Origin: an uncultured Christensenella sp.
GTDB lineage: Bacteria > Bacillota > Clostridia > Christensenellales > UBA1242
DNA length: 64,000 nucleotides
Assembly: GCA_949293905.1 (NCBI GenBank)
Contig: CASFFG010000002.1
Location: 12,153 to 76,152, forward strand
Direction: 5' to 3'
Shown here: positions 1 through 64,000 of the stretch, piece after piece
Layout of the letters: the number at the start of each line of letters is the position of its first letter
Position numbering within the stretch: position 1 is the first letter of the stretch
Made by a program: the position numbers and the translations under genes
Notes under the pieces: generated by a model
The model's database searches: none
What the model was told of the DNA's origin: nothing
What the model saw: the letters and a program-made list of their open reading frames with translations, nothing else

Positions 1-123
1 GATTATCCAGGTTTTGCCTTTAAGCTCTGCACCTTTTACCCTGCCTTGCTGGCAGTAGTTACGGACTGACCTCTCGCTTATATTCCACTTTTTAGCAATC
101 TCGCTGGCTGTTAAAAATCCCAT
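1..123 (-). CDS. Helix-turn-helix DNA-binding protein (MerR/excisionase-like HTH), N-terminal part only; gene continues past the left window edge
   Basis: Minus-strand ATG at 121-123 and open frame to position 1. Hand translation is MGFLTASEIAKKWNISERSVRNYCQQGRVKGAELKGKTWII, the pattern of short HTH proteins common on Firmicute mobile elements. Absent from the ORF track because it is truncated. Confidence 0.5.
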   Translation of the reverse strand, partial: MGFLTASEIAKKWNISERSVRNYCQQGRVKGAELKGKTWII

Positions 124-196
124 TACAATAATACCTCATTTTTAGTTCTATTCAAATTATAGCCAATATCGGCAAATAAGTCAACAAATTTACAAA

Positions 197-224
197 ATAA
201 AAATTGCCGCTATCGGCAATTTTT
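197..224 (-). terminator. Rho-independent terminator downstream of the HEPN-like gene
   Basis: Stem ATTGCCG (203-209) / CGGCAAT (214-220) with a 4-nt loop. A-run on the plus strand gives a T-run on the minus strand immediately after the stem. Confidence 0.55.
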
Positions 225-382
225 ATTTATCGCTATCTTCTTATACCTAACAATCTTTTTAATTGTTGTAGTTCTAAATCAATATTATGTATTATTATAT
301 TTTTTTCAGTTACATTATATTTAATTTTATTTAAACTTCTTAAACATTCATAAATAAAATTAAATTCATTAAACGAATAGTA

Positions 383-970
383 TCACTCACTTGGAACTAT
401 AATATTACTAATTAATTCAATCAAATATATATAAATTAAAATAATAGTATTAGATACTTCAATAAATTCATCATTTTTTAGTGACCTCATTGCAAGACTT
501 ACTTCTTCCATTGCATTGTAATCATCATCGCTATGAGCAATATATTTATCTCTCAATGTTTTTAATATTATTATAAAATCTTTCTTTTTATCTAGCCAGA
601 TCTCTACATCTTTTATAAATTTTTCAAAAAGGTTCTTATCATTTTCATCTTCAATTTTTTCTTTTATATCTTTCATAATTTTATCTATTGAAATTTTACT
701 ATTTAGTCTACAATCAATCAATTTACAAAGATCTAAGATTGCTTCATTATAAAAAATTAGAGTTATTCTTCTTGGAAAATTAGGAAAAACTCTACAATAA
801 AACATATAAAAATTAAACTTGTCTGCCAAGTCATCAATCACATTAATTACATGACTAATCCATCTTGGACGCCTTTTTCTTTGGTTTAAATTTTTAATGA
901 TATTTGTCGACACTGTCTTTAATAGTCCAAGGCTTCTTAAACTGTGACCTGCTTCTATGAAATATTCCAT
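383..970 (-). CDS. HEPN-like protein (R-x5-H motif), possible AbiU2/AbiV-type abortive-infection protein
   Basis: ORF track 383..1006. Preferred start is ATG 968-970, preceded by the AAAGAGGTGG Shine-Dalgarno. Contains LRDKYIAHSD, which fits the HEPN Rx4-6H catalytic signature. Family assignment rests on this motif and size (195 aa) only. Confidence 0.4.
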   Translation of the reverse strand: MEYFIEAGHSLRSLGLLKTVSTNIIKNLNQRKRRPRWISHVINVIDDLADKFNFYMFYCRVFPNFPRRITLIFYNEAILDLCKLIDCRLNSKISIDKIMKDIKEKIEDENDKNLFEKFIKDVEIWLDKKKDFIIILKTLRDKYIAHSDDDYNAMEEVSLAMRSLKNDEFIEVSNTIILIYIYLIELISNIIVPSE

Positions 971-1267
971 AAACCACCTCTTTAATATTATAATATATAA
1001 TTTCATTCAAATCAATCCATCTATTCCACATAAAACCCATAGGCGAACAAGTGCCTATATGTAATTATCTCAAGAGTTGGGATGTAGTCAATGAACTTGA
1101 TGTGGTTTGAAAATTTTTGAATAATGAGTGTCGACTTTTTGTTTTGGGCTTCGGGTCTTCCCTTTTTCTTATTTCTGGTTTCAACCTTATCATTTACAGT
1201 TCCAGTTTTGCAAGTTTTGGTTTCAACCTCTCCTTTTTCAAGGTTGTCTTTTGTTATTTTTGCAAAA

Positions 1268-1419
1268 GGTTCGAATTCAGGTGCGTTTGCGCCATTTTCG
1301 AATTGACATTTTGAACCATATGGTTGAGCACTCTGAAGGAACCCTCTTGAGTTCGAATTTTTATTGGCAGGTTCGAATTTAGGTGCGCTTGCGCCATTTT
1401 CGAATTGACATTTCGAACC
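1268..1419. repeat. Pair of 50-bp direct repeats, each an internal palindrome (GGTTCGAA ... TTCGAACC)
   Basis: Copy A 1268-1317 and copy B 1370-1419 match at 47/50 positions, 102 bp apart. Each copy is bounded by inverted 8-mers (copy A right arm is TTTGAACC). A third partial GTTCGAATTT lies at 1351-1360. Confidence 0.85.
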
Positions 1420-1433
1420 ATAGGGGGGCATTT

Positions 1434-1460
1434 ACAAAAAAACTAGCATAATATTGCTAG
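1434..1460 (-). terminator. Rho-independent terminator of the small membrane protein gene
   Basis: Stem CTAGCA (1443-1448) / TGCTAG (1455-1460) with a 6-nt loop, followed on the minus strand by a T8 run (plus-strand A-run 1434-1442). Confidence 0.65.
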
Positions 1461-1479
1461 TTTTTAATTTGCCATTTTA

Positions 1480-1812
1480 TTAACCAATAACCAATGGTAC
1501 GATTATACCTGCGATGACGATTAAAAGGCAAACGAAATATAATACCTTCCAAACCATTTGTTTAGGACGCACATACTTCCATGCAAGAATAGAAACTATT
1601 ACTATCATGATAGCAGTAGCAATACCTTGCAATACGCCAACCACAGTAGCACTAACTCCGCAAGCAGACAAAATCAAAGCAATAGCGTAAAGAACAGTCG
1701 TAGCAACTATTGTCCAAAAAGAAATCTTATTTAGGCTCCAAACTGAACTCCTAGAACTAGAAGATTTTGTAGTTGTAGTTTTTGTACTCTTTGTATTTTT
1801 TGTATTAGCCAT
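1480..1812 (-). CDS. Small integral membrane protein, function unknown
   Basis: ORF track 1480..1830. Preferred start is ATG 1810-1812, preceded by AAGGGAGAAG. The N-terminus is rich in K, T and S, followed by about three hydrophobic helices. Confidence 0.6.
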   Translation of the reverse strand: MANTKNTKSTKTTTTKSSSSRSSVWSLNKISFWTIVATTVLYAIALILSACGVSATVVGVLQGIATAIMIVIVSILAWKYVRPKQMVWKVLYFVCLLIVIAGIIVPLVIG

Positions 1813-1990
1813 ACTCTTCTCCCTTATCAATTTTTTATAATTTTAATGAATAGAAAATTAAATGTCAAATATTTTTTAAAATTTTTCTCAAAAATTTTCT
1901 TTTTTTATTGATTTTTAATAATTTTTCTAAAATTTTCGTAAATATTATGGTCTTTTAATTGGATTTTAACTTTTAGGAACGTTATCGTTT

Positions 1991-2656
1991 CTACAATAAT
2001 TCGTTTTCTAAATCGATTAAATCGTCTGTAATAATCACCTTATTCCAAATTTTAGAATCATTCTCATTAGTTTCGGTTGGGTTAATACATATAGTTTTCA
2101 CTCCCGCCGTGTAGACATATTCATCATTTACGCTATTACCAACAAAACATATTTCTTCTGGTTTTAAATTTTTAGTTTTGCACAATTCTTCAACATACTT
2201 TGCCTTACCTTCATAGTCATATTTCGTGCCGACAATTTTTATGAGTTCTCCATTTTTACCAAACACAAAATCATTTGCACTAATTCTTTCAATGTAAACT
2301 AAACTATCGTGTAGCACGCTTTCTATCACATCAACTATATTTCCGCTAACAATATGAATCTTCTTCCCAGATTTGTACAAGTGCTCTATCAACTCGCGTG
2401 CATTTTTCATGAGTTCCACATTTCTAACGAGTTCGTCAAAAATGGTTTTATTAAAATTTCTTTTATTGAACGCCTTTAATGTCAGGTCGCACCATTCGGC
2501 GTGTGTAATTTTCTTTTCCATGAAAGATTTGTATAGAAAATAATAGTACGAATTTTTATCCGTACTATACTGGAGTCTATTCCAAATTTCGCGCCAAAAA
2601 TTCCCTTTCTTTTTAGTTAGTGTCCCGTCAAAATCGAATATTATATACTTTATCAT
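1991..2656 (-). CDS. HAD-superfamily hydrolase (HAD-IB / phosphoserine-phosphatase-like)
   Basis: N-terminal FDFDGTLT (DxDGT motif I) and C-terminal GNSVNDEY (motif IV) in the 221-aa ORF. Confidence 0.8.
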   Translation of the reverse strand: MIKYIIFDFDGTLTKKKGNFWREIWNRLQYSTDKNSYYYFLYKSFMEKKITHAEWCDLTLKAFNKRNFNKTIFDELVRNVELMKNARELIEHLYKSGKKIHIVSGNIVDVIESVLHDSLVYIERISANDFVFGKNGELIKIVGTKYDYEGKAKYVEELCKTKNLKPEEICFVGNSVNDEYVYTAGVKTICINPTETNENDSKIWNKVIITDDLIDLENELL

Positions 2657-2703
2657 ATTTATACCTGATACTTAATTTTAACGAGATTGAAATTAGTTGT
2701 CAA

Positions 2704-3459
2704 TTATTTCGTTTCATTGACAACTTGGAGTATCGCATTAAAAACACCAAACGCATTAGGTATTCCAACATATGGCAAACATTGCATAATTATTGCGCAT
2801 TGCTCCTCTAGGCTCGTACCTAATTTTAAGTTGCCTAGAACATGAGATTTCAGCGGACCAGTTTGACCGATTGCAGTTAAGATACATAGCACTAATTGCT
2901 CGCGAGTCTTTATATCTAAACCCTCTCTCGTGTAAAAATCTCCAAAACCTAACTCGGTTAAGAAATTCGATAACGTTTCTCCCATATTGTTTGGAAGTGG
3001 CTTATATCTTTCACTTATCTCGTTTCCGTAAATAGGATTTTGTATATTAAAGCCCTTTTCGTACCTATCCTTTTCAGTTACCGTTCCCGTGCTTTTTAGT
3101 GGCAACGCAATGCCCTTTTCTTTAAACACTGTGTTAATAACATCTATAGAATTTAATGTACGCGGGAAGCCTATAAATGGTGCGCATTGATAAATCGCTT
3201 CCCTTATTTCAATCGGTGTTGCCCCAACCTGCAAACATGCGTAGGTGTGTGACTTTAATTGTGGGAGCGCTTGTATACTCGACAAAACAGTAATCGTTAT
3301 TATTTCGCGCATTTTATTTGTTAATGTCCCAACCTTACTTACTTCGCCAAAAATAAATTTTTACAATATATCCATAAATTCAGGGTCAGTAGGACTAGGT
3401 GTCCTAACAGAGCCGAAGAGTTCTAAAAACTGTTCATTACAAATTTTTTCTCTATCCAT
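2704..3459 (-). pseudogene. Carboxymuconolactone decarboxylase (CMD/AhpD-like) family gene interrupted by one in-frame TAA
   Basis: The ORF track shows only 2704..3312. Reading further upstream in the same frame gives ATG 3457-3459 with a TAAGGAGAAT Shine-Dalgarno. That frame reads MDREKICNEQFLELFGSVRTPSPTDPEFMDIL-TAA(3361-3363)-KFIFGEVSKVGTLTNKMREI..., a contiguous CMD-family N-terminus. Total length is 756 nt, or 252 codons. Confidence 0.7.
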
Positions 3460-3792
3460 AATTCTCCTTACAATATATAATTGTGAATTTTTAAAAGTAA
3501 AATAAAATGTAGATTTTTTAAATTAAACTTTAATAAAAATTAATTAAAAATACAAAAAATTTTAAAAATTCTAATAAAAATGTTAAATTTTTAATGAAAA
3601 ACGCGTAAATTTTTGAATTTTTTAAAAATTTTTATTAATTTTTGTCTTTATTATTAATTTAAATTTTTATTTCAGCGGATTACTATTTTTAATTTTGTTT
3701 AGATCTCAAAGTCATATCATTAATCCACAAACTTTTATTTCTTCTTTCTTATTTTTCCTGAGTTATTAACTCGGTTTGTTATTTTTTCTTTC

Positions 3793-4218
3793 TTATTTTA
3801 ATTTTTTGTATTCTTCATCGCTTACTGGTTCGCACCAAACATTGCTAGTTTCAACTCCCGGAATTTCAATTGCAAGATGAGAGAACCAACCGTCCTTTGT
3901 TGCACCATGCCAATGTTTTACATTTGCTGGAATGTAAACTACATCTCCTTCACTAAGATATTGTGCAGGTTTACCAACTTCTTGATACCAGCCATGTCCA
4001 CCAACGCAAATGAGCATTTGTCCACCACCAGACTTCGCTTTATGGATATGCCAATTATTCCTGCAACCTGGTTCAAAAGTCACATTAGCGATAAAAAGCG
4101 AATCTCCTGGTTTTGTTAGTGGATTGAGATACGACTGCCCGATAAAATATTGCTGATAAGCCGTGTTAGGTTGACCTAAACCGAACATTCCACCTTTCTT
4201 AATTTCATTATCTTTCAT
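3793..4218 (-). CDS. Cupin domain protein
   Basis: The 141-aa ORF contains NNWHIHKA...GGQMLICVGGHGWYQE...GDVVYIPANVKHWHGA, the two His-containing cupin motifs. Shine-Dalgarno AAGGGGGAA precedes the ATG. Confidence 0.8.
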   Translation of the reverse strand: MKDNEIKKGGMFGLGQPNTAYQQYFIGQSYLNPLTKPGDSLFIANVTFEPGCRNNWHIHKAKSGGGQMLICVGGHGWYQEVGKPAQYLSEGDVVYIPANVKHWHGATKDGWFSHLAIEIPGVETSNVWCEPVSDEEYKKLK

Positions 4219-4241
4219 AATTTCCCCCTTTTATTAGATTT

Positions 4242-4272
4242 AGTTTATCACTTGGAGTCCGCTCCAAGTCAA
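4242..4272 (-). promoter_or_regulatory. MerR-type promoter with 19-bp spacer and embedded palindrome, upstream of the cupin gene
   Basis: Minus-strand reading is TTGACT (4267-4272), the 19-nt spacer TGGAGCGGACTCCAAGTGA, then TAAACT (4242-4247). The spacer carries the inverted repeat ACTTGGAG/CTCCAAGT. It is nearly identical to the site at 42804-42834. Confidence 0.6.
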
Positions 4273-4302
4273 ATGTTTTTAATACATTTTTAAAAATTTT
4301 TA

Positions 4303-4368
4303 ATTTTGAAAACTTAGGTTTTGGAAAATTTTACAATTTTGAAAACTTAGGTTTTGGAAAATTTTACA
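4303..4368. repeat. Perfect 33-bp tandem duplication (2 copies plus partial third)
   Basis: ATTTTGAAAACTTAGGTTTTGGAAAATTTTACA occurs at 4303-4335 and again at 4336-4368, followed by AATTTTC. Located between the cupin promoter and the secA promoter. Confidence 0.85.
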
Positions 4369-4468
4369 ATTTTCTACAAAATTATTGCTTTTTCTTTTCT
4401 TTCAAATAGTAGACAAATTCATTATAATTTGTTAATATATACTAGATATTAAATTAGAGGAATTTTTT

Positions 4469-7168
4469 ATGGGATTATTTTCTTACCTATTTGCGTCTGA
4501 CAACAAGCGCAGTTTAAACAAAATCGAAAAAATCGTTAAAGTTATTGAGTCTAAGGCGGATATGTACGCCAACATGACTGACGACGAATTACAGGCTCAA
4601 ACTCCTATCCTTAAAGATAGATTAAGTGCAGGAGAAACACTTGACCAAATTTTACCTGACGCTTTTGCTCTCGTTCGTGAAGCAAGCACGCGTGTCCTTG
4701 GTCAAAGACATTTCCATGTACAATTAATTGGTGGAATTGTTTTACATCAAGGCCGTATCGCTGAAATGCGCACTGGTGAAGGTAAAACGCTTACCGCTAC
4801 AACCGCGGTTTATTTAAACGCATTGACTGGAAAAAATGTACATGTAATTACGGTAAACGAATATCTTGCTAAAACTCAAGCCGAACAAATGGGAAAACTA
4901 TATAAGTTTTTAGGACTCACTATAGGGGTCACTCTTTCTGGGCAATCGCCAGAAGAAAAACACCACGCTTACGAGTGCGACATAACCTATGGCACAAATA
5001 ATGAGTTTGGTTTTGATTATCTTCGCGACAATATGCAAGTTGACAATAAATATAAAGTTCAACGCGGGCATAATTTCTGTATAGTGGACGAGGTGGATTC
5101 AATTCTCATCGATGAGGCGCGTACTCCACTTATTATTTCAGGTCCGGGCGGGAAAACAAGCGAATTATATACTCTTGCGAACACTTTTGCAAAACGCTTA
5201 AAAGATGAAGATGTGGACATCGACATTAAGCGCAAGCAAATTCGTCTAACTGAATCGGGTGTAAATAAAGCAGAAACTTTCTTTAAATTAGAAAATCTAA
5301 GCGATATTAACAACCTTGAAATAAATCACCATATCAACAATGCACTCCGCGCAAATTACATCATGAAGCGCGATATAAACTACATCGTTAAAAATGACGA
5401 AATTTTAATTGTCGATGAATTCACTGGTCGTGTTATGTCTGGAAGAAGATATTCGGACGGATTGCACCAAGCGATTGAAGCAAAAGAAGGCGTTAAAATT
5501 AAAGACGAGAATAAGACTCTCGCTACCATCACGCTTCAAAACTACTTTAAGTTGTACTCAAAACTAAGCGGTATGACTGGTACTGCTAAGACAGAAGAGA
5601 GCGAATTCAATAAGATATATAATCTCGATGTCGTTACTATTCCTACTAACCTACCTGTTCAGCGAATTGACGAGCAAGACATGGTTTTCTATACCGAAGA
5701 AGCAAAATTAAAGGCGATTGTAGAAGAAATTAAATCTAAGTACGAAAAAGGTCAACCTATCCTTGTCGGTACAGCGTCTGTTGAAAAATCCGAGCGAATT
5801 AGTAAAGAAATTAAAAAATTAGGTATTCCGCACAATCTATTGAACGCAAAAAATCATGAATTGGAGAGCCAAATCGTTGCTCAATCTGGTCGTGTAGGTC
5901 AAGTTACTATTGCAACAAACATGGCAGGTCGTGGTACAGATATTTTGCTCGGCGGTAATCCTGAATTCTTAGCAAAACAAAAACTTATAAATGAAAATGT
6001 TGAACCGGCTGTCATTGAAAAAGTTACCACCTACAACTCCACTCTAACAGAAGAAGAGCAAGCAATAAAAGAAAAATTCGATAAATATTTTGCTGAATTT
6101 AAAGCTATTACGGACGAAGAAAAGAAGAAAGTTATCGAACTCGGTGGACTTCACATTTTGGGTACTGAGCGTCATGAATCTCGTCGAATAGATAATCAGT
6201 TGCGTGGTCGTGCTGGGCGTCAAGGCGACCCTGGTTCGAGCATATTCTTCATTTCATTTGAAGACGACCTCCCACAGCGCTTTGGCGAAGACAGAATGAA
6301 GAGTTGGTTCTCGCTTGCTTTCAAAGGCAACGAAGATATGCCACTTCAATCTAGAATACTAACAAAGTTCTTCGAAAGTGCGCAAAAGAAAGTCGAAGCG
6401 ATGAATTTCAGCATACGAAAGAACTTGCTTGAATATGATGATGTTCTCAACAAACAACGACAAATCATATATGGAGAGCGCGATAAAGTGCTTGATGGCG
6501 TAGATATTCATGCTCAAATTCTAGAGATGATGAAAGAATATGTCTTTGATTTATGCTCGGCATATCTAGACGAAAATAAACCTAGTTATGAGTGGGAATT
6601 AGAGCCTGTAAATAAGGCGCTTGAAGATAAACTCCTTGATAAAGGTACTAACCTTATCACAAGTGAATTTGTGGAAGATAAAGATTTAAATCAAGTTAGC
6701 CAGGCTGTATACGACTACATCGTCGAAATTTATGAAAAGAAAATTGCAGAACTTAAGAAATTGGGATTAGATTTCTCAATCATTGAGCGCGATAGATTGC
6801 TTAGAGTCGTTGATAAATTCTGGACTGACCACATTGATGCTATGAACACTCTTCGCAACGAAATTGGAATACTAGCATATGGGCAAAAAGACCCTATTAT
6901 CGCGTATAAAAATCAGGGCTTTGAGATGTTCGACAAGATGATTTCGGATATCCGTGAATACACCGCTTCCGCCCTATTTAGAACACAGGTAAAAGTAAAT
7001 ATCGTACCTGCTCGTCCTAAGGGTCCTGTCGCTATGGGAAATGTAAATAAGAGCGAAAACATGAGCGCCAGACGCAATAACGCGCACATAGGTCGTAACG
7101 ATTTATGCCCATGCGGTAGCGGAAAGAAATACAAAAACTGCTGTATGAATAAAGATAATAAAAATTAA
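4469..7168 (+). CDS. secA: Preprotein translocase ATPase SecA
   Basis: 899 aa. Contains the MRTGEGKT Walker A, DEVDSILIDEARTPLIISG and TNMAGRGTDI motifs, and the C-terminal zinc motif CPCGSGKKYKNCC. Confidence 0.98.
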   Translation: MGLFSYLFASDNKRSLNKIEKIVKVIESKADMYANMTDDELQAQTPILKDRLSAGETLDQILPDAFALVREASTRVLGQRHFHVQLIGGIVLHQGRIAEMRTGEGKTLTATTAVYLNALTGKNVHVITVNEYLAKTQAEQMGKLYKFLGLTIGVTLSGQSPEEKHHAYECDITYGTNNEFGFDYLRDNMQVDNKYKVQRGHNFCIVDEVDSILIDEARTPLIISGPGGKTSELYTLANTFAKRLKDEDVDIDIKRKQIRLTESGVNKAETFFKLENLSDINNLEINHHINNALRANYIMKRDINYIVKNDEILIVDEFTGRVMSGRRYSDGLHQAIEAKEGVKIKDENKTLATITLQNYFKLYSKLSGMTGTAKTEESEFNKIYNLDVVTIPTNLPVQRIDEQDMVFYTEEAKLKAIVEEIKSKYEKGQPILVGTASVEKSERISKEIKKLGIPHNLLNAKNHELESQIVAQSGRVGQVTIATNMAGRGTDILLGGNPEFLAKQKLINENVEPAVIEKVTTYNSTLTEEEQAIKEKFDKYFAEFKAITDEEKKKVIELGGLHILGTERHESRRIDNQLRGRAGRQGDPGSSIFFISFEDDLPQRFGEDRMKSWFSLAFKGNEDMPLQSRILTKFFESAQKKVEAMNFSIRKNLLEYDDVLNKQRQIIYGERDKVLDGVDIHAQILEMMKEYVFDLCSAYLDENKPSYEWELEPVNKALEDKLLDKGTNLITSEFVEDKDLNQVSQAVYDYIVEIYEKKIAELKKLGLDFSIIERDRLLRVVDKFWTDHIDAMNTLRNEIGILAYGQKDPIIAYKNQGFEMFDKMISDIREYTASALFRTQVKVNIVPARPKGPVAMGNVNKSENMSARRNNAHIGRNDLCPCGSGKKYKNCCMNKDNKN

Positions 7169-7201
7169 TTCAATTTTAATTAAGAATAAGGAACACACTT
7201 T

Positions 7202-7660
7202 ATGAACATCTCAGTTAGAAAAGCAACATTTAACGATATTGATAATGGCTTGTTCTCCGCCTTTATTGAAGGGTACAGGCACCATCAAAATGGGCGACCT
7301 GACAGGTTTAAAGATTTATCTAATGATGTGCTAAAAAAGGAATTAATAGATAATTTCGATAGTATTTCTATTATTGTAGCGCTAAATGACGAAAAGGTAG
7401 TCGGTTATTTAAAGTACAATGTAGCGGAAAAATCCGTAAGAAAATTATTTATCGAGCAGTTCGCAATCATTAAAGATTTTCGCGGAAAAGGAATTGGAAA
7501 AATTCTCATGCAAGAAGTAAAAAATATTGCAATAAAAAATAATTGTGATAGAATTGAACTAGATTGCTGGACTTTCAATAAAGATGCAATTTCTATGTAC
7601 GAACACATGGGATTTACTAAACAGCGAATTCGATTTGAATTCCCGTTAAAAGACAATTAG
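7202..7660 (+). CDS. GNAT-family N-acetyltransferase
   Basis: 152 aa with the acetyl-CoA motif RGKGIGKILM and the typical C-terminal A..(M)YE..GF. Confidence 0.85.
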   Translation: MNISVRKATFNDIDNGLFSAFIEGYRHHQNGRPDRFKDLSNDVLKKELIDNFDSISIIVALNDEKVVGYLKYNVAEKSVRKLFIEQFAIIKDFRGKGIGKILMQEVKNIAIKNNCDRIELDCWTFNKDAISMYEHMGFTKQRIRFEFPLKDN

Positions 7661-7669
7661 TTCTATATC

Positions 7670-7702
7670 AAAAAATCGCTAAGGATATTTAGCGATTTTT
7701 TG
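7670..7702. terminator. Bidirectional terminator between the GNAT and XRE genes
   Basis: Stem ATCGCTA (7675-7681) / TAGCGAT (7690-7696), flanked by A5 upstream and T6 downstream. It overlaps the stop codon of the convergent XRE gene. Confidence 0.7.
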
Positions 7703-7898
7703 TTTCACTCTCTTCTCCCGTAATTAGATATTCAATAGAAACTTTAAAATATCTACTCATATCGAGCAGAAGTTTTAAACTCGGCTCTCGCTTCCCGTTT
7801 TCGTAATATGAAAGGGCTTCGCGTGAAATATTTAAATCAATAGCAACTTTTTGCTGATTTAAACCCAATTTTTTACGAATTTCTTTTAACCCCTTCAT
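7689..7898 (-). CDS. XRE-family HTH transcriptional regulator
   Basis: 69 aa. IRKKLGLNQQKVAIDLNISREALSYYENGKREPSLKLLLDMSRYFKVSIEYL is a canonical Cro/C1-type HTH. Confidence 0.8.
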   Translation of the reverse strand: MKGLKEIRKKLGLNQQKVAIDLNISREALSYYENGKREPSLKLLLDMSRYFKVSIEYLITGEESETKNR

Positions 7899-7916
7899 AA
7901 AAAGTAAAATTTTCCC

Positions 7917-7967
7917 TTGACATTATTGTAACATTTTGTTTATATTAATATATAATAGTATGTTACA
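7917..7967. promoter_or_regulatory. Divergent promoter region with candidate XRE operator (inverted repeat)
   Basis: TTGACA at 7917-7922. TATATT and TATAAT -10-like hexamers lie at 7941-7946 and 7951-7956. Inverted repeat TGTAACAT (7927-7934) / ATGTTACA (7960-7967). Confidence 0.4.
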
Positions 7968-7979
7968 TAAGGAGAACAT

Positions 7980-8642
7980 ATGAAAAATAACAAGATTTTA
8001 GGTAAAAAGGAAAGTATATTTGTAATAATTGCCCTATCAATAATAAATATTCTATTCTTAGTTCAATTCATTATTAACTTTGCTGATATAACTAACATTG
8101 TTAATCTACTAAAATTAGATGACCCGACATTAAATATAAAAAATTTCGATGTATATAAAATTGTACTAATTTTTATGTTGGTGTTTTGTATAATTTCGTT
8201 TATTTTATCATTTATATTTTTAACCTTGCGTAACAGAACTGCTAAAAGTGCGATATTGATAGTTAATGTAACCTTGCTAGTATTAATTTATGCTTTCTAC
8301 TTTACCATAAAATTTTCTAATGGAAATATGTTCTCTTTGTTCGCTGGTGTTGCAGGTGATTATTCATCTATAATTTTCAATGATTATCTAATTAGCGAAG
8401 GTGTATCACTTTTAATCTCTGTAGGTATCTCTTTTGTAAATAGTATATTATCCTTTAATTTATCCAACCAAATATTTGGGAAAAACAGGGAAAACAAAAA
8501 TGAGATCGACGAAAATAAGTCAGTGGCTGAACTTGATTTAGAAAACGGAATAGAAAAATTAAAAAGTCAAATAAGAATAAAAAATCTAGAAAAAGAATAC
8601 CTTAAATTAAAGAGCGAATTGGACGAAGATACACAAGAATAA
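7980..8642 (+). CDS. Multi-pass membrane protein with C-terminal coiled-coil tail, function unknown
   Basis: 220 aa. Shine-Dalgarno AAGGAGAA precedes the ATG. About five hydrophobic segments are followed by the charged heptad-like ENKSVAELDLENGIEKLKSQIRIKNLEKEYLKLKSELDE. Confidence 0.6.
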   Translation: MKNNKILGKKESIFVIIALSIINILFLVQFIINFADITNIVNLLKLDDPTLNIKNFDVYKIVLIFMLVFCIISFILSFIFLTLRNRTAKSAILIVNVTLLVLIYAFYFTIKFSNGNMFSLFAGVAGDYSSIIFNDYLISEGVSLLISVGISFVNSILSFNLSNQIFGKNRENKNEIDENKSVAELDLENGIEKLKSQIRIKNLEKEYLKLKSELDEDTQE

Positions 8643-8650
8643 AAAAATTA

Positions 8651-8676
8651 CCGCTAAATAAACTTAGCGGGTTTTT
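8651..8676 (+). terminator. Rho-independent terminator
   Basis: Stem CCGCTAA (8651-8657) / TTAGCGG (8664-8670), followed by GTTTTT. Confidence 0.7.
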
Positions 8677-8713
8677 AATTTATTTTTTTAATTTTTTCAC
8701 AATAACGCAATTT

Positions 8714-8992
8714 TTAAATTATTTCAATTTTGAACTTATCGGGAAATTGTTTTTCTGCGTCTATAAAGCAATTATTTATTAAATTTATTATATGTTCATT
8801 ATAATCATTTTCTTTTTTGTCAAAACCTTAAAGAATTATCTTACAAGGTGTCTCAATATAGCCAGTCAACATGTCCCATAACACATCTGCGTTTTTACCA
8901 AACCAATCGGGCAAGTTCATTTTCTTTTGAATTAAAATATAATATTCTTCCGCCCAATTAAACTCATTTCTATTAAACTTATAGATTTTCAT
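8714..8992 (-). pseudogene. Barstar-like (RNase inhibitor family) gene interrupted by one in-frame TAA; no adjacent RNase gene
   Basis: Hand translation from ATG 8990-8992 gives MKIYKFNRNEFNWAEEYYILIQKKMNLPDWFGKNADVLWDMLTGYIETPCKIIL-TAA(8828-8830)-GFDKKENDYNEHIINLINNCFIDAEKQFPDKFKIEII-stop(8714-8716). The LPDWFGKNADVLWDMLTG segment matches the barstar core (LPEYYGENLDALWDCLTG in B. amyloliquefaciens barstar, from memory). Confidence 0.55.
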
Positions 8993-9019
8993 AAAATTAC
9001 ACTTTTTATTAATTCACAA

Positions 9020-9613
9020 CTACATTTCGCGACGAGAAGAGAGTGCTTTGGAGAGGGTTGCTGGGTCGGTGTATTCGAGTTCGCTACCCATTGAAATACC
9101 TTGCGCAATACGAGTAACTTTGATGCCGAGCGGTTTTAATAAATTCGCGATATACATTGCTGTTGCTTCCCCTTCTACATCTGGATTTGTTGCAACAATG
9201 ACTTCAACAATATTTTCGTTTTTTACCCTATCTAGTAGCGAGCGGATATTTATGTCGTTTGGTCCTTTCCCTTCAAGTGGATTAATTACACCATGCAACA
9301 CATGATATGTTCCATTAAATTCTCGTACCTTTTCAAGAGCAATTACATCTTTTGGCTCTTTCACAACACAAATAATTGGTTCTTTCTTTTCGCGTGCGCA
9401 GATATCACAAATTTCCTTATCTGTAAAGTTTGCACAAATTTTGCAATAGTGGATTTTTGTTTTTGCATCAATCATGGCATCTGCAAAATTTCTAACATCT
9501 GCTTCGCTTTGAGTCAGCAAAAAATAGGCGTATCTCTGCGCCGTCTTTTTCCCTACTGCTGGCAACTTACAAAACTCCGCTACCAGTCTATCCATTGCGT
9601 CAATTTGGTTCAT
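9020..9613 (-). CDS. recR: Recombination protein RecR
   Basis: 197 aa with an N-terminal HhH region (LPAVGKKTAQRYAYFLL), the C4 zinc motif CKICANFTDKEICDIC and a Toprim domain. Confidence 0.95.
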   Translation of the reverse strand: MNQIDAMDRLVAEFCKLPAVGKKTAQRYAYFLLTQSEADVRNFADAMIDAKTKIHYCKICANFTDKEICDICAREKKEPIICVVKEPKDVIALEKVREFNGTYHVLHGVINPLEGKGPNDINIRSLLDRVKNENIVEVIVATNPDVEGEATAMYIANLLKPLGIKVTRIAQGISMGSELEYTDPATLSKALSSRREM

Positions 9614-9945
9614 TACATTAACCCGCCTAGTCCGCCAAAACCACCTAACTTTTCGCGTCTTAGTTCGTCCGCTTTTGTGTTAGCGTCCTTAATAGCGACT
9701 ATGATTAAATCTTCTAGCATCTCAACATCATCTGGGTCAACAGCCGTCTTATCTAATTTAATAGACTTAATTTCCCTCTCTCCGTTCATAGTAACGACGA
9801 CCATCTCGCCACCTGCTTTTCCTACTACTTCCGCAGTCTTTAATTCTTCTTGAGCCTTTTCCATTTGCTCCTGCATTTTTCTAGCCTGTTGCATGATAGC
9901 GTTCATATTCATTCCGCCACCAAATCCGCCGTGACCATATGCCAT
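9613..9945 (-). CDS. ybaB: Nucleoid-associated protein YbaB/EbfC
   Basis: 110 aa. Contains MQQARKMQEQMEKAQEEL...GGEMVVVTMNGEREIKSIKLD with Gly-rich termini. Sits in the conserved dnaX-ybaB-recR order. Shine-Dalgarno is AAAGGAGAA. Confidence 0.9.
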   Translation of the reverse strand: MAYGHGGFGGGMNMNAIMQQARKMQEQMEKAQEELKTAEVVGKAGGEMVVVTMNGEREIKSIKLDKTAVDPDDVEMLEDLIIVAIKDANTKADELRREKLGGFGGLGGLM

Positions 9946-9965
9946 AAAAATTCTCCTTTATCTAT

Positions 9966-11456
9966 TTATTCCTTAAATTTAATTTTTGACTTAAAAATAT
10001 CCTTTAAACTATCCTTAACATCGGTAGTTGAAGCATTTTTACTATCATATTCCACTTTAACTTCAACTATACTATCGTCGAACAATTTAATCATTTCTAA
10101 TATTACACTAATTCGCTCTTTATTGTCAATCATTTCGAACGAACCTAGGTCATTGGTATGAATGAAAAAGGTATTTCCGCTCTTCTCGACTTTATTTACA
10201 GTGGTGAGCGCGTTAGAGAGAGCAAACATATTTCTTTCCTTTACCTTTAATAGCACATTTCCCCAAATTTTATCAATTTCGCTAGATTGTTCTTTTTTTT
10301 CGGGCAGCTTACTAACTACTGTTTCCACTTTCGGTGTAGTTTCAACACTCTTAATTGCCGGTCCTGAACTTGCTCCGTTCATATTAATCAGTTGCAAGCA
10401 AGCGGATTCGAAAAGATTTTCTGGATTAATGCTATATTTTAATTCTAACTCAATCTCAGCAAACTTACTAAACGCATTTTTCAATTCTTCCATGTTGAAG
10501 TTAGAACTAATTTCAGCGTATTGTGCATATTCGCCCGGCATTATATCCAATATTGAATAGTCGCCAACTCCCGCTTTGACCATAATAAGATTTTTAATAA
10601 AATCGGCCATCTCTTTGCATAGTACTTGAATATTTTTTCCCATACCAAGCGCATTTTTCACACTTTCAAATACGCGTCTTATATCTTTTGATAGGATTGA
10701 TAAAAGAATATCTTTTATACTGTCTCTGTTCGATAATCCAATGACATTTTCAGTCATGGTGTAATCTATTTTATAGTCACAGTATGACGCGACACTATCC
10801 GCGATCGACAACATATCTCGTACACTACCTTCCCCCGCGCGTGCAATTAAATTAAGGCTCTTCTCGTCATAAGTTATTCCCTTTTTATCAAATACATTCT
10901 TTAAATGCTCAACAAGGGTATTTAGCGGAAGAAGTTTAAAATCAAAGCGCATACATCTAGATAAAATTGTGGCAGGAAGTTTATGAATTTCAGTGGTTGC
11001 AAGAATAAAAATTACATGTTTTGGTGGTTCTTCAAGCGTCTTTAAAAGTGCATTAAACGCGCTGTCGGTCAACATATGCACTTCGTCAATAATATAAACT
11101 TTATATTTGCCAATAAGCGGTGGATAACTAACTTTTTCGCGCAAATCTCGAATTTCTTCAACTCGATTGTTTGATGCAGCGTCTATCTCAAAAATATCCG
11201 TGTTTGGTTCACTTAGTGCTACACATTCTGCGCACATTCCACAAGGGTTACCATCTGTTGAATGTGTACAATTTACCGCTTTTGCAAAAATTTTTGCTGT
11301 ACTAGTCTTTCCAGTTCCGCGTGGACCACAAAATAGATATGCATGAGTGAGTCTACCTGTTTTAATTTGGTTCTTTAAAGTTTTAACGATATAGTCCTGA
11401 CCGACTACTTCATCAAAATTTTTAGGTCTAAATTCGCGGTATAATGCTAGGTTCAT
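9966..11456 (-). CDS. dnaX: DNA polymerase III subunit gamma/tau
   Basis: 496 aa with the GPRGTGKTS Walker A, a C-x-C zinc module (CGMCAECVAL), DEVHML and the SRC motif (ILSRCMRF). Confidence 0.95.
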   Translation of the reverse strand: MNLALYREFRPKNFDEVVGQDYIVKTLKNQIKTGRLTHAYLFCGPRGTGKTSTAKIFAKAVNCTHSTDGNPCGMCAECVALSEPNTDIFEIDAASNNRVEEIRDLREKVSYPPLIGKYKVYIIDEVHMLTDSAFNALLKTLEEPPKHVIFILATTEIHKLPATILSRCMRFDFKLLPLNTLVEHLKNVFDKKGITYDEKSLNLIARAGEGSVRDMLSIADSVASYCDYKIDYTMTENVIGLSNRDSIKDILLSILSKDIRRVFESVKNALGMGKNIQVLCKEMADFIKNLIMVKAGVGDYSILDIMPGEYAQYAEISSNFNMEELKNAFSKFAEIELELKYSINPENLFESACLQLINMNGASSGPAIKSVETTPKVETVVSKLPEKKEQSSEIDKIWGNVLLKVKERNMFALSNALTTVNKVEKSGNTFFIHTNDLGSFEMIDNKERISVILEMIKLFDDSIVEVKVEYDSKNASTTDVKDSLKDIFKSKIKFKE

Positions 11457-12052
11457 TACAATTCTCCTTTTATAGATTTTAATTTTCTTTTAATTGATTG
11501 TAAAGTGTTATCCACTTGTTTTATTGTCATATTTGTGCGTTCCGCCATGGTGGCATAAGTGTAACCATTTAGAAACATTTTCAGTAATTTATATTGCTCA
11601 TCGGTCAATATATCTTTAATTTTACTCAACATAATCGTCTTCATTTCACGATTTAAAAAATAATTTTCCACATTGCTCATATCATCGGCGACTACAATAT
11701 TTAAATTTTCGTCATCATCGCCCTTATCGTCATAATTGTTGATAGGAAGATATGTATTTAATGGTTCGTTTTTCTTCCTTCCCGCGAGTTTAACCGCATT
11801 TTGCATCTTCCTATGAATAAAAAGGGACGCAAACGCACTAAAACTTTTATTTTTGGTTTTATCAAACACACATATTGCGCGATAAAGGCCTATCATTCCC
11901 TCTTGCACAAGGTCGTCAGTGTCCGCGCCTAGCAAAAAGTATTCACGCGCTATCGCCGTAACTTTTGGTTTAAAAATTGTAAATAGTTCTTCCATAGCGC
12001 TCTCGTCGTGATTTTGCGCGCGCTCTACTAATGCGAAAATTTCTTCTTCCAC
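11456..12052 (-). CDS. sigH: RNA polymerase sigma factor, SigH-like
   Basis: 198 aa. YFLLGADTDDLVQEGMIGLYRAICVFD closely parallels Bacillus SigH region 2. It sits in the mrnC-rlmB-sigH gene order typical of Bacillota. Confidence 0.8.
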   Translation of the reverse strand: MEEEIFALVERAQNHDESAMEELFTIFKPKVTAIAREYFLLGADTDDLVQEGMIGLYRAICVFDKTKNKSFSAFASLFIHRKMQNAVKLAGRKKNEPLNTYLPINNYDDKGDDDENLNIVVADDMSNVENYFLNREMKTIMLSKIKDILTDEQYKLLKMFLNGYTYATMAERTNMTIKQVDNTLQSIKRKLKSIKGEL

Positions 12053-12777
12053 TATTTTCTCCTTTGTCTTACCACTTCATAAATTCCTATCGCTCCTGCG
12101 CATGATGCATTAAGGCTATTTACTCTACCATACATATCAAGTGATAAAATCTCGTCCGCACTCTCTTTAACTAGTCTTGACACACCTTTTCCTTCACTCC
12201 CAATTATGATAGCAGTTGGATAAGTAAAATCGGCGTCGTATATAGTTTTATTCCCCGCTTCTAACGCGTATACCCAGATATTCTTTTTCTTCAATTCATT
12301 AATAGTCCTAGTCAAGTTTTTGACCATAGCGACTTTCATATTTACTATCGCTCCCGAACTTGTCTTATATACTGTTGAATTAATCTCGCACGCCCTATTC
12401 TCTGGTATAATCACACCATCGACTCCCGCGCATTCACAAGTACGGATTATCGCGCCTAGATTGTGCGGGTCTTCTATTCCATCTAAAATCACTATAAATG
12501 GCTTAGTCCCCTTCCTATCGCTCTCGAGTAAAATATCTTCTACTTCCACATATTTGAAATTAGGAATATATGCCATTATAAGTCGCGCTTCGCCTTTAGA
12601 CATATGTGCTAAATCTTGCTTTGATACAACTTGAACAGGTATTCCCTGTCTGTTTGCTTTATCAAAAATCTCGTTTATACTCTTATTATCCCTCTCTCCC
12701 TTAGCGATGATTATCTTATCAATCTTCGCACGGGCGGAAAGTAACTCATTTATTACATTTATTCCTTCAACAATCAT
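12052..12777 (-). CDS. rlmB: TrmH/SpoU-family 23S rRNA 2'-O-methyltransferase (RlmB/YacO-like)
   Basis: 241 aa. Contains the SpoU motifs DGIEDPHNLGAIIRT, IIGSEGKGVS and SLNAS. Confidence 0.8.
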   Translation of the reverse strand: MIVEGINVINELLSARAKIDKIIIAKGERDNKSINEIFDKANRQGIPVQVVSKQDLAHMSKGEARLIMAYIPNFKYVEVEDILLESDRKGTKPFIVILDGIEDPHNLGAIIRTCECAGVDGVIIPENRACEINSTVYKTSSGAIVNMKVAMVKNLTRTINELKKKNIWVYALEAGNKTIYDADFTYPTAIIIGSEGKGVSRLVKESADEILSLDMYGRVNSLNASCAGAIGIYEVVRQRRK

Positions 12778-13166
12778 AATTCCACCGCCACATATTTATT
12801 AAAAATTTCTAATATTCTATCATTATCATCAATTAAATATAAATATCCAATTAACGCTTCAAACTGAGTCGCTAAACTATACTCCGTTAAAGTACTATTC
12901 TTCGCCCGACTGTTTAAATGTGCATTTCTCGTTCGCATGACGATATCCAACTCGTCCGTATTTAACTCGGGTTTTATCATTTCCATGAATTTTGCCTGAG
13001 CCTTAGCACAAACAATTTCATTAGCGCGCTTGTTTAGTGAATTTGGCTTTGTATCATACTTTTTTACTAAGGCTTCTCTAACCATTAGGGTAAAAACACT
13101 ATCACCAAGGTATGCTAAAGTTAACATATTTCTCTGCTTAACGCGAGATTTTAATTCATTTCCCAT
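12774..13166 (-). CDS. mrnC: Mini-ribonuclease III
   Basis: Contains the LAYLGDSVFTLMVRE and FEALIGYLYL RNase III-like motifs. The ORF track start (GTG 13190) is replaced by ATG 13164-13166, because a promoter-like element ends 6 nt upstream of that ATG. Confidence 0.85.
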   Translation of the reverse strand: MGNELKSRVKQRNMLTLAYLGDSVFTLMVREALVKKYDTKPNSLNKRANEIVCAKAQAKFMEMIKPELNTDELDIVMRTRNAHLNSRAKNSTLTEYSLATQFEALIGYLYLIDDNDRILEIFNKYVAVEL

Positions 13167-13172
13167 GCAAAA

Positions 13173-13201
13173 AATATAACATATTTTCACTTTTTTGTAA
13201 A
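13173..13201 (-). promoter_or_regulatory. Candidate promoter giving a leaderless mrnC transcript
   Basis: Minus-strand reading is TTTACA (13196-13201), a 17-nt spacer, then TATATT (13173-13178), then TTTTGC, then ATG. There is no Shine-Dalgarno before either candidate start. Confidence 0.4.
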
Positions 13202-13270
13202 GAAAGTATAGAAAAACTTTGACAAATTATAAAAAATCGCATACAATTAAAATGAATTTGGAGAAATATA

Positions 13271-13762
13271 GTGGAATTTATTAAGCGTATGCGAAAGCGC
13301 GAATTTACAGAAATGACTTTGAAGACACTTATCGCTGTCTTTATGTCGTTTGTCGCAATTATACTTATGGAAGGCATGATTTATGGCATCGAATTAAACG
13401 CGCTTTATACTAACGGCTCTGCTTCTTATAGTTCGTCCGAAACTACTACGGCTTACTGCATTGAAGTAGAAGAAGACAGATATTTTGTAGTCTATCATAA
13501 TCCAAACACTGATGGTAGCGAGTGGTCCGCAACCGCATATACCTTAATCTCTCGCGAGGATTGCGAAAATCTTAGTGCGACTGTTGTGTACCATGCCCCT
13601 AACGCGTTTATCTTCTCAATAACTCCTGTACACTATGTTGTCATGGCGGTATTCTTGCTCGCTGTCGGCGGATATTTTACTTATAGATTTATAAAACTTA
13701 AAAAAGAATATACTAACATAATCGATAAATACGAAAAAGAAGGTATTATCGAATTAGAATAA
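13271..13762 (+). CDS. Membrane protein with two TM helices, function unknown
   Basis: 163 aa, GTG start preceded by GGAGAA. Hydrophobic segments lie near residues 20-45 and 120-145. Confidence 0.55.
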   Translation: MEFIKRMRKREFTEMTLKTLIAVFMSFVAIILMEGMIYGIELNALYTNGSASYSSSETTTAYCIEVEEDRYFVVYHNPNTDGSEWSATAYTLISREDCENLSATVVYHAPNAFIFSITPVHYVVMAVFLLAVGGYFTYRFIKLKKEYTNIIDKYEKEGIIELE

Positions 13763-13768
13763 AAACGA

Positions 13769-13808
13769 AAGAGTTGGTATTTATATGTTATATATCAACT
13801 CTTTTTTT
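13769..13808 (+). terminator. Rho-independent terminator
   Basis: Stem AAGAGTTG (13769-13776) / CAACTCTT (13796-13803), followed by a T-run. Confidence 0.6.
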
Positions 13809-13890
13809 GTTTCCTATTTTTCTTTTGTGTTTATTCTAATTTAAATAATATTCAATTTAATAAATAAACAAATTTTACACAAAATATGGT

Positions 13891-14112
13891 ATGGTATATT
13901 ATAATTATCATGCTATTGCAAAAAATTTAATCTCGTCCGGTCATTGTATAGGTGCGACACAATTTAAAAGATATAAACATATCTATCCTGCACTGGTGTT
14001 ATATTTTGATAATCATCGCCCTATCCCTATTCGCGAATATAGGTGGAACGATTATATCCCGCTTTTGTGTAAGCAACATATTGAAATAGCGCAAGGTGAA
14101 GAATTAGGCTAA
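13891..14112 (+). CDS. Small conserved-looking hypothetical protein (73 aa)
   Basis: ORF track only. The sequence YNYHAIAKNLISSGH...PALVLYFDNHRPIPIREYRW looks like a folded small protein, but I cannot name the family. It overlaps the addA stop by 9 nt (convergent). Confidence 0.45.
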   Translation: MVYYNYHAIAKNLISSGHCIGATQFKRYKHIYPALVLYFDNHRPIPIREYRWNDYIPLLCKQHIEIAQGEELG

Positions 14113-17100
14113 TTCACCATTTTCTATTGAGTATATTAAAGTTTTATTTACTGGCTTTTTGTAAGATAGTTCTACCGCTTTTTTATATAGCGCCAACTGT
14201 TCGGCATATTTTTCCTTTAATACGCGCGCGCTAAGGCGAGAAAATTTGTAATCTACTATCGTTATATTATCCGCATATTCTATAATTAGGTCAACCACAC
14301 CTTGTACAAGCACTCTATCTTCAACATTGCTTTTAACTAGACTGTTATATGGCACATACATCATAAATTCGGCTTCCTTTTTTACATTAATAGCATCAGT
14401 CACAAGTGGGCTTAATTTTTCATGTGCCAACTTGATTTTTTCATAGTCCACATCGCTAAATTCGGTATTTTTAACATACTTGTTTTTTAAGTCGAGTTGC
14501 TCTAGTGCGGAGTGATAATGTGTCCCAATGGTTGCTCTATCTTCTTCAGCATTCATTTGAACATATCTAGTTAATTCACGCTTTGTTTCAAACTTTGTTC
14601 TCTCATTTTCTTGAGTGTTAAGTCCTGTAACAGTGTTTTTAAAAGGAATATCAAATTTTTCTGCTTCTGGGTACGAAAAATCTTCGTATTCAATACTACA
14701 TTTATCTTCATTTGTTAAATCTTCTAATTTCAACTCTTTTTCGCTAAATCTTATGTTGGCATATTTGAAATCATTTTCGCCTTCAATCAATCTATCTTTA
14801 AAGCATGACAAAATACAGTTTAAATAACTGGTGTTTTTTAATTCGTCAATATCTTTAAAGAAATTTTCGCTATAACTACCCGTAATTATCAACTTATTTT
14901 TCGCGCGTGTCATAGCGACATATAATAATCTTAATTCTTCCTCATAACCCTTTTTGTTATTCTTTAATTTTATCGCAAATTTACTTAATGACGGCGATTT
15001 CGTCCTATTCTCGACATCAAAATAATCGAGTCCAAGTCCAATATCTCGGTTAAAGTTAATGCTAGGACTTTCCTTTATGAACGAAAACTGCTTACTAGAA
15101 TTATATAAAATAACGACTGGATATTCTAGACCTTTACTTTTATGTATGGTTTGAACGGTTACGCTATCCATTCTATCAACAGTAGAAAAATCTGCACTGT
15201 CATCGACATTACTCTCCACCATTTCAATAAATTCCGCTAAGTTCAAACTATCTTCGATAACAGAAATTTTTTGTAAAAACTCTTCTATCAATTGAAGTTC
15301 CTTTTCACCTTCAGCCTTAATTAGAAAATAGTATTTTAAGCGCATGTCGTTTAAAATATACCTTATTAATTCGCTATTTGTTTTTGTAAAACTAGCGTTT
15401 TTAATTTCTTCAACCCTTTTAAAACCTAGTTTGACCTTTTCATCATTACTATTTTTTAAATTTTCAATCAAACTTGTTTTCGTGTCGCGTATCTTTATAA
15501 AATCATCTATATCCATTTCGGTTAAAGCCATAAATGCCGCGTAATAATCCACATCGTCCGCCGTGTTCACAACGCATTTAAGAATAGATAAAATTAATTG
15601 TACTCCTTCACTTGATTTTACATCTAATTTGTTGTTTGAATTTACGGGGATATTATGTGCCTTTAACCGCTCTATTAATGTACTAGTAGCACTATCTTTT
15701 TCCGAGCGCGCGAGTATAGCGATATCACCATAATTTAGCGTCCTATATTCTTTCAATTTTGCGTCATAAAAACTCGTCCCAATAAACCTAGTTATCTCAC
15801 TAATTACATACGCGTCTTCTGCGCTGATTTCTTCTTTTTCGTCCATACTAGCATGCTCTTTTACACTGTAAATTCCGTTTGCTAAATCTTTACTTTCTTC
15901 TTTAAATAAAACAATCTTTACCTTATCATCAACAATATCATCGCGCTGTGGTTCAATTATAGCATCGTGAACATAATCAATTCCGCTAGTACTTTTTGTC
16001 ATGAGTTTTATAAAAATCTCGTTTATGAATTCTAGTACCTTGGGATTTGAACGAAAATTTACATTCATATCAAATTTCGTTCCCAATTCTTTGTTCTTTG
16101 CATAACTATTATACTTATCTAAAAACCACTCAGGGCTTGAACCCCGAAAGCCATAAATAGATTGCTTCACATCTCCAACAGTGAATAGATATGTATCTTC
16201 ACCCACTAGTGCGGACAATAGCGAATCTTGAAGTGGATTTACATCTTGATATTCGTCAATAAAAATGTATTTGTATTTTGATTTTAATTCGTTTTTTACT
16301 CTATCATTTTCTAGTAATTTTAGCATTAACCTATTTAAGTCGTTAAAATCTATTAAATTATTTTTTTCTTTTAAATTTCTGTAATTTTTAATAAAATCTA
16401 ATAGAATTTCAATAAAAATATCATAATATTGAATAATTTTTTCATTTTTTATATCAAAATTCTCGTCAATTCCATTTTCGTAGAACGAATTTTGCATTGA
16501 AATAAAATCGTTTATTGCCTTACTAACCGACTCTAATTGTGGAAATTTTGTTATCTCCTTTTTATCGAATTTCTCTAACTTTATTTCTTTTAATATAATT
16601 AAGTTCGCTTTTAAATTTAAGTTAGCATTTAATTTTTCAATCTCTTTGATATTTTGTTTTATTTTTACTAAAAGTTTATCGTCCAATTCCATATTTGCAT
16701 GGATTAAAACATCATATGTTTTTTTAGTTGCTTCCAATAAATAATTTAGTACAATCTTCTCACTATTTCTACTAGAGATATATTCTTCCCTAGATTTAGT
16801 TAAAAAATCTTCATAATCATCAATGTTGATTATCTCGTAATATGTATCTAGGATTATCTCTTTTAGTGTTTCAAAATTTCTCCTATTCCCACCATAAAAA
16901 TCTAGCATTAAATTCGCTTTATCACTATCTTTATTAAGTTTATTTAATGTCATATTCATGGCTCGAGTTAGATAGTAATCTCGACTAGCATCACTGATAA
17001 TCTCTATATTTGGAGAAATATTTAACTCATAAAAATATTTTTTTATTGTCTTGGAACTAAAACCGTCGATAGTATCAATACTCGCTGTTTTTACCTGACT

Positions 17101-17367
17101 TATTAAGGATAAAATTTTTTCCTTATTCTCGCTCTTAACTAAAATCTCGTTCAGTTTCTCGATAAGTCTAAGTTTCATTTCTTCACCTGCTAGGACGGTA
17201 AAGGTAACGACCAAGAGTGAGTCAACCGGGACATTCTCATTTATTATTAAATCAGCGATTTTCTCTATCATAACGGTAGTTTTACCGCTCCCCGCACCCG
17301 CACTGACTAGTTGATTTTTTGCGCGCGATAGTAGGATATCTCTCTGCACTCCTTCAAATTTAGGCAT
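14104..17367 (-). CDS. addA: ATP-dependent helicase/nuclease subunit A (AddA)
   Basis: Contains the UvrD-type Walker A AGAGSGKTTVM, DEYQDVNP, the helicase motifs VGDVKQSIYGFRG and a C-terminal RecB-type nuclease (GVVDLI...DYK). Start is set to ATG 17365-17367 after GGAGGTG. It overlaps the addB stop. Confidence 0.9.
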   Translation of the reverse strand: MPKFEGVQRDILLSRAKNQLVSAGAGSGKTTVMIEKIADLIINENVPVDSLLVVTFTVLAGEEMKLRLIEKLNEILVKSENKEKILSLISQVKTASIDTIDGFSSKTIKKYFYELNISPNIEIISDASRDYYLTRAMNMTLNKLNKDSDKANLMLDFYGGNRRNFETLKEIILDTYYEIINIDDYEDFLTKSREEYISSRNSEKIVLNYLLEATKKTYDVLIHANMELDDKLLVKIKQNIKEIEKLNANLNLKANLIILKEIKLEKFDKKEITKFPQLESVSKAINDFISMQNSFYENGIDENFDIKNEKIIQYYDIFIEILLDFIKNYRNLKEKNNLIDFNDLNRLMLKLLENDRVKNELKSKYKYIFIDEYQDVNPLQDSLLSALVGEDTYLFTVGDVKQSIYGFRGSSPEWFLDKYNSYAKNKELGTKFDMNVNFRSNPKVLEFINEIFIKLMTKSTSGIDYVHDAIIEPQRDDIVDDKVKIVLFKEESKDLANGIYSVKEHASMDEKEEISAEDAYVISEITRFIGTSFYDAKLKEYRTLNYGDIAILARSEKDSATSTLIERLKAHNIPVNSNNKLDVKSSEGVQLILSILKCVVNTADDVDYYAAFMALTEMDIDDFIKIRDTKTSLIENLKNSNDEKVKLGFKRVEEIKNASFTKTNSELIRYILNDMRLKYYFLIKAEGEKELQLIEEFLQKISVIEDSLNLAEFIEMVESNVDDSADFSTVDRMDSVTVQTIHKSKGLEYPVVILYNSSKQFSFIKESPSINFNRDIGLGLDYFDVENRTKSPSLSKFAIKLKNNKKGYEEELRLLYVAMTRAKNKLIITGSYSENFFKDIDELKNTSYLNCILSCFKDRLIEGENDFKYANIRFSEKELKLEDLTNEDKCSIEYEDFSYPEAEKFDIPFKNTVTGLNTQENERTKFETKRELTRYVQMNAEEDRATIGTHYHSALEQLDLKNKYVKNTEFSDVDYEKIKLAHEKLSPLVTDAINVKKEAEFMMYVPYNSLVKSNVEDRVLVQGVVDLIIEYADNITIVDYKFSRLSARVLKEKYAEQLALYKKAVELSYKKPVNKTLIYSIENGELA

Positions 17368-20300
17368 TCTCACCTCCAAACGACTCAGGTTTCACATTTT
17401 TTGCAATCCTTCTGCCAATCTTTGAACTAGATTTTAGACAAACATGCATATAAGGACAATACTGACAAGGGTCACTAACAGTACTTGGCGAAGGAGAAAT
17501 AAAACCAGATTTTATTTCGTCCACAGCATTCTCACTAACAGCCTTTGCATATTCTTTTAATGACAGCATTTCGTTCGAACTCAATTCCTTATATCCACGA
17601 GTCCGCCTAGCAAGTCCTTTTTTAGTAAGTCGAATATTGACTATATCGCTTTTTTCGTCCGGCTGAATTCGTCCATCTAATGCCTTTACAATTTCTTCGT
17701 TGTTTATGAAAAATCCATTTAGCGAATATCCACCGTCATCAAGTTTCGTATATGCGTTGTGTAGTGGCAAGTAAAATCCGCCGACAACAGATTTCTTCAA
17801 CTCATTTTCCATGGCGCAAGAATATAGGAAAAGTTGAAGTTTATTCCCATAATACAATTCTTTTAAACTTGCATTTGCTCTACCTGATTTATAATCAATA
17901 ATGCGTAACATGTCATTGTATTCGTCCACTCTATCCACAGTTCCAATCACATCAATATTTTTCAATTTCAACGCAGTACCTCCGCCGAATTTATGTTCTA
18001 GAAGTATATTTACAGGCTGGAACGCAGAATTTTCGTCTATATAATTTAATCCATATATTACGCGAACACTCTCGTCTATTAAATTTGTAATAATTGGACT
18101 GCTCGACTTCAATTTTAGACGCGGATTTTTATCAATAAAAGCAAAAACTTCATCACGACAAAACTCATAAATATCGCCTACAACTTTATTTCTTTTGTAA
18201 TACTTATAGAGGAGTTCATGTAAGATATTTCCCACATCAAACGATTGAATTTCACTCTCTTCTCGCTCTTTGATTTTTAAAACATTTGCCGAAAAATAAT
18301 AGAACGGACACTTAAAATAGTTCTCTAATTGAGAGGCTGAAATAGTATTTAAATTTTCATAAATTTTTAAGTTATCATTAGATATTTGAGAAAAATTCTT
18401 ATTTTTTATTGAAATTTCATGGTTTTTGCTATATTTTTCATTAAAATTTAAAACAAAATTATTATTTTTAGAATTTTGTTTACAAATCTTTTCAATATAA
18501 TCCCAACGGCTCAATGCAAGATTTTTACCTAAATTCCCCACTTCAACCGGACATAAATTTATCCCCTTATCCTTTGTCCTGACAATCACTCGATTGCAAA
18601 TTTCAGTTACAAGTTCACTCGCCGTTTTTGAATATGATATAGTAAGTGAATTGTTGAATTGTAAGCACGTGTTAAATAATCTCAACTTGCTTAACCTGTT
18701 TATATGGGCGATAGTTGGTGCGAGTTTATGTGAGAAATTAAGTTCTTCTATCTCACTATCGAGAATAATTCCGCAATCATTTTTTAGACTAGGAGCGGAC
18801 TCGTTTGTGCAGTTCAAAATGTATAAATTATTAAAGACTTCCATACAGTCTTTTGCGTCAACTATCTTAACGGCATCTAATGTCTGTGGAAGATTATTTA
18901 TCTTAACGATTGATGCCACGCGCACTAAAATATCATAAAGCGAAGTCATATCAATTTGCGGATAGAACTTATCCACTTCTAATAGTAAATTGTTTACCAT
19001 TTCACGCGATTTTAGGAGCAAAAGTCTATCTTGCAAACTTGAATTATTGTTAGCAAGACTTAATAGTTTGCCGTCAAAATCTAAAATCTTATTTGCATTT
19101 TCTAGCATATCAAAAATATCATTAACATTAAAAGTCGCATCAATAATAAACAAATTTATAAATTCTTTAAGTTTATCTTTTTCCGCAATTAAATCGTCTC
19201 CAAAATCCACAAAATCCAACTTTAGACTACGGAATTCACGCTTAATCAGGATATCACAAATCTTATATTTTTTTTCTTGTTCAATATCAAAAAAGGGTGA
19301 ATTAATCATGTCAATTAAATGCGTTAACTCATATCCTTCAAGATTAAATTTAAAAATGCTAACTAAAAATTTATAAAAAACGCTTTTATTTAGCGAAAAA
19401 TCGCTATCTAAATAATAATTTATTTCGTATTTTGAAAAAATTTCGTTAAAAATATTATTTTTGCCTTCCAAATCATATGTGGCTATACCAAAATTCGAAT
19501 AGTTCTCGCCGTGCAAAATTTTAGACCTAATATCTCGTGCAACAAACTCAATCTCTGCGCGAATGCTGTTTGACGCGAATACCCTAACTTCGTCCTTCTT
19601 TAAAGTAAATTTTTCATTCGTTGTTGAAAAAATATTATCAGTTAAAAATTCTCGAATTCCATTTGAATATCCAACTTTGCTGACCTTATCAAAAGGCAGT
19701 TCGTTTATGTATGCGATATTTCTTAATTGCGATTCAATTTCAGTATTGTAAATATATCTATTTTTCTTATCAGTCATATAGTTTAGAATATAAACATTAT
19801 TTTCAATAGCCAATCTCTCTATAATCGAATACTCAATCGCAGTGTAATCATCAAATCCTACAAAGATGATTTTCTCATTGTGGCGATTCTTGGCGACCGT
19901 CAGCGTTGACATAAGGAATGTATCCGATTGGTCAAGCAGTCCCGCCTTATGCTCTTCGTACTGCGTATAAATTAGACTTAAATCAAGAATTTTATCCATT
20001 AATTGAGCATTATTTGACTTAAAATCTTCCATCTCTTGTGGTGTAATTTTGCTAGCCTTTAATTGTTGGATGGTATTGTAAATTTCTTCCGCATATGAAA
20101 AAGAATACGCCTTGCTTTTCAGTACTTTAAGGTTGTTGATATTTTCATTTAGTATTTTATGTATTAATATTATGCTACCAACTTTTGTTATTTCGCTATC
20201 CTGCGAGATATTTAGCGTTCGTTTTGCAAACCTGTTTAACGTACTAACTTTTATGTCGAAACTCGCTTCAATCTGCAGTTTTTCAAAAATATATCTTTCC

Positions 20301-20419
20301 ATAAATAAACTAAGTTTATCAGGAACTATAATATTAATCTCTCCACCTTCATTACGGCAAAAATCTACCACTTCGTCGAGTGCATCATGTAAAGACGGAA
20401 GATTGACCAAATTTATCAT
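17360..20419 (-). CDS. addB: ATP-dependent helicase/deoxyribonuclease subunit B (AddB)
   Basis: 1019 aa, immediately upstream of and overlapping addA. The C-terminal PD-(D/E)xK nuclease has flanking Fe-S cysteines (YFKCPFYYF ... CQYCPYMHVC). Confidence 0.9.
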   Translation of the reverse strand: MINLVNLPSLHDALDEVVDFCRNEGGEINIIVPDKLSLFMERYIFEKLQIEASFDIKVSTLNRFAKRTLNISQDSEITKVGSIILIHKILNENINNLKVLKSKAYSFSYAEEIYNTIQQLKASKITPQEMEDFKSNNAQLMDKILDLSLIYTQYEEHKAGLLDQSDTFLMSTLTVAKNRHNEKIIFVGFDDYTAIEYSIIERLAIENNVYILNYMTDKKNRYIYNTEIESQLRNIAYINELPFDKVSKVGYSNGIREFLTDNIFSTTNEKFTLKKDEVRVFASNSIRAEIEFVARDIRSKILHGENYSNFGIATYDLEGKNNIFNEIFSKYEINYYLDSDFSLNKSVFYKFLVSIFKFNLEGYELTHLIDMINSPFFDIEQEKKYKICDILIKREFRSLKLDFVDFGDDLIAEKDKLKEFINLFIIDATFNVNDIFDMLENANKILDFDGKLLSLANNNSSLQDRLLLLKSREMVNNLLLEVDKFYPQIDMTSLYDILVRVASIVKINNLPQTLDAVKIVDAKDCMEVFNNLYILNCTNESAPSLKNDCGIILDSEIEELNFSHKLAPTIAHINRLSKLRLFNTCLQFNNSLTISYSKTASELVTEICNRVIVRTKDKGINLCPVEVGNLGKNLALSRWDYIEKICKQNSKNNNFVLNFNEKYSKNHEISIKNKNFSQISNDNLKIYENLNTISASQLENYFKCPFYYFSANVLKIKEREESEIQSFDVGNILHELLYKYYKRNKVVGDIYEFCRDEVFAFIDKNPRLKLKSSSPIITNLIDESVRVIYGLNYIDENSAFQPVNILLEHKFGGGTALKLKNIDVIGTVDRVDEYNDMLRIIDYKSGRANASLKELYYGNKLQLFLYSCAMENELKKSVVGGFYLPLHNAYTKLDDGGYSLNGFFINNEEIVKALDGRIQPDEKSDIVNIRLTKKGLARRTRGYKELSSNEMLSLKEYAKAVSENAVDEIKSGFISPSPSTVSDPCQYCPYMHVCLKSSSKIGRRIAKNVKPESFGGENA

Positions 20420-20512
20420 AAAAACATTATATCATAATGCAATAAATTTTGCAAGAAAGAAAGTTTAGTATAAATTTTTGATTTCCGCACAAAATACTAA
20501 CGGAGGTGCTAA

Positions 20513-20677
20513 ATGTCTAAAAGTAAGCAATGGCGTCCAGGCGAGACTGTCCCTGAATCTGCAACTTATGTAGCATATGATTCTATGGGACATAATGGCG
20601 GAAGTCTTTATCTTGAAAAAGGTAAGCGTTTCCCTGCCACCCAGAACTCTGGAAGTTACTACACTTTAGGTGAATAG
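20513..20677 (+). CDS. YjzC-like small protein (54 aa)
   Basis: Not in the ORF track. ATG 20513 follows ACGGAGGTG. Hand translation is MSKSKQWRPGETVPESATYVAYDSMGHNGGSLYLEKGKRFPATQNSGSYYTLGE, which parallels B. subtilis YjzC (KPGEKAPNNGVY...GDRFPET). It is followed by a clean terminator. Confidence 0.65.
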   Translation: MSKSKQWRPGETVPESATYVAYDSMGHNGGSLYLEKGKRFPATQNSGSYYTLGE

Positions 20678-20687
20678 ACCTACAGAA

Positions 20688-20716
20688 AAGACTGCATAAA
20701 TTCATTGCAGTCTTTT
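20688..20716 (+). terminator. Rho-independent terminator
   Basis: Stem AAGACTGCA (20688-20696) / TGCAGTCTT (20705-20713), followed by a T-run. Confidence 0.75.
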
Positions 20717-20837
20717 TATTTATTTTTTTTGAATAATGATCTATTTTAATAATTTTTATTAAATTTTTATAATTTTTTAATATTTTTTCCAAAATTAATG
20801 CAAATTCAAATAATATTATCAATCTTTATTTTTAATA

Positions 20838-21434
20838 TTAAAACCACGAGTTCATATCTGGGTCATGGTCGTAATCATAACGTACACTTCTCTCTATCAA
20901 AAAATCGAAATCCTCAAATGTGAATAATCTAAAGAAATTTACATCAACGCCTGCATTTATCCCATAAGACCTTCTAAGTCCTCCCTCACCATGCACATGT
21001 CCAAATATATTTATATACCGGTCCTTATGTTTGTGCGGATAATGATTTAAATAATACCTCTTGCCATTATGAGTTAGTTTTAAGTCTTTAACCACATCAT
21101 CTATACCGATAGACTTTGCCCATATTTTAAAATTTTCAAAGTTGTTATTAAAAAAATATTTAACTATGCGGTCTTCATTGTTCCCCATTATCAAAACCAT
21201 TTTAGCTTTAATTTTTTTAACCCATTTAGGCGCAATATCTCTCCAAACCGTTGAATTTTCATTATTGCAATCAAGCAAGTCTCCCACACAAAAAATCGTA
21301 TCATTTTTATTCGCGACCTTATTCCAAGTCTTAACAATATATTTGTCACAAGTAGTCACATTCTTAAACGGACGTCTTTCATTCTTGAAAGTTGAGACAT
21401 CTCCAAAATGCACATCGGCAGTAAAATAGTACAT
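20838..21434 (-). CDS. Metallophosphoesterase (calcineurin-like)
   Basis: Contains the motifs ADVHFGD, GDLLD, GNNED and GHVHG. Start is set to ATG 21432-21434 (MYYFTADVHFGD). Confidence 0.8.
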   Translation of the reverse strand: MYYFTADVHFGDVSTFKNERRPFKNVTTCDKYIVKTWNKVANKNDTIFCVGDLLDCNNENSTVWRDIAPKWVKKIKAKMVLIMGNNEDRIVKYFFNNNFENFKIWAKSIGIDDVVKDLKLTHNGKRYYLNHYPHKHKDRYINIFGHVHGEGGLRRSYGINAGVDVNFFRLFTFEDFDFLIERSVRYDYDHDPDMNSWF

Positions 21435-21477
21435 AAAAATTTCCTTTAATGTTTTGTTTAATGTTTTGATTTTAAAT

Positions 21478-21488
21478 ATTATAGCACA
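21478..21488 (-). promoter_or_regulatory. Extended -10 promoter (TGTGCTATAAT) for the metallophosphoesterase gene
   Basis: Minus-strand TGTGCTATAAT lies about 40 nt upstream of the ATG. The same 11-mer recurs at 39889-39899. Confidence 0.45.
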
Positions 21489-21536
21489 TTTTGTCAAAAA
21501 ATTTATTAAAATTTTAGATAAAACTTTTTTCTATAC

Positions 21537-21565
21537 TTGACAAGCATGTTAAAACTTGCTATACT
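21537..21565 (+). promoter_or_regulatory. Near-consensus sigma-A promoter with no obvious cognate gene
   Basis: TTGACA (21537-21542), a 17-nt spacer, then TATACT (21560-21565). The next plus-strand feature is tRNA-Ser, 238 nt downstream. Confidence 0.5.
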
Positions 21566-21803
21566 TAGTAAGTTGATATTTGACGGTGTGGTATTTTGTA
21601 AGTGTTGTATACAATTTACATTTATTGGAATAAAAATCCATACACTATGACTTCAAGTCAATCATAAAAATTAAAATTTATTAAAAATCATAAATACTTT
21701 TATAAATTAATGAATTTATATTAGAATAAAATAAACTTATGATTACACTTGAATAGTTTTAGTTCAGTTATAATCGGCACAAACATAAAAATTAAATTCG
21801 AAT

Positions 21804-21894
21804 GGAGAGTTACTCAAGAGGTCGAAGAGGCGTCCCTGCTAAGGATGTAGGCGTCGAAAGGCGCGCGAGGGTTCAAATCCCTCACTCTCCGCCA
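21804..21894 (+). tRNA. tRNA-Ser (anticodon GCU), CCA encoded
   Basis: Hand-folded cloverleaf. Acceptor is GGAGAGU/ACUCUCC, anticodon stem CGUCC/GGAUG, loop CUGCUAA. It has a long variable arm and T-arm GAGGG-UUCAAAU-CCCUC. Confidence 0.95.
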
Positions 21895-22119
21895 ATACCA
21901 CAATATGTAGTAGTGTTTAAACGATTTGACAATTATATTTTGATTATTTTGTTAAGTCGTTTTTTTGTTGTGTATAATTTGTGTACAGTTTTAAATTATT
22001 TGTTATATCTATAAATCAACAAAAAAATATAAATACATAGTTAAAACAACTTTTAATATACATTGTAACTATCTATATAAAAAATTGTTATTTGGTAATA
22101 TTATTCTTAGGAGTAAATC

Positions 22120-22485
22120 ATGAAAGATACCATAACAATTATTAAAGATAGAATTCAAAATATCTTAAAGCGAAGAAATATGACAATTTATGAACTTGCA
22201 AATCTCGCCGATGTTTCCGAAGCGTGTATTAGGAATTGGTATAGTAAAAGAAACTATGTACCCAGTTTACCATCTTTAATTAATATATGTAAAGTATTAG
22301 ATATAAGTTTATCTCAACTTGTTATGGCGGAAGATGAAGAATACTTCCCCATCGATAAAGAATCTAAAGCGTTATTAACGGATTGGTTTACATTGGAGCC
22401 TGACGTAAGAAAAAGTATAATGAATATAATACATTATATAAATAAGGATAAGACAAAAGATGAAATCAACAACTCTAATCGATAA
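22120..22485 (+). CDS. XRE-family HTH regulator
   Basis: 121 aa. ILKRRNMTIYELANLADVSEACIRNWYSKRNYVPSLPSLINICKVLDISLSQL is a Cro/C1-type HTH. Shine-Dalgarno is TAGGAG. Confidence 0.75.
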   Translation: MKDTITIIKDRIQNILKRRNMTIYELANLADVSEACIRNWYSKRNYVPSLPSLINICKVLDISLSQLVMAEDEEYFPIDKESKALLTDWFTLEPDVRKSIMNIIHYINKDKTKDEINNSNR

Positions 22486-22996
22486 ATCTCAAATAAATAA
22501 GTTGGTTGAGTTAACTGGACAAGGCAACTGGGACGCTTTTAAAAAATTAGAAGATTCAATGTATCCTATCTTATATAAATTTTTGCGTAAATACACTTTT
22601 GATGATGAACTTATAAAAGATATTGTTTCTACTACATTTTGTATTGTCATTGAAAAATCTAAAAGAAAAATGTTATATTTAAACTGTTTTAGTTGGATAA
22701 TTAGTATAGCAAAGTATCAAATGATTAACCATCTAAGGAAAAATAAAAATCTAGTTTATTCTGATAAATTAGATACACTGAGTAATGAAAGCAATTTCAT
22801 AACTAAATTATCGATTAAACAACTAATTGGTAACCTGGATAATAAGAGTAAACAATTATTATACTTATTGTATTTTATAAAAGCGAAACATAATGAAATC
22901 AGTAAGATAATGAAAATTTCAAAATCAACCATAAAACGACGCAATAAGGAACTTATATTATATTTGAAGGAGCAAATTCAAGATGAAAAAGATTGA
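22460..22996 (+). CDS. Sigma-70 family (ECF-like) sigma factor
   Basis: 178 aa. A region-2-like segment (DIVSTTFCIVIEK...FSWIISIAKYQMINHLRK) is followed by a region-4 HTH (HNEISKIMKISKSTIKRRNKE). The ORF overlaps both neighbours. Confidence 0.7.
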   Translation: MKSTTLIDKSQINKLVELTGQGNWDAFKKLEDSMYPILYKFLRKYTFDDELIKDIVSTTFCIVIEKSKRKMLYLNCFSWIISIAKYQMINHLRKNKNLVYSDKLDTLSNESNFITKLSIKQLIGNLDNKSKQLLYLLYFIKAKHNEISKIMKISKSTIKRRNKELILYLKEQIQDEKD

Positions 22997-23636
22997 AGAT
23001 GAAATTTTTGAGTATTTTGACGAACAAACTATACCCGAATTAGACGAAAATGCCAATAATAAATTTAAAGAATTAGTTGCAAAAAACAAGAATAAATCAA
23101 AAGCAAACTTTTGGAAAAGGTTTGCTCTTATTTCTGCAGTTTCTGTCTGCTGTTTATTGTGTTTGGCTATTCCGTTAATTGCATTATTGCATAACCCCCA
23201 ACCTGCGACTACCTTCTACTCTGACGATGAAGCAACAAAGATAGATATGACTGAAACGGAATTTGATTCATTTATTCAAAACGAGTTCCCACAATATGAA
23301 TTTCTTACTACAGATTTTAGCTTCCAATCAGCACTGGCTTTTTATGAACCAAACAGCGATAACTTATTGGCTGTTAGACTGATAGCCGATGAAAATGTAC
23401 AGCCTTACACAAATATTCAAATATATTTAGTTATTAGTAATAAATTTACATTGTCTAATGAAAACACTTATACTGACAACTCTACGTATAAAGAAACGGA
23501 CAAATATAAACTTTATAATAAAACTGAATATAATGTGTATACTGAAAACATGTTGTCCTATGTAATTTTTCCGTCATACAAATTATATATACAATTTAAT
23601 TGCTCAAACTACACACTTCTTGAACAATTTTTGTAA
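22983..23636 (+). CDS. Single-pass membrane protein, anti-sigma-factor-like by position
   Basis: 217 aa with one TM helix (FALISAVSVCCLLCLAIPLIALL) after a short cytoplasmic N-terminus. Translationally coupled to the sigma gene. No recognisable zinc anti-sigma motif. Confidence 0.4.
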   Translation: MKKIEDEIFEYFDEQTIPELDENANNKFKELVAKNKNKSKANFWKRFALISAVSVCCLLCLAIPLIALLHNPQPATTFYSDDEATKIDMTETEFDSFIQNEFPQYEFLTTDFSFQSALAFYEPNSDNLLAVRLIADENVQPYTNIQIYLVISNKFTLSNENTYTDNSTYKETDKYKLYNKTEYNVYTENMLSYVIFPSYKLYIQFNCSNYTLLEQFL

Positions 23637-23712
23637 AATTTTAAAAAATTTTGTAATTTTTTGAACCTTTTTGCCAAATAAATCTATAATTTAATAGCAT
23701 TATGGAGGTTAT

Positions 23713-24519
23713 ATGGTTAAAAAGGTTTTTTCATTTATTTATACTGTCGTGATAGGACTATGTTCTACTATAATTCCTATTAACACAGGATCATATTATT
23801 GTGACAGCTATTCAGGTTTTGGCACAGGTGGAGTCTCTCATACAGAAGTAATTAATTATGATAGTTATACTATGAGCGATGTCCATTTGGACAACTTGTT
23901 CCCTATATATATTAGTAGTTATGGAACTAATGCTTGTGCATCTACTGCTGGCTCAATGCTAGTTACTTATCATGACATTGATTTCACCAATTTGCTACCA
24001 AACTACACACCTGGTTCAGTGACAAACGGAATGTACCGATATCAATCACAAAATTCAACAATTAATGCTCTAATGGCTGAAATGTATGAACTAATGGGAA
24101 CAAATACAATTAATCCAGGGACATCGGTCAACCAATTTATGACCGGAATGTCTCAATACTATACGAATCATGGCTATACTATTAATTTTACAAAATTGTC
24201 TAATAGTTTAGATTCAAACACTGTAACGACTTATTTAGAACAAGAAAAACCACTTATATTATTTTTGAACTCATATGACTATTACGACGCCCTTGGTGTA
24301 TCAATTGGAGATACGACAATGCGAATGGTAGGTTTGTATAAAGAAGCTGGGCATGTGGTCATTGCTTATGGCTATCGAATATTTAACTTTTACCAAGATG
24401 GAGATTTGTTTAGAACTGATAAATATTTAATTGTATCATTTGGAGATGGGACTACTGGATATATGTCAATAAACGAAACATCTTATATCGATGAAGTTTA
24501 TGTCTCAACGGTTAGTTAA
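23713..24519 (+). CDS. Secreted papain-fold / C39-like cysteine peptidase candidate
   Basis: 268 aa with an N-terminal signal-like hydrophobic segment. Contains a candidate nucleophile context GTNACASTAGSM and a candidate His context EAGHVVIAYGY. Motif-level call only. Confidence 0.4.
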   Translation: MVKKVFSFIYTVVIGLCSTIIPINTGSYYCDSYSGFGTGGVSHTEVINYDSYTMSDVHLDNLFPIYISSYGTNACASTAGSMLVTYHDIDFTNLLPNYTPGSVTNGMYRYQSQNSTINALMAEMYELMGTNTINPGTSVNQFMTGMSQYYTNHGYTINFTKLSNSLDSNTVTTYLEQEKPLILFLNSYDYYDALGVSIGDTTMRMVGLYKEAGHVVIAYGYRIFNFYQDGDLFRTDKYLIVSFGDGTTGYMSINETSYIDEVYVSTVS

Positions 24520-24742
24520 AATTCTTGCTGATAAAATTCGAATTTTAACGGTATAAACATTAAATTTTACATAAACAATAAAAATAAATAATAGAAAAAG
24601 TATTTAAATTAGTAAATAGATTAGCAATCTAGAAAATTAAGATTATATATAAATAAGTTTTTTGAACTAAGAAAAATTTTACAGAGCCTTGAAAGTATGA
24701 GAAATAGCATTGGATACTATAAAATGACATTGCACTTAAACT

Positions 24743-24768
24743 ATTTCTCAATTTGAATTTCTCAATTT
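24743..24768 (+). repeat. 12-bp direct repeat ATTTCTCAATTT x2 upstream of the RHS gene
   Basis: Copies at 24743-24754 and 24757-24768, a 14-bp period. Confidence 0.8.
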
Positions 24769-24880
24769 TTAAGTAAATCCATAAACAATTTTCAACAATC
24801 TACTCTATAAAAAACGTCAATTCAAAAAATTATAGCAAATTTAAATTAAGATAAAAGTCTTATCTTAAAAGGGGAATTTT

Positions 24881-27800
24881 ATGTTTAAAATAAAAGTTAA
24901 CGACGTTTTATTAAATACAAACGCTAGTGGAAATATTTATGCAGACATTGCCTTACCTGCATCGTTAAACAATGTTAAAATAACTAAGGCAAAATTAAAA
25001 TTAGTAGTGAATAAAGATAAAAATTCAAATAATAATGAAGAAATCTCTGTAAATTACGAATATGTTAAAGATGGAATTGTGAATTTAAGATGGGAAAATA
25101 TTGACCATTTATCAAATTTGGCAAACGGTGATGTGATTTACATAGATTTTTTAAACGAACTTCAAGACGCATGTACTTTGGGTGCATCTAATCTACATTT
25201 AGTGTTTTGCAAGAATACCACAAGTGATTTAACTTTTAATGAAATTAATTCATCAAACGTAGATGTAGAATGTATATCGTTATACGAATATGAGTCTAAT
25301 TCAGGCTCGCACGAAATTGACTGTGGTCGCGCAGGAGTAGTCTCAATAAATCTATCAACTGGCGAATTTTCTCTAAATCACTTTGATGTTAAAAGTGATA
25401 GCAATACTTTACCCCTTATAATCGCACATAATTATAACTCTTCACCGGCTAATAATTTTAAATTTTTCAATGATGAGAATTTCGATACTCATTGTGGTAA
25501 AGGTTGGAAATTAAATATTCAGCAATATTTGAAAAAGGTAAATTCTCGGTCTAATTTGAACAATGGTCACAATCAAGACAACTCGTTAAATTTTGAATAT
25601 ATTGACGCAACAGGCAAAACTCAACTTTTGCATAATTCAGTGAAAATCAAGAGTGAATTAGAAGATTTGCCTATTAAATCCAACCATCTAAAAGGTTTAA
25701 TTAAAACTCAAGTGCCTGTATATTATTTGTGTAATGATGATAATATCATTTACGGATTTGGAAAGACTGCTGATGAAAATATTTTTAGACTGATTTTAAT
25801 AACTGACGCATATGGAAATGGCATCTATATTAATTACGAAGACTTAAATAGTAACAAGATAATAAGCCTTATAAATTCAACAGGAAATTCATTTTTATTT
25901 AACTACAATAAACAAGATTTGCTAGAAAGTATTGTGGATTCAAGGAATAGAAAAATCAATTTTGAATATGAGAATAATCTACTTACTAAAATCACCTACC
26001 CTGACAAAAATTACAGCCAATATTTATACAACCCAGACAATAAAATCATTGCGGTAATAGACCAATCTGGGTTGGGAAAATATTTTGAGTATAACGACAA
26101 GGGCAAAGTGACAAGAATAATGACCTATCATAAAGATGAACCATCAAGAAAGTTTTATCAAGAATTCATGCTCGACGAAAAAGGAAGAATTACATCTTCT
26201 ATTAATGAATTTGGAATAACTGTTTCTAATTACGTTTATCTTGATGGAACCAACATAATTTTAAAAGAAATTGATAAAAATGGAAACATTATTTCGTATG
26301 ATTATGATAAGAATGTCCACCTTATTGGTCTAACCACTTCTTCAAATGGCGAAGAAAATACTAATATTTATGGCTACACTTTAAACTATCTAACTTCACT
26401 CAAACACAATGATTTTGAATACAATTACGAATATGATAATCTTGGTAAATTGAATAGAATTTTAATTGCCAACGAAGTATATTTTACTAAATCTTACACT
26501 GACAATAGCGAAACTATAACATATAAAAATGGTGCAACATTTAAACGAACTTTTAATAGTGACGGCAAAATAACGAGTGTCGAATATAATCAAGCACCTA
26601 TTCTAGAGAATGTTTATGACCCACTTGGAAATTTAATTAAATCTACTGATAAAACTAATAATGAATCAAACGTTCATAACTATTACTATGATAAATTTGG
26701 AAATCTTTACAAAGAAACTTCGACTCAACACTCTATCAATGTTGAAATTAAAAATACTATTGACAAGAAAACCGGGGATACGACTGCTAGTGAAATCAAA
26801 TTAGGGAATAAAACTCTAAATTATTCGTACAACTACAATAAGAATTTTGTTAATAAACTAGATAATGTAGTACTGCCTAATAAGAAAACACAATATATCG
26901 TAAATGATAAACTATGTAGAACTTATGAGATTAAATTGGATAGCCATATTAAACTATATCACTATTTATCTAATGGTGACCATACATCTAATTTGATTTC
27001 TAGTGTTTGGTATGGAGACCGCGATAAGATTAATGGAAATTATAGATACAAATATGACGAAAAGGGCAATATTATTGAAATTAAAGAAAATAGTATTCTC
27101 ATTGCCCGTTACAAGTATGATAATTTGTCTAGGTTAATTCGTGAAGATAATAGATTATTCAATAAAACGACCACTATTGAATACGATGCGGGTGGTAACA
27201 TAGTTTTTAAATTAGAATATTTGTTTACATTAACAGATAATTTAAACGAAAGTACTCCTGCTGCTATCTATCCTTATCTATATAAGTCTACAGGTTGGCG
27301 TGACCAACTTGTTTCATATAATGGTGAAAACTTTGCTTATGACGAAGTCGGTAACCCTACTACTTGCCGTGGAGAGACATTGATTTGGAGCCATGCTAGG
27401 CAAGTTGTCCAACTTGGAGATTGTAAGTACACTTACAACGCAAATGGCATTAGGACTAGCAAAATTGTTAATGGCGTTAAAACTAAATTCTTCTTAAATG
27501 GCAATAGAATAATCGCTCAAGATGACGGAAATATTATATACTACCATTATGGAGCCGATGGTATCGTAGGCTTTACGCTTCAATTATCTAATACCGATAT
27601 TCAAGAATATACCTACAAAAAGAATATTCAAGGTGATATAATTGGGATTTATGAACTAGAAAATGTATTAATTTGCAAGTACATTTATGATGCTTGGGGA
27701 AACACAAAAACGCTTATTTTATCTAGTAATGGTAGTTATGTTGACATCTCATCTACCTCAAACGATACATGCGTTAATACCAAATATTTATTCATCGCAA

Positions 27801-28012
27801 ACTTAAATCCTTTCCGCTACCGTGGTTACTACTTCGATACTGAAACAGGACTTTATTATATAAACAACAGGTACTATGACCCAGAAATTGGTAGATTTAT
27901 TAACGCTGATGAGATTGGCAATATAGATACCGAAAATCTAAACGGCTTCAATCTCTATATTTATTGCGCCAACAATCCAGTAAACAATGTACAGCCTAAA
28001 GAAATTAATTAA
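24881..28012 (+). CDS. RHS/YD-repeat protein ending at the RHS core (no C-terminal toxin domain)
   Basis: 1043 aa with many YD repeats (YxYDxxGNL, e.g. YKYDEKGNIIEI, YDAGGNIV). The RHS core end is PFRYRGYYFDTETGLYYINNRYYDPEIGRFINAD...NLYIYCANNPVNNVQPKEIN-stop. Confidence 0.9.
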   Translation: MFKIKVNDVLLNTNASGNIYADIALPASLNNVKITKAKLKLVVNKDKNSNNNEEISVNYEYVKDGIVNLRWENIDHLSNLANGDVIYIDFLNELQDACTLGASNLHLVFCKNTTSDLTFNEINSSNVDVECISLYEYESNSGSHEIDCGRAGVVSINLSTGEFSLNHFDVKSDSNTLPLIIAHNYNSSPANNFKFFNDENFDTHCGKGWKLNIQQYLKKVNSRSNLNNGHNQDNSLNFEYIDATGKTQLLHNSVKIKSELEDLPIKSNHLKGLIKTQVPVYYLCNDDNIIYGFGKTADENIFRLILITDAYGNGIYINYEDLNSNKIISLINSTGNSFLFNYNKQDLLESIVDSRNRKINFEYENNLLTKITYPDKNYSQYLYNPDNKIIAVIDQSGLGKYFEYNDKGKVTRIMTYHKDEPSRKFYQEFMLDEKGRITSSINEFGITVSNYVYLDGTNIILKEIDKNGNIISYDYDKNVHLIGLTTSSNGEENTNIYGYTLNYLTSLKHNDFEYNYEYDNLGKLNRILIANEVYFTKSYTDNSETITYKNGATFKRTFNSDGKITSVEYNQAPILENVYDPLGNLIKSTDKTNNESNVHNYYYDKFGNLYKETSTQHSINVEIKNTIDKKTGDTTASEIKLGNKTLNYSYNYNKNFVNKLDNVVLPNKKTQYIVNDKLCRTYEIKLDSHIKLYHYLSNGDHTSNLISSVWYGDRDKINGNYRYKYDEKGNIIEIKENSILIARYKYDNLSRLIREDNRLFNKTTTIEYDAGGNIVFKLEYLFTLTDNLNESTPAAIYPYLYKSTGWRDQLVSYNGENFAYDEVGNPTTCRGETLIWSHARQVVQLGDCKYTYNANGIRTSKIVNGVKTKFFLNGNRIIAQDDGNIIYYHYGADGIVGFTLQLSNTDIQEYTYKKNIQGDIIGIYELENVLICKYIYDAWGNTKTLILSSNGSYVDISSTSNDTCVNTKYLFIANLNPFRYRGYYFDTETGLYYINNRYYDPEIGRFINADEIGNIDTENLNGFNLYIYCANNPVNNVQPKEIN

Positions 28013-28223
28013 AAGCATTGAGTAATTGCTATTATATAAATTACAAACCCACTACACCTAAACTATTTAAATCTATGAATAAGATAAGTTGAGTTTAATA
28101 ATAAGACGTTAAATTCTCTATCAATTAATATAAAAATAAAAGCATGCAAATAAATTTTAAATATTTAACTAAATTTTAATGCTTAATTATTTATTTTATG
28201 TTATAATATGTGCGGAGGAACAA

Positions 28224-28601
28224 ATGAAAAAATTAGTTATTTATCGTTGCGAAGTTTGCGGGAATATCGCTGTAAAGTTAGTAGATAGCGGAGTTCCTAT
28301 GGTCTGCTGTGGGCAAAAAATGGTGGAGATTAAACCTAACATGAATGACGGTGCAGTTGAAAAACATATGCCAGTAGTTGAAGTTTCTGGGAATATCGTT
28401 AAAGTACAGGTTGGTTCCACTCTTCACCCTATGACCGCTGAGCATTATATTTCGCACATTATCATTGAAACAAATAAAGGTTATAAAGTATTCAATCTAA
28501 CACCTAAAGATGAACCAAAGGTTGAGATGACTCTTGGGGCAAAAGAAAAGGTTAATAAAGTTTACTCAATATGTAACCTTCATGGTATTTGGGCAAAATA
28601 A
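28224..28601 (+). CDS. dfx: Desulfoferrodoxin (superoxide reductase)
   Basis: Start is ATG 28224 after GGAGGAAC. The N-terminal desulforedoxin motif is CEVCGN...CCGQ. The SOR centre has H...H...CNLHGIW. 125 aa. Confidence 0.9.
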   Translation: MKKLVIYRCEVCGNIAVKLVDSGVPMVCCGQKMVEIKPNMNDGAVEKHMPVVEVSGNIVKVQVGSTLHPMTAEHYISHIIIETNKGYKVFNLTPKDEPKVEMTLGAKEKVNKVYSICNLHGIWAK

Positions 28602-28612
28602 TTACATAAAAA

Positions 28613-28640
28613 ACAAGGGCAAATTTTGCCCTTGTTTTTA
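28613..28640 (+). terminator. Rho-independent terminator
   Basis: Stem ACAAGGGC (28613-28620) / GCCCTTGT (28628-28635), followed by TTTT. Confidence 0.8.
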
Positions 28641-28811
28641 TTTATATTTTAATAAATTATTAAATAAAAATTTAAATATCCTTGACAACTAAAATAATCA
28701 AAAATTCAAAAATAATCTATGAAATAGTATTTTTAATTAATTTTTTGTAAATTTTTATTAAAATTTTTAAAAGGCTAAAGTTATGTAACAATCATTATTA
28801 AATTTTAAAGC

Positions 28812-28846
28812 AAACAAAAAGATAGTGAATTCTCTTTCACTATCTT
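28812..28846 (-). terminator. Rho-independent terminator of the 28912..29418 gene
   Basis: An 11-bp stem AAGATAGTGAA (28819-28829) / TTCACTATCTT (28836-28846) with a T-run on the minus strand. Confidence 0.7.
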
Positions 28847-28911
28847 TTGCATAGAAATTTCTTTTCGCTTGATTTTATATAGTTTCATTCGTAACAAAAT
28901 TAAATAAATTA

Positions 28912-29418
28912 TCACACCAAATTTTCAAAATCAATCTGCTTGAAAAAATGTAATTTCATGCTGGGATTAAGGCATGGTAATGAATGGTCTTCATATAAAT
29001 AAATGTTAAGCAAGAAAAAGTCATTTTCATTAAAAGCATATTTGCTTACTGAAAAATGAACTTTTTCGTTTGTGTTTTCATTTTCAAAAATTAAAATTTG
29101 ACTTGATGCAGAGGGTACGAAAATTGTTCCGTGTCCACCAGAACACGAAACGGATAAATTATATTCCTTTTCATTATATATTAGAGTGGAAATCATGCTT
29201 TCTACGATACCGCTTCCTTCATTAACAGCTGTTAAATCTATTTTCATTGAAAAGTCATCTCCAGTTGCAACCCAAACACCGGACCTTGGGAAATCCTCAA
29301 AATCACTTGGGCTTTTCGAGTTTGTGTACACTATTGTTGCGTATATAATGTAAGCAAATATTATTAAAACTATTACACTAATGATTAGTGCAGATATGGA
29401 TTTTTTCTTCTTCTCCAT
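28912..29418 (-). CDS. N-terminally membrane-anchored protein, function unknown
   Basis: 168 aa with one TM helix (ISALIISVIVLIIFAYIIYATIV), then a soluble domain. Confidence 0.5.
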   Translation of the reverse strand: MEKKKKSISALIISVIVLIIFAYIIYATIVYTNSKSPSDFEDFPRSGVWVATGDDFSMKIDLTAVNEGSGIVESMISTLIYNEKEYNLSVSCSGGHGTIFVPSASSQILIFENENTNEKVHFSVSKYAFNENDFFLLNIYLYEDHSLPCLNPSMKLHFFKQIDFENLV

Positions 29419-29493
29419 TAGTATTTCCCTTATATGTTAACTATAATTCAAATTGATTTAAACTGAAAAACTTATTTTCATTTTTCCACAAAA

Positions 29494-31902
29494 TCACCCT
29501 ACAATATTGAAAATTCGATTAGGGATATATATGATTTTCTTATATCCGTTTGGAATGTAGTGTGCGACTTCTTTTAGGGCGAGTTCTTTAATTTCGCTCT
29601 CGGTTGCAGTTTTTGACACTGTTATTTTCCCGCGGAGTTTACCATTTACTTGGATAGGAATTTCTACCGTATCTTCCACCATTTTACTCTCGTCGTAGGT
29701 TGGCCAACTCTCGTACGCGATAGTATCATTATGTCCTAATTCTTGCCATAATTCTTCCGTGATAAACGGGCATATTGGATTTAATAGTTTCAAAAATCCT
29801 TCCGCATACTCGCGCGGGAAGATTTCTTCCTTAGAGAGAGCATTTACAAAAATCATCATCTGCGAAATTGCAGTATTAAAGTTAAGTGTTTCATAGTCGT
29901 TAGTGACCTTTTTTACCGTTTGGTTATAAATCATATCAAGCGCTTTATTCTCGGCATCAATAATCTTCTTTTCCTGGTATAATCTGTACACTTTATCTAT
30001 GAATTTTTTTGCACCATTTACTCCGTTATCGTCCCAAGGTTTAGACATCTCTAATGGTCCCATGAACATCTCGTAGAGTCTAAGAGTATCCGCACCATAC
30101 TTTTTAACAATATCATTAGGGTCAACTACATATTCGGGGTAACGCTTGCCCATTTTTATACCATTTGCGCCCAAAATCATGCCCGGGTGCACAAGTTTTT
30201 TAAATGGTTCTTTTACTGGAACGACTCCCTTATCAAAAAGGTAGTTATTCCACATTCTTGAATATAGTAAATGACCTACCGCATGCTCTGGTCCGCCGAC
30301 ATACAAGTCAACTGGAAGCCAATGTTTCAAAAGTTCATAATTTGCAAGTTCCTTATCATTCTTCGGGTCAATGTAGCGCAAGAAATACCAACTCGAACCC
30401 GCACTACCCGGCATTGTGCTAGTTTCTCTCTCGGCTGGTCGTCCATCTACCGTAACATGTACCCAATCGGTAGCCTTTTTTAGCGGACTACTACCGTCTT
30501 TTGCTGGTTTGTAGTCGTCCAAATCTGGAAGAACTAGCGGAAGTTCGCTATCTTTTAGCGCCTTAGTTGTTCCGTCTTTAAAATGCACGATAGGAATAGG
30601 TTCGCCCCAATAGCGTTGACGCGCAAAAATCCACTCACGAATTCGGTAGTTGTTTTTCTTTCTACCCTTACCCATAGCGATAAGTTTCTCAGTTATCTTC
30701 TCCTTTGCTTCTTCAACTGTAAGTCCTGAAAATTCTTCACTATTTATTAGTTTACAACATTTTCCCAAATAGTCTTGCTTTTCAAAGGCATGTTTGCTAA
30801 CATCTGCTCCTGAAATAACTTGTATCATAGGGATATTGTGTGCAACTGCGTACTCAAAGTCGCGTTGGTCGTGACTTGGGACTGCCATTACCGCCCCAGT
30901 ACCATAACTCGCCAACACGAAATCACCGATATAAACAGGGACTTCGCGACCATTTACTGGATTAATCGCATAAATTCCGTCAAGTACGCAACCCGTCTTC
31001 CCTTTATTTAGTTCTGTGCGCTCCATGTCGCTCTTTTTAGCAGTTTCTTCGCGGTATTTTTCGACTTCTGCCCAATTCTTTATGCGCGGTTTTAATTCGT
31101 CGACAAGTTTACTTTCAGGCGCAACAACCATGAATGTGATACCATAAATAGTCTCAATACAAGTGGTATAAATTGAGAATTTTCCACCACCAACTATATC
31201 AAAGTCCACTTCAACACCTGTCGATTTCCCTATCCAATTCCTTTGCATTGCCTTGGTGGACTCGGGCCAGTCGATTTCATCTAGCCCCTCCAAAAGTCTA
31301 TCCGCGTATTTCGGCATATCGATAACCCACTGCTTCATATTTTTCTTTACAACAGGATATCCACCGCGCTCGCTCTTTCCGTCCACAATCTCGTCGTTAG
31401 CAAGCACGCAACCTAAACCTTCACACCAGTTGACTGGCATCTCAACGCATTTTGCAAGTCCATCTTCATACAACTTTTTAAATATCCACTGTGTCCACTT
31501 ATAGTAACTCGGGTCACTAGTTTTTATCTCTCTATCCCAATCAAAAGAAAACCCTATATTCTTTAATTGATTAGTAAAATACTCAATATTTTTTTCAGTA
31601 AAAATGCTAGGATTGTTTCCAGTGTCTATCGCGTACTGCTCGGCGGGTAGACCGAATGAATCAAACCCCATTGGGTGCAAAACATTATACCCCTGCATGC
31701 GTTTCATACGAGAAACGATGTCGGTTGCAGTGTATCCTTCTGGGTGTCCTACATGAAGTCCTGCTCCAGACGGATACGGAAACATATCCAACGCGTAAAA
31801 TTTTGGGCGCGAAAAATCCCAAATGTCCGTTTTAAAAGTTCCATGTTCTTCCAAATATTTTTTCCACTTGTTTTCAACTTCGATGTGATTATATTCTTTC
31901 AT
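29494..31902 (-). CDS. leuS: Leucine--tRNA ligase
   Basis: 802 aa with the class I HIGH variant (HVGHPEGY), the KMSKS variant (KMGKR) and a CP1 editing domain. Confidence 0.98.
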   Translation of the reverse strand: MKEYNHIEVENKWKKYLEEHGTFKTDIWDFSRPKFYALDMFPYPSGAGLHVGHPEGYTATDIVSRMKRMQGYNVLHPMGFDSFGLPAEQYAIDTGNNPSIFTEKNIEYFTNQLKNIGFSFDWDREIKTSDPSYYKWTQWIFKKLYEDGLAKCVEMPVNWCEGLGCVLANDEIVDGKSERGGYPVVKKNMKQWVIDMPKYADRLLEGLDEIDWPESTKAMQRNWIGKSTGVEVDFDIVGGGKFSIYTTCIETIYGITFMVVAPESKLVDELKPRIKNWAEVEKYREETAKKSDMERTELNKGKTGCVLDGIYAINPVNGREVPVYIGDFVLASYGTGAVMAVPSHDQRDFEYAVAHNIPMIQVISGADVSKHAFEKQDYLGKCCKLINSEEFSGLTVEEAKEKITEKLIAMGKGRKKNNYRIREWIFARQRYWGEPIPIVHFKDGTTKALKDSELPLVLPDLDDYKPAKDGSSPLKKATDWVHVTVDGRPAERETSTMPGSAGSSWYFLRYIDPKNDKELANYELLKHWLPVDLYVGGPEHAVGHLLYSRMWNNYLFDKGVVPVKEPFKKLVHPGMILGANGIKMGKRYPEYVVDPNDIVKKYGADTLRLYEMFMGPLEMSKPWDDNGVNGAKKFIDKVYRLYQEKKIIDAENKALDMIYNQTVKKVTNDYETLNFNTAISQMMIFVNALSKEEIFPREYAEGFLKLLNPICPFITEELWQELGHNDTIAYESWPTYDESKMVEDTVEIPIQVNGKLRGKITVSKTATESEIKELALKEVAHYIPNGYKKIIYIPNRIFNIVG

Positions 31903-31931
31903 AACTGCTCCGTAATAAAAATGTATATTAA

Positions 31932-31960
31932 ATTTTATAATTTTTATAGCAGTTTGTCAA
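31932..31960 (-). promoter_or_regulatory. Candidate leuS promoter (short leader, no T-box)
   Basis: Minus-strand reading is TTGACA (31955-31960), a 17-nt spacer, then TAAAAT (31932-31937). This leaves about 25 nt of leader containing the ACGGAGCAG Shine-Dalgarno. Confidence 0.5.
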
Positions 31961-31967
31961 ATAAAAT

Positions 31968-32282
31968 CTATCTAGGGACAAAACTATTGCATGGAGCGTT
32001 TTTTATTGTACTACCTACAAAAATCCCATTGGAATAACATTCTCCACCATTGTTAAATATGCACTCTTTTTCTTCACACATAATGTTCATTGTTTGACAG
32101 TGATGATATGGTGCGATGTCAGGTTCATGCATAAACATATCGCGTGAAACATCTTCCACGATTTTTTCTTTATCTACATCTAAGTCAGCACAATAGGCCT
32201 TGTCGTCAACTTTTAAATTTTGTCTACAACACTTTGCCCTATCATTAAACTGACAACTATATTTTCTACATACTACGTCCAT
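31968..32282 (-). CDS. DUF1540-like Cys-rich small protein
   Basis: 104 aa with a repeated pattern C..FN....C......V (CQFNDRAKCCRQNLKV ... CIFNNGGECYSNGIFV). Confidence 0.65.
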   Translation of the reverse strand: MDVVCRKYSCQFNDRAKCCRQNLKVDDKAYCADLDVDKEKIVEDVSRDMFMHEPDIAPYHHCQTMNIMCEEKECIFNNGGECYSNGIFVGSTIKNAPCNSFVPR

Positions 32283-32736
32283 ACAATTATTTTCGCCAAA
32301 TAAAAATCTTTTATACTTTTAATTTTGATTAAATATTTATAAAAAATTTTAAAAATTTCAAAAAATCTATTAAAAATCAACTAAAAAATTAATAAATACC
32401 GCATTTTTATTAAAAATTTAATTTTTTATTAATCATTTATAATTATTTAATTTGGATATACTTATTTTTTAATTCTTATTGTATACCTATTCCCCGCTTA
32501 AATATAGTAAAATTTTATAATAAAAATTATTTTACACTATTATAATATTAATTTTAATATTTATATAATTAAAAAATTAAATATCTTAAAAAAATATAAA
32601 AAATTATTAATTTAATTTAATTTTTACTAATTTTTTAATATTTTTTATTTATATTTAAAAATTTTTTATTATGGGTACAGTATTTATATGATTGACAAAA
32701 GTTATAAATCTTGTTAATATAATAACAGGAGAAAAT

Positions 32737-33180
32737 ATGAAAGTAATACTAATTAAGGACCTTAAAGGTAAAGGAAAAGCAGGAGATATAATAGATGTAA
32801 ATCCAAACTACGCGAGTAATGTTCTCATTCGTCAAGGGATTGCAAAGGAAGCGACCGCGAGCAACTTAAATGACCATAAAGGAAAGGTTGAATCTAAAGC
32901 GTATCACCATGCGGAAATGGTTAAAGAATATCAAGCCTTGGCAAATTCAATTCGCGGGAAAGTGTACAATTTCACACTCAATGTTGGTTCAAATGGAAAA
33001 GCATTCGGCTCGATTACTAAGCAAGAAATTTTAAACGCTCTCACCGCGGACGGAATTAAGGTAGAAAAAAATATGATTAAAGATTTCCCAACCATTAAAG
33101 GTGTTGGACAATACAAAATCACCTTGCAACTTATAAAAGAAGTTTCAGTCGATATAATCGCAAATGTAAATATAAAATAA
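32737..33180 (+). CDS. rplI: 50S ribosomal protein L9
   Basis: Start is ATG 32737 after AGGAGAA. MKVILIKDLKGKGKAGDIIDVNPNYASNVLI is the canonical L9 N-terminus. 147 aa. Confidence 0.95.
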   Translation: MKVILIKDLKGKGKAGDIIDVNPNYASNVLIRQGIAKEATASNLNDHKGKVESKAYHHAEMVKEYQALANSIRGKVYNFTLNVGSNGKAFGSITKQEILNALTADGIKVEKNMIKDFPTIKGVGQYKITLQLIKEVSVDIIANVNIK

Positions 33181-33183
33181 AGA

Positions 33184-33205
33184 ACGCACCAAAAGTGCGT
33201 TTTTA
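33184..33205 (+). terminator. Rho-independent terminator of rplI
   Basis: Stem ACGCAC (33184-33189) / GTGCGT (33195-33200), followed by TTTTT. Confidence 0.75.
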
Positions 33206-33207
33206 TT

Positions 33208-33432
33208 TTAATCCTCTCTCCCGAGTAGGTAATCCGCAGTTACGCCGAAATAGTCTGCAATGTCACATAGGTAGTGAATATTTGGTGACTTAATTTTAAG
33301 TAGCCAACTATTTATTGTCGTTCTAGGTATATTTATTAAACTCGCGAACTTTTTTATGCTCAAATTTTTCTCTTCCATAAGGTCGCGCAATCTTTCTGCA
33401 AATGCATCTACCACAATTTCATATTTATTCAT
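33208..33432 (-). CDS. XRE-family HTH regulator
   Basis: Start is set to ATG 33430-33432 (MNKYEIV...). LSIKKFASLINIPRTTINSWLLKIKSPNIHYLCDIADYFGVTADYLLG is a Cro/C1-type HTH. Confidence 0.75.
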   Translation of the reverse strand: MNKYEIVVDAFAERLRDLMEEKNLSIKKFASLINIPRTTINSWLLKIKSPNIHYLCDIADYFGVTADYLLGRED

Positions 33433-33440
33433 GTAATTAT

Positions 33441-33460
33441 TATGACCTAAATGTGTCATA
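33441..33460. promoter_or_regulatory. Palindromic candidate operator TATGAC-N8-GTCATA upstream of the XRE gene
   Basis: TATGAC 33441-33446 and GTCATA 33455-33460. A third GTCATA half-site lies at 33484-33489. Confidence 0.4.
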
Positions 33461-33499
33461 TTTAGTTGACAAGGCACTTATGGGTCATATAGACTATAA

Positions 33500-33644
33500 T
33501 TAGTCTTGAGATAAAAATTTATTCGCATAATTATCTTTATCTTGAGAGCCATTGGTGAGGAATGTCCAGGAAACACGCGCGCTAATCTATTGTGACTGTA
33601 AGCCTGTGGTAAAAAACCGCAACAAAATTTGTTGCGGATTTTTT
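33500..33644 (+). ncRNA. Candidate orphan small RNA (unclassified), bounded by a TTGACA promoter-like site and a terminator
   Basis: TTGACA at 33466-33471 with TATAGA/TATAAT-like hexamers at 33488-33500. A locally GC-rich core (33541-33610, e.g. CCAGGAAACACGCGCGC) sits in otherwise AT-rich spacer DNA. It ends at the 33611-33644 hairpin plus T6. There is no downstream plus-strand gene. Confidence 0.25.
33611..33644. terminator. Bidirectional Rho-independent terminator
   Basis: Stem CCGCAAC (33617-33623) / GTTGCGG (33631-33637), flanked by A6 and T6. Confidence 0.75.
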
Positions 33645-33658
33645 AGTCTATGTGTTTA

Positions 33659-34012
33659 TTATATCGTTGCTCTCCATTGTTTAAAATAAGTTAATTTATT
33701 TTCATCATTTAGTGAAATTTGGAAAATTCCATCAATTTTTTGTTCCACCCCATTCATTGTGCGTTCCATTCGCCAATTTACAATCGCTAAATCTTCAGTT
33801 TTACACAGAATTTTAAATGAATATGAGTGTACTTTTTGATTATAGTTCACTACTCGCCATAAATCTTCAACTTCCTTCCAAGTTTTGCAAGGTTCGCCCA
33901 TTGGAGTTTCATAATATTTCACATCTTTACTGAAAAGTTCGGTAGTCTTAATACCTTCAAGTTTTTTCCACGACTCCATAAACTTATTTAACCATAATTC
34001 GAAGTTTTTCAT
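33659..34012 (-). CDS. NTF2/SnoaL-like fold protein (tentative)
   Basis: 117 aa. The size and pattern (W..F..SW......LF..DV.Y.E.P ... W...) suggest an NTF2-like family. Weak call. Confidence 0.4.
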   Translation of the reverse strand: MKNFELWLNKFMESWKKLEGIKTTELFSKDVKYYETPMGEPCKTWKEVEDLWRVVNYNQKVHSYSFKILCKTEDLAIVNWRMERTMNGVEQKIDGIFQISLNDENKLTYFKQWRATI

Positions 34013-34034
34013 TGAAATCTCCTAATAATCGTTT

Positions 34035-34436
34035 CTATTTTTTCAAAATGGCGGTTACTTCTATTTCTATTTTTGCACCATCACGAACCATTCTATTTAC
34101 TTCGACAAGGGTAGAAACTGGCATAGAGTTTTTAAAATATTCTGCTCTTATCTTTGAAACTTTTTCAAATTCACTCATGTCAGTTACATAAATAACTGCT
34201 TTTATAACATCATCAAAACTCGCACCTGCCGACTTTAATATATCTCCAATGTCCGCAAAAACTTCGTGGGTTTGGACTTCAATATCGTTTGAGTCAACTC
34301 GCGAATTATTTTCCTTTGACGCATGCGCTTGAATTCCTGAAACATAAATCAAATAATAATTTCCACAATCGATTTTTTTAGCGGGAGTATAAACCCCTAT
34401 TTTTTTATATCCTGCTGGATTTATGTTTTCAATCAT
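34035..34436 (-). CDS. RidA/YjgF-family reactive-intermediate deaminase
   Basis: Start is ATG 34434-34436 after AGGAGA. Contains the C-terminal signature PVSTLVEVNRMVRDGAKIEIEVTA and the earlier YVSGIQA. Confidence 0.85.
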   Translation of the reverse strand: MIENINPAGYKKIGVYTPAKKIDCGNYYLIYVSGIQAHASKENNSRVDSNDIEVQTHEVFADIGDILKSAGASFDDVIKAVIYVTDMSEFEKVSKIRAEYFKNSMPVSTLVEVNRMVRDGAKIEIEVTAILKK

Positions 34437-34464
34437 GATTAATCTCCTATTTGGTTGAATTTTT

Positions 34465-35838
34465 TTAATAAGCGACGATTTTACCGACATAGTCGACGAG
34501 TTCGTCGATATTTAGACGGATTTGTTTCATAGTATCTCTATCGCGAATTGTAACAGTATTATCGTTTAGAGTATCAAAGTCAATCGTGACGCACATTGGA
34601 GTACCGATTTCGTCCTGACGGCGATAGCGTTTACCAATGCTTCCTGCCTCATCATATGTTACCATAAAGTGTTTTGCAAGTGTATTGTAAACTTCACGCG
34701 CCTTTTCACTAAGGTTCTTTTGGAGTGGAAGAATTGCCACTTTATATGGAGCAATCGCTGGGTGGAAATGCATTACAACGCGCGTATCTCCGCCCTCGAG
34801 TTCTTCTTCGTCATACGCCTCACACATTACCGCGAGAGTCAATCTGTCCGCACCGATTGAGTATTCCACAACATTTGGAATATATTTTTCGTTGGTGTAC
34901 GGGTCGAGATATAACATAGATTTTCCACTATACTCTTGATGACGCGACAAGTCCCAATCTCCACGATGGTGAATTCCGTTCAATTCTTCCCAGCCGATAG
35001 GATACAAGTATTGAATGTCGCAAGCCGCCTTTGCGTAATGTGCCAATTTATCGTGATCGTGGTATCTCAAATGCTCTGGTTTAAAACCAATTGAGAGCAA
35101 GAAATCCATAGCCTTTTTCTTATACTCGTCATAGTATTTCATGCTATCTTCCGCCTTGCAAAACCATTGATGTTCCATTTGCTCAAACTCGATTGTGCGG
35201 AAAGTGAAATTACCTGGTGTTACTTCGTTTCTAAACGCCTTACCAATTTGCGCAATACCGAATGGAACTTTCGCGCGCATACTTCTTTGCACATTTAAGA
35301 AATTTACAAATTCACCTTGCGCGGTTTCTGGTCTAAGGTAGATTAAATTTTGGTTATCGTCCGTAACTCCGCGTGATGTGGAGAACATAAGGTTAAAATT
35401 CCTAATTCCCGTCCAATCGCTCTTACCACACTTAGGGCAAGCCACTTTATGCTCGGCGATATATTTCTCCATTTCTTCGTTAGTCATAAGGTCGGGATTA
35501 ACCTTTCCTTTTGAGTGCGCTTCAATCAAATTGTCCGCTCTAAAACGCGATTTACATGATTTACAATCCATTTTGGGGTCGGAAAAACTAGCAGTATGAC
35601 CGCTCGCGTCCCATACCCTACTATTCATAAAAATATCTGCGTCCACGCCGAACGAATTAGGCGCACACTGGACAAAGGTCTTCCACCATGCGCGCTTAAT
35701 ATTGTTCTTCAACTCGACACCTACCGGACCATAGTCCCAAGTGTTTGCGAGTCCGTCGTAGATGTCACTCCCCGGGAAAATTATCCCGCGAGATTTACAT
35801 AAATTTACTATTTTATCAAAGTTTTCTAATTTTTTCAT
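34465..35838 (-). CDS. glyQS: Glycine--tRNA ligase (dimeric GlyQS type)
   Basis: 457 aa. The N-terminus is IVNLCKSRGIIFPGSDIYDGLANTWDYGPVGVELKNNIK. Contains class II motifs (FRNE...PGNFTFRTIEFEQME, GADR) and a C-terminal anticodon-binding domain. Confidence 0.97.
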   Translation of the reverse strand: MKKLENFDKIVNLCKSRGIIFPGSDIYDGLANTWDYGPVGVELKNNIKRAWWKTFVQCAPNSFGVDADIFMNSRVWDASGHTASFSDPKMDCKSCKSRFRADNLIEAHSKGKVNPDLMTNEEMEKYIAEHKVACPKCGKSDWTGIRNFNLMFSTSRGVTDDNQNLIYLRPETAQGEFVNFLNVQRSMRAKVPFGIAQIGKAFRNEVTPGNFTFRTIEFEQMEHQWFCKAEDSMKYYDEYKKKAMDFLLSIGFKPEHLRYHDHDKLAHYAKAACDIQYLYPIGWEELNGIHHRGDWDLSRHQEYSGKSMLYLDPYTNEKYIPNVVEYSIGADRLTLAVMCEAYDEEELEGGDTRVVMHFHPAIAPYKVAILPLQKNLSEKAREVYNTLAKHFMVTYDEAGSIGKRYRRQDEIGTPMCVTIDFDTLNDNTVTIRDRDTMKQIRLNIDELVDYVGKIVAY

Positions 35839-35852
35839 TTCTGTCTTCCCTA

Positions 35853-38800
35853 TTATGCTAATAATTCTGGTGGATATACCTTATTGAATGAAACTCCATA
35901 TCTTTTTTGTCCAGCACGATCAGCAAAATCTTTCATGCTATTCATCAAACCATTTCTGTTTTTAAATTTATCCACTACTGTATCAAAACTTTCTTGGTAA
36001 ATATTTGCCAATTCTTCACATATCTCTTTGCATTGCTCTTGTATTTTAGATATATCTTCTTTTGTATATGACTTTCTGTATAATGGAGCACGCAAACCTT
36101 TATCTAAATCTATCCAAGTGTCAAGTGCTTCTTGCATTAGCAGCGCAAACTCTTTATCATACTCAGTATGATTTTTTAGATTTTTTAGCGATATTTTTGC
36201 TCTATTTAACCTGTCAATTAATTCCTTCGAATAATCTTTTGTCTTAGGTTTTGTATCAATAGTAACAGCATCTTCACTCACAAATTCGGCATTCTCCCAA
36301 TCTATACCTAATGCATTTCCGCCACCATTTCCAGATTCAATAGCGTTCTGCGAATTGTCAACAAAAGCATTTATCGTTATATTGTATTCATTTTTGGCGA
36401 CATCTACTAATTTGTCTTGTAATGCTTGGATAGTTGTGTTTATGCTATTGCTACTAGATTTTAAAGTTTCCTTCATCTCGCTCGTACTAGCCGCTATCTG
36501 TCTACCGAGATCGTTATTACTATCTTTTATTACTTGTAATTGAGTTAATAACTCATTAAATTGGGCTTCGTCTAATTTTTCTTTCCTTGTTTGTAAAGAT
36601 TGAGAGATTGACTTAATTTCATTAAACATATTTGTAATTTCATCAGCCAAATACCTTTGTTTATCAAATTGCAACTCTCTTTCTTTTTGTTTTATTAATC
36701 TATTATTTTTATCATACTCATTTCGCACTGAATCTAGGTTGATATCTACAATTCTTTGTTTTAATTCTTCGCGATCGCCGCTTTCTAATATCGCATCTTC
36801 GTCTATATTTTTCGAGAGATTTTCAGCATTGTTGATTTGATTATCAAGTTCCGCATTTAAATCCTCTATCTCACTTAGACACTCTAATTCGGTTTTTATA
36901 TCAATATCTTCATTTAGTTTATTTTTTTGTTCGTCTATTTTTAATAATAAATTTGCTATATTGCTTTCTAAATTGTTGATATTTTGCTCATATTTATCTC
37001 TTTGTTCTCTTTGCGCTCTCTGTTCTGCTAGCACACGCTCTGCTTCTTCATTGACTTGTTTTGCCTGCTCCCATTCTGCCTTTCTTCTATTTTCTTCTTC
37101 TAGATATTCATTATATTTTTCTCTATCCAGTGCTTCATTGTTGTTAATGAGATCTAGGTCAGCTTGGTAAGTCTCTTCTTGAACTGCATTTTCAACTCGT
37201 CCGTCTTTTAATTCGCTTTCGTCAGTGTGAGTTGTTTTATACTCTTTGGCTACCTGTTTAAATCTCTCCTTTAAACTATTTAATTTTGCTTCGGCATTCT
37301 TCTTCTCTTCTTTTGAAAGTTTTTCTTTCCCAACATATTTGAATTCGCCTGTTTTTACATCTAGTTCGTAATCATTTAAGAATTCTTTTTCTTCAGGAGT
37401 AAGCCTAGCAAATTCGTAAGTAAAATCATAGTCTTCCAACATTTCAGTATCAGCAACATCGTTAGTTTGCTTATCAAAATACTTGCAAATTGCATAACCT
37501 TTTGCTATTTGAAGTTGTTCCCATTTCTTCTCAAACTCTTTATCTGCCAATGTTGCGTGATTAGACAAACGGAAATTCTTTTGCATTTCAGTGAGTTTAT
37601 TGTTTTCTGCTTCATACTCACTCTTTAAAGCAGGGTTAGATTTTAACTGCTTTTTTAGTTGTTTTACTTTAAGTTTTTGCTGTTTGATTGCTTCCTTGTA
37701 ATCATCGCAAAGTTTTGCATTCCCTGCGCTAACTTGAGCAACTCCGTCGACCATATTTAAGTTAGTTAAATAATGCATACTGGATACATTATAAAGTCGC
37801 TCTTCAAGATTGGAAATCTCGCCTAAGAACACATCAATGTTCTCAATTTGATTTTCCTTTGTTGCTGTAAACAAATTGGTTAAATCTTCAGTGTATCCCT
37901 TTTCAAATGCTTCCTTATTTAGTTTATTAGGGTCTTTAAGTTTTTCCAAAAATCTATTTTGAATCCAACATTTAGCAGCAATCACTGCCGGTGCAATAGC
38001 GAGTCCCGCGCCTATCGTTCCAAAAATCACCCCTGCTGTCACTAAGTTTGGTATCAGTGCCGCTATAGCAACTGCCGTTACGAGTCCGCCCCAACTAAAC
38101 ATAAGTGGAACAAACGCGCCAATACTTTTATAGAAATCCTTTATCTCATCGCCCGCTTTATGATTTCCCCAGCCGACAATATGCTTTCCGTCAAATCTTA
38201 AGTTTCGTGAACTGATAGATTTATACTGACTCGAATCTGCAAACGGGGCATCTACAAGTTGAGTATCACTTATAACATACTTTTTCCCTTTTTCGTCGAG
38301 TTTTACTAACTTTCCGTTTATTATAGCATCTTCCAACTGATACTGTCCAGATTTGTACCTTGCGTCGAAATCTACCATTGCAGTCGTTACTATGCCTAAT
38401 TTTTCTTTATTCGCAACTCTATCTTCGTTATATTCGTATATTACCTTACACTCTTCGCTAAGATTGATTTTAGGACGATTTGTCGTTTGTATAACATCAC
38501 ACTGATGTAATGGATTTGTCGAGCGCTTTAATGCTCTCGGTTTCTGTTCTTCAACACTTGTGATAATTCTAAAACCATCTTTCGTCTTTCCCTTTATCAC
38601 ATCGGCACGGTCTACAATACGAGTCTGCACACCTTCCACATTAGGAATTCGGCAATATACGAGATATTTATCAGCGGGAGCATCTTGATTTTCAGCATAA
38701 ACATAACCTATTGGACGCGCGGTCTTTTTCTCTTCCACAAACTTACCGTTATTTAGGCGCAAATAGGTGGTTTCATTTTCTTCCGCCTTATAATCTTCAT

Positions 38801-39869
38801 TTATTTCGCGGAAGTTTTTAATCGTGTCGAAAATTATATTTGCTTGCTCATAAGTTAGCGGTGCAATTTCTCGAATCTCATCACCAACTTTTGCGTATAA
38901 AGACTTTCCAACATAAGCACTAAAATTGGTTGTGGAATCTTTTTTTATAGACTTTTCTTTATTGCCTTCAAAAGCATCGTCATAACTGGAATATAAATTC
39001 TCTATTCCCACCATGCTTTCATTCGTGTCGCCAGCAAAATGAACTTTTAAAAATCTACCATTCTCATCTGTAATAAAATTTTTGATTTGAAGTTTTGGTT
39101 TTGCCCCGTGAACTAAGATTTGCTCACTATAATAAGTGTCCACTGGGCGATTAACATCATTGCCGTTCTCGTCATAACTCTTAACGCTTTTATTGTTAAA
39201 GTCTGCGGTCTCTTGCCTTGTAATTTCCCCAGGTGTATATCCATTGTCTTTATATACGAAAGTCACTGGAACATAACTACCGCTATCATTATAATATAAC
39301 TCTTTGCCTTGCAATTCTTCTATACTATTTATAGACAACGACGCATCATTAATTGGCACAAAATTAGCACCAACAAATGTGCCTAATTGAGATTTCTCAA
39401 TAAACTCTTTCTTCCCGCCAGATAATTCAGCATAAAGATAATTACTATCTTCATAGGCGCTCGGGCTCATTTTAACTCGACGCTTTAGACCATATGGCAC
39501 AACTTGAGTATTTCCAGAACTGTCAGTTCCGTCAATAGAGTACGAGTCTATCTCATTTGGGACTTCGAAATCTCTTACAAATATATTATTTTTATCAGCA
39601 TCGTCGAGAGTGTTTCCCGGATTATATTCCTTGGCAACTCCCGCTGCAACGGTAAGTGTAGAATTTCTCTTAACATTATTAAAATCTCTTAAAGAACTTA
39701 TCCTTCTACCTTGTGAGTCGTTTATATAGACAAACACTTCACTTAACGGCACATATGTATTCCTTTTACCATAATGTATAAAAATTTGAGAAAGATTTAA
39801 TTTTCCAGCATCTTTTTCTTCTATTTTTCTAAATCCGTCAACTAATTCCACCGTATTAGTGCTTGGCAT
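35853..39869 (-). CDS. Very large protein of unknown function: about 590-aa N-terminal globular region, TM hairpin, about 700-aa coiled-coil C-terminal region
   Basis: ORF track 35853..39917. Preferred start is ATG 39867-39869 after GAGAGGTG. Two adjacent hydrophobic helices (WGGLVTAVAIAALIPNLVTAGVIFGTIGAGLAIAPAVIAA) are encoded at about 37965-38115. The C-terminal half is E/K/Q/N/L-rich heptad-like sequence. The stop lies 14 nt before the glyQS ATG. Confidence 0.7.
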   Translation of the reverse strand: MPSTNTVELVDGFRKIEEKDAGKLNLSQIFIHYGKRNTYVPLSEVFVYINDSQGRRISSLRDFNNVKRNSTLTVAAGVAKEYNPGNTLDDADKNNIFVRDFEVPNEIDSYSIDGTDSSGNTQVVPYGLKRRVKMSPSAYEDSNYLYAELSGGKKEFIEKSQLGTFVGANFVPINDASLSINSIEELQGKELYYNDSGSYVPVTFVYKDNGYTPGEITRQETADFNNKSVKSYDENGNDVNRPVDTYYSEQILVHGAKPKLQIKNFITDENGRFLKVHFAGDTNESMVGIENLYSSYDDAFEGNKEKSIKKDSTTNFSAYVGKSLYAKVGDEIREIAPLTYEQANIIFDTIKNFREINEDYKAEENETTYLRLNNGKFVEEKKTARPIGYVYAENQDAPADKYLVYCRIPNVEGVQTRIVDRADVIKGKTKDGFRIITSVEEQKPRALKRSTNPLHQCDVIQTTNRPKINLSEECKVIYEYNEDRVANKEKLGIVTTAMVDFDARYKSGQYQLEDAIINGKLVKLDEKGKKYVISDTQLVDAPFADSSQYKSISSRNLRFDGKHIVGWGNHKAGDEIKDFYKSIGAFVPLMFSWGGLVTAVAIAALIPNLVTAGVIFGTIGAGLAIAPAVIAAKCWIQNRFLEKLKDPNKLNKEAFEKGYTEDLTNLFTATKENQIENIDVFLGEISNLEERLYNVSSMHYLTNLNMVDGVAQVSAGNAKLCDDYKEAIKQQKLKVKQLKKQLKSNPALKSEYEAENNKLTEMQKNFRLSNHATLADKEFEKKWEQLQIAKGYAICKYFDKQTNDVADTEMLEDYDFTYEFARLTPEEKEFLNDYELDVKTGEFKYVGKEKLSKEEKKNAEAKLNSLKERFKQVAKEYKTTHTDESELKDGRVENAVQEETYQADLDLINNNEALDREKYNEYLEEENRRKAEWEQAKQVNEEAERVLAEQRAQREQRDKYEQNINNLESNIANLLLKIDEQKNKLNEDIDIKTELECLSEIEDLNAELDNQINNAENLSKNIDEDAILESGDREELKQRIVDINLDSVRNEYDKNNRLIKQKERELQFDKQRYLADEITNMFNEIKSISQSLQTRKEKLDEAQFNELLTQLQVIKDSNNDLGRQIAASTSEMKETLKSSSNSINTTIQALQDKLVDVAKNEYNITINAFVDNSQNAIESGNGGGNALGIDWENAEFVSEDAVTIDTKPKTKDYSKELIDRLNRAKISLKNLKNHTEYDKEFALLMQEALDTWIDLDKGLRAPLYRKSYTKEDISKIQEQCKEICEELANIYQESFDTVVDKFKNRNGLMNSMKDFADRAGQKRYGVSFNKVYPPELLA

Positions 39870-39888
39870 ATACACCTCTCTTTTGATA

Positions 39889-39899
39889 ATTATAGCACA
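39889..39899 (-). promoter_or_regulatory. Extended -10 promoter (TGTGCTATAAT) for the 1338-aa gene
   Basis: Minus-strand TGTGCTATAAT ends about 20 nt upstream of the ATG, just downstream of the preceding terminator. Confidence 0.5.
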
Positions 39900-39997
39900 C
39901 GCGCAGAGAAAAATCAATATTTCAACGGACTTTTAATTAAAATAGTAATTGATAAACATGATTAAATTCCAATGAAATTAATGAAAATTTTTTGATA

Positions 39998-40023
39998 AAA
40001 AATAAAAAAGCACATGTGTGCTT
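39998..40023 (-). terminator. Rho-independent terminator after the ECF S-component-like gene
   Basis: Stem AAGCAC (40008-40013) / GTGCTT (40018-40023) with a 4-nt loop and a T-run on the minus strand. Confidence 0.6.
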
Positions 40024-40025
40024 AA

Positions 40026-40607
40026 TTATTTTCTATTTTCTTTTTTTAACAATTTATTTAAACCGATTACGATTAATGGAACTATAATCGCTTGGATAAA
40101 TAGTGCGGTCATTCCCGATTGAATTTGTGTCCAAACTAGATTAGTGCTTAGACCTGTCGTGCTACCAAATAGTGCAACGCTAATTAAGAAAACTGTTCTT
40201 CCTGAAAGTCCAGCGACTAAAACAGCAGGAAAAGCGTAAACTGGATTTTCATATATCTTTTTAGAAAACAATCCGCTAACGAGCGCGAACACTGCCAATT
40301 CTAGAATCATGAAAGGAAGTCTACTAAGCGCTGGCATAGGATTTGAGATAAGCGATGTTATAATAAAACTTGTTATAGGGCTAAGAATTCCTACTCCTAA
40401 TCCCCACCATGTGCCTAATAAACAACCAGCAAGCAATACGGGTAGATACATAGGAAGCCAAGTCATACCACCGCTCGCTCCAGCCCATAAGTGAACCAAC
40501 TGTGGTAGCCCAACTGCAAGTACGATAAGAGCACCCGCTACAAGTGTTTTAATTGTGATTTTAATTCCAATCTTAATATCTTTTCTTTCTAAAACTTGTT
40601 CTAACAT
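40026..40607 (-). CDS. ECF-transporter S-component-like membrane protein (substrate unknown)
   Basis: 193 aa with about six TM helices. Size and topology are typical of ECF substrate-capture subunits. No specific family motif recognised. Confidence 0.5.
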   Translation of the reverse strand: MLEQVLERKDIKIGIKITIKTLVAGALIVLAVGLPQLVHLWAGASGGMTWLPMYLPVLLAGCLLGTWWGLGVGILSPITSFIITSLISNPMPALSRLPFMILELAVFALVSGLFSKKIYENPVYAFPAVLVAGLSGRTVFLISVALFGSTTGLSTNLVWTQIQSGMTALFIQAIIVPLIVIGLNKLLKKENRK

Positions 40608-40750
40608 ATTTTCTCTCCTTTTTATTTTTATATTTTTTATTAAAAATCGTTAAAATTTTTTATTTTTTCAAAAAAATTAAATTTTTATCGTTTTTTTGCT
40701 TATTTTTTTGCAAATTTTTATTAATATTTTGAAAATTTTTTATTTTTTAA

Positions 40751-41539
40751 TTATTTATTTTTAATTAACATGATTTTTAAAGTTCGTGGAGTATAGTATT
40801 TTCGCTTTCCTAGCCCATATCCTTCTTTTATAATTTTATAGTTTTTAGCATTATTAAAATCTCCAATTCCCGCAAGTGCGCCTAGCCCAGTAGGAGTAAT
40901 CAGTTCGTACGGAAAATCTGTCCGCTTAATTTTGATATTAAACTCGTCCGCTATATTTTTTACCGCAGGTGTTGGAATATCCAGCATTCCTACTCGCGTT
41001 TGAATTTTACCTTTCCCTTCAACTAGATTTTGTATGTACACCTTATCCACTGCTAAATCGTCTAGGCAGACGGCAATAGAAGTTATATCTATTATTGAAT
41101 CCATAGCACCTGACTCATGAAAGACAACTTCATTTACACTAATTTTATGTGCTTTGGCTTCTGCACGAGCAATGATTGAAAATATCTTTTTAGCAATATC
41201 TTTTGCAGAATTTGTTAAAATTGAATTATCTAAAATTTTAAAGACATCTTCTATATTTCTTCTAATAAAATTATTTTGTTCTATTCTCTTGTCGCCAAAA
41301 AGATATTCCATATCATTATCGTGATTGTCTTTAAGTTCTACATCAAAATCTGTAATTATTCGCGAGTTGTCACTCTTGTCCGTAATTTTTATCGTATAGC
41401 TATCCAAATTTAGACTGTCGATAGATTTCCTTAATTTGTCCTTGTCCGCACCCAAAGATAAGAGTGCGCCGACTATCATATCTCCACTTACTCCAAAAGA
41501 GCAATCAATAAGTAAATTAGTCGATGTCGATGATTTCAT
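40751..41539 (-). CDS. LarC-like (DUF111) protein, N-terminal domain only
   Basis: 262 aa. LLIDCSFGVSGDMIVGALLSLGADKDKL matches the LarC/DUF111 N-terminal signature (LDC.SG.SGDM..GAL.DLG). The protein lacks the roughly 130-aa C-terminal domain of full-length LarC. It overlaps the upstream gene by 23 nt. Confidence 0.6.
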   Translation of the reverse strand: MKSSTSTNLLIDCSFGVSGDMIVGALLSLGADKDKLRKSIDSLNLDSYTIKITDKSDNSRIITDFDVELKDNHDNDMEYLFGDKRIEQNNFIRRNIEDVFKILDNSILTNSAKDIAKKIFSIIARAEAKAHKISVNEVVFHESGAMDSIIDITSIAVCLDDLAVDKVYIQNLVEGKGKIQTRVGMLDIPTPAVKNIADEFNIKIKRTDFPYELITPTGLGALAGIGDFNNAKNYKIIKEGYGLGKRKYYTPRTLKIMLIKNK

Positions 41540-42401
41540 ATTCTCTACTGCCGAGTTTATGTGCGCATGCCGCTTCTACAGTGTGTATACCATGACGCGA
41601 GTTCATTCTTTCAATCAAGTCTGCCTTGCCGGGGTCGTTGGAGTTGATGACGGCATCATAGCAAACCTGGTCAAGTGCCACAGGGTCAATAGATGCGAAA
41701 ATGCCGATATCTTTCATCTTTGGTGTGGCAGGGTTTGAGTCGCAGTCACAATCGACAGAAAGGTTGTTTGCCACGCTGATATAGAGAAGGTTATCCTTGC
41801 CCACATAGTCGATAACTCCTTTGCACGCATCAGCCATAGACTCCAAAAAGTCATCTTGTTTTGGAAGATGCGACCAAATGTATTCTTGATTTAGAGAAGT
41901 TCCCGCTGAGTGAATGTTGAGTTTGCCGTTTGTGGAAGCCATGCCGATAGACATATTTTTAAGTGCGCCCCCAAATCCGCCCATAGCATGACCTTTAAAG
42001 TGCGATAGAAGTAAGAAGGAGTCGTAGTTGTCGATATGCTCGCCAACAATATCCTTATCGAGATGGTATCCGCCCTTAATAGGTATCGATTTTTCGCCAA
42101 ATTCATCCATGATGTCACATGGCGCAATCGCATAAAAACCATGGTCCTTAATCGCTTGCCAGTGGTCCTTTGGGTCCTGTCTTTTACCGCCATACGCTGT
42201 GCAACACTCTACAATCGTTCCATTTAATTTATCTACAAGTGGTTTAATTAAGTTAGGATTTAAAAAGTTATGTCCGCCTGGCTCCCCTGTGGAAATTTTT
42301 ACCGCAACTTTTCCTTTTAATTCATGATTAAGTGCTTCATAGATTTTGATTAATCCTTCTGGTGTAATAGATTTTGTAAAATAAACTTTTGATTTTTTCA
42401 T
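41517..42401 (-). CDS. DUF362 domain protein
   Basis: 294 aa. KVYFT..., ISTGEPGG, LLLSHFKGHAMGGFGGALKNMSIGMAS and VDCDCD match the DUF362 family pattern as I recall it. There is no C-terminal ferredoxin extension. Confidence 0.7.
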   Translation of the reverse strand: MKKSKVYFTKSITPEGLIKIYEALNHELKGKVAVKISTGEPGGHNFLNPNLIKPLVDKLNGTIVECCTAYGGKRQDPKDHWQAIKDHGFYAIAPCDIMDEFGEKSIPIKGGYHLDKDIVGEHIDNYDSFLLLSHFKGHAMGGFGGALKNMSIGMASTNGKLNIHSAGTSLNQEYIWSHLPKQDDFLESMADACKGVIDYVGKDNLLYISVANNLSVDCDCDSNPATPKMKDIGIFASIDPVALDQVCYDAVINSNDPGKADLIERMNSRHGIHTVEAACAHKLGSREYEIIDID

Positions 42402-42414
42402 ATTTATTCTCCTT

Positions 42415-42786
42415 TTATTTTAATTTCTTCTCATGCTTCAGCATTTTAGTATAATAGACATCTATCTTATAATTTAATCTATCATATGCCTTATTCATCT
42501 CGTCCAATTTCTTTTTTAGTACATCGCGTTGCTCGATAAGTAGATTTTTTCGTTTTTCAGCAGTATGTTCTCCTTGCTTAATTAACTCCATATATTTAAT
42601 CAAGACATCTATTGGTATACCTGCGCTTCTCATGCATACGACAAACTCAATTCTATCGATTTCCTTTTCCCCATAATCGCGCTTCCCACCGACACGCGGA
42701 ACGGGGTCTATTATCCCGATTTTTTCATAATAGCGCAAAGTGTCAGGCGTGATATTATATTTCTCTCCTATCTCATGTATCGTCAT
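42415..42786 (-). CDS. MerR-family transcriptional regulator (short, no metal-type Cys triad)
   Basis: 123 aa. The N-terminus is IHEIGEKYNITPDTLRYYEKIGII (MerR HTH), followed by a wing and a coiled-coil dimerisation helix. Confidence 0.85.
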   Translation of the reverse strand: MTIHEIGEKYNITPDTLRYYEKIGIIDPVPRVGGKRDYGEKEIDRIEFVVCMRSAGIPIDVLIKYMELIKQGEHTAEKRKNLLIEQRDVLKKKLDEMNKAYDRLNYKIDVYYTKMLKHEKKLK

Positions 42787-42803
42787 ACCCTCTCCTTATC
42801 CTT

Positions 42804-42834
42804 ATTATATCACTTGGAGTCAACTCCAAGTCAA
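42804..42834 (-). promoter_or_regulatory. MerR-type promoter with 19-bp spacer and embedded palindrome (autoregulatory site of the merR operon)
   Basis: Minus-strand reading is TTGACT (42829-42834), the 19-nt spacer TGGAGTTGACTCCAAGTGA, then TATAAT (42804-42809). Inverted repeat is ACTTGGAG/CTCCAAGT. Confidence 0.65.
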
Positions 42835-43010
42835 ACGATTTTTATTCTTTTTTTATTTTTTTATATTTAATAATCATTCAAAAAATTATCAAAATTTGAA
42901 AAATAATGAGATTTATTGCTACTTTATAGATTTTTATTATGTTTTTTAATTAAAATTTTTTGTATTTAAAATATTTTTTTGAAAATTATATAAAAAAATT
43001 CATAGATTTA

Positions 43011-43673
43011 CTATGAATTTATTTCTTCTAAAATACTTATAACTTCATTTAAATTATTTAAAATTTTAAATGCTAATCTTTTTACCTTCTTACTATTTTC
43101 TTTAATATCTGGAATCAATATCGTTTTAATGCCCGCACTAGTAGAAGATAAAACCCCATTATCACTATCTTCAAGTACTATCGTTTCTTCTATTTTTACG
43201 CCTAATTTTTTACATGCAAAAAGATAGATATCAGGTTCTGGCTTACCATGCTCTACCATGTCACCAGTAATAATTTCATCAAAAAGTTTTGGGTCAATGT
43301 TAGCATATTTTAAACTAAACTCCACTCTATCTTGTAACGATGATGACGCTATCGCCGTTTTATAACCCTTACTTTTTAAATAATTCATGAGTTCATAAAA
43401 GCCACTCTTCACTTTTATCCCATTTTTTATAGCGTCTTCTCGCATAAAGATTTTGTTGTATGCTCTAAATTTTTCCACATCAAAATCTTTACCCATCGCC
43501 TTTCGCCACTTTTTCGAGATGAGTTCATATCGCATACCGATTGTTTCGATCGCAAGGGAAATTGGAAGGTTATAATGATAGACTTCATTCGTCTTTTTTA
43601 TCGCATTTATACCCCATGTTTCGCTGTCTAGAATTAGTCCGTCTAAATCAAAAATTACCGCTTTTATTTTCAT
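43011..43673 (-). CDS. HAD-IA hydrolase (beta-phosphoglucomutase-like)
   Basis: 220 aa with VIFDLDGLILDSE (motif I), ASSS (motif II) and EDSDNGV (motif IV). Confidence 0.85.
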   Translation of the reverse strand: MKIKAVIFDLDGLILDSETWGINAIKKTNEVYHYNLPISLAIETIGMRYELISKKWRKAMGKDFDVEKFRAYNKIFMREDAIKNGIKVKSGFYELMNYLKSKGYKTAIASSSLQDRVEFSLKYANIDPKLFDEIITGDMVEHGKPEPDIYLFACKKLGVKIEETIVLEDSDNGVLSSTSAGIKTILIPDIKENSKKVKRLAFKILNNLNEVISILEEINS

Positions 43674-43779
43674 AATTACTCCTTAAAGTTAGTATAACAC
43701 AGATTACGAAAAAAGAAAAACAAAGAAAAGTGAAAAAAGAAAAAATAAGAGTAAAACAAAAATATTCCTCGTTAATTCA

Positions 43780-43912
43780 GGGCTCCCACGAGTGCCGAAA
43801 GGTACGAAGTGGGAAATGGGTTCCCTACAAGACGTTAGTCACAGTAGGGCTAAAAAAAGGAGTGACCGATTATAATTAAAGGGTTCCCTGCGAGCCGAAT
43901 GGCGAAGTAGGG
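43780..43912. repeat. Three related 32-34-nt hairpin units (GGGYU-CCC..C / G..GGG) in the same orientation
   Basis: Units at 43780-43813, 43818-43849 and 43881-43912. Each has a 5-6 bp lower stem, a purine-rich asymmetric internal loop (GA/GAA, AA/ACA, GA/GAA), a 3-5 bp upper stem with different sequences (GUGCC/GGUAC, GAC/GUC, GCC/GGC) and a 4-nt loop (GAAA, GUUA, GAAU). Confidence 0.75.
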
Positions 43913-43920
43913 ATAAAAAA

Positions 43921-43993
43921 ATGACCGCCCGTAAATCTTACTAATGCAGTTTTATACCTAAAACTGCGGTAAGAAAAGGGCGTGTCATTTTTT
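43921..43993. terminator. Long bidirectional terminator hairpin 3' of tRNA-Ser(GGA)
   Basis: Nested pairing runs ATGAC-CGCCC ... CTTAC ... GCAGTTTTA-TACC-TAAAACTGC ... GTAAG ... GGGCG-GTCAT. It is flanked by A7 (43914-43920) and T6 (43988-43993). Confidence 0.7.
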
Positions 43994-43994
43994 C

Positions 43995-44082
43995 TGGCGC
44001 AGAGAACAGGATTTGAACCTGCGGACGCTTTCACGTCACACGATTTCCAATCGTGCTCATTCGACCGCTCTGACATCTCTGC
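43995..44082 (-). tRNA. tRNA-Ser (anticodon GGA), CCA encoded
   Basis: Hand-folded. Acceptor is GCAGAGA/UCUCUGC, anticodon stem CACGA/UCGUG, loop UUGGAAA. It has a long variable arm and T-arm GCAGG-UUCAAAU-CCUGU. Confidence 0.93.
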
Positions 44083-44138
44083 TTATGCAATCGTATTGAC
44101 TGCATAATTTTACCATTTTATTTTATAATTGTCAATTA

Positions 44139-45461
44139 TTATTTTTTCTTTTCTATTTCTTCAAGCGTCACATTTGCTGAGTGCGTGATAGGTTTCCACT
44201 CCACCTTTTTAAATAGTGCTGAAACGGCGATTGGAATATATGTGAACATAAATATAGGTAATGTAAATATATACAGAATTTTCTTCCAATTTGAAGTTTT
44301 AATTTTCTTCCATTCAGTTATTACAACTGTTAGCCCAATCACGAGCATTAGAATACCCAACAATCCAAATGACAACAGCAGTGACTCAATCGCGTACCAT
44401 GCTGTACCAAATTCACCGATACATAGTGCAATAATTGAACAGATAGGCAAAACCATTAATGTAACCATGGTTATAATCAATGCAGGGAAAATTGTGGTCA
44501 AAATATCCCAACAAGCGAAATTCTTAAACGAACCTTTAAGTAACTTTCTGCCATTTTTACCGAACACTTGATAAAAGCCCTTCGCCCAGCGCTCACGCTG
44601 ACGCCATGCTTGTTTGAAAGTTTCAGGTTGTTCGTCATATAACTCGGCAGTACTAACATAGGCTACCTTTCTACCGGTCAAGGCATATTCGGTAGAACAT
44701 TGGATATCCTCGGTAAGCATGAAGAAATTCCAGTTTCCATATTCTTTAACAACATTTGCACTAATTAAAAATCCCGTTCCTGAGATTGCACAAGATGAAT
44801 TTAAAATCATACGCGAATTATTTAAATGTCTTGCTTCATGCATGAACCAATAACCATAGCCTGCGCTTATCCAATTCTTGCCAATATTTTTAGAATTGCG
44901 ATATGAAGTAGCCATTTCATAGCCAGAATCGTACGCCTTATTCATCTCGGTTATAAAATTAGGTTTTATTACATTATCCGCATCTAGAACGATGTATGCT
45001 TCGGGAACTAGGCTAGCGAATTCAGGTTCGGTGTGAAGTTTTGTGAATAGATAGTTTAATGCATAACCCTTTCCCACTTGCTCTTTATTAAAACGCTCGA
45101 ATACAATACATCCTAAATCGCGACAAATTTGCGCGGTATTATCCGTACAATTATCTGCAATTACAAATATTTTTAACAACTCTTGCGGATAATCGCTAGC
45201 CTTAATACTATTTATTAAATTTGCTATAACTTTACTTTCGTTTCTAGCAGAAATTACAATACCATATTTATGTTTATTATAATTCGTGCCTTTGAATTTA
45301 AAGTGTTTAAAAAGCCCGATAATTATATAAATCGTTTGATGAAAATACATCAAGCAGAAAATCAAATTCATTATTTGAGTAAAATAATATATAAATCCGT
45401 ACATTGCGGACGGAATAGGAATATTTCCTTGATATCTTATTAAATCGAAAATTAATTGCAT
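44139..45461 (-). CDS. Processive family-2 glycosyltransferase (membrane-embedded synthase type)
   Basis: Start is ATG 45459-45461 after GAGGA. It has an N-terminal TM, then ISARNES, DNCTD, LDADN and the Q-R-E-R-W motif (QRERWAKG), then about four C-terminal TM helices. Confidence 0.85.
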   Translation of the reverse strand: MQLIFDLIRYQGNIPIPSAMYGFIYYFTQIMNLIFCLMYFHQTIYIIIGLFKHFKFKGTNYNKHKYGIVISARNESKVIANLINSIKASDYPQELLKIFVIADNCTDNTAQICRDLGCIVFERFNKEQVGKGYALNYLFTKLHTEPEFASLVPEAYIVLDADNVIKPNFITEMNKAYDSGYEMATSYRNSKNIGKNWISAGYGYWFMHEARHLNNSRMILNSSCAISGTGFLISANVVKEYGNWNFFMLTEDIQCSTEYALTGRKVAYVSTAELYDEQPETFKQAWRQRERWAKGFYQVFGKNGRKLLKGSFKNFACWDILTTIFPALIITMVTLMVLPICSIIALCIGEFGTAWYAIESLLLSFGLLGILMLVIGLTVVITEWKKIKTSNWKKILYIFTLPIFMFTYIPIAVSALFKKVEWKPITHSANVTLEEIEKKK

Positions 45462-45765
45462 ATTGTCCTCGCAACGATATCCTATCACATTTTTTATGAT
45501 TTGTAAATACTTTTTTTAAAAAATGTGGATAAAATATCAATTTTTGCCGAAAGGATAACAAAGTTAAAAACACAAACTATAAGTTGGATATATCTTAATA
45601 ATTAAAAACTACAATGAAATGATATGTATAAAAATAAGATTTTAGATAAAGGATATAAAACCATTAATAATATGCATTATAAATTGGCATTATAATAATG
45701 ATAAAATTTTATTTGTTAATTATATAAAAAATCGTGCCCTAATTGGACACGAATTTTTTAGTTCT

Positions 45766-46272
45766 CTACTTTCTTACTGCTAAGAAACCAGTAACAGAAC
45801 CAACTATGCCGAATATCGTCATACAGATTGGTCCAGCATCTACTGATCTAGTAGTAGCCAAGCCTAGTATTGTGTCATCATTGACCTTGTTAACGCCAAC
45901 ATACATCAAGATGATGAATACAATAGCAACAACGAGCGTCAACACAGCCAACACCATACCGCACAAATCTATGATCTTATTACCTCTAATGAATAATTTT
46001 AATAGAGTAACTACGGCAAGTAATGCGATTAAAACTAGCAAAATAATCATGAATACTTTCGCAACTCTCCATGTTCCGTATGCATCGATAGAAGTTTCAC
46101 TGATTATATCAAACCAGTCTTGCATGCCATATTCCACTTCCGTACCAAGAGTATTACCCGTTGACTTAATGAAAGTGAAAGTCATTGATACGAATGTCAT
46201 GACAGCCATAAGGACAGTAGCCACAACCATAATGAGACTCATTAGATTTAATTTCTTAGATTTTTTCGCCAT
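45766..46272 (-). CDS. Membrane protein (about 4 TM), function unknown
   Basis: 168 aa with a strong Shine-Dalgarno AAAGGGAGGA and an upstream promoter. The fully overlapping plus-strand ORF 45743..46291 has no such signals. Confidence 0.6.
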   Translation of the reverse strand: MAKKSKKLNLMSLIMVVATVLMAVMTFVSMTFTFIKSTGNTLGTEVEYGMQDWFDIISETSIDAYGTWRVAKVFMIILLVLIALLAVVTLLKLFIRGNKIIDLCGMVLAVLTLVVAIVFIILMYVGVNKVNDDTILGLATTRSVDAGPICMTIFGIVGSVTGFLAVRK

Positions 46273-46295
46273 AAATCCTCCCTTTTGCTAGTTTT

Positions 46296-46325
46296 ATTTT
46301 AGTATATTTTATTAGTCCATGTCAA
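46296..46325 (-). promoter_or_regulatory. Candidate promoter of the 45766..46272 gene
   Basis: Minus-strand reading is TTGACA (46320-46325), an 18-nt spacer, then TAAAAT (46296-46301). Confidence 0.5.
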
Positions 46326-46433
46326 ACAAAATGCAAAAAAAATTTAAAATATTTTGATTAATCTTCCATAAACATTACGCTCACAATATCAATCTATTTT
46401 TCGCCAATGTGAGTGAGCATTTTTACTCCTAAG

Positions 46434-46457
46434 TTTGACACTAAATTTGACACTAAA
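46434..46457. repeat. Perfect tandem 12-bp direct repeat TTTGACACTAAA x2
   Basis: Copies at 46434-46445 and 46446-46457, between the tRNA-Asn terminator and an AGGAG-preceded 8-codon mini-ORF. Confidence 0.85.
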
Positions 46458-46471
46458 TTTTCATAAAAAAA

Positions 46472-46508
46472 TAAAAAGCAGTAGTGCCAGATAATAAGTA
46501 ACACTACT
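46472..46508 (-). terminator. Rho-independent terminator of tRNA-Asn
   Basis: Stem AGTAGTG (46480-46486) / CACTACT (46502-46508) with a T-run on the minus strand. Confidence 0.6.
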
Positions 46509-46522
46509 ATATCTTGTGTTTA

Positions 46523-46597
46523 TGGCGCCCCGAGTAGGGCTCGAACCTACAACCTATCGGTTAACAGCCGAGTGCTCCACCATTGAGCTATCGAGGC
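46523..46597 (-). tRNA. tRNA-Asn (anticodon GUU), CCA encoded
   Basis: Hand-folded. Acceptor is GCCUCGA/UCGGGGC, D-loop AGCUCAAUGGUGGAGC, anticodon loop CUGUUAA, T-arm GUAGG-UUCGAGC-CCUAC. Confidence 0.93.
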
Positions 46598-46612
46598 ATC
46601 TAAACGAAATAT

Positions 46613-46641
46613 ATTTTAACTTATGCTTTGAGGATTGTCAA
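46613..46641 (-). promoter_or_regulatory. Promoter of tRNA-Asn
   Basis: Minus-strand reading is TTGACA (46636-46641), a 17-nt spacer, then TAAAAT (46613-46618), about 15 nt upstream of the tRNA 5' end. Confidence 0.6.
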
Positions 46642-46862
46642 GTGTTTTTATATAAATTTTTATTAAAATTTACATTTATAAGAAATTATTAGATTTTACT
46701 TGTAAAAATTTAAAGAACTATTAATTATTAAATAATTGCTAAGTTTAGAAATAGTTATATAATCCTATTATTCTTCTAATATATCAAATTGTACTACTAT
46801 CGCTAGGATTTTACTAGTTGATATTTTAATTAGAAGTGTCAGTTCATTATTTTATCTTATGA

Positions 46863-46911
46863 CAAACAAAAAGAGTGCATATGGCCCATGATTAATGAAA
46901 TGCCTGCACTC
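46863..46911 (-). terminator. Probable terminator of the LtaS-family gene
   Basis: Stem GAGTGCA (46873-46879) / TGCACTC (46905-46911) with a long 25-nt loop and a T-run on the minus strand. Confidence 0.45.
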
Positions 46912-46915
46912 ATTT

Positions 46916-49123
46916 TTACCTATTTGTCAACTGGTTATACAAACTATATTTGTTTAAGAAATTTAAATAGTTCATCTTTTGAAGGACATTATATGCTTCC
47001 GTTCTAAATGTTTCAGTCAAAAGTGTTTTATTTTCCTCACTAATATCGTCTTGAACATAACTGAACTCACTCAAATCGTACGAGTAAATATCCTTACTAA
47101 ATATTCCGCCCGTATGCGAATAATATACTACCATATCTCGCATTTCTGTCCCATCATAATAAACATAGTCCGCAGGTCTAAACAGCGAATGACCGACGTA
47201 TAGATTTTCGTTAAACTTTATACCTAACAAATCAAATAGAGTTGGAATAATATCGTAGGCAGAAGAAAATCTATCATTTACAACATAAGTATTTTCTCCA
47301 TAACTATCCCTTAATCCCGGGCTAGATATAATTAACGGAATAGTATTAACTTCAATATCTTCTAACCCGCTCTCATTTATTCCGCGCTTAAATCTGTTAG
47401 ATAAATTGTCATAATACGAATAGTGGTCTGAGAATAAGACTATTGTGGTATTGTCGTATAAGTTCTCGCCAGTTGAATAATATGTATTTTTCAGTTTCTC
47501 GACAATCGCTCCTATTGCTCTATCCAATCCTACCGCTCCACATTCATAATATACTAGTTCATTAACTAATTCAGGATCGCTCTCTAAATAGTTATTTAGA
47601 ATATTTGTATACCATTCTGTATAATAATTGGCGTCATTTCTCTTACTTTCATCATCAAGAACATAATACCCATCGTCATTTAATACGCAATCGTCTTCAC
47701 CATACATCACATAATCATAATATTTAAGTGCATCTTTGTCGTTCTCATTATCACCTGCCGTATAAGCACCATGCGAAGACACATTTAGATAAAACGAATA
47801 GAAAGGTTGTTCTTCGTATGTTTCTGGAACAATATAGCGCATGGCGTAATTAACAAACTCCGCTTCTTCCGCCCAATTATTCCATTTTAAGTCATCGCCG
47901 GTATAGATTTTATCCCCATTTTCGTCAGTTAGATTATCTTTCCCTATAACATTATCAAAGCCTAAATTTCCATGAGTTTCACTGCGACTATAAAATGAAA
48001 TTTCGTTAGAATGAACATAACTCGTAGTGTATCCGCTTTCGCTTAAAATTTTAGGGATAGAATAACCTAGCGTATTCCTGCTCTCGTCGTAATTCCCACC
48101 AACTAAATTTGTTAGCGATTCACCTATAGGATACATTCCAGTAATTGCATAACTTTCCGAAATATTTGTTTTTGACTTTGCAAAGAAGTTAGTATTAATA
48201 AGTCCGCCATCATAAATCAACGAATAAATATTAGGTGTAAGTTCGCTAGACAAGTTTTTTATCTCACTATCATAGTTCCCATCACAGAATGCGAACCATT
48301 CAAGAGATTCCATCATTATAACTACAACATTATTCCCTTCGTCTATTCCAAATACTCCATTTGAGACTGTTTCTCCACTACCGTCGACATATGTACCATC
48401 ATAAATGTTACCACCATTGAAATAATTTATTGTCGCATTCGCAATCGTTTGGTCCTTGCCAGTCATAAGACTTAAAATTAAATTGGTCATATAACCATAA
48501 GTACCAAATTTTGCATAACTACTCTTTTTTAATAGTGTGGAATTCATTAAAAAAGCATCGCTAGTATAATAATCTGCCGAACCAATAGTTGATGTCGCGT
48601 TTACAGTATGCCTATTATAACTAATGATTGAGAGCGAAAAAACTTGAATAACTACTAACAAAATTACCATGAGCGCGGAATAATGTTGCTTAGCATCGAT
48701 TTTATTTTTCTTAATATAGTGCAAAATTAAACTACCAAGGATTACAATTATCGCATACAAGGTTATTAATGATAAAATTATTGACAAATAGATGAAATTT
48801 GTGGTTACCGCATTCGTTGCTTCGCCAATTAGATTCAACATATCGAAAGTAAATAAGTCGCCATATATAGTTATAAGCGAATAATTTGTGTAAATTAAAA
48901 TCACTTGAATACCTAGCACAATACAGTAAAGCACAAATTGCGCGGTATAGTTAGGAATAGCATAGATTAAAATCCCTATAAATATCATTATCGCTAGATT
49001 ATAGAAAAAATAGTCTGGCATTCCGCCTAAATCTAGGAGATAAAAAGTAACCGCTTCTAGAATAAGCGCGCTGACTATAAAATAGAAAAATAATAGGAAT
49101 TTATTTGCTACTATTTTTAGCAT
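46916..49123 (-). CDS. LTA-synthase-family sulfatase/phosphoglycerol transferase (LtaS-like)
   Basis: 735 aa with about five N-terminal TM helices, then an extracellular alkaline-phosphatase-superfamily domain (VVVIMMESLEWF ..., FSDH). Confidence 0.85.
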   Translation of the reverse strand: MLKIVANKFLLFFYFIVSALILEAVTFYLLDLGGMPDYFFYNLAIMIFIGILIYAIPNYTAQFVLYCIVLGIQVILIYTNYSLITIYGDLFTFDMLNLIGEATNAVTTNFIYLSIILSLITLYAIIVILGSLILHYIKKNKIDAKQHYSALMVILLVVIQVFSLSIISYNRHTVNATSTIGSADYYTSDAFLMNSTLLKKSSYAKFGTYGYMTNLILSLMTGKDQTIANATINYFNGGNIYDGTYVDGSGETVSNGVFGIDEGNNVVVIMMESLEWFAFCDGNYDSEIKNLSSELTPNIYSLIYDGGLINTNFFAKSKTNISESYAITGMYPIGESLTNLVGGNYDESRNTLGYSIPKILSESGYTTSYVHSNEISFYSRSETHGNLGFDNVIGKDNLTDENGDKIYTGDDLKWNNWAEEAEFVNYAMRYIVPETYEEQPFYSFYLNVSSHGAYTAGDNENDKDALKYYDYVMYGEDDCVLNDDGYYVLDDESKRNDANYYTEWYTNILNNYLESDPELVNELVYYECGAVGLDRAIGAIVEKLKNTYYSTGENLYDNTTIVLFSDHYSYYDNLSNRFKRGINESGLEDIEVNTIPLIISSPGLRDSYGENTYVVNDRFSSAYDIIPTLFDLLGIKFNENLYVGHSLFRPADYVYYDGTEMRDMVVYYSHTGGIFSKDIYSYDLSEFSYVQDDISEENKTLLTETFRTEAYNVLQKMNYLNFLNKYSLYNQLTNR

Positions 49124-49183
49124 AATTTCATTATATCACCCTGAAATTTTATTGTCAAGATTTCTTGAATACTCGCCAAATAG

Positions 49184-49212
49184 TTGACTAAAATCAAAAA
49201 CAATTATATAAT
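49184..49212 (+). promoter_or_regulatory. Promoter of the DUF1858-like gene
   Basis: TTGACT (49184-49189), a 17-nt spacer, then TATAAT (49207-49212). Confidence 0.6.
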
Positions 49213-49253
49213 AAGGGGCATGTAAAATTATTATTTGCAAAAAAGGAGTTATT

Positions 49254-49439
49254 ATGAAATTTAAAGCAGACGATTTAATTAGTTTTGTACTTCAAAATCA
49301 CAAAGATGCTGAAAAAATATTGACCGAATTTGGTTTCCATTGTATATATTGTCCCGCCGCTCAAGGAGAGACGATAGAAGAAGCGTGTTATGTCCACCAA
49401 GTAGATGTAAACGAACTTTTAAAAGCACTAAATAAATAG
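49254..49439 (+). CDS. DUF1858 / hybrid-cluster-protein-associated redox disulfide protein
   Basis: 61 aa. ILTEFGFHCIYCPAAQGETIEEAC is the CxxC-containing signature of this small family. Confidence 0.7.
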   Translation: MKFKADDLISFVLQNHKDAEKILTEFGFHCIYCPAAQGETIEEACYVHQVDVNELLKALNK

Positions 49440-49448
49440 TGCTTTTTT
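49424..49448 (+). terminator. Rho-independent terminator
   Basis: Stem AGCACTA (49424-49430) / TAGTGCT (49437-49443), followed by T6. It overlaps the stop codon. Confidence 0.7.
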
Positions 49449-49621
49449 ATATAATTATTCTAAGTTAATTTATTTAAAAAGAATTTATATCTTATTTTAA
49501 TTAAAAATATGTAATATTAATTATTTTTTATTAATAATTTATCATAATTAATTTTTCCCCACATGAATTTATGGACCCTTATATCTTAATTCTAAGGTCA
49601 GTATTGAAATAAAATTTTTAA

Positions 49622-49652
49622 TATAAAAGAAGCGAACTTAAAGTTCACTTCT
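49622..49652 (-). terminator. Rho-independent terminator of the AT-hook protein gene
   Basis: An 11-bp stem AGAAGCGAACT (49628-49638) / AGTTCACTTCT (49642-49652). Its one non-Watson-Crick position is G-U on the minus strand. A T-rich tail follows on the minus strand. Confidence 0.6.
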
Positions 49653-49660
49653 AAAATTTT

Positions 49661-52042
49661 TTATTCCTTAGGGGTTCTACGCGAGATACGAGATTTCTTC
49701 TCTAACTCCTTAGTCGTTTCCGCAATTTTAGCGTTTTCTTCTGCTATTTGCGCGTCTAGTTCTTTTAAGAAATTCTCTAAATCTTCTTCCGTATTAGCAG
49801 TTGGAGCAGTGACTGTTGCATCGTTTGCTACACTGTTTGGAGTTGCATTTATTGTCTTATTTGAAGCTTCGGTCTCAGTGTTTCCACTAATTTTCTTAGG
49901 TCTACCTCTTCGTTTAGATTCACTAGTAGGAATAACCTTTTCTTCTGCGTTCTTTTTCGGTCTGCCTGCTTTCTTTTTAGGTTTAGTCTCGGTAGGGGTA
50001 TCATTAGTTTGAGTGGCAGGTCCCACAACTTTTCTTGGTCTACCAGGTTTACGCTTTGGAGTCTCGGCAACACTACCTGTTGTGTCAGCCTTATCTTCAA
50101 CTATTTTCCTAGGTCTACCCGGCTTTTTCTTTGGTGTGCTAACTTGTGCGCTCTCGGTCTTTCTAGGTCTACCCGGACGTCTTGGTTCAGTAGTGGTTTC
50201 TTCCGTCTTAACTTTTTTAGGTCTTCCCACTGGGCGAGAAGGTTTTACCACCTTTTCCTTTCTCGGTCTACCCGGTCTTTTCTTTGGAGTTGTGCTTTCA
50301 TTTTGGACGGTGACGAATGGTTCTTGTCCTACCGAATTTTCCCCTTCTTCGATAGGTTCATTATATGATTCAACTTGATTTGTAGTTTCGGTCGGCTCGT
50401 CGTCTAAATAATTAAATGTAAATCCTTGCTCTACCGCATTCCCCGCCTGTGTAACTGGTTCGATAGGCGCATTGGCTATAGAAGCATCTTCACTAGGTTG
50501 AGTCATGGCAGGCTCAGCAGGGTAATTGTTATATACCGGCTGATTGCTAAAATTCTTGTTAGAAACATTTGGTACATTCTGCTCGTTGTTAGTGTTGGCC
50601 GTTTGATTCACAACCTTATCATAACGCTCACTCATTTCACGAGTAATGCTATCTTCCTCGTTTTCCTTGTTTAATGCTTCCAACTCTTCTTCTGTTGGTT
50701 CAGGCTGTGGTGGAGTTATGCCGTTATTTTGAAGCGCATTCTCTAATTGAGAAACTCTATCTTCAAGCGTCTTAACTTTCTTATTATGAGAGGCTTCTGC
50801 TTGTTTAATCGCAGCATCAAACACCTTATCACTATATGTATTGAACTCGCTCATCATGCCTTTTTCAAGTTTGGTTCTAACTTCCTTGATTTCATTTTCA
50901 ATAGCAGTGAGTTCTTCTTGATAGTTCTCTAAAATCTTTTTATGCCTGTCCGTTGCAGTATCGTAATCTCGCTCTAAGTTACGCTGTCTGTCCAACTCTT
51001 GTTGTTGCTGTTTCTTTAAATAGTTCGCTTCAATCGCGCTGGACGCTTCATCTAATTGTGCTTTAAAGTTTTCAAACGACTCTTTACTAACCTGCATTTG
51101 ACGCTGATATTCCTTGGTCGTTTCACGGAACGAGAGTTCTTCTTGCGATATGTCATTATTAATTTGTTCCATATCTTGCATATACTTTTTACGCTCGGCG
51201 ATATAACTTTCCGCCTCCTGCATGGCGCGTTCTAGTACGAGTGAACTTTCAACTCCCGCTTCGTCAAAGTTGAATTTTTCATGCTCTACATTGCGAAGTC
51301 GAGCACGCTCTAATTCTTTCTTCTCTTCTTCCGCTCTGCGTTGCAAATACGAATAAAGAATAGGAATACCTTTTCTAATCTCGTTTTTATCGAACAATAC
51401 TTCATAGTCAACATAGTCAGGTAGAGTTTGTGTCGCCTTATCCATATTCACTTCAAAATATTGATAATTTTGATGCAGGTCACTAACTACCGCGTTGTGC
51501 CTTAAATCTAGGAAGATTGTAACTATATAATTTAACACCAAAATAAATATAGGACAAAGTAATGTTTGCTGTAAAACTGAAACTAGATCCACAACCATAA
51601 TAGAATAAAGGTTAAATAAGAAACTAAGGATCGCTAATATGTATGAGATGATGTTCATTGTCGTTATATCGCGTTTAAAGGTACTATTTTTAAGTGGGGA
51701 AGAAACGCAAATTTCAAACGACATGTAGTGGCTAGCAGGGTGCTCACGATAAAGTACGAATTGTTGCCACTGCTTCCTAAGTTGTTTAGGAACCTTTCTA
51801 CTCTTCATTTTATTATTAAATGGAACTAGATTTTCTTCCGTGATTTGTGGATTATTAATAAAATAATTGTTAAACATATCCACAGCCTTAATTAGTTTCA
51901 CTTCATACGCATTTGAAGTCGAAATAATCGTAACTATAATTACAAACAAAAATATACCAACGAAAATTAAAAACGATTCGTTGAGTGTTAAGTATCCGTA
52001 TAATGAACTAAAAAATCTATCAATTTCATTAAATACGTTCAT
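49661..52042 (-). CDS. Membrane protein with cytoplasmic coiled coil, low-complexity linker and seven C-terminal AT-hook (GRP-core) motifs
   Basis: Start is ATG 52040-52042 after AAAGGGGAA. Three hydrophobic helices lie in the first ~200 aa. The E/K/Q-rich heptad region runs for roughly the next 280 aa (about residues 230-510). The AT-hooks are KKRPGRPRKEK, RPVGRPKKVK, RRPGRPRKTE, KKKPGRPRKIV, KRKPGRPRKVV, KKKAGRPKKNA and KRRGRPKKIS, encoded at 49883-50290. Confidence 0.75.
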   Translation of the reverse strand: MNVFNEIDRFFSSLYGYLTLNESFLIFVGIFLFVIIVTIISTSNAYEVKLIKAVDMFNNYFINNPQITEENLVPFNNKMKSRKVPKQLRKQWQQFVLYREHPASHYMSFEICVSSPLKNSTFKRDITTMNIISYILAILSFLFNLYSIMVVDLVSVLQQTLLCPIFILVLNYIVTIFLDLRHNAVVSDLHQNYQYFEVNMDKATQTLPDYVDYEVLFDKNEIRKGIPILYSYLQRRAEEEKKELERARLRNVEHEKFNFDEAGVESSLVLERAMQEAESYIAERKKYMQDMEQINNDISQEELSFRETTKEYQRQMQVSKESFENFKAQLDEASSAIEANYLKKQQQQELDRQRNLERDYDTATDRHKKILENYQEELTAIENEIKEVRTKLEKGMMSEFNTYSDKVFDAAIKQAEASHNKKVKTLEDRVSQLENALQNNGITPPQPEPTEEELEALNKENEEDSITREMSERYDKVVNQTANTNNEQNVPNVSNKNFSNQPVYNNYPAEPAMTQPSEDASIANAPIEPVTQAGNAVEQGFTFNYLDDEPTETTNQVESYNEPIEEGENSVGQEPFVTVQNESTTPKKRPGRPRKEKVVKPSRPVGRPKKVKTEETTTEPRRPGRPRKTESAQVSTPKKKPGRPRKIVEDKADTTGSVAETPKRKPGRPRKVVGPATQTNDTPTETKPKKKAGRPKKNAEEKVIPTSESKRRGRPKKISGNTETEASNKTINATPNSVANDATVTAPTANTEEDLENFLKELDAQIAEENAKIAETTKELEKKSRISRRTPKE

Positions 52043-52351
52043 AATAATTCCCCTTTTATCTATCCTAGTCGACAAATATTTACATAGTTATTATAACACA
52101 ATTAATAATTAATTACTAATAATTTTTAAATATTTTTTAAAAATTTTTAAATATTTTTTTATAAATCCTATTATGTTTTAATATAATATTTTTTATATTT
52201 TTTTAATTAATTAATTTAATTTTTTATGAATTTTAATTATTTTTTTGCATTTTTAACCTATTTTTAATGTAATTTTTAATTAATTTTTTCATTTGACATA
52301 TTTTAATTATTATTTTATAATTTTAAATGTATAATATTTTAGGAGAACATT

Positions 52352-53077
52352 ATGTGGTCAATGTACATGATATATTACATTTTGGGAATAGTAATGATAC
52401 CTGGGTTAATACTTGGCATTTGGGCTCAAACAAAAGTTTATTCCACTTTCAATCATTATAATAAAATTGAAACAAAGCATGGGAAAACTGCTAAAGATGT
52501 CGCTCGCTTCATGTTAGATAGCGCGGGTTGTGTAGATACAAAGGTGGAACATATTCGTGGTGAATTGACGGACAATTTTAATCCAAAAACTAACACCGTA
52601 TCTTTAAGCGAAAGCGTGTATAATCAAGCAACCATTTCAGCGGTTGGGGTCACCGCACATGAAATAGGGCACGTATTCCAACATAAAAATGGTTACGCAC
52701 CAATAAAACTAAGAAATGCGCTTGTACCAGTTATGAATATTCTCGGTTATTTTGTTTGGCCGTTAATTATAATTGGACTAATTTTAGAGATGACCTATTA
52801 TGCCACTGCCGTCGACTGGCTACTTATTGCTGGCATTGCAATTTATTCATTAAACATCGTCTTTTGCTTAATTACCTTGCCTATTGAACTTAATGCAAGT
52901 AAGCGTGCTTATAAAATGCTAACTGCGACAGGTGAAATGGATTTAGAAGAAGCAGAGGGTGTTAAAAAAGTGCTATCCGCAGCAGCATGGACTTATGTTG
53001 CGGCACTAGTTACTTCAATTCTATCGCTCGTTCGTTTAGTCATGTTTATATTCATGATGCGTGGCGGAGATAAATAA
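52352..53077 (+). CDS. Membrane zinc metallopeptidase (Zn_peptidase_2 / YpfJ-like family)
   Basis: 241 aa. Shine-Dalgarno is TAGGAGAA. Contains the HEIGH zinc motif (AHEIGHVFQH) and flanking TM helices. Confidence 0.8.
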   Translation: MWSMYMIYYILGIVMIPGLILGIWAQTKVYSTFNHYNKIETKHGKTAKDVARFMLDSAGCVDTKVEHIRGELTDNFNPKTNTVSLSESVYNQATISAVGVTAHEIGHVFQHKNGYAPIKLRNALVPVMNILGYFVWPLIIIGLILEMTYYATAVDWLLIAGIAIYSLNIVFCLITLPIELNASKRAYKMLTATGEMDLEEAEGVKKVLSAAAWTYVAALVTSILSLVRLVMFIFMMRGGDK

Positions 53078-54091
53078 TTAAAGTAACCTTCTATTCGCTC
53101 TAATTTGCGAAAATTTAGTCATAACTTCGTATTCGCTCGAGTTAGAATAATCAGCATAAGTCTTTAGTGGGGTAGTATCGTCCAATATGTAGATACTATC
53201 CCCTTTTTTTAATTTAGTGTCCGTTAAATCAACCATGAAACAATCCATGCAGATATTTAAAACTTTACATAAATTTCCATTAAGGTTTAATTTTAAACCG
53301 ATGTAAGACAAGTCAAACCCGTCCGCGTAACCGATAGGTATTATTCCAACCCTCATATTTTTCTTGGCAACAAAAATATAGTTATAGCCGACTAACTCTC
53401 CCGCCCTTACCATATTCACTTGCACTATTTTAGTTTTTATCTTTACAACTGGCGAAAAATTTTTGCTAGACTTATTATATAGAGAAAATCCAACTCTAAC
53501 CATATCCAGTCCGTGATTTTCTATTTCACTTACAATGCTATTATCGGCGTGAATAATAGGATTAAAGTCTTTCTTTTTTACCATTTTTACGAACTTTAAA
53601 AACTGCGAAAATTGCACATGCATATACTCGTCTGCGGTTGCAAAGTGAGTAAAAATACCTTCTATTTTAAGTTTTGAATTTTTAATTAATTTAAGTGCAC
53701 GACTAAATTCACGAGCACTTTTAAACCCAAACCTATTCATTCCGCTATTTATTTTTAAATGAATATTATATTCTTTATCCTTTTTAACTAGTCTAATTAT
53801 GTCATCAATCGAGTGACAAGTGTATGAAAAACGCCCGTCAATCCTGTATGGAAGCGCACCTACAATTAAAATTTTCTTTTTGCTAAATTTGGCAACCTGC
53901 CTTGCTTCTTGCTCGTTTGATACGCCATAAAAATCGACATATCTATCAATAGTTTTTACAACAAATTTTACTCCAACTCCATACGCGTTCGCTTTTACCA
54001 TAACGCAAATTTTTGAGTTTGGATTTTTGAGTCTAATATATTTAATATTTTTAATTAAATTTTCACTACTAACTAAAAAACTATTAAACAT
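53078..54091 (-). CDS. alr: Alanine racemase (short form, 337 aa)
   Basis: Contains VMVKANAYGVG (PLP lysine), SGMNRFGF, THFATAD and PIGYADG. Confidence 0.9.
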   Translation of the reverse strand: MFNSFLVSSENLIKNIKYIRLKNPNSKICVMVKANAYGVGVKFVVKTIDRYVDFYGVSNEQEARQVAKFSKKKILIVGALPYRIDGRFSYTCHSIDDIIRLVKKDKEYNIHLKINSGMNRFGFKSAREFSRALKLIKNSKLKIEGIFTHFATADEYMHVQFSQFLKFVKMVKKKDFNPIIHADNSIVSEIENHGLDMVRVGFSLYNKSSKNFSPVVKIKTKIVQVNMVRAGELVGYNYIFVAKKNMRVGIIPIGYADGFDLSYIGLKLNLNGNLCKVLNICMDCFMVDLTDTKLKKGDSIYILDDTTPLKTYADYSNSSEYEVMTKFSQIRANRRLL

Positions 54092-54134
54092 AATTTTATG
54101 TATGAAAAAATGTATATTTTGTTAAAATTTATTA

Positions 54135-54165
54135 AAAAATAAAAAACGGGCAAATTTTTACCCGT
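54135..54165 (-). terminator. Rho-independent terminator of queH
   Basis: Stem ACGGG (54146-54150) / CCCGT (54161-54165) with a T-run on the minus strand (plus-strand A-run 54135-54146). Confidence 0.7.
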
Positions 54166-54762
54166 TTATTTATTCTCATTTTTCTTCAAGTGTGACATGG
54201 CAAATTCGCACCCACAATAGTCTTGACGATAAATTCCTTTCTCTTTACAAATCTGGGTGCTTCTAAGATACCCATTCTCCTTTTTAAAATCTGCGTGAAG
54301 ATACTTTATACCATACTTTTTCTCTAAACTCTCGCCAAGTGAATTAATAAATTCACAATCTTTATGCGGACTAATGGATAGCGTAGTTGTCACAATATCA
54401 AAATTATTTTCAACCGCATATGAAAATGCCTTGTTCATGCGATAAGCGATACATATCCTACACCTATCTCCGCCTTCAATGTCGCTTTCATGCCCCTTGA
54501 CCAAATTTAGATATTCGTTATGATTATAACCTAAATCGACTACTTTTATATTTAATTTTGAAAATTCTTCCTTTCGCTTAAAATACTCGTTTTCGGGATA
54601 AATATTTGGATTAAAATATAAATACGTTATATCAAAAAATTTAGAAATCTTCTCAATCACTGCACTTGAGCATGGTGCACAACATACATGCAAAAGCAGT
54701 TTTGGTTTTTCTCCAAAACTGCTTATTTCTTCATGCATAATCTTGTTGTAATCTATTTTCAT
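54166..54762 (-). CDS. queH: Epoxyqueuosine reductase QueH (DUF208)
   Basis: 198 aa. Contains the LLLHVCCAPCS signature plus the downstream CRIC and C-terminal CGCE cysteines. Confidence 0.9.
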   Translation of the reverse strand: MKIDYNKIMHEEISSFGEKPKLLLHVCCAPCSSAVIEKISKFFDITYLYFNPNIYPENEYFKRKEEFSKLNIKVVDLGYNHNEYLNLVKGHESDIEGGDRCRICIAYRMNKAFSYAVENNFDIVTTTLSISPHKDCEFINSLGESLEKKYGIKYLHADFKKENGYLRSTQICKEKGIYRQDYCGCEFAMSHLKKNENK

Positions 54763-54768
54763 GATAAT

Positions 54769-54796
54769 ATTTTAACAAATTGATGCAATTTGTCAA
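54769..54796 (-). promoter_or_regulatory. Candidate promoter giving a leaderless queH transcript
   Basis: Minus-strand reading is TTGACA (54791-54796, overlapping the TGA stop of the giant gene), a 16-nt spacer, TAAAAT (54769-54774), ATTATC, then ATG. No Shine-Dalgarno is possible in the 6-nt gap. Confidence 0.45.
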
Positions 54797-57700
54797 GAAA
54801 GTTTTGTAAATGTAATGGTGATATTTTCTTCCCTTTCAACAGAACTTTCTTCAATTATAGATGTGATTTCGAGTCTAAATATGAGTTGTTCTTCTACGAA
54901 TAATCCTTCATTGTCTGTTAATTTAACCCTACTATTTTCTCCAATTTGAGTGCCCTCATCTGTTATTCCTGCAGTCTTAAATATTAGCATAGTTTCATTT
55001 TCTTCTAAACCGTAATATCTATTTATCGCGTTAGGGTCAAATGCTAAATTAGATGTATCTCCGCGTAAGGTTATCGAATTTCTACCTCCGCTGACATAAA
55101 GATTCGTTGCTGTATATGTATCAAATTCATATATATTATCGCTATTTATGTCCGTACCAATACTTTCTAAATCTATCCTTAAAATTGGTTCGATTATTTC
55201 AGTTGAACTAGGAGTAAACACAATAATTTCGGCAGAATATCCCCTTCTTGACCATGAGTCAAACGAACCAACTGACACTCCCACAAAGTAGGTCACATAA
55301 GTATAATCTACATTGATACCCGAAACTATATTGTTGCTTGCCGAACCTGCACCAACTTTAAAGATATTTGAATATGGCAAATCGTAAGTCGCGCCAGTGT
55401 ATAAGTTCGCATCGTTAATTAATCCAACTTGCGAATTAATTATAGAACTACTAGAAGTATCATAGTTTATTACGAAATTGTTACCAATTACGGCATATGT
55501 AGTATCAGCATAACTAATTTGATTATCTGCGATACCTACAAATAGTCCAAGAACTCTACCATAATTAATTGATGAACTGAAATCTTCCGCTCCAAGCGAA
55601 TAAGAATAGTAGTCACTCATATTATCAACTAAATATTGAATCGTATCTAATGATAATTTTAAATCGTTGTACTGAGACAAAGTCCTTCCTTGATAATTAT
55701 AAGATATATCTTCTTTCCTCGTTGGCAGAACTGATTTACTGTTATTATCGATTGAACCTACACCTGTAGTACGATTGTTAAATGTGTCAAAAGTATAATC
55801 TGCGCCGATTATTCCACCAGTGTAGAAACTTAATAGTTCACCATTAAAGTCCACCGAATGAATATATCCATAAAGGTTTCTACCCACAATTCCACCAGCC
55901 GTAGATGTAGTGTTAGTCTTTAATATGCTGAGTTCAACCTGTGAATCCATTATAACTCCACCCATATTAAAACCAACTAAGCCTGCGTTTACATTGTTAG
56001 AATTGTTAAATATATCCGCATTTGTACTCACGACGTTAGCCGAAGTTATCCAACCACGATTTTCACCGACTAGTCCAGCACTGTACTGGTAACCATAAAG
56101 TATTCCACCAGTCAACTCAACCGTAGCGTTATTCACCTTAACTCGCTCGCCTATCATACCAAACGCTGAACCGATTGTATCTCCTATCACTGTTAGGTTT
56201 CCACTAACAGAGATATCTTCCGCTATGAAATAGTTACTATCGACAAGCGTTCTCGTACTAGAAGCACTGTAATTTCTACTATCATATCCGTCCAAAATAC
56301 CAGCGATACTACCTGCATAGTAAACTTCTTCGATATTAGAAGATACTTCCGCACCGTTATTTTTAGATTTATAGACTGCGTATTGATATTGTGTAGACGC
56401 TCTAACGCTATTTACACTGACCGTACTTGAAATAGTTTCGATATCAAATCTCCCCCGCACTATTCCAGCGAGTCCGCCAACCGCATTAGAACCAACCACA
56501 ACATCATCGGCAGATAAATCTATATTGTATAGTTTATAATCTTCGATAATTCCAGCCAATATACCAACCGCACTCGTTCTAGAAGCAAGTAGTGAACTCG
56601 CATTAATATCTAGATTCCTAACCGCATTGGCGACTGAACTATCTTGTACAGTAATATTCCTAAACAAACCTATAGATGACAAGTCTTCTTGCGAATATAT
56701 CATAAGTCCGTCAATATCCACATTGTTACCCTGAATATTTCCAGAGAATGTCATTGAACTCGTGGTCGGGCTAGCGTAAAGGCTAGAAAAGTCTATGTCC
56801 GCTATAAACCTAAAATATTTAGTCATATTATCTTCGATGAAATATCTTTGATAACTGTCTAGGTCGTAGATTAAAATTGGATTCTCTTTTTCGCCATACC
56901 CGTTATCACTTACAATCCACCTATATGTGTAACCGATAATGTTATTATTGTTGTCTAAGATAGGTTCGTCTTCTCTTCTAATCGTCCTAAGTCCGTAGTA
57001 GTATTGACTATATTGTACGCCTTCTATGGTGACTATCGACCCGCTTGGCGCTTCGTTTCTTGTATATTCTACTGTTTCAAGAGTAGAAACTAGTTTTGGA
57101 GTTAGACTTCCACCCATTGTCCATACTGCATTTTCGTTATCTCCAAAAGTAAATCCAGCATATCTAGTACGGTCAAGTCTATTATTATACTCAATCTGCT
57201 CCAAGCCGTCTATGCCATCTTGATAACCACTAACATATGACTTAATTTCATACGAGTTTTCTATCCCTGTTGTACCAGAAGGTGCGAACATGTTAACAAT
57301 AGAACTTGACTTATTACCATTGTTAATCATGGTGTAACATTTTTCAATAGTGGACGAATTGACGCTCACAAATCCTGAGAAAATGTTGTTACTATTGTCA
57401 CCCACTTGCTCCATAACTACATACGAATCATAAATAGTTCCTGCATTATTATATACGAAACCAGCGGATATATCTTTAGCCGATATGTTACCGATAGGAT
57501 AATAGTTCATACCATTAATCAAGCAGTAATTTACGCCAGATTCTACATAACTCATCGAGATTTCACCCGTATTGTTAACTACAAATCCAGCGACTTCTAT
57601 TACGCTATTATAACTATTTGTCCTATTATACGCATAAATTAAGCCATAACCATTTGGATTCGTCGTGCTTGAAGTATTCGCATTAAACGCGCTTGAAGAA

Positions 57701-60700
57701 ATCTTCCCCGCATTTGAATATGCTAGTCCACCAATATTTGCTTTCGCAAAAATTTGAAGTTCGCTAGTGGAATTTGTGATATACCCCGTAGAATTATTAT
57801 TTCCTACCAGTCCACCTATATAGAAGGATACGTCTAAATCTTCCACTTTTGCTTCAACCGTCGGTGCAGTAAGTGCAACAAGTCCTTTTACCTTACAATT
57901 AGTAATAATCCCTGAATTTGAAGGTGTAATACCACCGAATGTAACCGATTCATAATCGACTTCTGCGCTTTGTGCAATATTATAATAAGTTACATCAAAA
58001 CTTGAACTTGTTCTTGAATACGAACCAAAATTATATGTATCTCTACTTCTACTATACTCGACTGTTAGGTTCATAACTAGCATATCTTCATAAACTTGAC
58101 TAAATAATCCAGCCTGGATATCCGCATCAGTAAATACTGAGAAATTTCTAATTGTAATAGTGTGCCCATTTCCGTCAAAATAGGTTAAATCCACATCGAG
58201 CGGAGTATAGTTTTCTAATACGATATCATTTCCTAATGTGTATCCCGTGCCCGACTCCATATTTAAGAATTCTAGGGCAGTAGTTACTAGATTTGTTTCA
58301 TGGTCTGTTAATGCATCTGTAAAATTCAATTCATAGTCGATATTGTATGAAATTTGCGAATAATTAGCTTGATTAGTTGGGTTTTCTTCTGTACTAAATT
58401 CCCAATAATTATCTACTAGGTTTAGATAGAATTTTAAGGTCATTTCATCAATGTCTACCAATCCAGATGGGCGTATAGTATAAGTAAAATTATCATTTTG
58501 GGTGATAGTTAAAACATTGCTATCATCTTCGTCCAACAATGTCAATACATTCTCAGTTATTGTTATGTTATCGTTATCAAATCCTGAAAATTCTAGTAAT
58601 TCAAGTATTCCTATATTGCTATTTAACTCGGCCAAGATTTGATTTAGATAATATATTATTCCACTACCTTCACTAATATCTGGATTATATTCTATATCAT
58701 CACCGCTTGCGCCGGCAAAACTCACATCATTTGAGTCAAAATAAAAGTAGAAATTAGTGTTAGAGTTATTGTTACCATATAGTGTATGTCCGTTGTTAAC
58801 CGAATGTGATATGCTCACATCGTGAATAACAAAATTAGTGAATTTAAAACTAATTGATTTAGTCGCTGTATCATAGTCACCATTTTCATTAGTCAAAACT
58901 GCGTTTGCCGTGATAGTCAGCGTGCCCCCTAAAAGAGTTTCCATATTCACGCCTTCGCGCGGAGTCAATTCATAGAAATTGGTGCTAGAGGATAGCGTAT
59001 AGAAATAATCTTCAAAATTGAGTTCATTATTACTATTATCTACCAATGTATAACTGAATGTTGGCACTGTGTTATCAGCATTTGTAGCGTAAATTAAGAA
59101 GTCGTTTATCGTCCCGATAGCCAGGTATCTAGTTGTTTGTGTGCTTTCCACCGTTCCGTCTGGACGAATATAATTCATCACAATGCTCGGCATCATGCGT
59201 GCCGTTATGATTATATTCCTAGGCGGCGATACTAAAACATCTCCCACTCCTTCCGTCCTAACATACGCACGAACTTGGATTGTATGTTCAATCGAAGAAT
59301 ACTCTCTACTAATACGCGTGCGAACATAAATCGTATTCGTATCACTAGTATTGTTTAAAATAATTCCTAATCCGTCGCTAGATGGCAAGTCTACTCCTAA
59401 ACGATTGCCGTCTTTATCAACTTGAGCAAATACAATAAGTTCTTGTCCTGTTATATCGCTAATTTCCAAATAATCATAATAACCATTTACAGGCGCGATA
59501 TTTATAACCATAAGTCCATAGACATCAGGGTCAGTCTCTGTCCCTGACTTAATTATATCGCTCTCAATCCAACTATTATTTTCTCGTATATAGTTCTTAA
59601 TCTCTATGCTATTAATTCTTTGTGGAAGAAGAGTAAACCCTATATTTGCTCTCTCGACTCCGTCTATGGTGAAATTTAAGTCTAAGTCATGTCTTGTTGT
59701 TGTATCAATTGTTGTAGGGAACACTACATCAAAAGTCACCTTTTGGATTCCAGTTTCACTCACTAACTCACCTAAGTTAATATTAGTTATGTAACTGGTT
59801 AAGTCTGTTTGAATATTGTCATCTAGATAAATGTTGACTAATTCTAAGAATTCGTCTTCTGTTTCTAGTGCCTTATCTGTCGTGATATTTGCAGTTACGC
59901 TAGTCTTATCATTAGGGTATAAGATAAGTGAATTGTAATCGACAGAAATGTTTGATGCACCGCGGTATGTGTATAGGTTAAACTGAATTTGATTTTCAAA
60001 CTCAATTCTATGTCCCGCCACCACAATATATGGAGTAAGTGTAAATTCAAAGTATGCGTCATTATCTACACTTTCTAAAACAGTGATACTAAACGGAATG
60101 TCATAATCCAAATCTGCTACCCAAATGTTGTCACTGATCACATCAGTTCCGTCGACATTTGTCACTTTCTTAGTAAAAGTTATTCCACTGATATTGAGAT
60201 AATCACTCAAATTGTCTATCACACCTACGAGAGCGGTATCTACTTCGATATGAAGATTTACGGTTGAATTAGTTTGATATTCATATCCGTATCTCTCCCC
60301 GCTAGAAATTGTATAGAATTGCTCAGCGTAACCTTTGGCAATATTTACATCTTCTCCATTAATACTTAAACTCTCGTCCACGCTAGACTTACTTATTACG
60401 AACCTATCACCAATAGGATAGCCAACATAAATTCTAACCGTTTGACTAATCGAATTATTAAGCGGAGATGTAAATCTAATTTCAGCATATCCCGTTCCGC
60501 GAAGAAGGATATAACTATTTGAAATCATAACTACATTTGAATTAGAACTAGTGACACTTAATCTAACATTTTCTAAATCTTCTGGGTCAACTTCAAAATT
60601 AAGCAATTCATATAATGAATGTCTATTACTGCGAGTTAGCGAATTGTTGTTATTTTCATCTTCTACATATGAGTAGTAATTATAGTATTCTAAATATATA

Positions 60701-63700
60701 GAATTACCATCTAAAATAACTGCCCCGTCATATTCTTTGCTAGACACGGTGACCGAATTAGGAATTCGCTCAAATATTGGGTTATCGTCACTTCCTTTTA
60801 TGTAGATATACCCACCATTAGTTGAAGCGTCGTAACCCCAAATGTTGCCATCTGCATCGAAACTATCACTACCGTCTTGAGCCTTACTTATATTCCAATT
60901 TATCGGGTCTGTCGCAATGATAGGTTCAGTTCCTAACGAATTTCCATTCACTGAGAACATTCTATATCCAATTTGATTTGTTATATTGGATACGACTAAT
61001 TCATTTGTCTGTCTACCGTCTAACTTACCGATAAACGCCACATTAAACAGTATTGATGAGCCAACTGAGTTGTCCGGATAACGAATAGAATTGACAAGTC
61101 CTGCGCTCTCTATTCCACTATTTATTACCTTAATGTACGCGTTAGCGCTAGACTTTACTATCGCTGTCGTGTCGAACGAGCCTGCTCCAACACCGCCCAT
61201 TATGCCAGCATTTGCTCCACCGATTAGTCCTGCTACATAGTTTTGCCCAACTATATCCGCATTCCCTGTTATTTCAGTACAATTAGAATAATCAAAGCGA
61301 TAACTATATACCGAGCAAGATTCTAAATACGAATTGGTTGCATTTCCTATAATTCCACCGACATAATGGACTCCCACTATTGAACTAGTGGTAGTGCTCG
61401 CTTGAATTTGATAATGGACATCTCTATAAATGCCATATTCGTCCAAGCCTGTAACGCCACCAACATTATCTCCCGTTGAAGACATTTTTACAAGCGATGT
61501 AATATTGTAAAAGTTATAATTTGAACTATCCACACTGACATTTGTAATGGTTGAGCCACTATCTGTAGTCACTACGACCTTAGGGGTTACTCCATCGATT
61601 GAAATTCCTTCATTATAACCTATAACTCCGCCTACATTACTATGACTGGATATTATGTTACCTAAAACATAAGCATTTTCAAGCGTTGCATTAGTAGAAT
61701 TTATACCTATTATTCCACCAACAGCACTTCTATTATTGGTTAAATTAGAATTTATGTTAATATCTGCAAGTGCGCCGTCATTTCCTAAGTAAATTCCAAA
61801 AATGATATTACTAATTTGAGAATAGCCGACCATTTCGCTAGCATTGGCGTCTAAAGTTGTAGTTCCACTAGCATCATCAAATCCCTTGATACTGCCATCG
61901 TTGTTTCCAACCAGTCCACCAAAATAGACGATAGCGTCACCCGTTATGTTCAGCGTACCGCTAAATGTTACACCTACAATTGAGTTTGAAGTATATTCAA
62001 TTTCCCCTTCGTTAACGCCAACAAGTCCGCCAAAGTAGATTGTACTATTTTCTCCATTCAATCTTACACTAGACGAACTGCCGTTTGTAGTAAGCGTGGT
62101 ATTTAATAACGAACCATTATTAACATCAATAACACCTAAATTTAATGCTGAATTTGAATTAATTTCATACTCATAAGTTACATTAAAGTTTATGTTAGTT
62201 ATACTGCCGTTAAAGTTTGTAAATAAATTCCTGTTTGTGTTATTTAATACTACACCAGATATTGTAAATACATATTGAGTATTATCGTCTTGTGAGAAAG
62301 TCGTTATCGAACCTGTAAACCCGTCAATAACTTTACTTCCAATATAGTTAGTGTTGCTAATATTAATATTTGTCATTAGCATATAATGCGCGGATTTCAT
62401 AAGTTCGCTATCATTTATTTCCCAGAAATCTTCCGCATTAAATATAGCGTATGGATTACTCTCTGTGCCATTAGATAGTATTAACTGTATCTCTATATAT
62501 GCATCATAATATTTTGTCGGGTCACTAGTTGGACCATTCAAAATAAAGTCGGTAGGGTAATTATATCCAGATGTAAGGTCACCTAATTCTACATTTAGTA
62601 CATCTCGAGCAAACACAATTAATCGTAAATTATTGCCAGATACTAAATTAGACCTAACGGAAAGGCTATTCCCGCTTATACTTACGCTATTATTCTTATT
62701 TCCATATCTATCTACAACAACCATATAAATTCCAGACGAAGTGACATCTCCTTCGCTAGAAAAACTCTTGTACGTTATGGTATAAGGGTCTTCCCCCGCC
62801 TTTAAATTTAGATAATACTCCGTACCATTTTCTGTAAGAGTATTTAACTCGCTAGTAATTTGTATACTCTCTGTTAAGACAGGTCGTTCTACAGTTATTG
62901 TAAACATTATATTAAATGGATCGCTATTGAACTGAGTGAATGTAGCATATATTATACAAGTATAACTGCTAATTGTACCTACCGTATTAAATCTAAGGCT
63001 AACAGAATTGTTCCCTTGCGTTTCCGTGTATATCAGTGGTGCATTGGCGCTATCCGTTCTCCACACAACTTTAAAATAGTTATTAACTGAATTTTCTGTT
63101 CCGTCTCCCGCACCTTCTTCACCTTCGCCTGTTTGTGTGCCAGAACTATTGCCAACTACGCCTATCGCACCCGTTTGCTCACCTGACTGGATATAGTTCC
63201 AAAGCGAAGGGTTAATTAGATTTATATTTAAAGTCGCACTTGCGAGATTTTTATCATAGACCCCAAGACTATCGTACATATATCTAGTCACTCTAGTTCC
63301 GCTGACAGTCTGTCCGTCATATGTTATACTTGCAGATATATCGTTGAGTTGTAGTTCTTCATAGACAAAGAATACAATAGTAATACTTTCTTTTACAGTG
63401 CCGTCCACAGTATAAATATTAGGATAATTTTCTACTTCTATCTCTATATTTAATGTAATATACCTTATTTCGTCTACAAAAGTTCCCCTATGGAACGATA
63501 GACTTGGATTACTATCCAATTCCCCATTATATCTAACTGTCACAAAGTCAGTTGCGTTGTAATTATCACCACCATCGTAAGTTAAGATATAAGAATAAGA
63601 TACGAGTTCATAGACTTCGTCTAATTTTATTTCCAAGTCAAGCGATTGTCCGCTAGCAACGATATAATCTGCTTTATAATCTGCAAATAGGTACTGTGCT

Positions 63701-64000
63701 TCACCTGTGATTGTGTCATATCCCACAAAATTCTTAAACGCTGTACTATTTTCTTCCAAGTCGTAACTTACATTTTCATTTGTCAATTTTTGATAAACCT
63801 TACAATTTATCTCAACATATCCATTTTCTCCCCCGTCATAGTTAGGGAAATAAATAGTTATAACATAGTCATCTATGTCAGTATCGCTGTCAAATATTAA
63901 AAGAATATTATTATATATAGATTGTTGTCTATTATATTCAAAATTGATACTGAGTTCGCCTGTTACACCTTTACCATTGCCATCTCCCGCTTCATACTGT
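54793..64000 (-). CDS. Giant GLUG-motif repeat surface protein (more than 3060 aa within the window; 5' end lies beyond the right edge)
   Basis: The ORF track starts at TTG 63786, but the frame stays open to position 64000 (...QYEAGDGNGKGVTGELSINFEYNRQQ...). There are dozens of GG(L/I)(V/I)G.N.G.I-type repeats (YFGGLVGVNEGEI, VGGIIGINSTNATL, NVGGVIGYNEG, YVGGIIGNATNSYL, YIGGLVGNNNSTGYI, VGGLAGIVRGRF, AGGIVGRNLYGYI). A Big_2-like segment is also present (VRLSVTSSNSNVVMISNSYILLRGTGYAEIRF). Confidence 0.85.
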   Translation of the reverse strand, partial: QYEAGDGNGKGVTGELSINFEYNRQQSIYNNILLIFDSDTDIDDYVITIYFPNYDGGENGYVEINCKVYQKLTNENVSYDLEENSTAFKNFVGYDTITGEAQYLFADYKADYIVASGQSLDLEIKLDEVYELVSYSYILTYDGGDNYNATDFVTVRYNGELDSNPSLSFHRGTFVDEIRYITLNIEIEVENYPNIYTVDGTVKESITIVFFVYEELQLNDISASITYDGQTVSGTRVTRYMYDSLGVYDKNLASATLNINLINPSLWNYIQSGEQTGAIGVVGNSSGTQTGEGEEGAGDGTENSVNNYFKVVWRTDSANAPLIYTETQGNNSVSLRFNTVGTISSYTCIIYATFTQFNSDPFNIMFTITVERPVLTESIQITSELNTLTENGTEYYLNLKAGEDPYTITYKSFSSEGDVTSSGIYMVVVDRYGNKNNSVSISGNSLSVRSNLVSGNNLRLIVFARDVLNVELGDLTSGYNYPTDFILNGPTSDPTKYYDAYIEIQLILSNGTESNPYAIFNAEDFWEINDSELMKSAHYMLMTNINISNTNYIGSKVIDGFTGSITTFSQDDNTQYVFTISGVVLNNTNRNLFTNFNGSITNINFNVTYEYEINSNSALNLGVIDVNNGSLLNTTLTTNGSSSSVRLNGENSTIYFGGLVGVNEGEIEYTSNSIVGVTFSGTLNITGDAIVYFGGLVGNNDGSIKGFDDASGTTTLDANASEMVGYSQISNIIFGIYLGNDGALADININSNLTNNRSAVGGIIGINSTNATLENAYVLGNIISSHSNVGGVIGYNEGISIDGVTPKVVVTTDSGSTITNVSVDSSNYNFYNITSLVKMSSTGDNVGGVTGLDEYGIYRDVHYQIQASTTTSSIVGVHYVGGIIGNATNSYLESCSVYSYRFDYSNCTEITGNADIVGQNYVAGLIGGANAGIMGGVGAGSFDTTAIVKSSANAYIKVINSGIESAGLVNSIRYPDNSVGSSILFNVAFIGKLDGRQTNELVVSNITNQIGYRMFSVNGNSLGTEPIIATDPINWNISKAQDGSDSFDADGNIWGYDASTNGGYIYIKGSDDNPIFERIPNSVTVSSKEYDGAVILDGNSIYLEYYNYYSYVEDENNNNSLTRSNRHSLYELLNFEVDPEDLENVRLSVTSSNSNVVMISNSYILLRGTGYAEIRFTSPLNNSISQTVRIYVGYPIGDRFVISKSSVDESLSINGEDVNIAKGYAEQFYTISSGERYGYEYQTNSTVNLHIEVDTALVGVIDNLSDYLNISGITFTKKVTNVDGTDVISDNIWVADLDYDIPFSITVLESVDNDAYFEFTLTPYIVVAGHRIEFENQIQFNLYTYRGASNISVDYNSLILYPNDKTSVTANITTDKALETEDEFLELVNIYLDDNIQTDLTSYITNINLGELVSETGIQKVTFDVVFPTTIDTTTRHDLDLNFTIDGVERANIGFTLLPQRINSIEIKNYIRENNSWIESDIIKSGTETDPDVYGLMVINIAPVNGYYDYLEISDITGQELIVFAQVDKDGNRLGVDLPSSDGLGIILNNTSDTNTIYVRTRISREYSSIEHTIQVRAYVRTEGVGDVLVSPPRNIIITARMMPSIVMNYIRPDGTVESTQTTRYLAIGTINDFLIYATNADNTVPTFSYTLVDNSNNELNFEDYFYTLSSSTNFYELTPREGVNMETLLGGTLTITANAVLTNENGDYDTATKSISFKFTNFVIHDVSISHSVNNGHTLYGNNNSNTNFYFYFDSNDVSFAGASGDDIEYNPDISEGSGIIYYLNQILAELNSNIGILELLEFSGFDNDNITITENVLTLLDEDDSNVLTITQNDNFTYTIRPSGLVDIDEMTLKFYLNLVDNYWEFSTEENPTNQANYSQISYNIDYELNFTDALTDHETNLVTTALEFLNMESGTGYTLGNDIVLENYTPLDVDLTYFDGNGHTITIRNFSVFTDADIQAGLFSQVYEDMLVMNLTVEYSRSRDTYNFGSYSRTSSSFDVTYYNIAQSAEVDYESVTFGGITPSNSGIITNCKVKGLVALTAPTVEAKVEDLDVSFYIGGLVGNNNSTGYITNSTSELQIFAKANIGGLAYSNAGKISSSAFNANTSSTTNPNGYGLIYAYNRTNSYNSVIEVAGFVVNNTGEISMSYVESGVNYCLINGMNYYPIGNISAKDISAGFVYNNAGTIYDSYVVMEQVGDNSNNIFSGFVSVNSSTIEKCYTMINNGNKSSSIVNMFAPSGTTGIENSYEIKSYVSGYQDGIDGLEQIEYNNRLDRTRYAGFTFGDNENAVWTMGGSLTPKLVSTLETVEYTRNEAPSGSIVTIEGVQYSQYYYGLRTIRREDEPILDNNNNIIGYTYRWIVSDNGYGEKENPILIYDLDSYQRYFIEDNMTKYFRFIADIDFSSLYASPTTSSMTFSGNIQGNNVDIDGLMIYSQEDLSSIGLFRNITVQDSSVANAVRNLDINASSLLASRTSAVGILAGIIEDYKLYNIDLSADDVVVGSNAVGGLAGIVRGRFDIETISSTVSVNSVRASTQYQYAVYKSKNNGAEVSSNIEEVYYAGSIAGILDGYDSRNYSASSTRTLVDSNYFIAEDISVSGNLTVIGDTIGSAFGMIGERVKVNNATVELTGGILYGYQYSAGLVGENRGWITSANVVSTNADIFNNSNNVNAGLVGFNMGGVIMDSQVELSILKTNTTSTAGGIVGRNLYGYIHSVDFNGELLSFYTGGIIGADYTFDTFNNRTTGVGSIDNNSKSVLPTRKEDISYNYQGRTLSQYNDLKLSLDTIQYLVDNMSDYYSYSLGAEDFSSSINYGRVLGLFVGIADNQISYADTTYAVIGNNFVINYDTSSSSIINSQVGLINDANLYTGATYDLPYSNIFKVGAGSASNNIVSGINVDYTYVTYFVGVSVGSFDSWSRRGYSAEIIVFTPSSTEIIEPILRIDLESIGTDINSDNIYEFDTYTATNLYVSGGRNSITLRGDTSNLAFDPNAINRYYGLEENETMLIFKTAGITDEGTQIGENSRVKLTDNEGLFVEEQLIFRLEITSIIEESSVEREENITITFTKLS

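Follow-up and report, generated by a model that had tools for sequence, protein, structure and literature searches.

A probable, partly decayed copy of a mobile sigma factor-membrane protein-peptidase cassette with an RHS cargo

Why should an ECF-like sigma factor, a membrane protein placed like its anti-sigma factor, a secreted peptidase and an RHS protein stand in one row beside a tRNA gene? The row lies in an uncultured Christensenella sp., in a stretch of 64,000 nucleotides that we call the window. ARAGORN and the list of open reading frames confirm the tRNA-Ser(GCU) gene and, 3' of it, five co-oriented frames on the + strand: XRE regulator, sigma factor, single-pass membrane (TM) protein, peptidase and RHS protein (Table 1). 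The XRE and sigma frames overlap by 26 nt, the sigma and TM frames by 14 nt, and a desulfoferrodoxin gene (profile match) follows the block. All five annotations of the original prediction are borne out by domain and profile matches, hydropathy and relatives; its reading, a sigma/anti-sigma pair and a processing peptidase dedicated to the RHS protein, is not. We favour, with moderate confidence, a partly decayed chromosomal copy of a mobile-element cassette from uncultured gut Clostridia (Christensenellales-like), working as proposed below. Judging from comparison of the related loci, its evolutionarily constant unit is sigma factor, membrane protein and peptidase, for which the RHS toxin is one exchangeable cargo among several.

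Table 1. Features of the block, in positions of the window
Feature	Position	Strand	Remark
tRNA-Ser(GCU)	21804..21894	+	ARAGORN, tRNA-Ser(gct); left neighbour of block
Conserved upstream control region of XRE-sigma-TM operon	22026..22119	+	Left homology end against mobile cassettes
XRE/Cro-CI-type HTH regulator, 121 aa	22120..22485	+	First gene of cassette
ECF-like sigma-70 family factor, 178 aa	22460..22996	+	Regions 2 and 4 only
Single-pass membrane protein, 217 aa	22983..23636	+	Anti-sigma position
Promoter-like element before peptidase gene	23661..23690	+	TTGAAC-N18-TATAAT, CTTTTT tract after first hexamer; consensus scan
Signal-anchored clan-CA Cys peptidase, 268 aa	23713..24519	+	Divergent Peptidase_C39_2
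Pseudogene remnant of 134-aa sigma-region-4-like activator	24520..24843	+	Precedes RHS in intact cassettes
RHS leader inner hairpin	24846..24868	+	RNA folding
RHS/YD-repeat protein, 1043 aa	24881..28012	+	Shortened form of ~1,650-1,830-aa relatives
RHS junction 1	25625..25695	+	71 nt in place of ~683 nt (L014 8748-9430, coiled-coil-rich segment); blastn
RHS junction 2	26089..26091	+	In-frame 1116-nt loss (L014 9827-10942); blastn and blastp
Right homology end	27985..28178	+	blastn homology to L014 stops at 27984

The same gene order recurs in the related loci L014 (76% nucleotide identity) and L009, hence it is not a chance juxtaposition, and the synteny that the original prediction proposed to look for does exist. 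Both loci hold the intact cassette, with genes in this order for XRE, sigma factor, TM protein, peptidase, activator and, bearing a toxin at its C-terminus, an RHS protein of ~1,800 aa. Small genes follow, among them an orphan RHS tip and what may be an immunity gene; in L014 no terminator-like site was found on the + strand from the XRE gene to the end of these downstream genes. The six-gene cassette of L014 is set among ArdA, PcfJ, rve and Rep genes, that of L009 adjoins Hachiman and restriction-modification genes, and other homologous cassettes keep company with PcfJ/PcfK, a phage integrase or Mob_Pre. A related genome carries other cargo at the same tRNA-Ser...LeuRS site. Horizontal acquisition, as originally suggested, is thus plausible. 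As then noted, neither an integrase nor a tRNA-derived repeat is seen: a window-wide search with the last 25 nt of the tRNA (up to 3 mismatches) returned the tRNA itself only, no integrase was found for the block, and its G+C content (25-33%) offers no contrast with the surroundings.

The peptidase family comprises 431 representative clusters at E<=1e-10. We examined the contexts of nine lineages out of these more than 400 clusters (the window group, L003, L008, L099, L101, L103, L100, L004-7 and L097), and all nine hold the sigma-TM-peptidase triad, in two gene orders. An RHS gene accompanies it in two only, the second being L004-7, where an RHS array stands next to sigma-peptidase-TM. In L015 and L016, close relatives of the RHS gene stand without any member of the triad, accompanied by an S24 repressor and a small activator alone; this activator is related to that of the cassette at E 1e-11. 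Because RHS keeps company with the triad in so few of the sampled lineages, processing of RHS is probably not the task of the peptidase.

At the head of the block, blastn homology to L014 begins at 22026, and the sequence from there to 22119 is almost identical in the window, L014, L009, L010 and L012. It contains repeated ATTGTAAC / ATTGTTAT motifs and a TTGTTA...TATAAT-like promoter, and we regard it as a putative operator or promoter. The XRE protein matches HTH_26 (E 2.9e-10), Phage_CI_repr (E 1.3e-6) and the phrog_3 transcriptional repressor (E 1.2e-11). The sigma factor is recognised by Sigma70_r2 (25.1 bits) and r4 (23.7 bits), by TIGR02937 sigma70-ECF (54.2 bits, cut-off 42.9) and by the phrog_1740 sigma factor (E 2.4e-14); the models that fit it best are generic ECF and SigY-like ones, and a homologous sigma gene adjoins every sampled peptidase relative. 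No ECF-type AAC...CGT promoter was found in the block. The AAC-N18-CGTC candidate once proposed at 24796-24820 falls inside the wreck of the activator gene and has no conserved counterpart in L014 or L009. On the evidence of substitution rates, the regulatory and peptidase genes of the window are intact and under purifying selection: dN/dS is 0.06-0.10 for the XRE gene against its orthologues and 0.06-0.24 across all genes.

The TM protein has, by hydropathy, a cytoplasmic N-terminus of ~45 aa, one strong TM segment (aa 43-73) and an outer domain of ~145 aa. It matches no Pfam, NCBIfam or PHROG family; its AF2 model is poor (pLDDT 56) and gave no fold match. The anti-sigma role assigned to it earlier is consistent with position, topology and synteny, the whole basis on which we call it a putative anti-sigma factor; an anti-sigma domain was not detected in it. 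In an alignment over the nine lineages a single residue is invariant, Y79, in the juxtamembrane motif TFYSDDE.

The peptidase has an N-terminal hydrophobic segment (aa 4-24, hydropathy), and just past this anchor the motif SYYCDS with an invariant tyrosine, Y29, which resembles the motif of the TM protein. The similarity lies above shuffled background, and motif pairs from within a locus score slightly higher than cross-locus pairs (permutation p 0.04, a weak test with only eight pairs). Since the invariant Tyr motif of the TM protein recurs in the N-terminus of the peptidase, the comparison suggests that the latter may cleave the former at this motif. As for the fold, the original prediction made a peptidase fold its test, and a papain-like signature indeed emerges. 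No Pfam model matches the protein of the window; Peptidase_C39_2 (PF13529) is matched by 6 of 13 close and 16 of 61 distant relatives, the 61 matching no other peptidase family. C75 and H214, the catalytic candidates, are invariant across those 61 diverse relatives, and the AF2 model (pLDDT 85) retrieves the PCAT1 C39 domain, CtaG and cathepsin B in Foldseek at low TM-scores (0.3-0.46). Together, alignment and model point to a Cys/His peptidase with the signature of a papain-like fold, a divergent Peptidase_C39_2. One class of relatives, ~400 aa long, carries an extra secreted N-terminal domain and looks like a pro-enzyme. The element before the gene keeps TTGA(A/C/T)(A/C)CTTTTT at equal distance from the start codon in L014, L009, L010, L012, L003 and L008; it would also fit a housekeeping TTGAAC-18-TATAAT promoter, and promoter-like matches in the region are no commoner than in shuffles.

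The toxin side of the block is in a different state. The seemingly intergenic 361-nt gap at 24520-24880 holds the ruins of a sixth gene. Aligned with L014 and L009, its DNA shows several deletions, and the translation has nine stops, with the relic GYYKMTLHLNYFSI, a stop and ISQFLSKSINNF where intact copies read MEHYKIAMRLNYSTIRIYQLLNKAIKEF. The intact activator matches the phrog_248 transcriptional activator (E 4e-13), DUF1492 and Sigma70_r4. In intact cassettes an outer stem of the RHS leader pairs an anti-SD (UACUCCUU) with the RHS Shine-Dalgarno; this stem is deleted in the window, and the leader folds at -6.8 kcal/mol (z -1.4) as against -17.2 (z -4.1) in L014 and -14.5 (z -4.2) in L009.

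The RHS protein keeps its N-terminal domain, a DUF6531-like region (aa 156-222), RHS repeats (RHS_repeat, E 5.6e-15) and the Rhs-associated core (Rhs_assc_core, 70 bits, aa 968-1039), and it matches Rhs structures in the PDB. The original view of a toxin-type RHS protein holds for repeats and core; it fails for the toxin, which is missing from a protein that is also internally deleted. By blastp its residues 1-365 correspond to 1-350 of P0016 (1826 aa; another relative, P0018, has 1793 aa), 259-406 to 464-611 and 379-1037 to 957-1616, and the loss at junction 2 equals about aa 612-956 of P0016, an inserted beta-rich domain. Relatives carry C-terminal tips after NNPVNxxDxxGN; the window protein stops four residues past the core domain, at NNPVNNVQPKEIN and a stop codon, so that the DxxGN motif and the toxin domain are absent. 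The C-terminus of P0016 (~210 aa, glycine-zipper/TM-rich) and the downstream ORFs of L014 have no match in the window. Hydropathy finds no hydrophobic N-terminus in it, and the RHS proteins show no signal peptide or recognised export domain. As read from these alignments, the toxin arm is disabled: the activator is a pseudogene, the stem that masks the ribosome-binding site is lost, and the RHS gene is without two internal segments, the self-cleavage motif, the toxin and the genes once downstream of it. The remainder is probably an empty shell.

How might the intact system work? XRE would repress the operon, and the TM protein would hold the sigma factor at the membrane until an extracytoplasmic event frees it. 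That event may be the cutting of the TM protein by the peptidase at the invariant juxtamembrane tyrosine motif, the peptidase bearing the same motif at its own N-terminus. Freed sigma factor would then drive the peptidase-activator(-RHS) unit, a positive feedback, and the activator would boost RHS expression.

Other readings of the peptidase deserve consideration. That it processes the RHS protein, with the sigma/anti-sigma pair serving the same protein, draws on the adjacency and common orientation of the genes in the window, L014 and L009, and on the second lineage with an RHS array. RHS proteins, however, are known to cleave themselves using their own core, which the window protein has, and no toxin is left in it to be released. 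Papain-like releasing peptidases do occur in polymorphic toxins, but as domains inside the toxin and not as separate genes (PMC3482391). With seven of nine lineages having the triad without RHS, and close RHS relatives without the triad, we find this reading very improbable. A more serious contender, which we still think unlikely, is classical ECF logic with no gating by a protease: the TM protein itself senses an envelope or extracellular cue, and the peptidase is an effector switched on by the sigma factor. ECF operons often encode their effector enzyme, as in sigV-rsiV-oatA of B. subtilis, and the peptidase gene has its own conserved promoter-like element; the pro-enzyme-like class of relatives also speaks for this reading. 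The enzyme could then target antimicrobial peptides or competitor proteins, or the cell wall, aiding lytic release of a signal-less RHS toxin. Peptidase_C39_2 is indeed listed among the endolysin catalytic domains of phages of Gram-positive bacteria (PMC8223927), and the lack of an export route in RHS proteins agrees with lysis. On the other hand, no cell-wall-binding domain is present and no holin was identified, and two facts are left unexplained: the cohesion of the triad across both gene orders in every sampled lineage, and the placement of the only invariant TM protein residue in a motif that the peptidase, too, bears at its N-terminus.

The 1043-aa RHS protein, too, could be a functional short form instead of a remnant, either a toxin-less surface or adhesion shell or a recipient to which recombination restores a toxin tip. 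We give this a small chance and no less, because the frame stays open over ~3.1 kb (3132 nt) of AT-rich DNA at ~29% G+C, both internal losses preserve it, and dN/dS is 0.13 (0.13-0.15 against L014 and L009, with dS saturated, so that a recent relaxation of selection would not show); assembly of the same sequence in independent samples also speaks for it. Against it stand the loss of the DxxGN motif and everything beyond, of the inserted domain and of the coiled-coil segment, both found in all close relatives of at least ~1,650 aa, besides the missing export signal, the ruined activator next door and the absence of an orphan tip or immunity gene nearby.

Among known systems, the cassette resembles B. 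subtilis SigW-RsiW (site-1 protease PrsW) and SigV-RsiV, ECF sigma/membrane anti-sigma pairs released by regulated proteolysis. Shared are a small sigma factor of regions 2 and 4, a translationally coupled single-pass membrane protein after it, a protease genetically linked to the pathway and output genes downstream in the operon. Unlike these, the cassette shows neither a recognised anti-sigma domain nor a promoter of the AAC/CGT type, its protease is a co-encoded secreted C39_2-like Cys peptidase rather than a polytopic membrane metalloprotease or signal peptidase, cleavage of the membrane protein by it being our proposal, and the module, whose first gene encodes an XRE repressor, is mobile. 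Sigma factors of the TcdR family control bacteriocins and toxins in clostridia, with TcdR/TcdC in the PaLoc of C. difficile and UviA-bcn in C. perfringens as examples. There too, within Clostridia, a dedicated alternative sigma factor and a membrane-associated antagonist are paired with a large signal-less toxin on or near mobile DNA. The cassette differs in its RHS polymorphic toxin as cargo and in its additional activator and peptidase, and its sigma factor fits generic ECF and SigY-like models best.

RHS repeats and the Rhs-associated core link the window protein to B. subtilis WapA, T6SS Rhs effectors and TcB-TcC of Tc toxins, and like these its relatives have C-terminal tips that vary, orphan tips and small genes downstream. 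The window protein itself departs from them, having neither tip, cleavage motif nor downstream immunity-type gene, and its family lacks a Sec signal, LXG, PAAR or VgrG-linked N-terminus and begins with an uncharacterised domain. Directly 5' of intact RHS genes, a protein of 123-136 aa is encoded that matches late-gene activators of phages (DUF1492; PHROG 248 and 36), which have a sigma-region-4-like HTH and which we take to be of the RinA/ArpU type. Its gene follows that of a CI/XRE-type or S24 repressor, an arrangement like that of a phage switch; unlike in phages, it adjoins a toxin gene and not morphogenesis genes, and in the window it is a pseudogene. In Myxococcus, the ECF sigma/transmembrane anti-sigma pair DdvS/DdvA controls a CBASS-CRISPR island (PMC11506125). 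Although phylum and cargo are different there, and the abstract of that work describes no co-encoded peptidase, it provides a precedent for a pair of this kind dedicated to switching on a conflict system.

In our opinion, the gene block 3' of tRNA-Ser(gct) is best explained as a decayed cassette derived from a mobile genetic element, with a module of three genes at its core: a sigma factor, a single-pass membrane (TM) protein and a 268-aa peptidase (the triad). We consider this explanation rather probable as a whole, and its part concerning origin and decay very likely. The original prediction saw a sigma/anti-sigma pair and a peptidase dedicated to an RHS protein; its gene identities, synteny and mobile origin stand, whereas the RHS-dedicated sigma factor and peptidase, as well as the proposed promoter, do not.

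Five co-oriented genes do follow the tRNA at the very positions predicted (ORF list, ARAGORN, Pfam/NCBIfam; see the table), and the first three of this + strand block overlap by 26 nt and 14 nt. The first encodes an HTH_26 regulator (Pfam/NCBIfam, E 2.9e-10). The sigma product (178 aa) contains regions 2 and 4 only (Sigma70_r2 aa 34-96, r4 aa 123-164), which together with a length of about 170-200 aa is the criterion we used for ECF (group 4) sigma-70 factors, and it passes the ECF superfamily model TIGR02937 with 54.2 bits versus a cut-off of 42.9. Neither the 217-aa TM protein nor the 268-aa peptidase has a direct family match in Pfam or NCBIfam. Hydropathy gives the former a single strong transmembrane segment (residues 43-73) and the latter an N-terminal hydrophobic anchor (residues 4-24); the RHS protein has no hydrophobic N-terminal anchor. 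A single-pass TM gene overlapping the end of the sigma gene is kept in the nine lineages sampled. Its product in the window matches none of the anti-sigma domain models in Pfam and NCBIfam, and we use the label "anti-sigma" as a putative one; its structure is poorly modelled (pLDDT 56), and a fold search returned no match at E<=0.001.

P0056, a homologue of the TM protein, is identical to the window protein over about 130 first residues and then diverges to family level, a break that points to possible recombination inside the outer domain. The second assembly of the cassette, L002, is 99.6% identical to window 22303-25784 with one gap; its gene calls break the XRE/sigma region up into fragments of 73 aa and 91 aa, owing to a frameshifted allele or else to an error of assembly.

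Features and gene contexts of the window and of homologous loci in other genomes and metagenome contigs (L numbers)
Locus	Position	Feature or gene order	Motif (TM protein / peptidase)
Window	21804-21894	tRNA-Ser(gct)	
Window	22120-22485	XRE (+)	
Window	22460-22996	sigma (+)	
Window	22983-23636	TM protein (+)	TFYSDD / 
Window	23713-24519	peptidase (+)	 / SYYCDS
Window	24520-24843	activator pseudogene remnant	
Window	24881-28012	RHS (+)	
Window	28179-28601	desulfoferrodoxin	
Window	35853-39917	1354-aa ORF (-)	
Window	49661-52075	804-aa ORF (-)	
Window	54793-63786	2997-aa ORF (-)	
Window	22026-24519	control region through peptidase; blastn match L014 4998-7500	
Window	24718-25624	activator gene end and RHS start; blastn match L014 7807-8747	
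Window	25696-26091	RHS; blastn match L014 9431-9826	
Window	26089-27984	RHS; blastn match L014 10943-12841	
Window	24846-24868	RHS leader hairpin, inner stem only	
Window	23661-23690	promoter-like element before peptidase gene	
L014	7956-8000	RHS leader hairpin	
L009	11258-11302	RHS leader hairpin	
L014		XRE (121 aa), sigma (180 aa), TM protein (217 aa), peptidase (270 aa), 134-aa activator, RHS P0016 (1826 aa)	
L014		3' of RHS: 46-aa membrane ORF, orphan RHS tip (208 aa, glycine-zipper-like), 169-aa ORF	
L027	12602-19948	923-aa leucine-rich-repeat surface protein, choloylglycine-hydrolase-like, 497-aa unknown protein, IS3-type transposase abutting tRNA (labels read from ORF translations)	
Window group		L014 and L009 with RHS; L010-13 without RHS, with activator	
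L003		XRE-sigma-TM-peptidase (peptidase 46% identical); no RHS	ETYYCD / EGYYCD
L008		XRE, sigma ORF uncalled in record, then TM-peptidase-activator (peptidase 37% identical)	KYYTSS / KYYCDT
L099		sigma-TM-peptidase-activator	
L103		HTH...sigma-TM-peptidase, phage integrase nearby	KRYTDN / KRYCDD
L101		XRE-sigma-peptidase-TM	
L100		sigma-peptidase at contig end, adjoining primase and SNF2 genes	
L004-7		RHS array, then sigma-peptidase-TM; Mob_Pre nearby in L005	FYAES / AYGES (L004)
L097		sigma-peptidase-TM adjoining PcfJ/PcfK	

The argument concerning the core of the cassette comes from the nine lineages whose contexts we sampled (the window group, L003, L008, L099, L103, L101, L100, L004-7 and L097). 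The triad recurs in all nine, in two gene orders, while RHS accompanies it in two; therefore the peptidase is tied to the sigma/TM pair and not to RHS, which argues against its proposed role in RHS processing. RHS proteins self-cleave via their own core. The RHS relatives of L015 and L016 (48% identity) occur without sigma, TM protein and peptidase; there, the genes ahead of RHS encode an S24 (LexA/CI-like) repressor and an activator homologue of 123 aa, and a 100-aa ORF comes after it. Homology of the TM proteins, where detectable, reaches E 8e-21 (window versus L008) and E 1e-11 (window versus L003). A scan of viral contigs (A1) found no further loci, and a metagenome scan only two additional ones.

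Two details of these loci deserve mention. At about 4300-4960 of L008 a complete sigma ORF, lacking a gene call in the public record, lies between the XRE-like and TM genes. At about 5000-8900 of L004-L007, 3' of an RHS gene of 1,834-1,843 aa, orphan RHS C-terminal fragments (several) alternate with small ORFs before the triad begins, an arrangement typical of the 'tip' arrays of polymorphic toxins.

We accept the 268-aa protein as a probable clan-CA cysteine peptidase, secreted or anchored in the membrane and with a distant relationship to C39_2, because of its invariant Cys and His, the PF13529 matches of its relatives and its Foldseek matches. A search of 5.8 billion proteins returned 14 clusters of close relatives only, 2 of them pre-annotated as PF13529 (Peptidase_C39_2); searching 1.84 billion cluster representatives with a profile gave 522 hits (431 at E<=1e-10). 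The family has two size classes, of about 270-300 aa and about 390-400 aa. We rejected a Rosetta-stone fusion in the larger class, where the extra part is an additional secreted N-terminal domain, with no fused anti-sigma part. Across 61 diverse relatives only C75, H214, M128, G136 and G145 are invariant. The window protein itself does not match PF13529 at E<=1, while 6 of 13 close and 16 of 61 distant relatives do (best E 9.5e-7), and none of these 13 and 61 proteins matches a rival peptidase family. In a good AlphaFold model (pLDDT 85, pTM 0.82), C75 opens helix 75-88 and H214 opens strand 214-228, a predicted arrangement fitting the catalytic Cys-helix/His-strand pattern of clan CA. The best Foldseek matches are a 2026 entry 'P210 CD lyase', the C39 domain of PCAT1 (probability 1.0), the papain-like amide synthase CtaG and, among viral models, cathepsin B, all with modest TM-scores of 0.3-0.46. 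Against solved structures, a single-sequence search found nothing significant, the family profile only streptopain around the Cys (a weak E of 0.3), and a broader profile no match. The protein is no confident member of any curated family. In the literature, PF13529 otherwise figures as a catalytic domain of endolysins and as a single-domain peptidase whose role is unknown (PMC10318531, PMC8223927).

The intact form of the cassette is found on a 142-kb contig from a gut metagenome, L014, where its neighbours include ArdA, PcfJ, an rve integrase and a rolling-circle Rep gene, and in L009, where it adjoins Hachiman and restriction-modification genes. The 134-aa protein preceding RHS matches PHROG 248 'transcriptional activator' (E 4e-13), as well as PHROG 36, DUF1492 and Sigma70_r4, and is by these matches a predicted phage-type activator with a sigma-region-4-like HTH. 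No + strand terminator-like site is seen in L014 from XRE through the last downstream gene. RNA folding predicts a two-tier hairpin in the RHS leader of both loci, with UACUCCUU paired to the Shine-Dalgarno AAGGAGUA; its energy is -17.2 kcal/mol in L014 (z about -4.1) and -14.5 in L009 (z about -4.2), and 0 of 200 shuffles fold as well. Through this hairpin, toxin synthesis may be gated at the level of translation.

Compared with L014, the window copy consists of four collinear blastn blocks of 73-77% identity, and the comparison indicates a decayed cassette with a disabled toxin arm. The activator gene is mostly absent or scrambled: nine stops interrupt the translation of the 361-nt 'spacer', which retains the relic GYYKMTLHLNYFSI*ISQFLSKSINNF where the intact gene has MEHYKIAMRLNYSTIRIYQLLNKAIKEF. 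The RHS leader has lost its outer anti-SD stem. The RHS gene has lost about 683 nt, corresponding approximately to residues 250-463 (coiled-coil-rich) of its long relative P0016, and 1116 nt (about 612-956, an inserted beta-rich domain). RHS repeats (PF05593, E 5.6e-15; TIGR01643, E 1.3e-14), a DUF6531-like stretch (Pfam/NCBIfam) and the Rhs-associated core (TIGR03696, 70 bits, cut-off 32.5, aa 968-1039 of 1043) remain, and relatives of the protein match solved Rhs structures. The self-cleavage motif (DPxGL type; NNPVNxxDxxGN in this clade) and the C-terminal toxin are absent, the protein ending NNPVNNVQPKEIN*. Homology to relatives stops directly after NNPVN; at this point P0016, P0018 (1793 aa) and the orphan tip of L014 go on to DENGN or DDTGN, followed by about 200 aa rich in glycine zippers and TM segments. 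Directly 3' there is no immunity gene, the next gene encoding desulfoferrodoxin, and the downstream ORFs of L014 and L015 have no match in the window.

Could the 1043-aa protein nevertheless be a functional short shell? We regard this as a live but less likely alternative. Its reading frame is open over 3.1 kb with both internal losses in frame, and its dN/dS is 0.13-0.15 against L014 and L009 (other genes, 0.06-0.24); these ratios are uninformative as a test of decay and say little on recent history, because dS is above 1. The close RHS relatives are all at least 1,388 aa long, most of them 1,650-1,830 aa. We keep to decay, and with its toxin arm disabled the locus does not merit annotation as a working RHS toxin system.

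As for other genes of the window, the mechanical ORF of desulfoferrodoxin begins at 28179; the true start is probably 28225, because GGAGGA, a ribosome-binding site, precedes that ATG and the Pfam model is matched from residue 18 on. The 2997-aa ORF has no Pfam family at E<=1e-4, and neither have the 1354-aa and 804-aa ORFs, which are surrounded by ordinary housekeeping genes.

The mobile origin of the cassette is visible in its homology to mobile cassettes, confined to window 22026-27984. As genomes, uncultured Clostridia/Christensenellales MAGs come closest, the LeuRS sharing 91% identity with that of an 'uncultured Christensenella sp.' MAG and 81% with that of Candidatus Onthoplasma. Because gene order 3' of LeuRS is lost even in the nearest MAG, at 91% LeuRS identity, no clean 'empty site' is demonstrable, and what is seen is an alternative cargo: L027 (LeuRS 81% identical) has LeuRS, 7.6 kb of unrelated genes, tRNA-Ser(gct) and AddB. 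With different cargo in the same frame, the tRNA-Ser...LeuRS site is a variable region. The suggestion of horizontal acquisition at a tRNA is upheld to this extent, but the block is not a classical integrase-defined island: it contains no integrase gene, and the window holds no second copy of the tRNA-Ser 3' end or att site. The G+C of the block (25-33%) shows no compositional anomaly against its surroundings.

How the triad might work is suggested by a short motif. The single invariant residue in the alignment of TM proteins from nine lineages (13-66% identity) is Y79, in a motif [F/Y/R]-Y-x-[D/S/E] located 8-12 residues outside the membrane. A similar motif directly follows the peptidase anchor, with Y29 invariant in 13 relatives. 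The best 6-mer score between TM and peptidase segments averages 19.5 for the same locus, 17.0 across loci and 12.9±3.4 after shuffling (permutation p = 0.04 for same-locus pairing). These data are no more than suggestive of a recognition site at which the peptidase would mature itself and also make the site-1 cut in the anti-sigma-like protein, and that the peptidase frees sigma in this way seems to us doubtful.

Promoters give limited guidance. The element before the peptidase gene (TTGAAC C TTTTT ... TATAAT) has a core, TTGAnnCTTTTT, kept also in L003 and L008; it is compatible with the housekeeping consensus too. No AAC -35 / CGT -10 (ECF-type) element is conserved upstream of the XRE, peptidase or RHS genes, nor do the XRE and peptidase upstream regions have an ECF-type motif in common; sigma-70-type matches (59 versus 51±7 in shuffles) show no excess. 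The AAC-N18-CGTC candidate proposed previously falls inside the activator pseudogene, is not conserved and has to be abandoned.

Taken to its full extent, the model would be as follows. The peptidase would cut the anti-sigma protein at the juxtamembrane Tyr motif, present also in its own pro-segment; given the conserved promoter-like element before the peptidase gene, cleavage would make the circuit self-amplifying, an on-switch by which the mobile element would deploy cargo such as RHS polymorphic toxins via the phage-type activator and the RBS-masking leader. That the triad is such an undescribed switch, with a dedicated site-1 protease and deployed cargo, we consider improbable. If the peptidase does gate sigma, it would represent a new class of site-1 protease in regulated anti-sigma proteolysis.

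As for the characterization of the arrangement as not a standard described architecture, we found no description of a sigma/anti-sigma, C39-like peptidase and RHS cassette in the open-access literature. In the comprehensive survey of polymorphic toxins, papain-like and C39-like domains figure solely inside the toxins themselves; PrsW-linked systems are mentioned there, but no separate secreted peptidase accompanying a sigma/anti-sigma pair (PMC3482391). The triad is of interest as a reusable module of its own, and these mobile elements show layered phage-like control, comprising a repressor, a sigma factor, a membrane partner, a secreted peptidase, a small activator and a masked ribosome-binding site. 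RHS-type polymorphic toxins of Gram-positive gut anaerobes have no recognised export signal, and to our knowledge their control and release have hardly been described. The window contains a degraded example, and the practical message for its genome is more modest.

Clostridia offer well-known cases of sigma factors dedicated to toxins (the TcdR family). Control of a defence island by an ECF pair is documented in Myxococcus (PMC11506125). The regulatory half of our cassette is alike in architecture to ECF sigma/anti-sigma pairs released by proteolysis, its toxin half belongs in the intact relatives to the bona fide family of RHS polymorphic toxins, and its small activator is similar to phage late activators.

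Follow-up and report, generated by a model that had tools for sequence, protein, structure and literature searches.

A Candidate REP/BOX-Like Hairpin Repeat Module beside a tRNA-Ser Gene in a Low-GC Gut Firmicute

Introduction

Between a tRNA-Ser(GGA) gene and a HAD gene, a metagenome-assembled low-GC Firmicute carries a patch of 45% G+C (positions 43780–43993) inside a window of 33% G+C. By the window we mean the whole 64,000-nt stretch of DNA that was analyzed. Three short hairpins of similar build follow one another in this patch on the same strand. Are they parts of a plus-strand RNA, as a first-pass annotation favored, or copies of an element that also occurs elsewhere? Judged from the sequence comparisons reported here, they are best filed with the REP/BOX kind of hairpin repeat and not as a locus-specific RNA gene.

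Results

Three Co-Oriented Hairpins of One Plan

The coordinates and sequences given for the patch in the first-pass annotation all proved correct on re-reading, and the three co-oriented hairpins, which we call U1, U2, and U3, refolded as it had described. They share a GGGYU tail, a lower stem with a CCC/GGG foot, a 2x3 purine-rich internal loop, an upper stem that varies in sequence and stays paired, and a tetraloop. The features of the locus are the following.

43690–43760, plus strand: polypurine tract, 82% purine, in the upstream region of the HAD gene (minus strand)
43780–43813, plus strand: U1 (U1 type); GGGCU tail, lower stem CCCAC/GUGGG, GA/GAA internal loop, upper stem GUGCC/GGUAC with one G-U pair, GAAA terminal loop
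43818–43849, plus strand: U2; GGGUU tail, lower stem CCCUAC/GUAGGG, AA/ACA internal loop, upper stem GAC/GUC, GUUA terminal loop
43850–43880, plus strand: truncated module remnant after U2, CTAAAAAAA-GGAG-TGACCG, corresponding to the start of the 5′ arm of the long hairpin, then the linker ATTATAATTAAA before U3
43881–43912, plus strand: U3 (U3 type); GGGUU tail, lower stem CCCUGC/GUAGGG with one G-U pair, GA/GAA internal loop, upper stem GCC/GGC, GAAU terminal loop
43913–43993, both strands: A7 linker, long imperfect hairpin, and T6 (TGACCGCCCG...GGGCGTGTCA), with the shape of an intrinsic terminator on either strand
43995–44082, minus strand: tRNA-Ser(GGA), convergent neighbor of the units, found by ARAGORN and by Rfam (53.6 bits)

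On the plus strand, U1, U2, and U3 fold at −16.3, −11.0, and −14.5 kcal/mol (z = −3.5, −2.8, and −3.1 against 200 shuffles). At most one of the 200 shuffles was as stable, and the minimum-free-energy structure makes up about 94–95% of the ensemble of each unit. On the minus strand, U1 and U3 reach −9.5 and −8.7 kcal/mol (z about −1.3), no better than shuffles, because their G-U pairs turn into C-A mismatches there. A structural descriptor of the unit (a CC-footed stem of 5–7 bp, a 2x3 loop with A's, and an upper stem of 3–6 bp) matched 16 times in 1.69 Mb of unrelated DNA, and none of these 16 matches had a GGGNT tail. By chance, the window should contain fewer than 0.1 tailed matches; instead, three fall within a stretch of 133 nt, so the cluster is far beyond chance. 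The descriptor scan of the 64-kb window found no further copies outside the three units.

A 54-nt direct repeat, overlooked in the first-pass annotation, runs through the patch: positions 43815–43868 and 43878–43931 are 72% identical. It shows that U2 and U3 were copied along with the A-run and the TGACCG start of the 5′ arm of the long hairpin. The linker ATTATAATTAAA before U3 resembles the sequences TTATAACAAAA and TTATAATTCA, which precede units in another genome (L125, see below). The polypurine tract that had been noted in front of the units is indeed there, and it is probably not part of the element, as sister species also have an A/T-rich, unit-free spacer at this place. An ORF of 49 aa (43730–43879) overlapping U1 and U2 was rejected as coding, having no convincing ribosome-binding site and no conservation around other units.

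Units in Other Genomes

We scanned one genome per species with a pattern of the unit and filtered the matches, first by fold and then by context. The matches listed were mostly due to chance, and among them only three genomes survived the structural and context filters: L125 (CALWTK01), L108 (CBFGBH01), and L088 (CANQDP01). The first two were recovered by the pattern scan with structural filter and L088 by a covariance model (R1), which gives U2 a score of 47.1 bits. Units are thus present in at least three other metagenome-assembled genomes (MAGs) of low-GC gut Firmicutes.

The richest of these is L125, an "uncultured Clostridia" MAG of 33% G+C with at least six units in 8 kb. Three tandem modules, each composed of a unit, an A7 run, and a long hairpin, lie on one strand, convergent with tRNA-Leu(UAA), and the third tandem unit (6389–6420) is identical to U3 at 32 of 32 positions. 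On the other strand, the spacer between tRNA-Cys and tRNA-Leu contains a 106-nt tandem duplication carrying two U1-type units (6962–6929 and 6856–6823, minus strand). These share with U1 the stems and the upstream flank TAATTCA and differ in their loops, AA/GCA and UAAU. The L125 units labeled A to C are all on the plus strand and units D and E both on the minus strand. In L108, a Candidatus Onthoplasma, a U3-type unit with a GAC/GUC upper stem (3255–3224, minus strand) is followed by a long CGCCC...GGGCG hairpin and is located inside the T-box leader upstream of an AspRS gene. This T-box scores 82.8 bits against a threshold of 93, below the Rfam threshold because of an insertion of about 100 nt that carries the unit. 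In L088, a "Clostridia" MAG from rabbit gut, two co-oriented units (L088a and L088b) occupy the 3′ UTR of a probable phosphoketolase gene, before its terminator.

The contexts therefore differ between genomes (tRNA flank, T-box leader, mRNA 3′ UTR), with no shared neighboring gene and with both orientations relative to host genes. The first-pass annotation had proposed to look for clustering of copies near tRNA genes. Of the six Firmicute insertion sites, four have a tRNA gene no more than 300 nt away and one more falls in the T-box leader, but L088 and L145, a Bacteroidales-like contig described below, have no tRNA gene nearby.

Several other matches were set aside. L069 (Saccharibacteria), L107, L144, and a few more fold-passing matches are consistent with the one or two hairpin-like matches expected by chance. 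The metagenome matches L140, L143, L148, L150, L153, and L154 represent a different conserved sequence that is not a hairpin. Scans of viral contigs with three patterns gave nothing or chance matches without the fold, and BLAST of a 226-nt patch against plasmid and phage collections gave no match. A type II CRISPR-Cas9 locus is located 1.8 kb from the L125 modules. We treat this proximity as a coincidence: the candidate tracrRNA lies elsewhere (about 4300–4400), the CRISPR repeat differs from the unit, and the window is CRISPR-free.

Orthologous Sites Lack the Units

The window locus could be compared with that of two sister species, in which the GT2 protein is at least 90% and the HAD protein 64–69% identical. 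Their gene order is the same: sulfatase, tRNA-Asn, 169-aa gene, GT2, tRNA-Ser, and HAD. In both, the spacer between tRNA-Ser and HAD is only 96–127 nt long, AT-rich, and free of units, and it contains a small terminator of its own. Nine further places with the sister GT2 have the same short tRNA-Ser/HAD spacing, also without units. The 215-nt patch is accordingly an insertion specific to the lineage of the window. Absence from close relatives was the observation that the first-pass annotation itself had named as speaking against its RNA, and it is borne out: the 215-nt patch is missing in its entirety from the orthologous site of the sisters.

The same holds at the two other loci. L162, whose AspRS gene is 73% identical to that of L108, has a compact T-box without the insertion of about 100 nt. 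L164, a relative of L125 (72% identity of an ABC-F protein), lacks the two U1-type modules in the tRNA-Cys/tRNA-Leu spacer. In all three cases where it could be tested (window, L108, and L125 loci), the orthologous site of a close relative is thus devoid of units. In the tRNA-Leu leader of L164, a different, AT-rich unit-like hairpin (GGGTTCCCTA...TAGGG) is inserted elsewhere.

The Long Hairpin and tRNA-Ser

The long hairpin (43916–43993) folds at −37 kcal/mol on the plus strand (z = −8.5) and at about −36 kcal/mol (−36.2) on the minus strand (z = −9.3). Flanked 5′ by A7 and 3′ by T6, it presents on either strand what an intrinsic terminator consists of, a stable G+C-containing hairpin followed by a U-run (U6 on the plus strand, U7 on the minus strand). 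A simple terminator scanner missed it, as its loop and stem sizes exceed the limits of the scanner. On the minus strand it lies directly after the CCA end of tRNA-Ser(GGA), a gene with its own promoter (TTGACA-17-TAAAAT with TG, TGnTAAAAT; 44135–44107). There, the long hairpin with U7 is the predicted terminator of the tRNA and almost certainly replaces the small terminator of the sister species.

The proposal that units and tRNA-Ser share a terminator thus stands as far as shape is concerned, and on both strands, but the structure is not specific to this locus. It is part of the repeated module: its body is about 87% identical to the hairpin that follows L125 unit A, near tRNA-Leu, and the 22 nt GGGATAAAAAAATGACCGCCCG (window 43910–43931) are identical in L125 6301–6322.

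Further Candidate Units

A metagenome scan also returned contigs of higher G+C in which candidate units adopt the expected fold. In the Bacteroidales-like contigs L145 and L147, three candidate units are arranged in tandem with a period of 42, and the neighboring gene resembles those of FISUMP-type lipoproteins. In L141, L146, and L149, the stretch from gldD to a PPIase gene contains one candidate unit, embedded in a larger stem. Much of the identity of the Bacteroidales-like candidates to U3 is forced by the search pattern, and one or two hairpin-like chance matches are expected.

A TGTCAT box located 4 nt upstream of the GGG in L145, outside the search pattern, recurs in L088a and, as TGTTAT, in L125. 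Homology of the L145 candidates is favored by this box, shared with the Firmicute copies though absent from the search pattern, and the module may have moved between phyla.

A further candidate unit precedes tRNA-Glu by 10 nt inside a tRNA operon (L152/L155). With an upper stem of only 2 bp in L152, it may match the search pattern by chance.

Conservation of the Fold and of the Internal Loop

We aligned 14 distinct units, nine from Firmicutes and five candidates. Standard pairs are formed by 98.3% of the stem cells versus 82.8% in column shuffles, none of 500 of which reached the observed value, and 21 cells are changed on both sides versus 7.7 expected. Sliding the 3′ partners by 1–3 columns brings pairing down to 36–51%. 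The upper stems are all paired (GUGCC/GGUAC, GAC/GUC, GCC/GGC, GCA/UGC, GAA/UUC, and GAAC/GUUC), and the two variable pairs in them occur as AU/CG/UA and as CG/AU/GC/GU. Wherever a wobble pair occurs, it is G-U on the unit strand and never on the complement. Both the compensatory changes and the asymmetry between G-U on the unit strand and A-C on the complement, on which the first-pass annotation had relied, are real and became stronger once copies from other genomes were added. This pattern of substitution indicates that the unit fold is under selection. It does not by itself separate an RNA from a repeat: the absence of compensatory changes had been put forward as the mark of REP-like palindromes, and it is non-discriminating, since real REP families keep their stems too.

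The internal loop covaries as well. In 12 of 13 units, GA faces GAA (4 units) or AA faces GCA or ACA (8 units; Fisher p = 0.007), the sole exception being the candidate L141. The cleanest case is provided by the U1-type pair, with identical stems and GA/GAA in the window versus AA/GCA in L125. A change from G-A to A-C is tolerated by the trans sugar-edge/Hoogsteen (sheared) pair according to base-pair isostericity. As the observed covariation matches this isostericity, the loop probably has a defined geometry that is read by something, in RNA or in single-stranded DNA.

This geometry is not that of the motifs to which the loop had been likened. In a k-turn, one strand carries a 3-nt bulge and, after it, G-A and A-G (5 nt against 2); in the loop E or sarcin-ricin motif, an AGUA strand faces GAA. 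The unit loop opposes strands of 2 nt (GA or AA) and 3 nt (GAA, GCA, or ACA): no strand combines a bulge with GA, and the 5′ strand is only GA or AA, without AGUA. What the unit loop has in common with these motifs is that it is purine-rich and asymmetric. Tandem sheared G-A/A-G pairs are plausible for GA/GAA, and AA/GCA fits an isosteric A-C.

Comparison with Known RNA Families

That the element belongs to no known RNA family, as first suggested, agrees with an Rfam 15 scan at gathering and permissive thresholds, which returned the tRNA only. Over 43600–44100, the best non-tRNA matches reached 14–17 bits against thresholds of 50–75. At the units of L125, L108, L069, L141, L145, and L152, Rfam gave no match to the units and found one T-box, that of L108. 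A literal sequence search of the literature returned only an unrelated human satellite. By these searches, the units are a new family, absent from Rfam 15 and, at the level of literal sequence, from the literature.

Other assignments were considered for the patch. It is not a CRISPR array, as had been argued: the units are non-identical, separated by gaps of 4 and 31 nt, and no cas genes are present in the window. For comparison, the true type II array in L125 has a period of 66 and identical repeats. A ToxI-like RNA antitoxin of a type III toxin-antitoxin system was rejected, there being no plus-strand ORF downstream but a convergent tRNA, and non-identical units. A riboswitch or other cis-regulatory leader was rejected in the absence of a plus-strand gene downstream of the units and given the varying contexts between genomes. 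Domain V of group II introns, the T-box stem II S-turn, and an origin from a tRNA T-arm do not fit in geometry or key nucleotides.

Discussion

A Model for the Module

We propose that the patch consists of several copies of a small repeat module, a new hairpin element akin to REP and BOX, which entered this lineage alone and whose long hairpin has come to serve as the terminator of tRNA-Ser; to this reading as a whole we give about an even chance. The cluster would have arisen in the spacer that separates tRNA-Ser from the HAD gene, by insertion and local duplication. In its complete form, the module would comprise a short A/T linker (TTATAAYWAAA), often after TGTYAT; the hairpin unit of 30–34 nt, with its GGGYT tail, a lower stem with a foot of three G-C pairs, the 2x3 loop, an upper stem of free sequence, and a small loop; an A7 run; and an imperfect hairpin of roughly 70 nt (TGACCGCCCG...GGGCGTGTCA). 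On this scheme, U3 and the long hairpin would form a complete module, U2 a module truncated after TGACCG, and U1 a second unit subtype without a long hairpin of its own.

The module would have spread as a non-autonomous hairpin element of the REP, BOX, or MITE kind. It would fold as a single strand, either ssDNA or RNA, and a trans-acting protein would read its tail, foot, and asymmetric loop. Spreading could involve an HUH/Y1-type enzyme acting on the folded single strand, or simple duplication. Once inserted, the module might be carried passively in host transcripts. In the window, the long hairpin with U7 on the minus strand would have been co-opted as the terminator of tRNA-Ser, and its T6 side would stop read-through on the plus strand.

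Several observations converge on a repeat element: the insertion is specific to this lineage, units are duplicated in tandem, other genomes carry near-identical copies at loci that are not orthologous, no neighboring gene is shared, both orientations relative to host genes occur, and the fold is kept on one strand only. Against it stands the low apparent copy number, one cluster in 64 kb versus the usual REP number of more than 100. Among the window ORFs examined we found no Y1/HUH or other transposase, and the units at the other loci have none as neighbors either. GC skew of the plus strand, which is the folding strand, is negative in the window. IS200/IS605-type elements use the lagging-strand template, and by its skew the folding strand here is not that template, which argues mildly against an IS608-like route. 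A purely selfish element would not predict the bias toward tRNA and T-box sites. The G-A to A-C change in the loop, which reads as an isosteric sheared pair, suits a specific RNA motif for tertiary contacts or protein binding no less than it suits a DNA recognition site.

Alternative Explanations

The first-pass reading survives in the form of a free-standing plus-strand sRNA, a set of tandem sRNA genes, or a protein-binding RNA. Transcription would start near the GGG of a unit from the TTATAAT linker, the sheared G-A loop would bind a protein, and the long hairpin with U6 would terminate. This is possible but unlikely. It accounts for G-U pairs confined to the plus strand and for an internal-loop covariation that reads as isosteric; a TATAAT is found 4 nt upstream of U3, extended −10 boxes (TGTTATAAT and TGTTATAAC) are found 3–4 nt upstream of L125 units D/E and C, and U3 with the long hairpin and T6 would make a tidy 113-nt RNA, a 5′ hairpin followed by an intrinsic terminator. 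However, a promoter scan found no sigma-70-type site and no −35 element upstream of any unit on the plus strand, and no −10-like box precedes U2, L125 units A and B, the L108 unit, or L088b. The TGTYAT/TTATAA box doubles as the 3′ terminus of the long hairpin in front of it (GGCGTGTCAT / GGCGTGTTAT), a 3′ U-run is missing from L125 modules A and B, and the plus strand is antisense to every neighboring gene. The element is moreover absent from the sister species, and an independent sRNA gene is unlikely inside a T-box leader or, twice, in an mRNA 3′ UTR. A purely local origin, in which a hairpin such as an old tRNA terminator was tripled by slippage and has neither a wider family nor a function, would account for the 54-nt direct repeat and for the lack of another copy in the 64-kb window. 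We regard it as scarcely credible: identical or near-identical units, linker, and long hairpin occur at non-orthologous loci of other genomes, compensatory changes keep the fold, and the copies in L125, L108, and L088 refute it.

The frequent vicinity of tRNA genes could also reflect a cis-acting RNA tied to tRNA biology, for example, a processing, stability, or protein-recruitment signal in tRNA precursors and in the T-box leader. The units flank tRNA-Ser in the window and, in L125, are found in the 3′ flank of tRNA-Leu and in the tRNA-Cys/tRNA-Leu spacer; to these can be added the L108 T-box leader, the unit-like hairpin in the L164 tRNA-Leu leader, and the candidate near tRNA-Glu (L152/L155). 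Yet the folding strand is antisense to the tRNA in the window and for L125 units A–C, so these units lie outside the tRNA transcript. L088 and L145 do without a nearby tRNA, orthologous tRNAs and T-boxes do without units, the tRNA loci of L125 and L164 are one region and not independent samples, and the L152 candidate, with its 2-bp upper stem, is possibly due to chance. We consider such a signal very unlikely. On a further reading, the unit would be an RNA motif of a new kind, serving protein binding or tertiary contact and defined by the GGGYU tail, the G-C foot, and the tandem sheared loop with its G-A to A-C exchange; it would ride a tiny mobile module that prefers tRNA loci and tRNA-sensing leaders and may also have moved between phyla. 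This reading is speculative and, in our estimate, rather improbable.

Should the repeat-module reading hold, uncultured gut Firmicutes with small, low-GC genomes would have a family of REP/BOX-like hairpin repeats of their own, one that departs from canonical REPs by its tag, its co-oriented tandem units, and its linked terminator hairpin. Such modules make GC-rich structured islands that mimic novel ncRNAs in screens based on GC content or fold. They can donate terminators to tRNA genes, and they can spoil the detection of real RNAs by covariance models, as for the L108 T-box. The clean loop covariation makes the unit a small and tractable structural target and a bait for its reader protein, be it a transposase or another protein. 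This covariation deserves further study, and so do the preference for tRNA and T-box surroundings and the candidate copies in another phylum.

Relation to Known Repeat Elements

Canonical REPs, as described in PMC6006769 and PMC3733652, consist of an imperfect, bulged hairpin whose foot bears a conserved 5′ tag that stays unpaired and, in some classes, three G-C pairs; they lie downstream of genes, where they are often transcribed. According to PMC2817692, they usually exceed 100 copies per genome. With REPs and BIMEs as portrayed in these accounts (PMC6006769, PMC3733652), the units share an unpaired tag of 4–5 nt at the foot, a mispaired stem region that gives polarity, compensatory stems, the three G-C foot of some REP classes, an extragenic location mostly downstream of genes, cotranscription with host genes, and mixing with short motifs. 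REPs are also imperfect extragenic palindromes of 20–40 nt with a mispaired region, and the hairpins of the units measure 27–29 nt and are all intergenic or in a leader or UTR. The tag is GGGYT (GGGGT in two copies) instead of the GT[AG]G or CGTC of REPs. GTAG is found in the units only within the 3′ strand of the lower stem. Orientation does not alternate as in BIMEs: the units of the window, of the L125 groups, and of L088a/b are co-oriented in tandem. Apparent copy number is low, with three units in the 64-kb window, at least six in 8 kb of L125, and one or two in L108 and L088. The units further depart from REPs and BIMEs in their low-GC Firmicute hosts and their 2x3 loop, and the module in its link to an A-run and a long terminator-like hairpin; no RAYT gene was found among the loci examined.

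The subterminal hairpins of IS200/IS605 elements and their miniature derivatives, as presented in PMC6006769, are likewise imperfect and co-oriented on one active strand, with a short guide sequence 5′ of the foot. Terminal inverted repeats are absent in both cases, and we saw no target-site duplication at the units. Unlike in IS200/IS605, no tnpA or tnpB lies near the units, the folding strand in the window is not the lagging-strand template, and no conserved target tetranucleotide was found.

The BOX elements of Streptococcus pneumoniae are built of the modules boxA-boxB-boxC, of 45–59 nt, and are present in more than 100 copies per genome. They differ from the module described here in being longer, without a conserved asymmetric loop, and more numerous, and the two have no sequence similarity. 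By analogy of architecture, the two would nevertheless be alike: both appear as small modular repeats of a low-GC Firmicute with a tandem submodule of variable number and stable hairpins, intergenic, cotranscribed, and encoding no transposase of their own.

A TGTYAT Box Upstream of the Hairpin Units

In four independent contexts, the GGG tail that opens a unit is preceded, 3–7 nt upstream, by a TGTYAT box: unit C and the pair D/E of L125 (an "uncultured Clostridia" MAG), unit a of L088 (a rabbit-gut "Clostridia" MAG), and candidate units b/c of L145 (a Bacteroidales-like metagenome contig). The same hexamer, as TGTCAT at 43982–43987 of the window, closes the long hairpin adjoining tRNA-Ser(GGA). 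The box may mark a module boundary or a cleavage site.

Among the matches of the unit pattern search, six metagenome contigs (L140, L143, L148, L150, L153, and L154) share the sequence GGGTTCCCTCCGAG-GGGGC-TCAAAGAAGGG-AGGGGTGG, preceded by TTTCAT...AATTCTAA. This sequence differs from the unit and lacks the hairpin fold, and was rejected as a unit copy.

Other Features of the Window

Three further features were annotated in the window:

383–1006, minus strand, at the left window edge: ORF encoding a HEPN AbiU2 domain of the abortive-infection type
40026–42786: four-gene block encoding a MerR regulator, a DUF362 protein, a LarC-like Ni-insertion protein, and an ECF-type component
43730–43879, plus strand: 49-aa ORF with a GTG start, running through units U1 and U2

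The four-gene block separates the HAD gene from the genes for a 1354-aa protein and GlyRS; in the sister species, the large protein and GlyRS directly follow HAD, with no such block between them. The block is a second indel, adjoining the hairpin insertion. The 49-aa ORF is probably spurious, as no convincing ribosome-binding site was found for it and it is not conserved around the other units.

Neighborhood of the L125 Modules

The following features were located in L125 and its relative L164:

L125 200–4310: type II CRISPR-Cas locus with, in order, the cas9 C-terminal part, cas1, a likely cas2, and the array
L125 6750–6582, minus strand, and L164 4945–5168, plus strand: conserved leader of ~170–220 nt upstream of tRNA-Leu(UAA)
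L164 5460–6695, downstream of tRNA-Leu by ~200 nt: transposase of the IS3 family, carrying an rve domain and preceded by small ORFs

The leader, for which Rfam returned no match, opens by repeating the 5′ end of the tRNA itself (GGTGTGGCGAA...), and a segment of it, 16 nt long in L125 and 10 nt in L164, is antisense to the D/anticodon arm of the tRNA. The leader could sequester tRNA-Leu within the precursor.

The hairpin modules of L125 lie 1.8 kb away from the CRISPR-Cas locus, whose array comprises ~17 identical 36-nt repeats with a period of 66 and whose likely tracrRNA candidate is at ~4300–4400.

A Unit Within a T-box Leader

One unit of L108 (Candidatus Onthoplasma) is carried by a T-box:

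L108 3429–3107, minus strand: T-box leader preceding the gene for an AspRS of the archaeal type

The ~100-nt insertion carrying the unit is bordered by a 22-nt direct repeat (GCAAATCAGTAATAGGGCGAGA), and it is only because of this insertion that the leader scores 82.8 bits, below the Rfam T-box gathering score of 93 bits.

Follow-up and report, generated by a model that had tools for sequence, protein, structure and literature searches.

How the nucleoid is positioned relative to the membrane is little understood in bacteria devoid of Noc-, MatP-, or PopZ-type systems, of which the abundant, uncultured gut lineages resembling Christensenellales are an example. The locus considered here, located within a 64-kb stretch of DNA from such a lineage (64,000 nucleotides, hereafter the window), raises this question directly. 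It encodes a protein in which a predicted membrane module is followed by a tail carrying seven AT-hook cores. Is this protein a tether between chromosome and membrane, and does it belong to any described family?

The explanation that we favor is that of a lineage-specific core protein of Christensenellales-like gut Clostridia, whose membrane module and AT-hook tail would tether the AT-rich chromosome to the membrane; we give it a probability slightly below one half (about 0.48). The family thus offers a concrete, expressible candidate, namely an integral membrane protein with a predicted multivalent minor-groove DNA-binding tail. Its architecture, conservation, predicted topology, fold resemblance, tail interchangeability, and linkage to addBA were computed; we infer that it binds DNA, as well as its oligomeric state and its role in the cell.

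The gene and its AT-hook tail

The features of the locus are as follows.

49661..52042, minus strand: coding sequence of a 793-aa protein, stop codon included, with an ATG start at 52042 to which the N-termini of the homologues align
52049..52055, minus strand: Shine-Dalgarno-like AAGGGGA, 6-7 nt 5' of the ATG, by direct reading of the sequence
51914..51979, minus strand: TM1, aa 22-43, from hydropathy, charge counts, and AF2 helices, with the N-terminus predicted outside the cell
51665..51913, minus strand: conserved helical domain in the cytoplasm, aa 44-126, which links TM1 to TM2 and stands where ZorA has its membrane-proximal cytoplasmic domain (Gly48-Leu127)
51503..51664, minus strand: TM2-TM3 hairpin, aa 127-148 and 153-180, weakly conserved apart from the invariant P164
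50723..51502, minus strand: region following TM3 and helical stalk, aa 181-440, strongly conserved
50291..50722, minus strand: acidic, Q/N/P/E/T-rich disordered linker, aa 441-584, of variable length and sequence among orthologues
49883..50290, minus strand: basic segment with seven AT-hook cores GRP(R/K)K, aa 585-720, from motif search and Pfam AT_hook
49685..49789, minus strand: conserved helix near the C-terminus (aa 752-786, EEDLENFLKELDAQIAEENAKIAETTKELEKKSRI), after which the protein ends in a basic stretch
49628..49652, minus strand: terminator-like hairpin, then a T run, immediately past the stop codon
49254..49439, plus strand: small DUF1858 gene, convergent with the coding sequence and a conserved neighbor of the family in this and distant clades

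The reading frame, the hydropathy profile, and the AF2 model bear out the layout proposed in the original prediction, with three transmembrane helices, about 260 aa of long helices, a low-complexity linker, seven AT-hook cores, and a terminal helix. An alternative start exists at an in-frame TTG (52075), from which the open reading frame 49661..52075 (minus strand) encodes 804 aa. The ATG at 52042 is favored by the GGGG Shine-Dalgarno sequence at 52050-52053 and by homologues starting with MNIFNE. The gene is seemingly monocistronic, since it has its own terminator-like hairpin and T run after the stop codon. Upstream of the coding sequence lies a 310-bp spacer of almost pure A/T in which TTAAAAAT-type motifs are repeated.

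The GRP[RK]K cores start at aa 591, 606, 624, 642, 667, 693, and 713, with a spacing of 15-26 aa. Their codons (50258-50272, 50213-50227, 50159-50173, 50105-50119, 50030-50044, 49952-49966, and 49892-49906, respectively) all fall in nt 49892-50272, and each core is preceded by two to three K/R residues. Shuffling the sequence 20,000 times gave on average 0.00065 cores over the whole protein and 0.013 over the tail, and never more than one. The seven cores claimed for 49883-50290 are therefore confirmed, against about 0.001 expected from the shuffles. Tandem Repeats Finder found no DNA tandem repeat beneath the hooks; it is thus the protein sequence in which the repetition is kept, and a recent origin by slippage was rejected.

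The Pfam AT_hook profile (PF02178) recognizes four stretches of the query tail with 17.4 bits, equal to its cut-off of 17.4 (E = 0.0037), and gives no match on the whole query protein at E ≤ 0.1. The tail barely reaches the cut-off, likely because P, V, or A precedes GRP in six of the seven cores, RGRP being found in one. In the orthologues, RGRP is the commonest form of the hook, and scores of 44 and 57.6 bits are obtained; over the family, the profile matches 25 of 53 members (best E-value 5.2e-20). Six query cores lacking the Arg that opens the canonical RGRP, together with a score just at the cut-off, are a counterpoint to the tether.

Repeated AT-hooks are expected to bind A/T tracts through the minor groove in a multivalent manner. 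Tracts of at least six A/T bases occur at 31.5 per kb in the window, in line with the A/T-tract-rich spacers described in the original prediction, which means that potential hook sites are everywhere.

A conserved chassis with interchangeable tails

Hydropathy and the AF2 helices define three hydrophobic segments (about aa 22-43, 127-148, and 153-180), and the helix of TM3 extends past the membrane, ending in the cytoplasm near aa 206. The loop 44-126 contains about 14 K/R residues versus about 0-1 in the N-terminus and in the TM2-TM3 turn. By the positive-inside rule, the topology is predicted to be N-out, C-in, with the tail on the cytoplasmic side, where the original prediction needed it. 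Residues invariant in the family within aa 44-126 include Y46, E47, N58, Y60, N71, L72, F75, N76, and K80, as well as P85, R89, W92, Q93, L97, R99, Y106, C112, and P116. Within this N-terminal module, conservation is lowest in the transmembrane segments, where P164 is the sole invariant residue across both clades.

Beyond the membrane, AF2 draws continuous helices from aa 153 to 439, and the region 181-440 contains long helices at 227-252, 265-331, and 336-439. Its invariant residues include P208, D212, Y213, E214, L216, F217, R236, A247, E255, and F259. Conservation is highest over residues 41-440 (66-85% identity, 70-75% between genomes, vs. 30% for the tail). Their conservation equals that of the neighboring QueH and Zn-peptidase and exceeds that of Alr. 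The view of the helical region as a coiled-coil spacer must consequently be revised, since the most conserved part of the protein is not a passive one. A pure tether leaves the role of the extremely conserved stalk (aa 181-440) unaccounted for. An identity with PspA, Vipp1, or ESCRT-III was set aside as a generic likeness of long hairpins, Foldseek on the long helices being weak (E-values of 0.2-1) and no match to PspA_IM30 or another Pfam family being found. The linker that follows has a net charge of about -21, and the terminal helix (aa 752-786) corresponds to an internal helix, LQKQIEEENAKL..., in sister-clade proteins.

Orthologues were collected from 52 species-level genomes, which are gut MAGs of Candidatus Onthoplasma and of other Christensenellales-like lineages. 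Each of the 47 bona fide complete orthologues has 3-11 hooks. The only orthologue ORF without hooks, L021, was left out of this count; in it, the N-terminal module is fused to an unrelated polytopic membrane protein, and because of this fusion and of a second copy in the same MAG it was taken as an assembly chimera. The 120 homologues listed all have 3-11 GRP cores, with 5-11 in each full-length one. The hook motifs are retained while the spacers between them drift, GRP(R/K)K being kept with high fidelity across hundreds of sequences. The GRP repeats are thus conserved in orthologues, as the original prediction required, and with the tail predicted inside the cell, neither of the two sequence-level tests refutes the original prediction.

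In one sister clade, at least three hooks are found in only 1 of 120 proteins, and other basic low-complexity segments are found instead. The tails of sister clades consist of either histone-H1-like K/A/P/T repeats (AKKP/TTKK-type), with a Pfam HC2 match (5e-6) in one member, or R/S-rich segments. These K/P/A-rich repeats also resemble the spacers of TolA, TonB, and AlgP, which are not necessarily DNA-binding, and this is a further counterpoint to the tether. Among 120 representatives of the family, most have a strongly basic 60-aa segment before the C-terminus, realized as AT-hooks, as H1/HC2-like K/A/P/T repeats, or as R/S/T/A-rich runs; in a basal clade of the family, the tails are only weakly basic, which again speaks against the tether. 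The AT-hook array is one of several interchangeable basic tails and is not family-defining, and the conserved property of the tail appears to be polyanion binding, not the hook itself. The family would also be a natural example of interchangeable disordered, predicted DNA-binding modules (AT-hooks, H1-like, R/S-rich) on one conserved chassis. A contig search with a narrow peptide pattern returned close relatives only; the source names of the distant clades are Clostridia and Christensenellaceae MAGs.

In the window, the neighbors are genes for a Zn-peptidase, Alr, QueH, DUF1858, and an LtaS-like protein. This synteny is retained in 38-42 of 52 genomes, and the gene is single-copy in a stable core position. 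The DUF1858 neighbor is conserved in position, which does not imply a functional link to the family. In the distant relatives examined, addB-addA lies immediately before the gene, 72-275 nt away and in the same orientation (5/5), and an SPFH gene (Band_7_1) is nearby in 4/5. In the window's own clade, addBA is 32 kb distant, so the linkage is not obligatory.

These observations lead to the following model. TM1, the cytoplasmic helical domain, the TM2-TM3 hairpin, and the extension of TM3 would form a ZorA/TolQ/ExbB-type membrane module, from which the conserved stalk would reach into the cytoplasm up to aa 440. The acidic disordered spacer would then present the basic segment with its seven hooks, followed by the short terminal helix. 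The hooks would enter the minor groove of A/T tracts, available once per ~30 bp in a genome of 32% G+C, so that DNA binding by the tail would be multivalent and sequence-unspecific. The membrane module, which is probably an oligomer by analogy with ZorA and ExbB, would keep the DNA at the membrane. Such a tether may serve nucleoid organization, segregation, or DNA-repair-linked positioning.

An alternative, unlikely but deserving attention, is that the tail is not directed at DNA. The protein would then be a membrane scaffold or hub for division, envelope, or membrane stress, whose acidic and basic disordered regions would serve as an entropic spacer, associate with RNA, polyphosphate, or anionic lipids, or promote the formation of condensates. 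Indeed, what is conserved and defines the family is its N-terminal 440 aa rather than the tail, some clades have weakly basic tails or TolA/TonB/AlgP-like KPAA-type repeats, the stalk gives the weak fold matches to Vipp1/PspA (E-values of 0.2-1), and the SPFH gene lies near in four of the five distant relatives. However, the GRP(R/K)K core is faithful in hundreds of sequences while its surroundings drift, the replacements of the hooks are histone-H1/HC2-like, the addBA linkage points toward DNA, and neither PspA nor other Pfam families give a match.

Structural resemblances and remaining alternatives

The AF2 monomer model of aa 1-262 (pLDDT 87.7, pTM 0.72) was compared by Foldseek with 350,542 PDB chains. 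The top 22 are all ZorA, TolQ, or ExbB, with probabilities up to 1.00 and TM scores of 0.44-0.53, but with E-values of 1.2e-2 to 1 and RMSD values of 6-14 Å. In a viral library used as negative control, probabilities were ≤0.14 and TM scores ≤0.25. In this prediction, aa 1 to ~260 fold like the ring (A) subunit of the 5:2 ion-driven motors (ZorA/TolQ/ExbB). Being weak in E-value (about 1e-2) and based on predicted monomer models, the match is another counterpoint to the favored explanation, as is the lack of sequence-profile similarity to MotA_ExbB, TolQ, or ZorA. At the structure level, the statement that the protein could not be mapped to a described family is qualified by the predicted resemblance of its N-terminal region to these three proteins. 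The family would extend their fold to a core, non-defense, non-envelope role in a monoderm lineage.

At the sequence level, the same statement stands, as Pfam, NCBIfam, PDB profile, and PADLOC searches are all negative. Whole-protein scans with Pfam and NCBIfam returned no family. Neither the query nor any of 53 members matches the Pfam MotA_ExbB profile at E ≤ 10, and the ZorA models of PADLOC do not match the query. Searching all PDB sequences with the family profile of the N-terminal module gave only noise. With E. coli TolQ, hhalign returned a probability of 0.2 and a lone, non-significant 16-residue alignment (RHNAVVSDLHQNYQYF vs. RLNQRVNKLELNYDNF) just past TM3, at the equivalent position. 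In the literature, we found no description of the family, neither as a membrane-anchored bacterial AT-hook protein nor as a new 5:2-motor family.

Could the protein be an active 5:2-type ion-driven ring? A pentamer would turn round an axle protein encoded elsewhere, and the stalk would move DNA held by the hooks or signal like the tail of ZorA. The sole fold matches are ZorA, TolQ, and ExbB, the long helical cytoplasmic tail past TM3 is ZorA-like with nearly the same segment boundaries, and the constraint on the stalk and on the membrane-proximal domain is very strong, which suits a mechanical or interaction role more than a spacer. Against this, no MotB/TolR/ExbD/ZorB-like gene is adjacent in eight contexts (the window and seven homologue contexts), and the 64-kb window holds no credible candidate for a single-pass protein with a membrane Asp (MotB/TolR-like). 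The transmembrane helices are the least conserved and keep P164 alone invariant, their hairpin has no conserved Thr/Ser equivalent to pore-lining polar residues such as the Thr147/Ser184 ion filter of ZorA, and no sequence-level relation to any A-subunit model is found. We thus consider an active motor improbable. We are just as doubtful of a broader formulation, in which a highly diverged branch of ring subunits would have become a housekeeping pentamer of monoderm gut Clostridia, without a partner or with another one. Its rigid conserved stalk, with 25-55 AT-hooks per complex, would connect the chromosome physically with the membrane and perhaps with ion-driven rotation; in the ancestral state, it would have worked alongside AddAB break repair.

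A membrane-anchored xenogeneic silencer or global regulator, acting like H-NS, Lsr2, or CarD on AT-rich promoters including its own upstream region, is less credible still. AT-hook-like motifs mediate the recognition of AT-rich DNA by H-NS, Lsr2, and CarD, and the 310-bp upstream spacer, which consists almost wholly of A/T and repeats TTAAAAAT-type motifs, would suit such a role. However, in a genome of 32% G+C with 31.5 W6 tracts per kb, hooks alone would not discriminate; the oligomerization or RNA-polymerase-binding domains of those families are absent according to Pfam, and known silencers are not anchored as integral membrane proteins.

Finally, a defense or exclusion device against incoming DNA, Zorya-like or of the superinfection-exclusion type, is very hard to sustain: even if ZorA, from the anti-phage system Zorya, ranks first among the structural matches and a DNA-binding tail at the inner membrane face could meet injected DNA, ZorB, ZorC, ZorD, and other effector genes are absent from the locus, PADLOC defense models gave coiled-coil noise only (from LmuB and JetC), which leads us to reject the Zorya and defense readings, tblastn found no homologue in 50,697 phage records, the gene is single-copy with stable core synteny across 52 species, and its conservation is on a par with that of housekeeping enzymes. 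For the same reasons (no phage homologue, no defense-model match, core-genome synteny), the role in DNA uptake or exclusion suggested in the original prediction finds no support.

Comparison with known systems

In ZorA, the cytoplasmic domain spans residues 48-127 (Gly48-Leu127) and the tail starts at 223 (PMC11946911); the corresponding boundaries in the window protein are 44-126 and about 227. ZorA (PDB 8qyd, 8qyk, 8vvn), the best Foldseek match (probability 1.00, TM 0.48-0.53), shares with it three transmembrane helices, a helical domain that separates TM1 from TM2 on the cytoplasmic side, and a long TM3 that leaves the membrane on this side and is prolonged by an extended helical tail. In contrast, the window protein is devoid of detectable sequence similarity, of the ion-filter Thr/Ser, and of ZorB, ZorC, and ZorD. 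Its gene lies in a core-genome context and not in a defense island, and it has an acidic/basic disordered end with AT-hooks, which ZorA does not have. A Zorya system was rejected, as ZorB and the effectors (ZorC/D, ZorE, or ZorF/G) are missing from the locus and PADLOC is negative.

TolQ and ExbB (MotA_ExbB, PF01618) have the same predicted topology and overall fold in the membrane and membrane-proximal part (TM 0.44-0.50 for TolQ, 0.3-0.45 for ExbB). They are energizers of the diderm envelope, always paired with TolR or ExbD, whereas the window protein is found in Bacillota with no adjacent partner. Moreover, TM2 and TM3 are the conserved core of TolQ and ExbB, while in the window protein the transmembrane helices are the least conserved.

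On the side of the tail, HMGA and Myxococcus CarD share the K/R-flanked GRP repeats and an acidic low-complexity stretch. These proteins are soluble, whereas the family has 5-11 hooks on an integral membrane protein (793 aa in the query). CarD also contains a CarD_CdnL_TRCF RNA-polymerase-binding domain, which Pfam does not find in the window protein. A CarD/HMGA-type regulator was ruled out, the query having no such domain and being a 793-aa integral membrane protein, not a small soluble one. Chlamydial Hc2 and the K/A/P-repeat proteins HupB and AlgP, which are soluble nucleoid proteins, are comparable to the sister-clade tails and not to the window protein.

The job proposed here, holding DNA at the membrane, is also that of the nucleoid-membrane tethers Noc, RacA-DivIVA, and plant MFP1 and PEND. 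They are not known to have homology with the family, AT-hooks, or a ZorA-like membrane module. Noc works through a CTP switch of the ParB type together with an amphipathic helix, and RacA is soluble and site-specific. Plant MFP1, with a membrane anchor, a long coiled coil, and a DNA-binding end, links thylakoids to nucleoids.

The family gene and its protein

The six-frame ORF list gives the family gene as an 804-aa frame starting at TTG (49661..52075, minus strand). An ATG at 52042, with a GGGG Shine-Dalgarno sequence 7 nt upstream, yields a 793-aa version, and this start coincides with the MNIFNE found at the N-termini of homologues. A terminator-like hairpin directly follows the stop codon.

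Layout of the 793-aa protein
aa ~22-43, 127-148, 153-180: three membrane helices (TM1 to TM3; hydropathy and two AlphaFold2 models)
up to aa 439: long helices after TM3 (AlphaFold2)
aa 441-584: acidic low-complexity linker
aa 585-720: strongly basic segment, holding seven GRP[RK]K cores (AT-hooks)
aa 591, 606, 624, 642, 667, 693, 713: positions of the seven cores

The original prediction of a 793-aa protein with three TM helices, a low-complexity linker and seven AT-hooks is thus borne out by the ORF, hydropathy, AlphaFold2 and 20,000 shuffles. Whole-protein shuffles gave a mean of 0.00065 cores against the seven present, and shuffling the basic segment alone gave a mean of 0.013 and a maximum of 1. 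No DNA tandem repeat was found beneath the array. Pfam AT_hook scores the tail at 17.4 bits, exactly the threshold (44 and 57.6 bits in orthologues), likely because P, V or A replaces the Arg before GRP in six of the seven cores. Across 53 sequences, the loop at aa 44-126 averages about 14 Lys/Arg, against about 0-1 in the N-terminus and TM2-TM3 turn. The predicted topology is therefore N-out, C-in, with the tail inside the cell; the opposite topology, which would have refuted the original observation, is not what the charges indicate.

A search of 5.8 billion proteins returned 337 relatives. The best 120 of them, mostly full length with a few truncated C-terminally, are 46-95% identical, are all unnamed or "hypothetical", and come from Candidatus Onthoplasma (Christensenellales) and "Clostridia/Clostridiales bacterium" gut MAGs. 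All 120 have GRP cores (5-11 if full length, 3-4 in the two most truncated). When one genome per species was scanned, the gene turned up in 52 species-level genomes, which stem from the gut of humans, rabbits, chickens and sheep. The hooks are conserved, with 3-11 copies in 47/47 bona fide complete orthologue ORFs, so a lack of conserved GRP repeats, the other refuting condition set at the outset that could be checked by sequence, is not seen. The single hookless ORF, L021 (CALCEI010000134.1), was set aside as a chimeric contig. In this one MAG (L021 and P0124), the 440-aa N-module runs into an unrelated polytopic membrane protein and lacks the tail; a second copy of the gene lies on another contig of the MAG (L015). 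Misassembly is the probable explanation, with a genuine fusion as a possibility. When 1.84 billion cluster representatives were searched exhaustively with a profile, 242 relatives were obtained (158 at E<=1e-30) and none beyond these, essentially all spanning the entire 440-residue module. Judged by these searches, this is a closed, lineage-specific family.

Among 30 non-redundant sequences, column conservation is 0.8-0.97 over aa 41-440 and 0.25-0.35 in the linker, and the hooks are kept as motifs alone amid a poorly conserved C-terminal part. Compared with its counterparts on two homologous contigs, the window's protein shows 70-75% identity in the N-terminal 440 aa and 30% in the tail. The N-module thereby equals the neighbouring QueH (70-77%) and Zn-peptidase (74-79%) and exceeds Alr (56%) and an LtaS-like enzyme (49%). 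Being as conserved as neighbouring enzymes, the "heptad-rich spacer" is in fact a functional module under constraint.

The tail across clades

A sister clade (301 proteins; seed P0145), with about 38% identity in the N-module, has at least three hooks in only 1 of the 120 proteins listed. Its tails follow the same plan: an acidic low-complexity part, a short conserved helix (ELDxIQKQIEEENxKL...), a basic segment and, at the C-terminus, the helix EIDxLNAEMQKLLxxxKK. Forms of the basic segment include histone-H1/HC2-like (AKKPAxKK or TTKKAATKK; one member matches Pfam HC2 at 5e-6), R/S/T/A-rich (SRPAARTSARP) and (KPAA)n. In a neighbour-joining tree of 120 representatives, AT-hook tails make up two groups and K/A/P/T tails several, and the tails of a basal group are only weakly basic. 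Since basic segments interchange across clades, positive charge, and not the AT-hook, would be what is conserved: a disordered, polyanion-binding segment at the end of an acidic spacer, of which AT-hooks are the form used by the window's clade. This modularity supports DNA binding as the tail's function. This reasoning falls short of proof, as TolA, TonB and AlgP have KPAA-type repeats too. The strongest rival, at something like one chance in five, is a scaffold in the membrane with a charged tail that has no action on DNA.

In distant members (e.g., P0181, P0212, P0200, P0206, P0166), the acidic tail part contains an aromatic repeat, (Y/F)(Y/F)DxxG(N/K/D/E), such as YYDENGNLIDYSQYYDENGN, in 2-7 copies (24/116 family representatives); it is absent from the window protein.

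Genomic neighbourhood

Features of the window
14104-20419 (-): addB and addA, same strand as the family gene, 32 kb away
24881-28012 (+): 1043-aa RHS-repeat protein (Pfam RHS_repeat, 5.6e-15), which may be a polymorphic toxin
35853-39917 (-): 1354-aa ORF without Pfam match at E<=1e-5
49254-49439 (+): small DUF1858 gene
52043-52351: 310-bp spacer between the family gene and the divergent Zn-peptidase gene, almost pure A/T, with many repeats of TTAAAAAT / AAAATATTTAAAAATT type
52293-52321 (+): perfect sigma-70 consensus TTGACA-17-TATAAT, facing the Zn-peptidase gene
54793-63786 (-): giant 2997-aa ORF rich in GGxxGxN-type repeats; its counterpart at the same syntenic position in homologue contigs L001 and L002 is 3657-3716 aa long and lacks recorded Pfam domains

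In the window's clade, the family gene is monocistronic, divergent from the Zn-peptidase gene and convergent with the DUF1858 gene, and has QueH, Alr and a giant surface-type protein upstream of it. The arrangement is kept in 38-42 of 52 genomes. A DUF1858 gene, in varying orientation, lies within a few kb in 42/52 close genomes and 4/5 distant contexts. In all five loci of distant relatives examined (L056, L058, L061, L062, L063; one hook-bearing), the family gene stands directly 3' of addB-addA, same strand, 72-275 nt away, and in four of them SPFH (Band_7_1) and DUF1858 genes occur within 4 kb. None of the 52 close genomes has addB-addA within 6 kb. The addB-addA-X arrangement is ancestral and was broken in the window's lineage; this linkage to a double-strand-break helicase-nuclease is an indirect pointer to a DNA-related role.

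Predicted fold and proposed role

A first model (aa 1-445, pLDDT 77.9) matched ZorA best in the PDB, then Vipp1/PspA, TolQ and ExbB. With a deeper alignment (53 sequences, two clades), the aa 1-262 model reached pLDDT 87.7 and pTM 0.72, and its top 22 matches among 350,542 PDB chains were solely A subunits, the ring subunits of 5:2 ion-driven motors: ZorA (E 1.2e-2 to 2.3e-2, probability 1.00, TM 0.48-0.53; Shewanella ZorA TM 0.46-0.51, RMSD 6.3 Å), TolQ (TM 0.44-0.50) and ExbB (TM 0.3-0.45). A viral structure library, searched with this model as a negative control, gave nothing above probability 0.14 and TM 0.25. The structure prediction called for at the outset thus yields a ZorA/TolQ/ExbB-like fold, while the remote-homology comparisons are negative: Pfam MotA_ExbB matches none of 53 family members at E<=10, PADLOC ZorA models do not match, hhalign puts the probability for E. 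coli TolQ at 0.2, and a search of all PDB sequences with the family profile brings up no A subunit. We therefore speak of a good resemblance in fold and do not count the N-module among the A subunits.

A further hallmark of A subunits is missing too: no MotB/TolR/ExbD/ZorB-like gene adjoins the family gene, either in the window or in the contexts of seven homologues, and the search of the 64-kb window gave no such candidate. A true rotary machine with an unlinked axle, which the fold would suit, is consequently improbable. A membrane-anchored silencer or regulator, which hooks could also serve, is less probable still. A defence or exclusion device is very improbable, and the DNA uptake or exclusion first suggested finds no support: searches found no phage homologue and no defence-model match, and nothing points to mobility or defence.

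We favour, at slightly under even odds (about 0.48), a nucleoid-membrane tether acting through predicted hook-DNA binding. What the analysis shows is an integral membrane protein with a C-terminus predicted in the cytoplasm, in which a conserved module of ZorA/TolQ/ExbB-like predicted fold leads into a conserved helical stalk, a flexible acidic spacer and the seven conserved AT-hooks. The genome around the family gene has 31.5 A/T runs of at least 6 bases per kb, and the hooks would recognise these ubiquitous tracts through the minor groove, with no specificity for sequence. The module in the membrane may oligomerise, by analogy as a pentamer, which would bring about 35 hooks into one complex and confer high avidity; shielding the basic segment, or holding it off the anionic membrane, may be the task of the acidic spacer. 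Such a complex would tie nucleoid DNA to the membrane and so help to organise it, segregate it or position it in connection with repair. The original observation is confirmed, and its interpretation partly supported and materially revised.

ZorA has three TM helices, a membrane-proximal cytoplasmic domain (Gly48-Leu127 and Lys207-Ser222), Pro163 and a tail from Gly223 (PMC11946911). The query has an almost equal layout, with TM1 at 22-43, a cytoplasmic domain at 44-126, invariant P164, TM3 to about 206 and a tail from about 227. However, whereas the conserved core of true A subunits is a TM hairpin with a Thr/Ser filter (PMC11946911), conservation within the N-module is lowest in the TM helices, P164 being their sole invariant residue, and the invariant residues cluster elsewhere, in the cytoplasmic domain (Y46 E47 ... 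R89 W92 Q93 L97 R99 Y106 C112 P116) and just after TM3 (P208 D212 Y213 E214 L216 F217). From their similar residue numbering, both clusters may match subunit-subunit contact regions of ZorA, which we offer as a lead and no more. Literature searches turned up neither a bacterial AT-hook protein anchored in the membrane nor an account of this family among relatives of 5:2 motors, and no described family includes it by sequence, in line with the original observation. By predicted fold, it would be a variant of the ZorA/TolQ/ExbB ring subunit that is divergent, has no partner and bears a predicted DNA-binding disordered tail. Its proposed function, tethering the nucleoid to the membrane, is a known idea that would here be realised in a new way.
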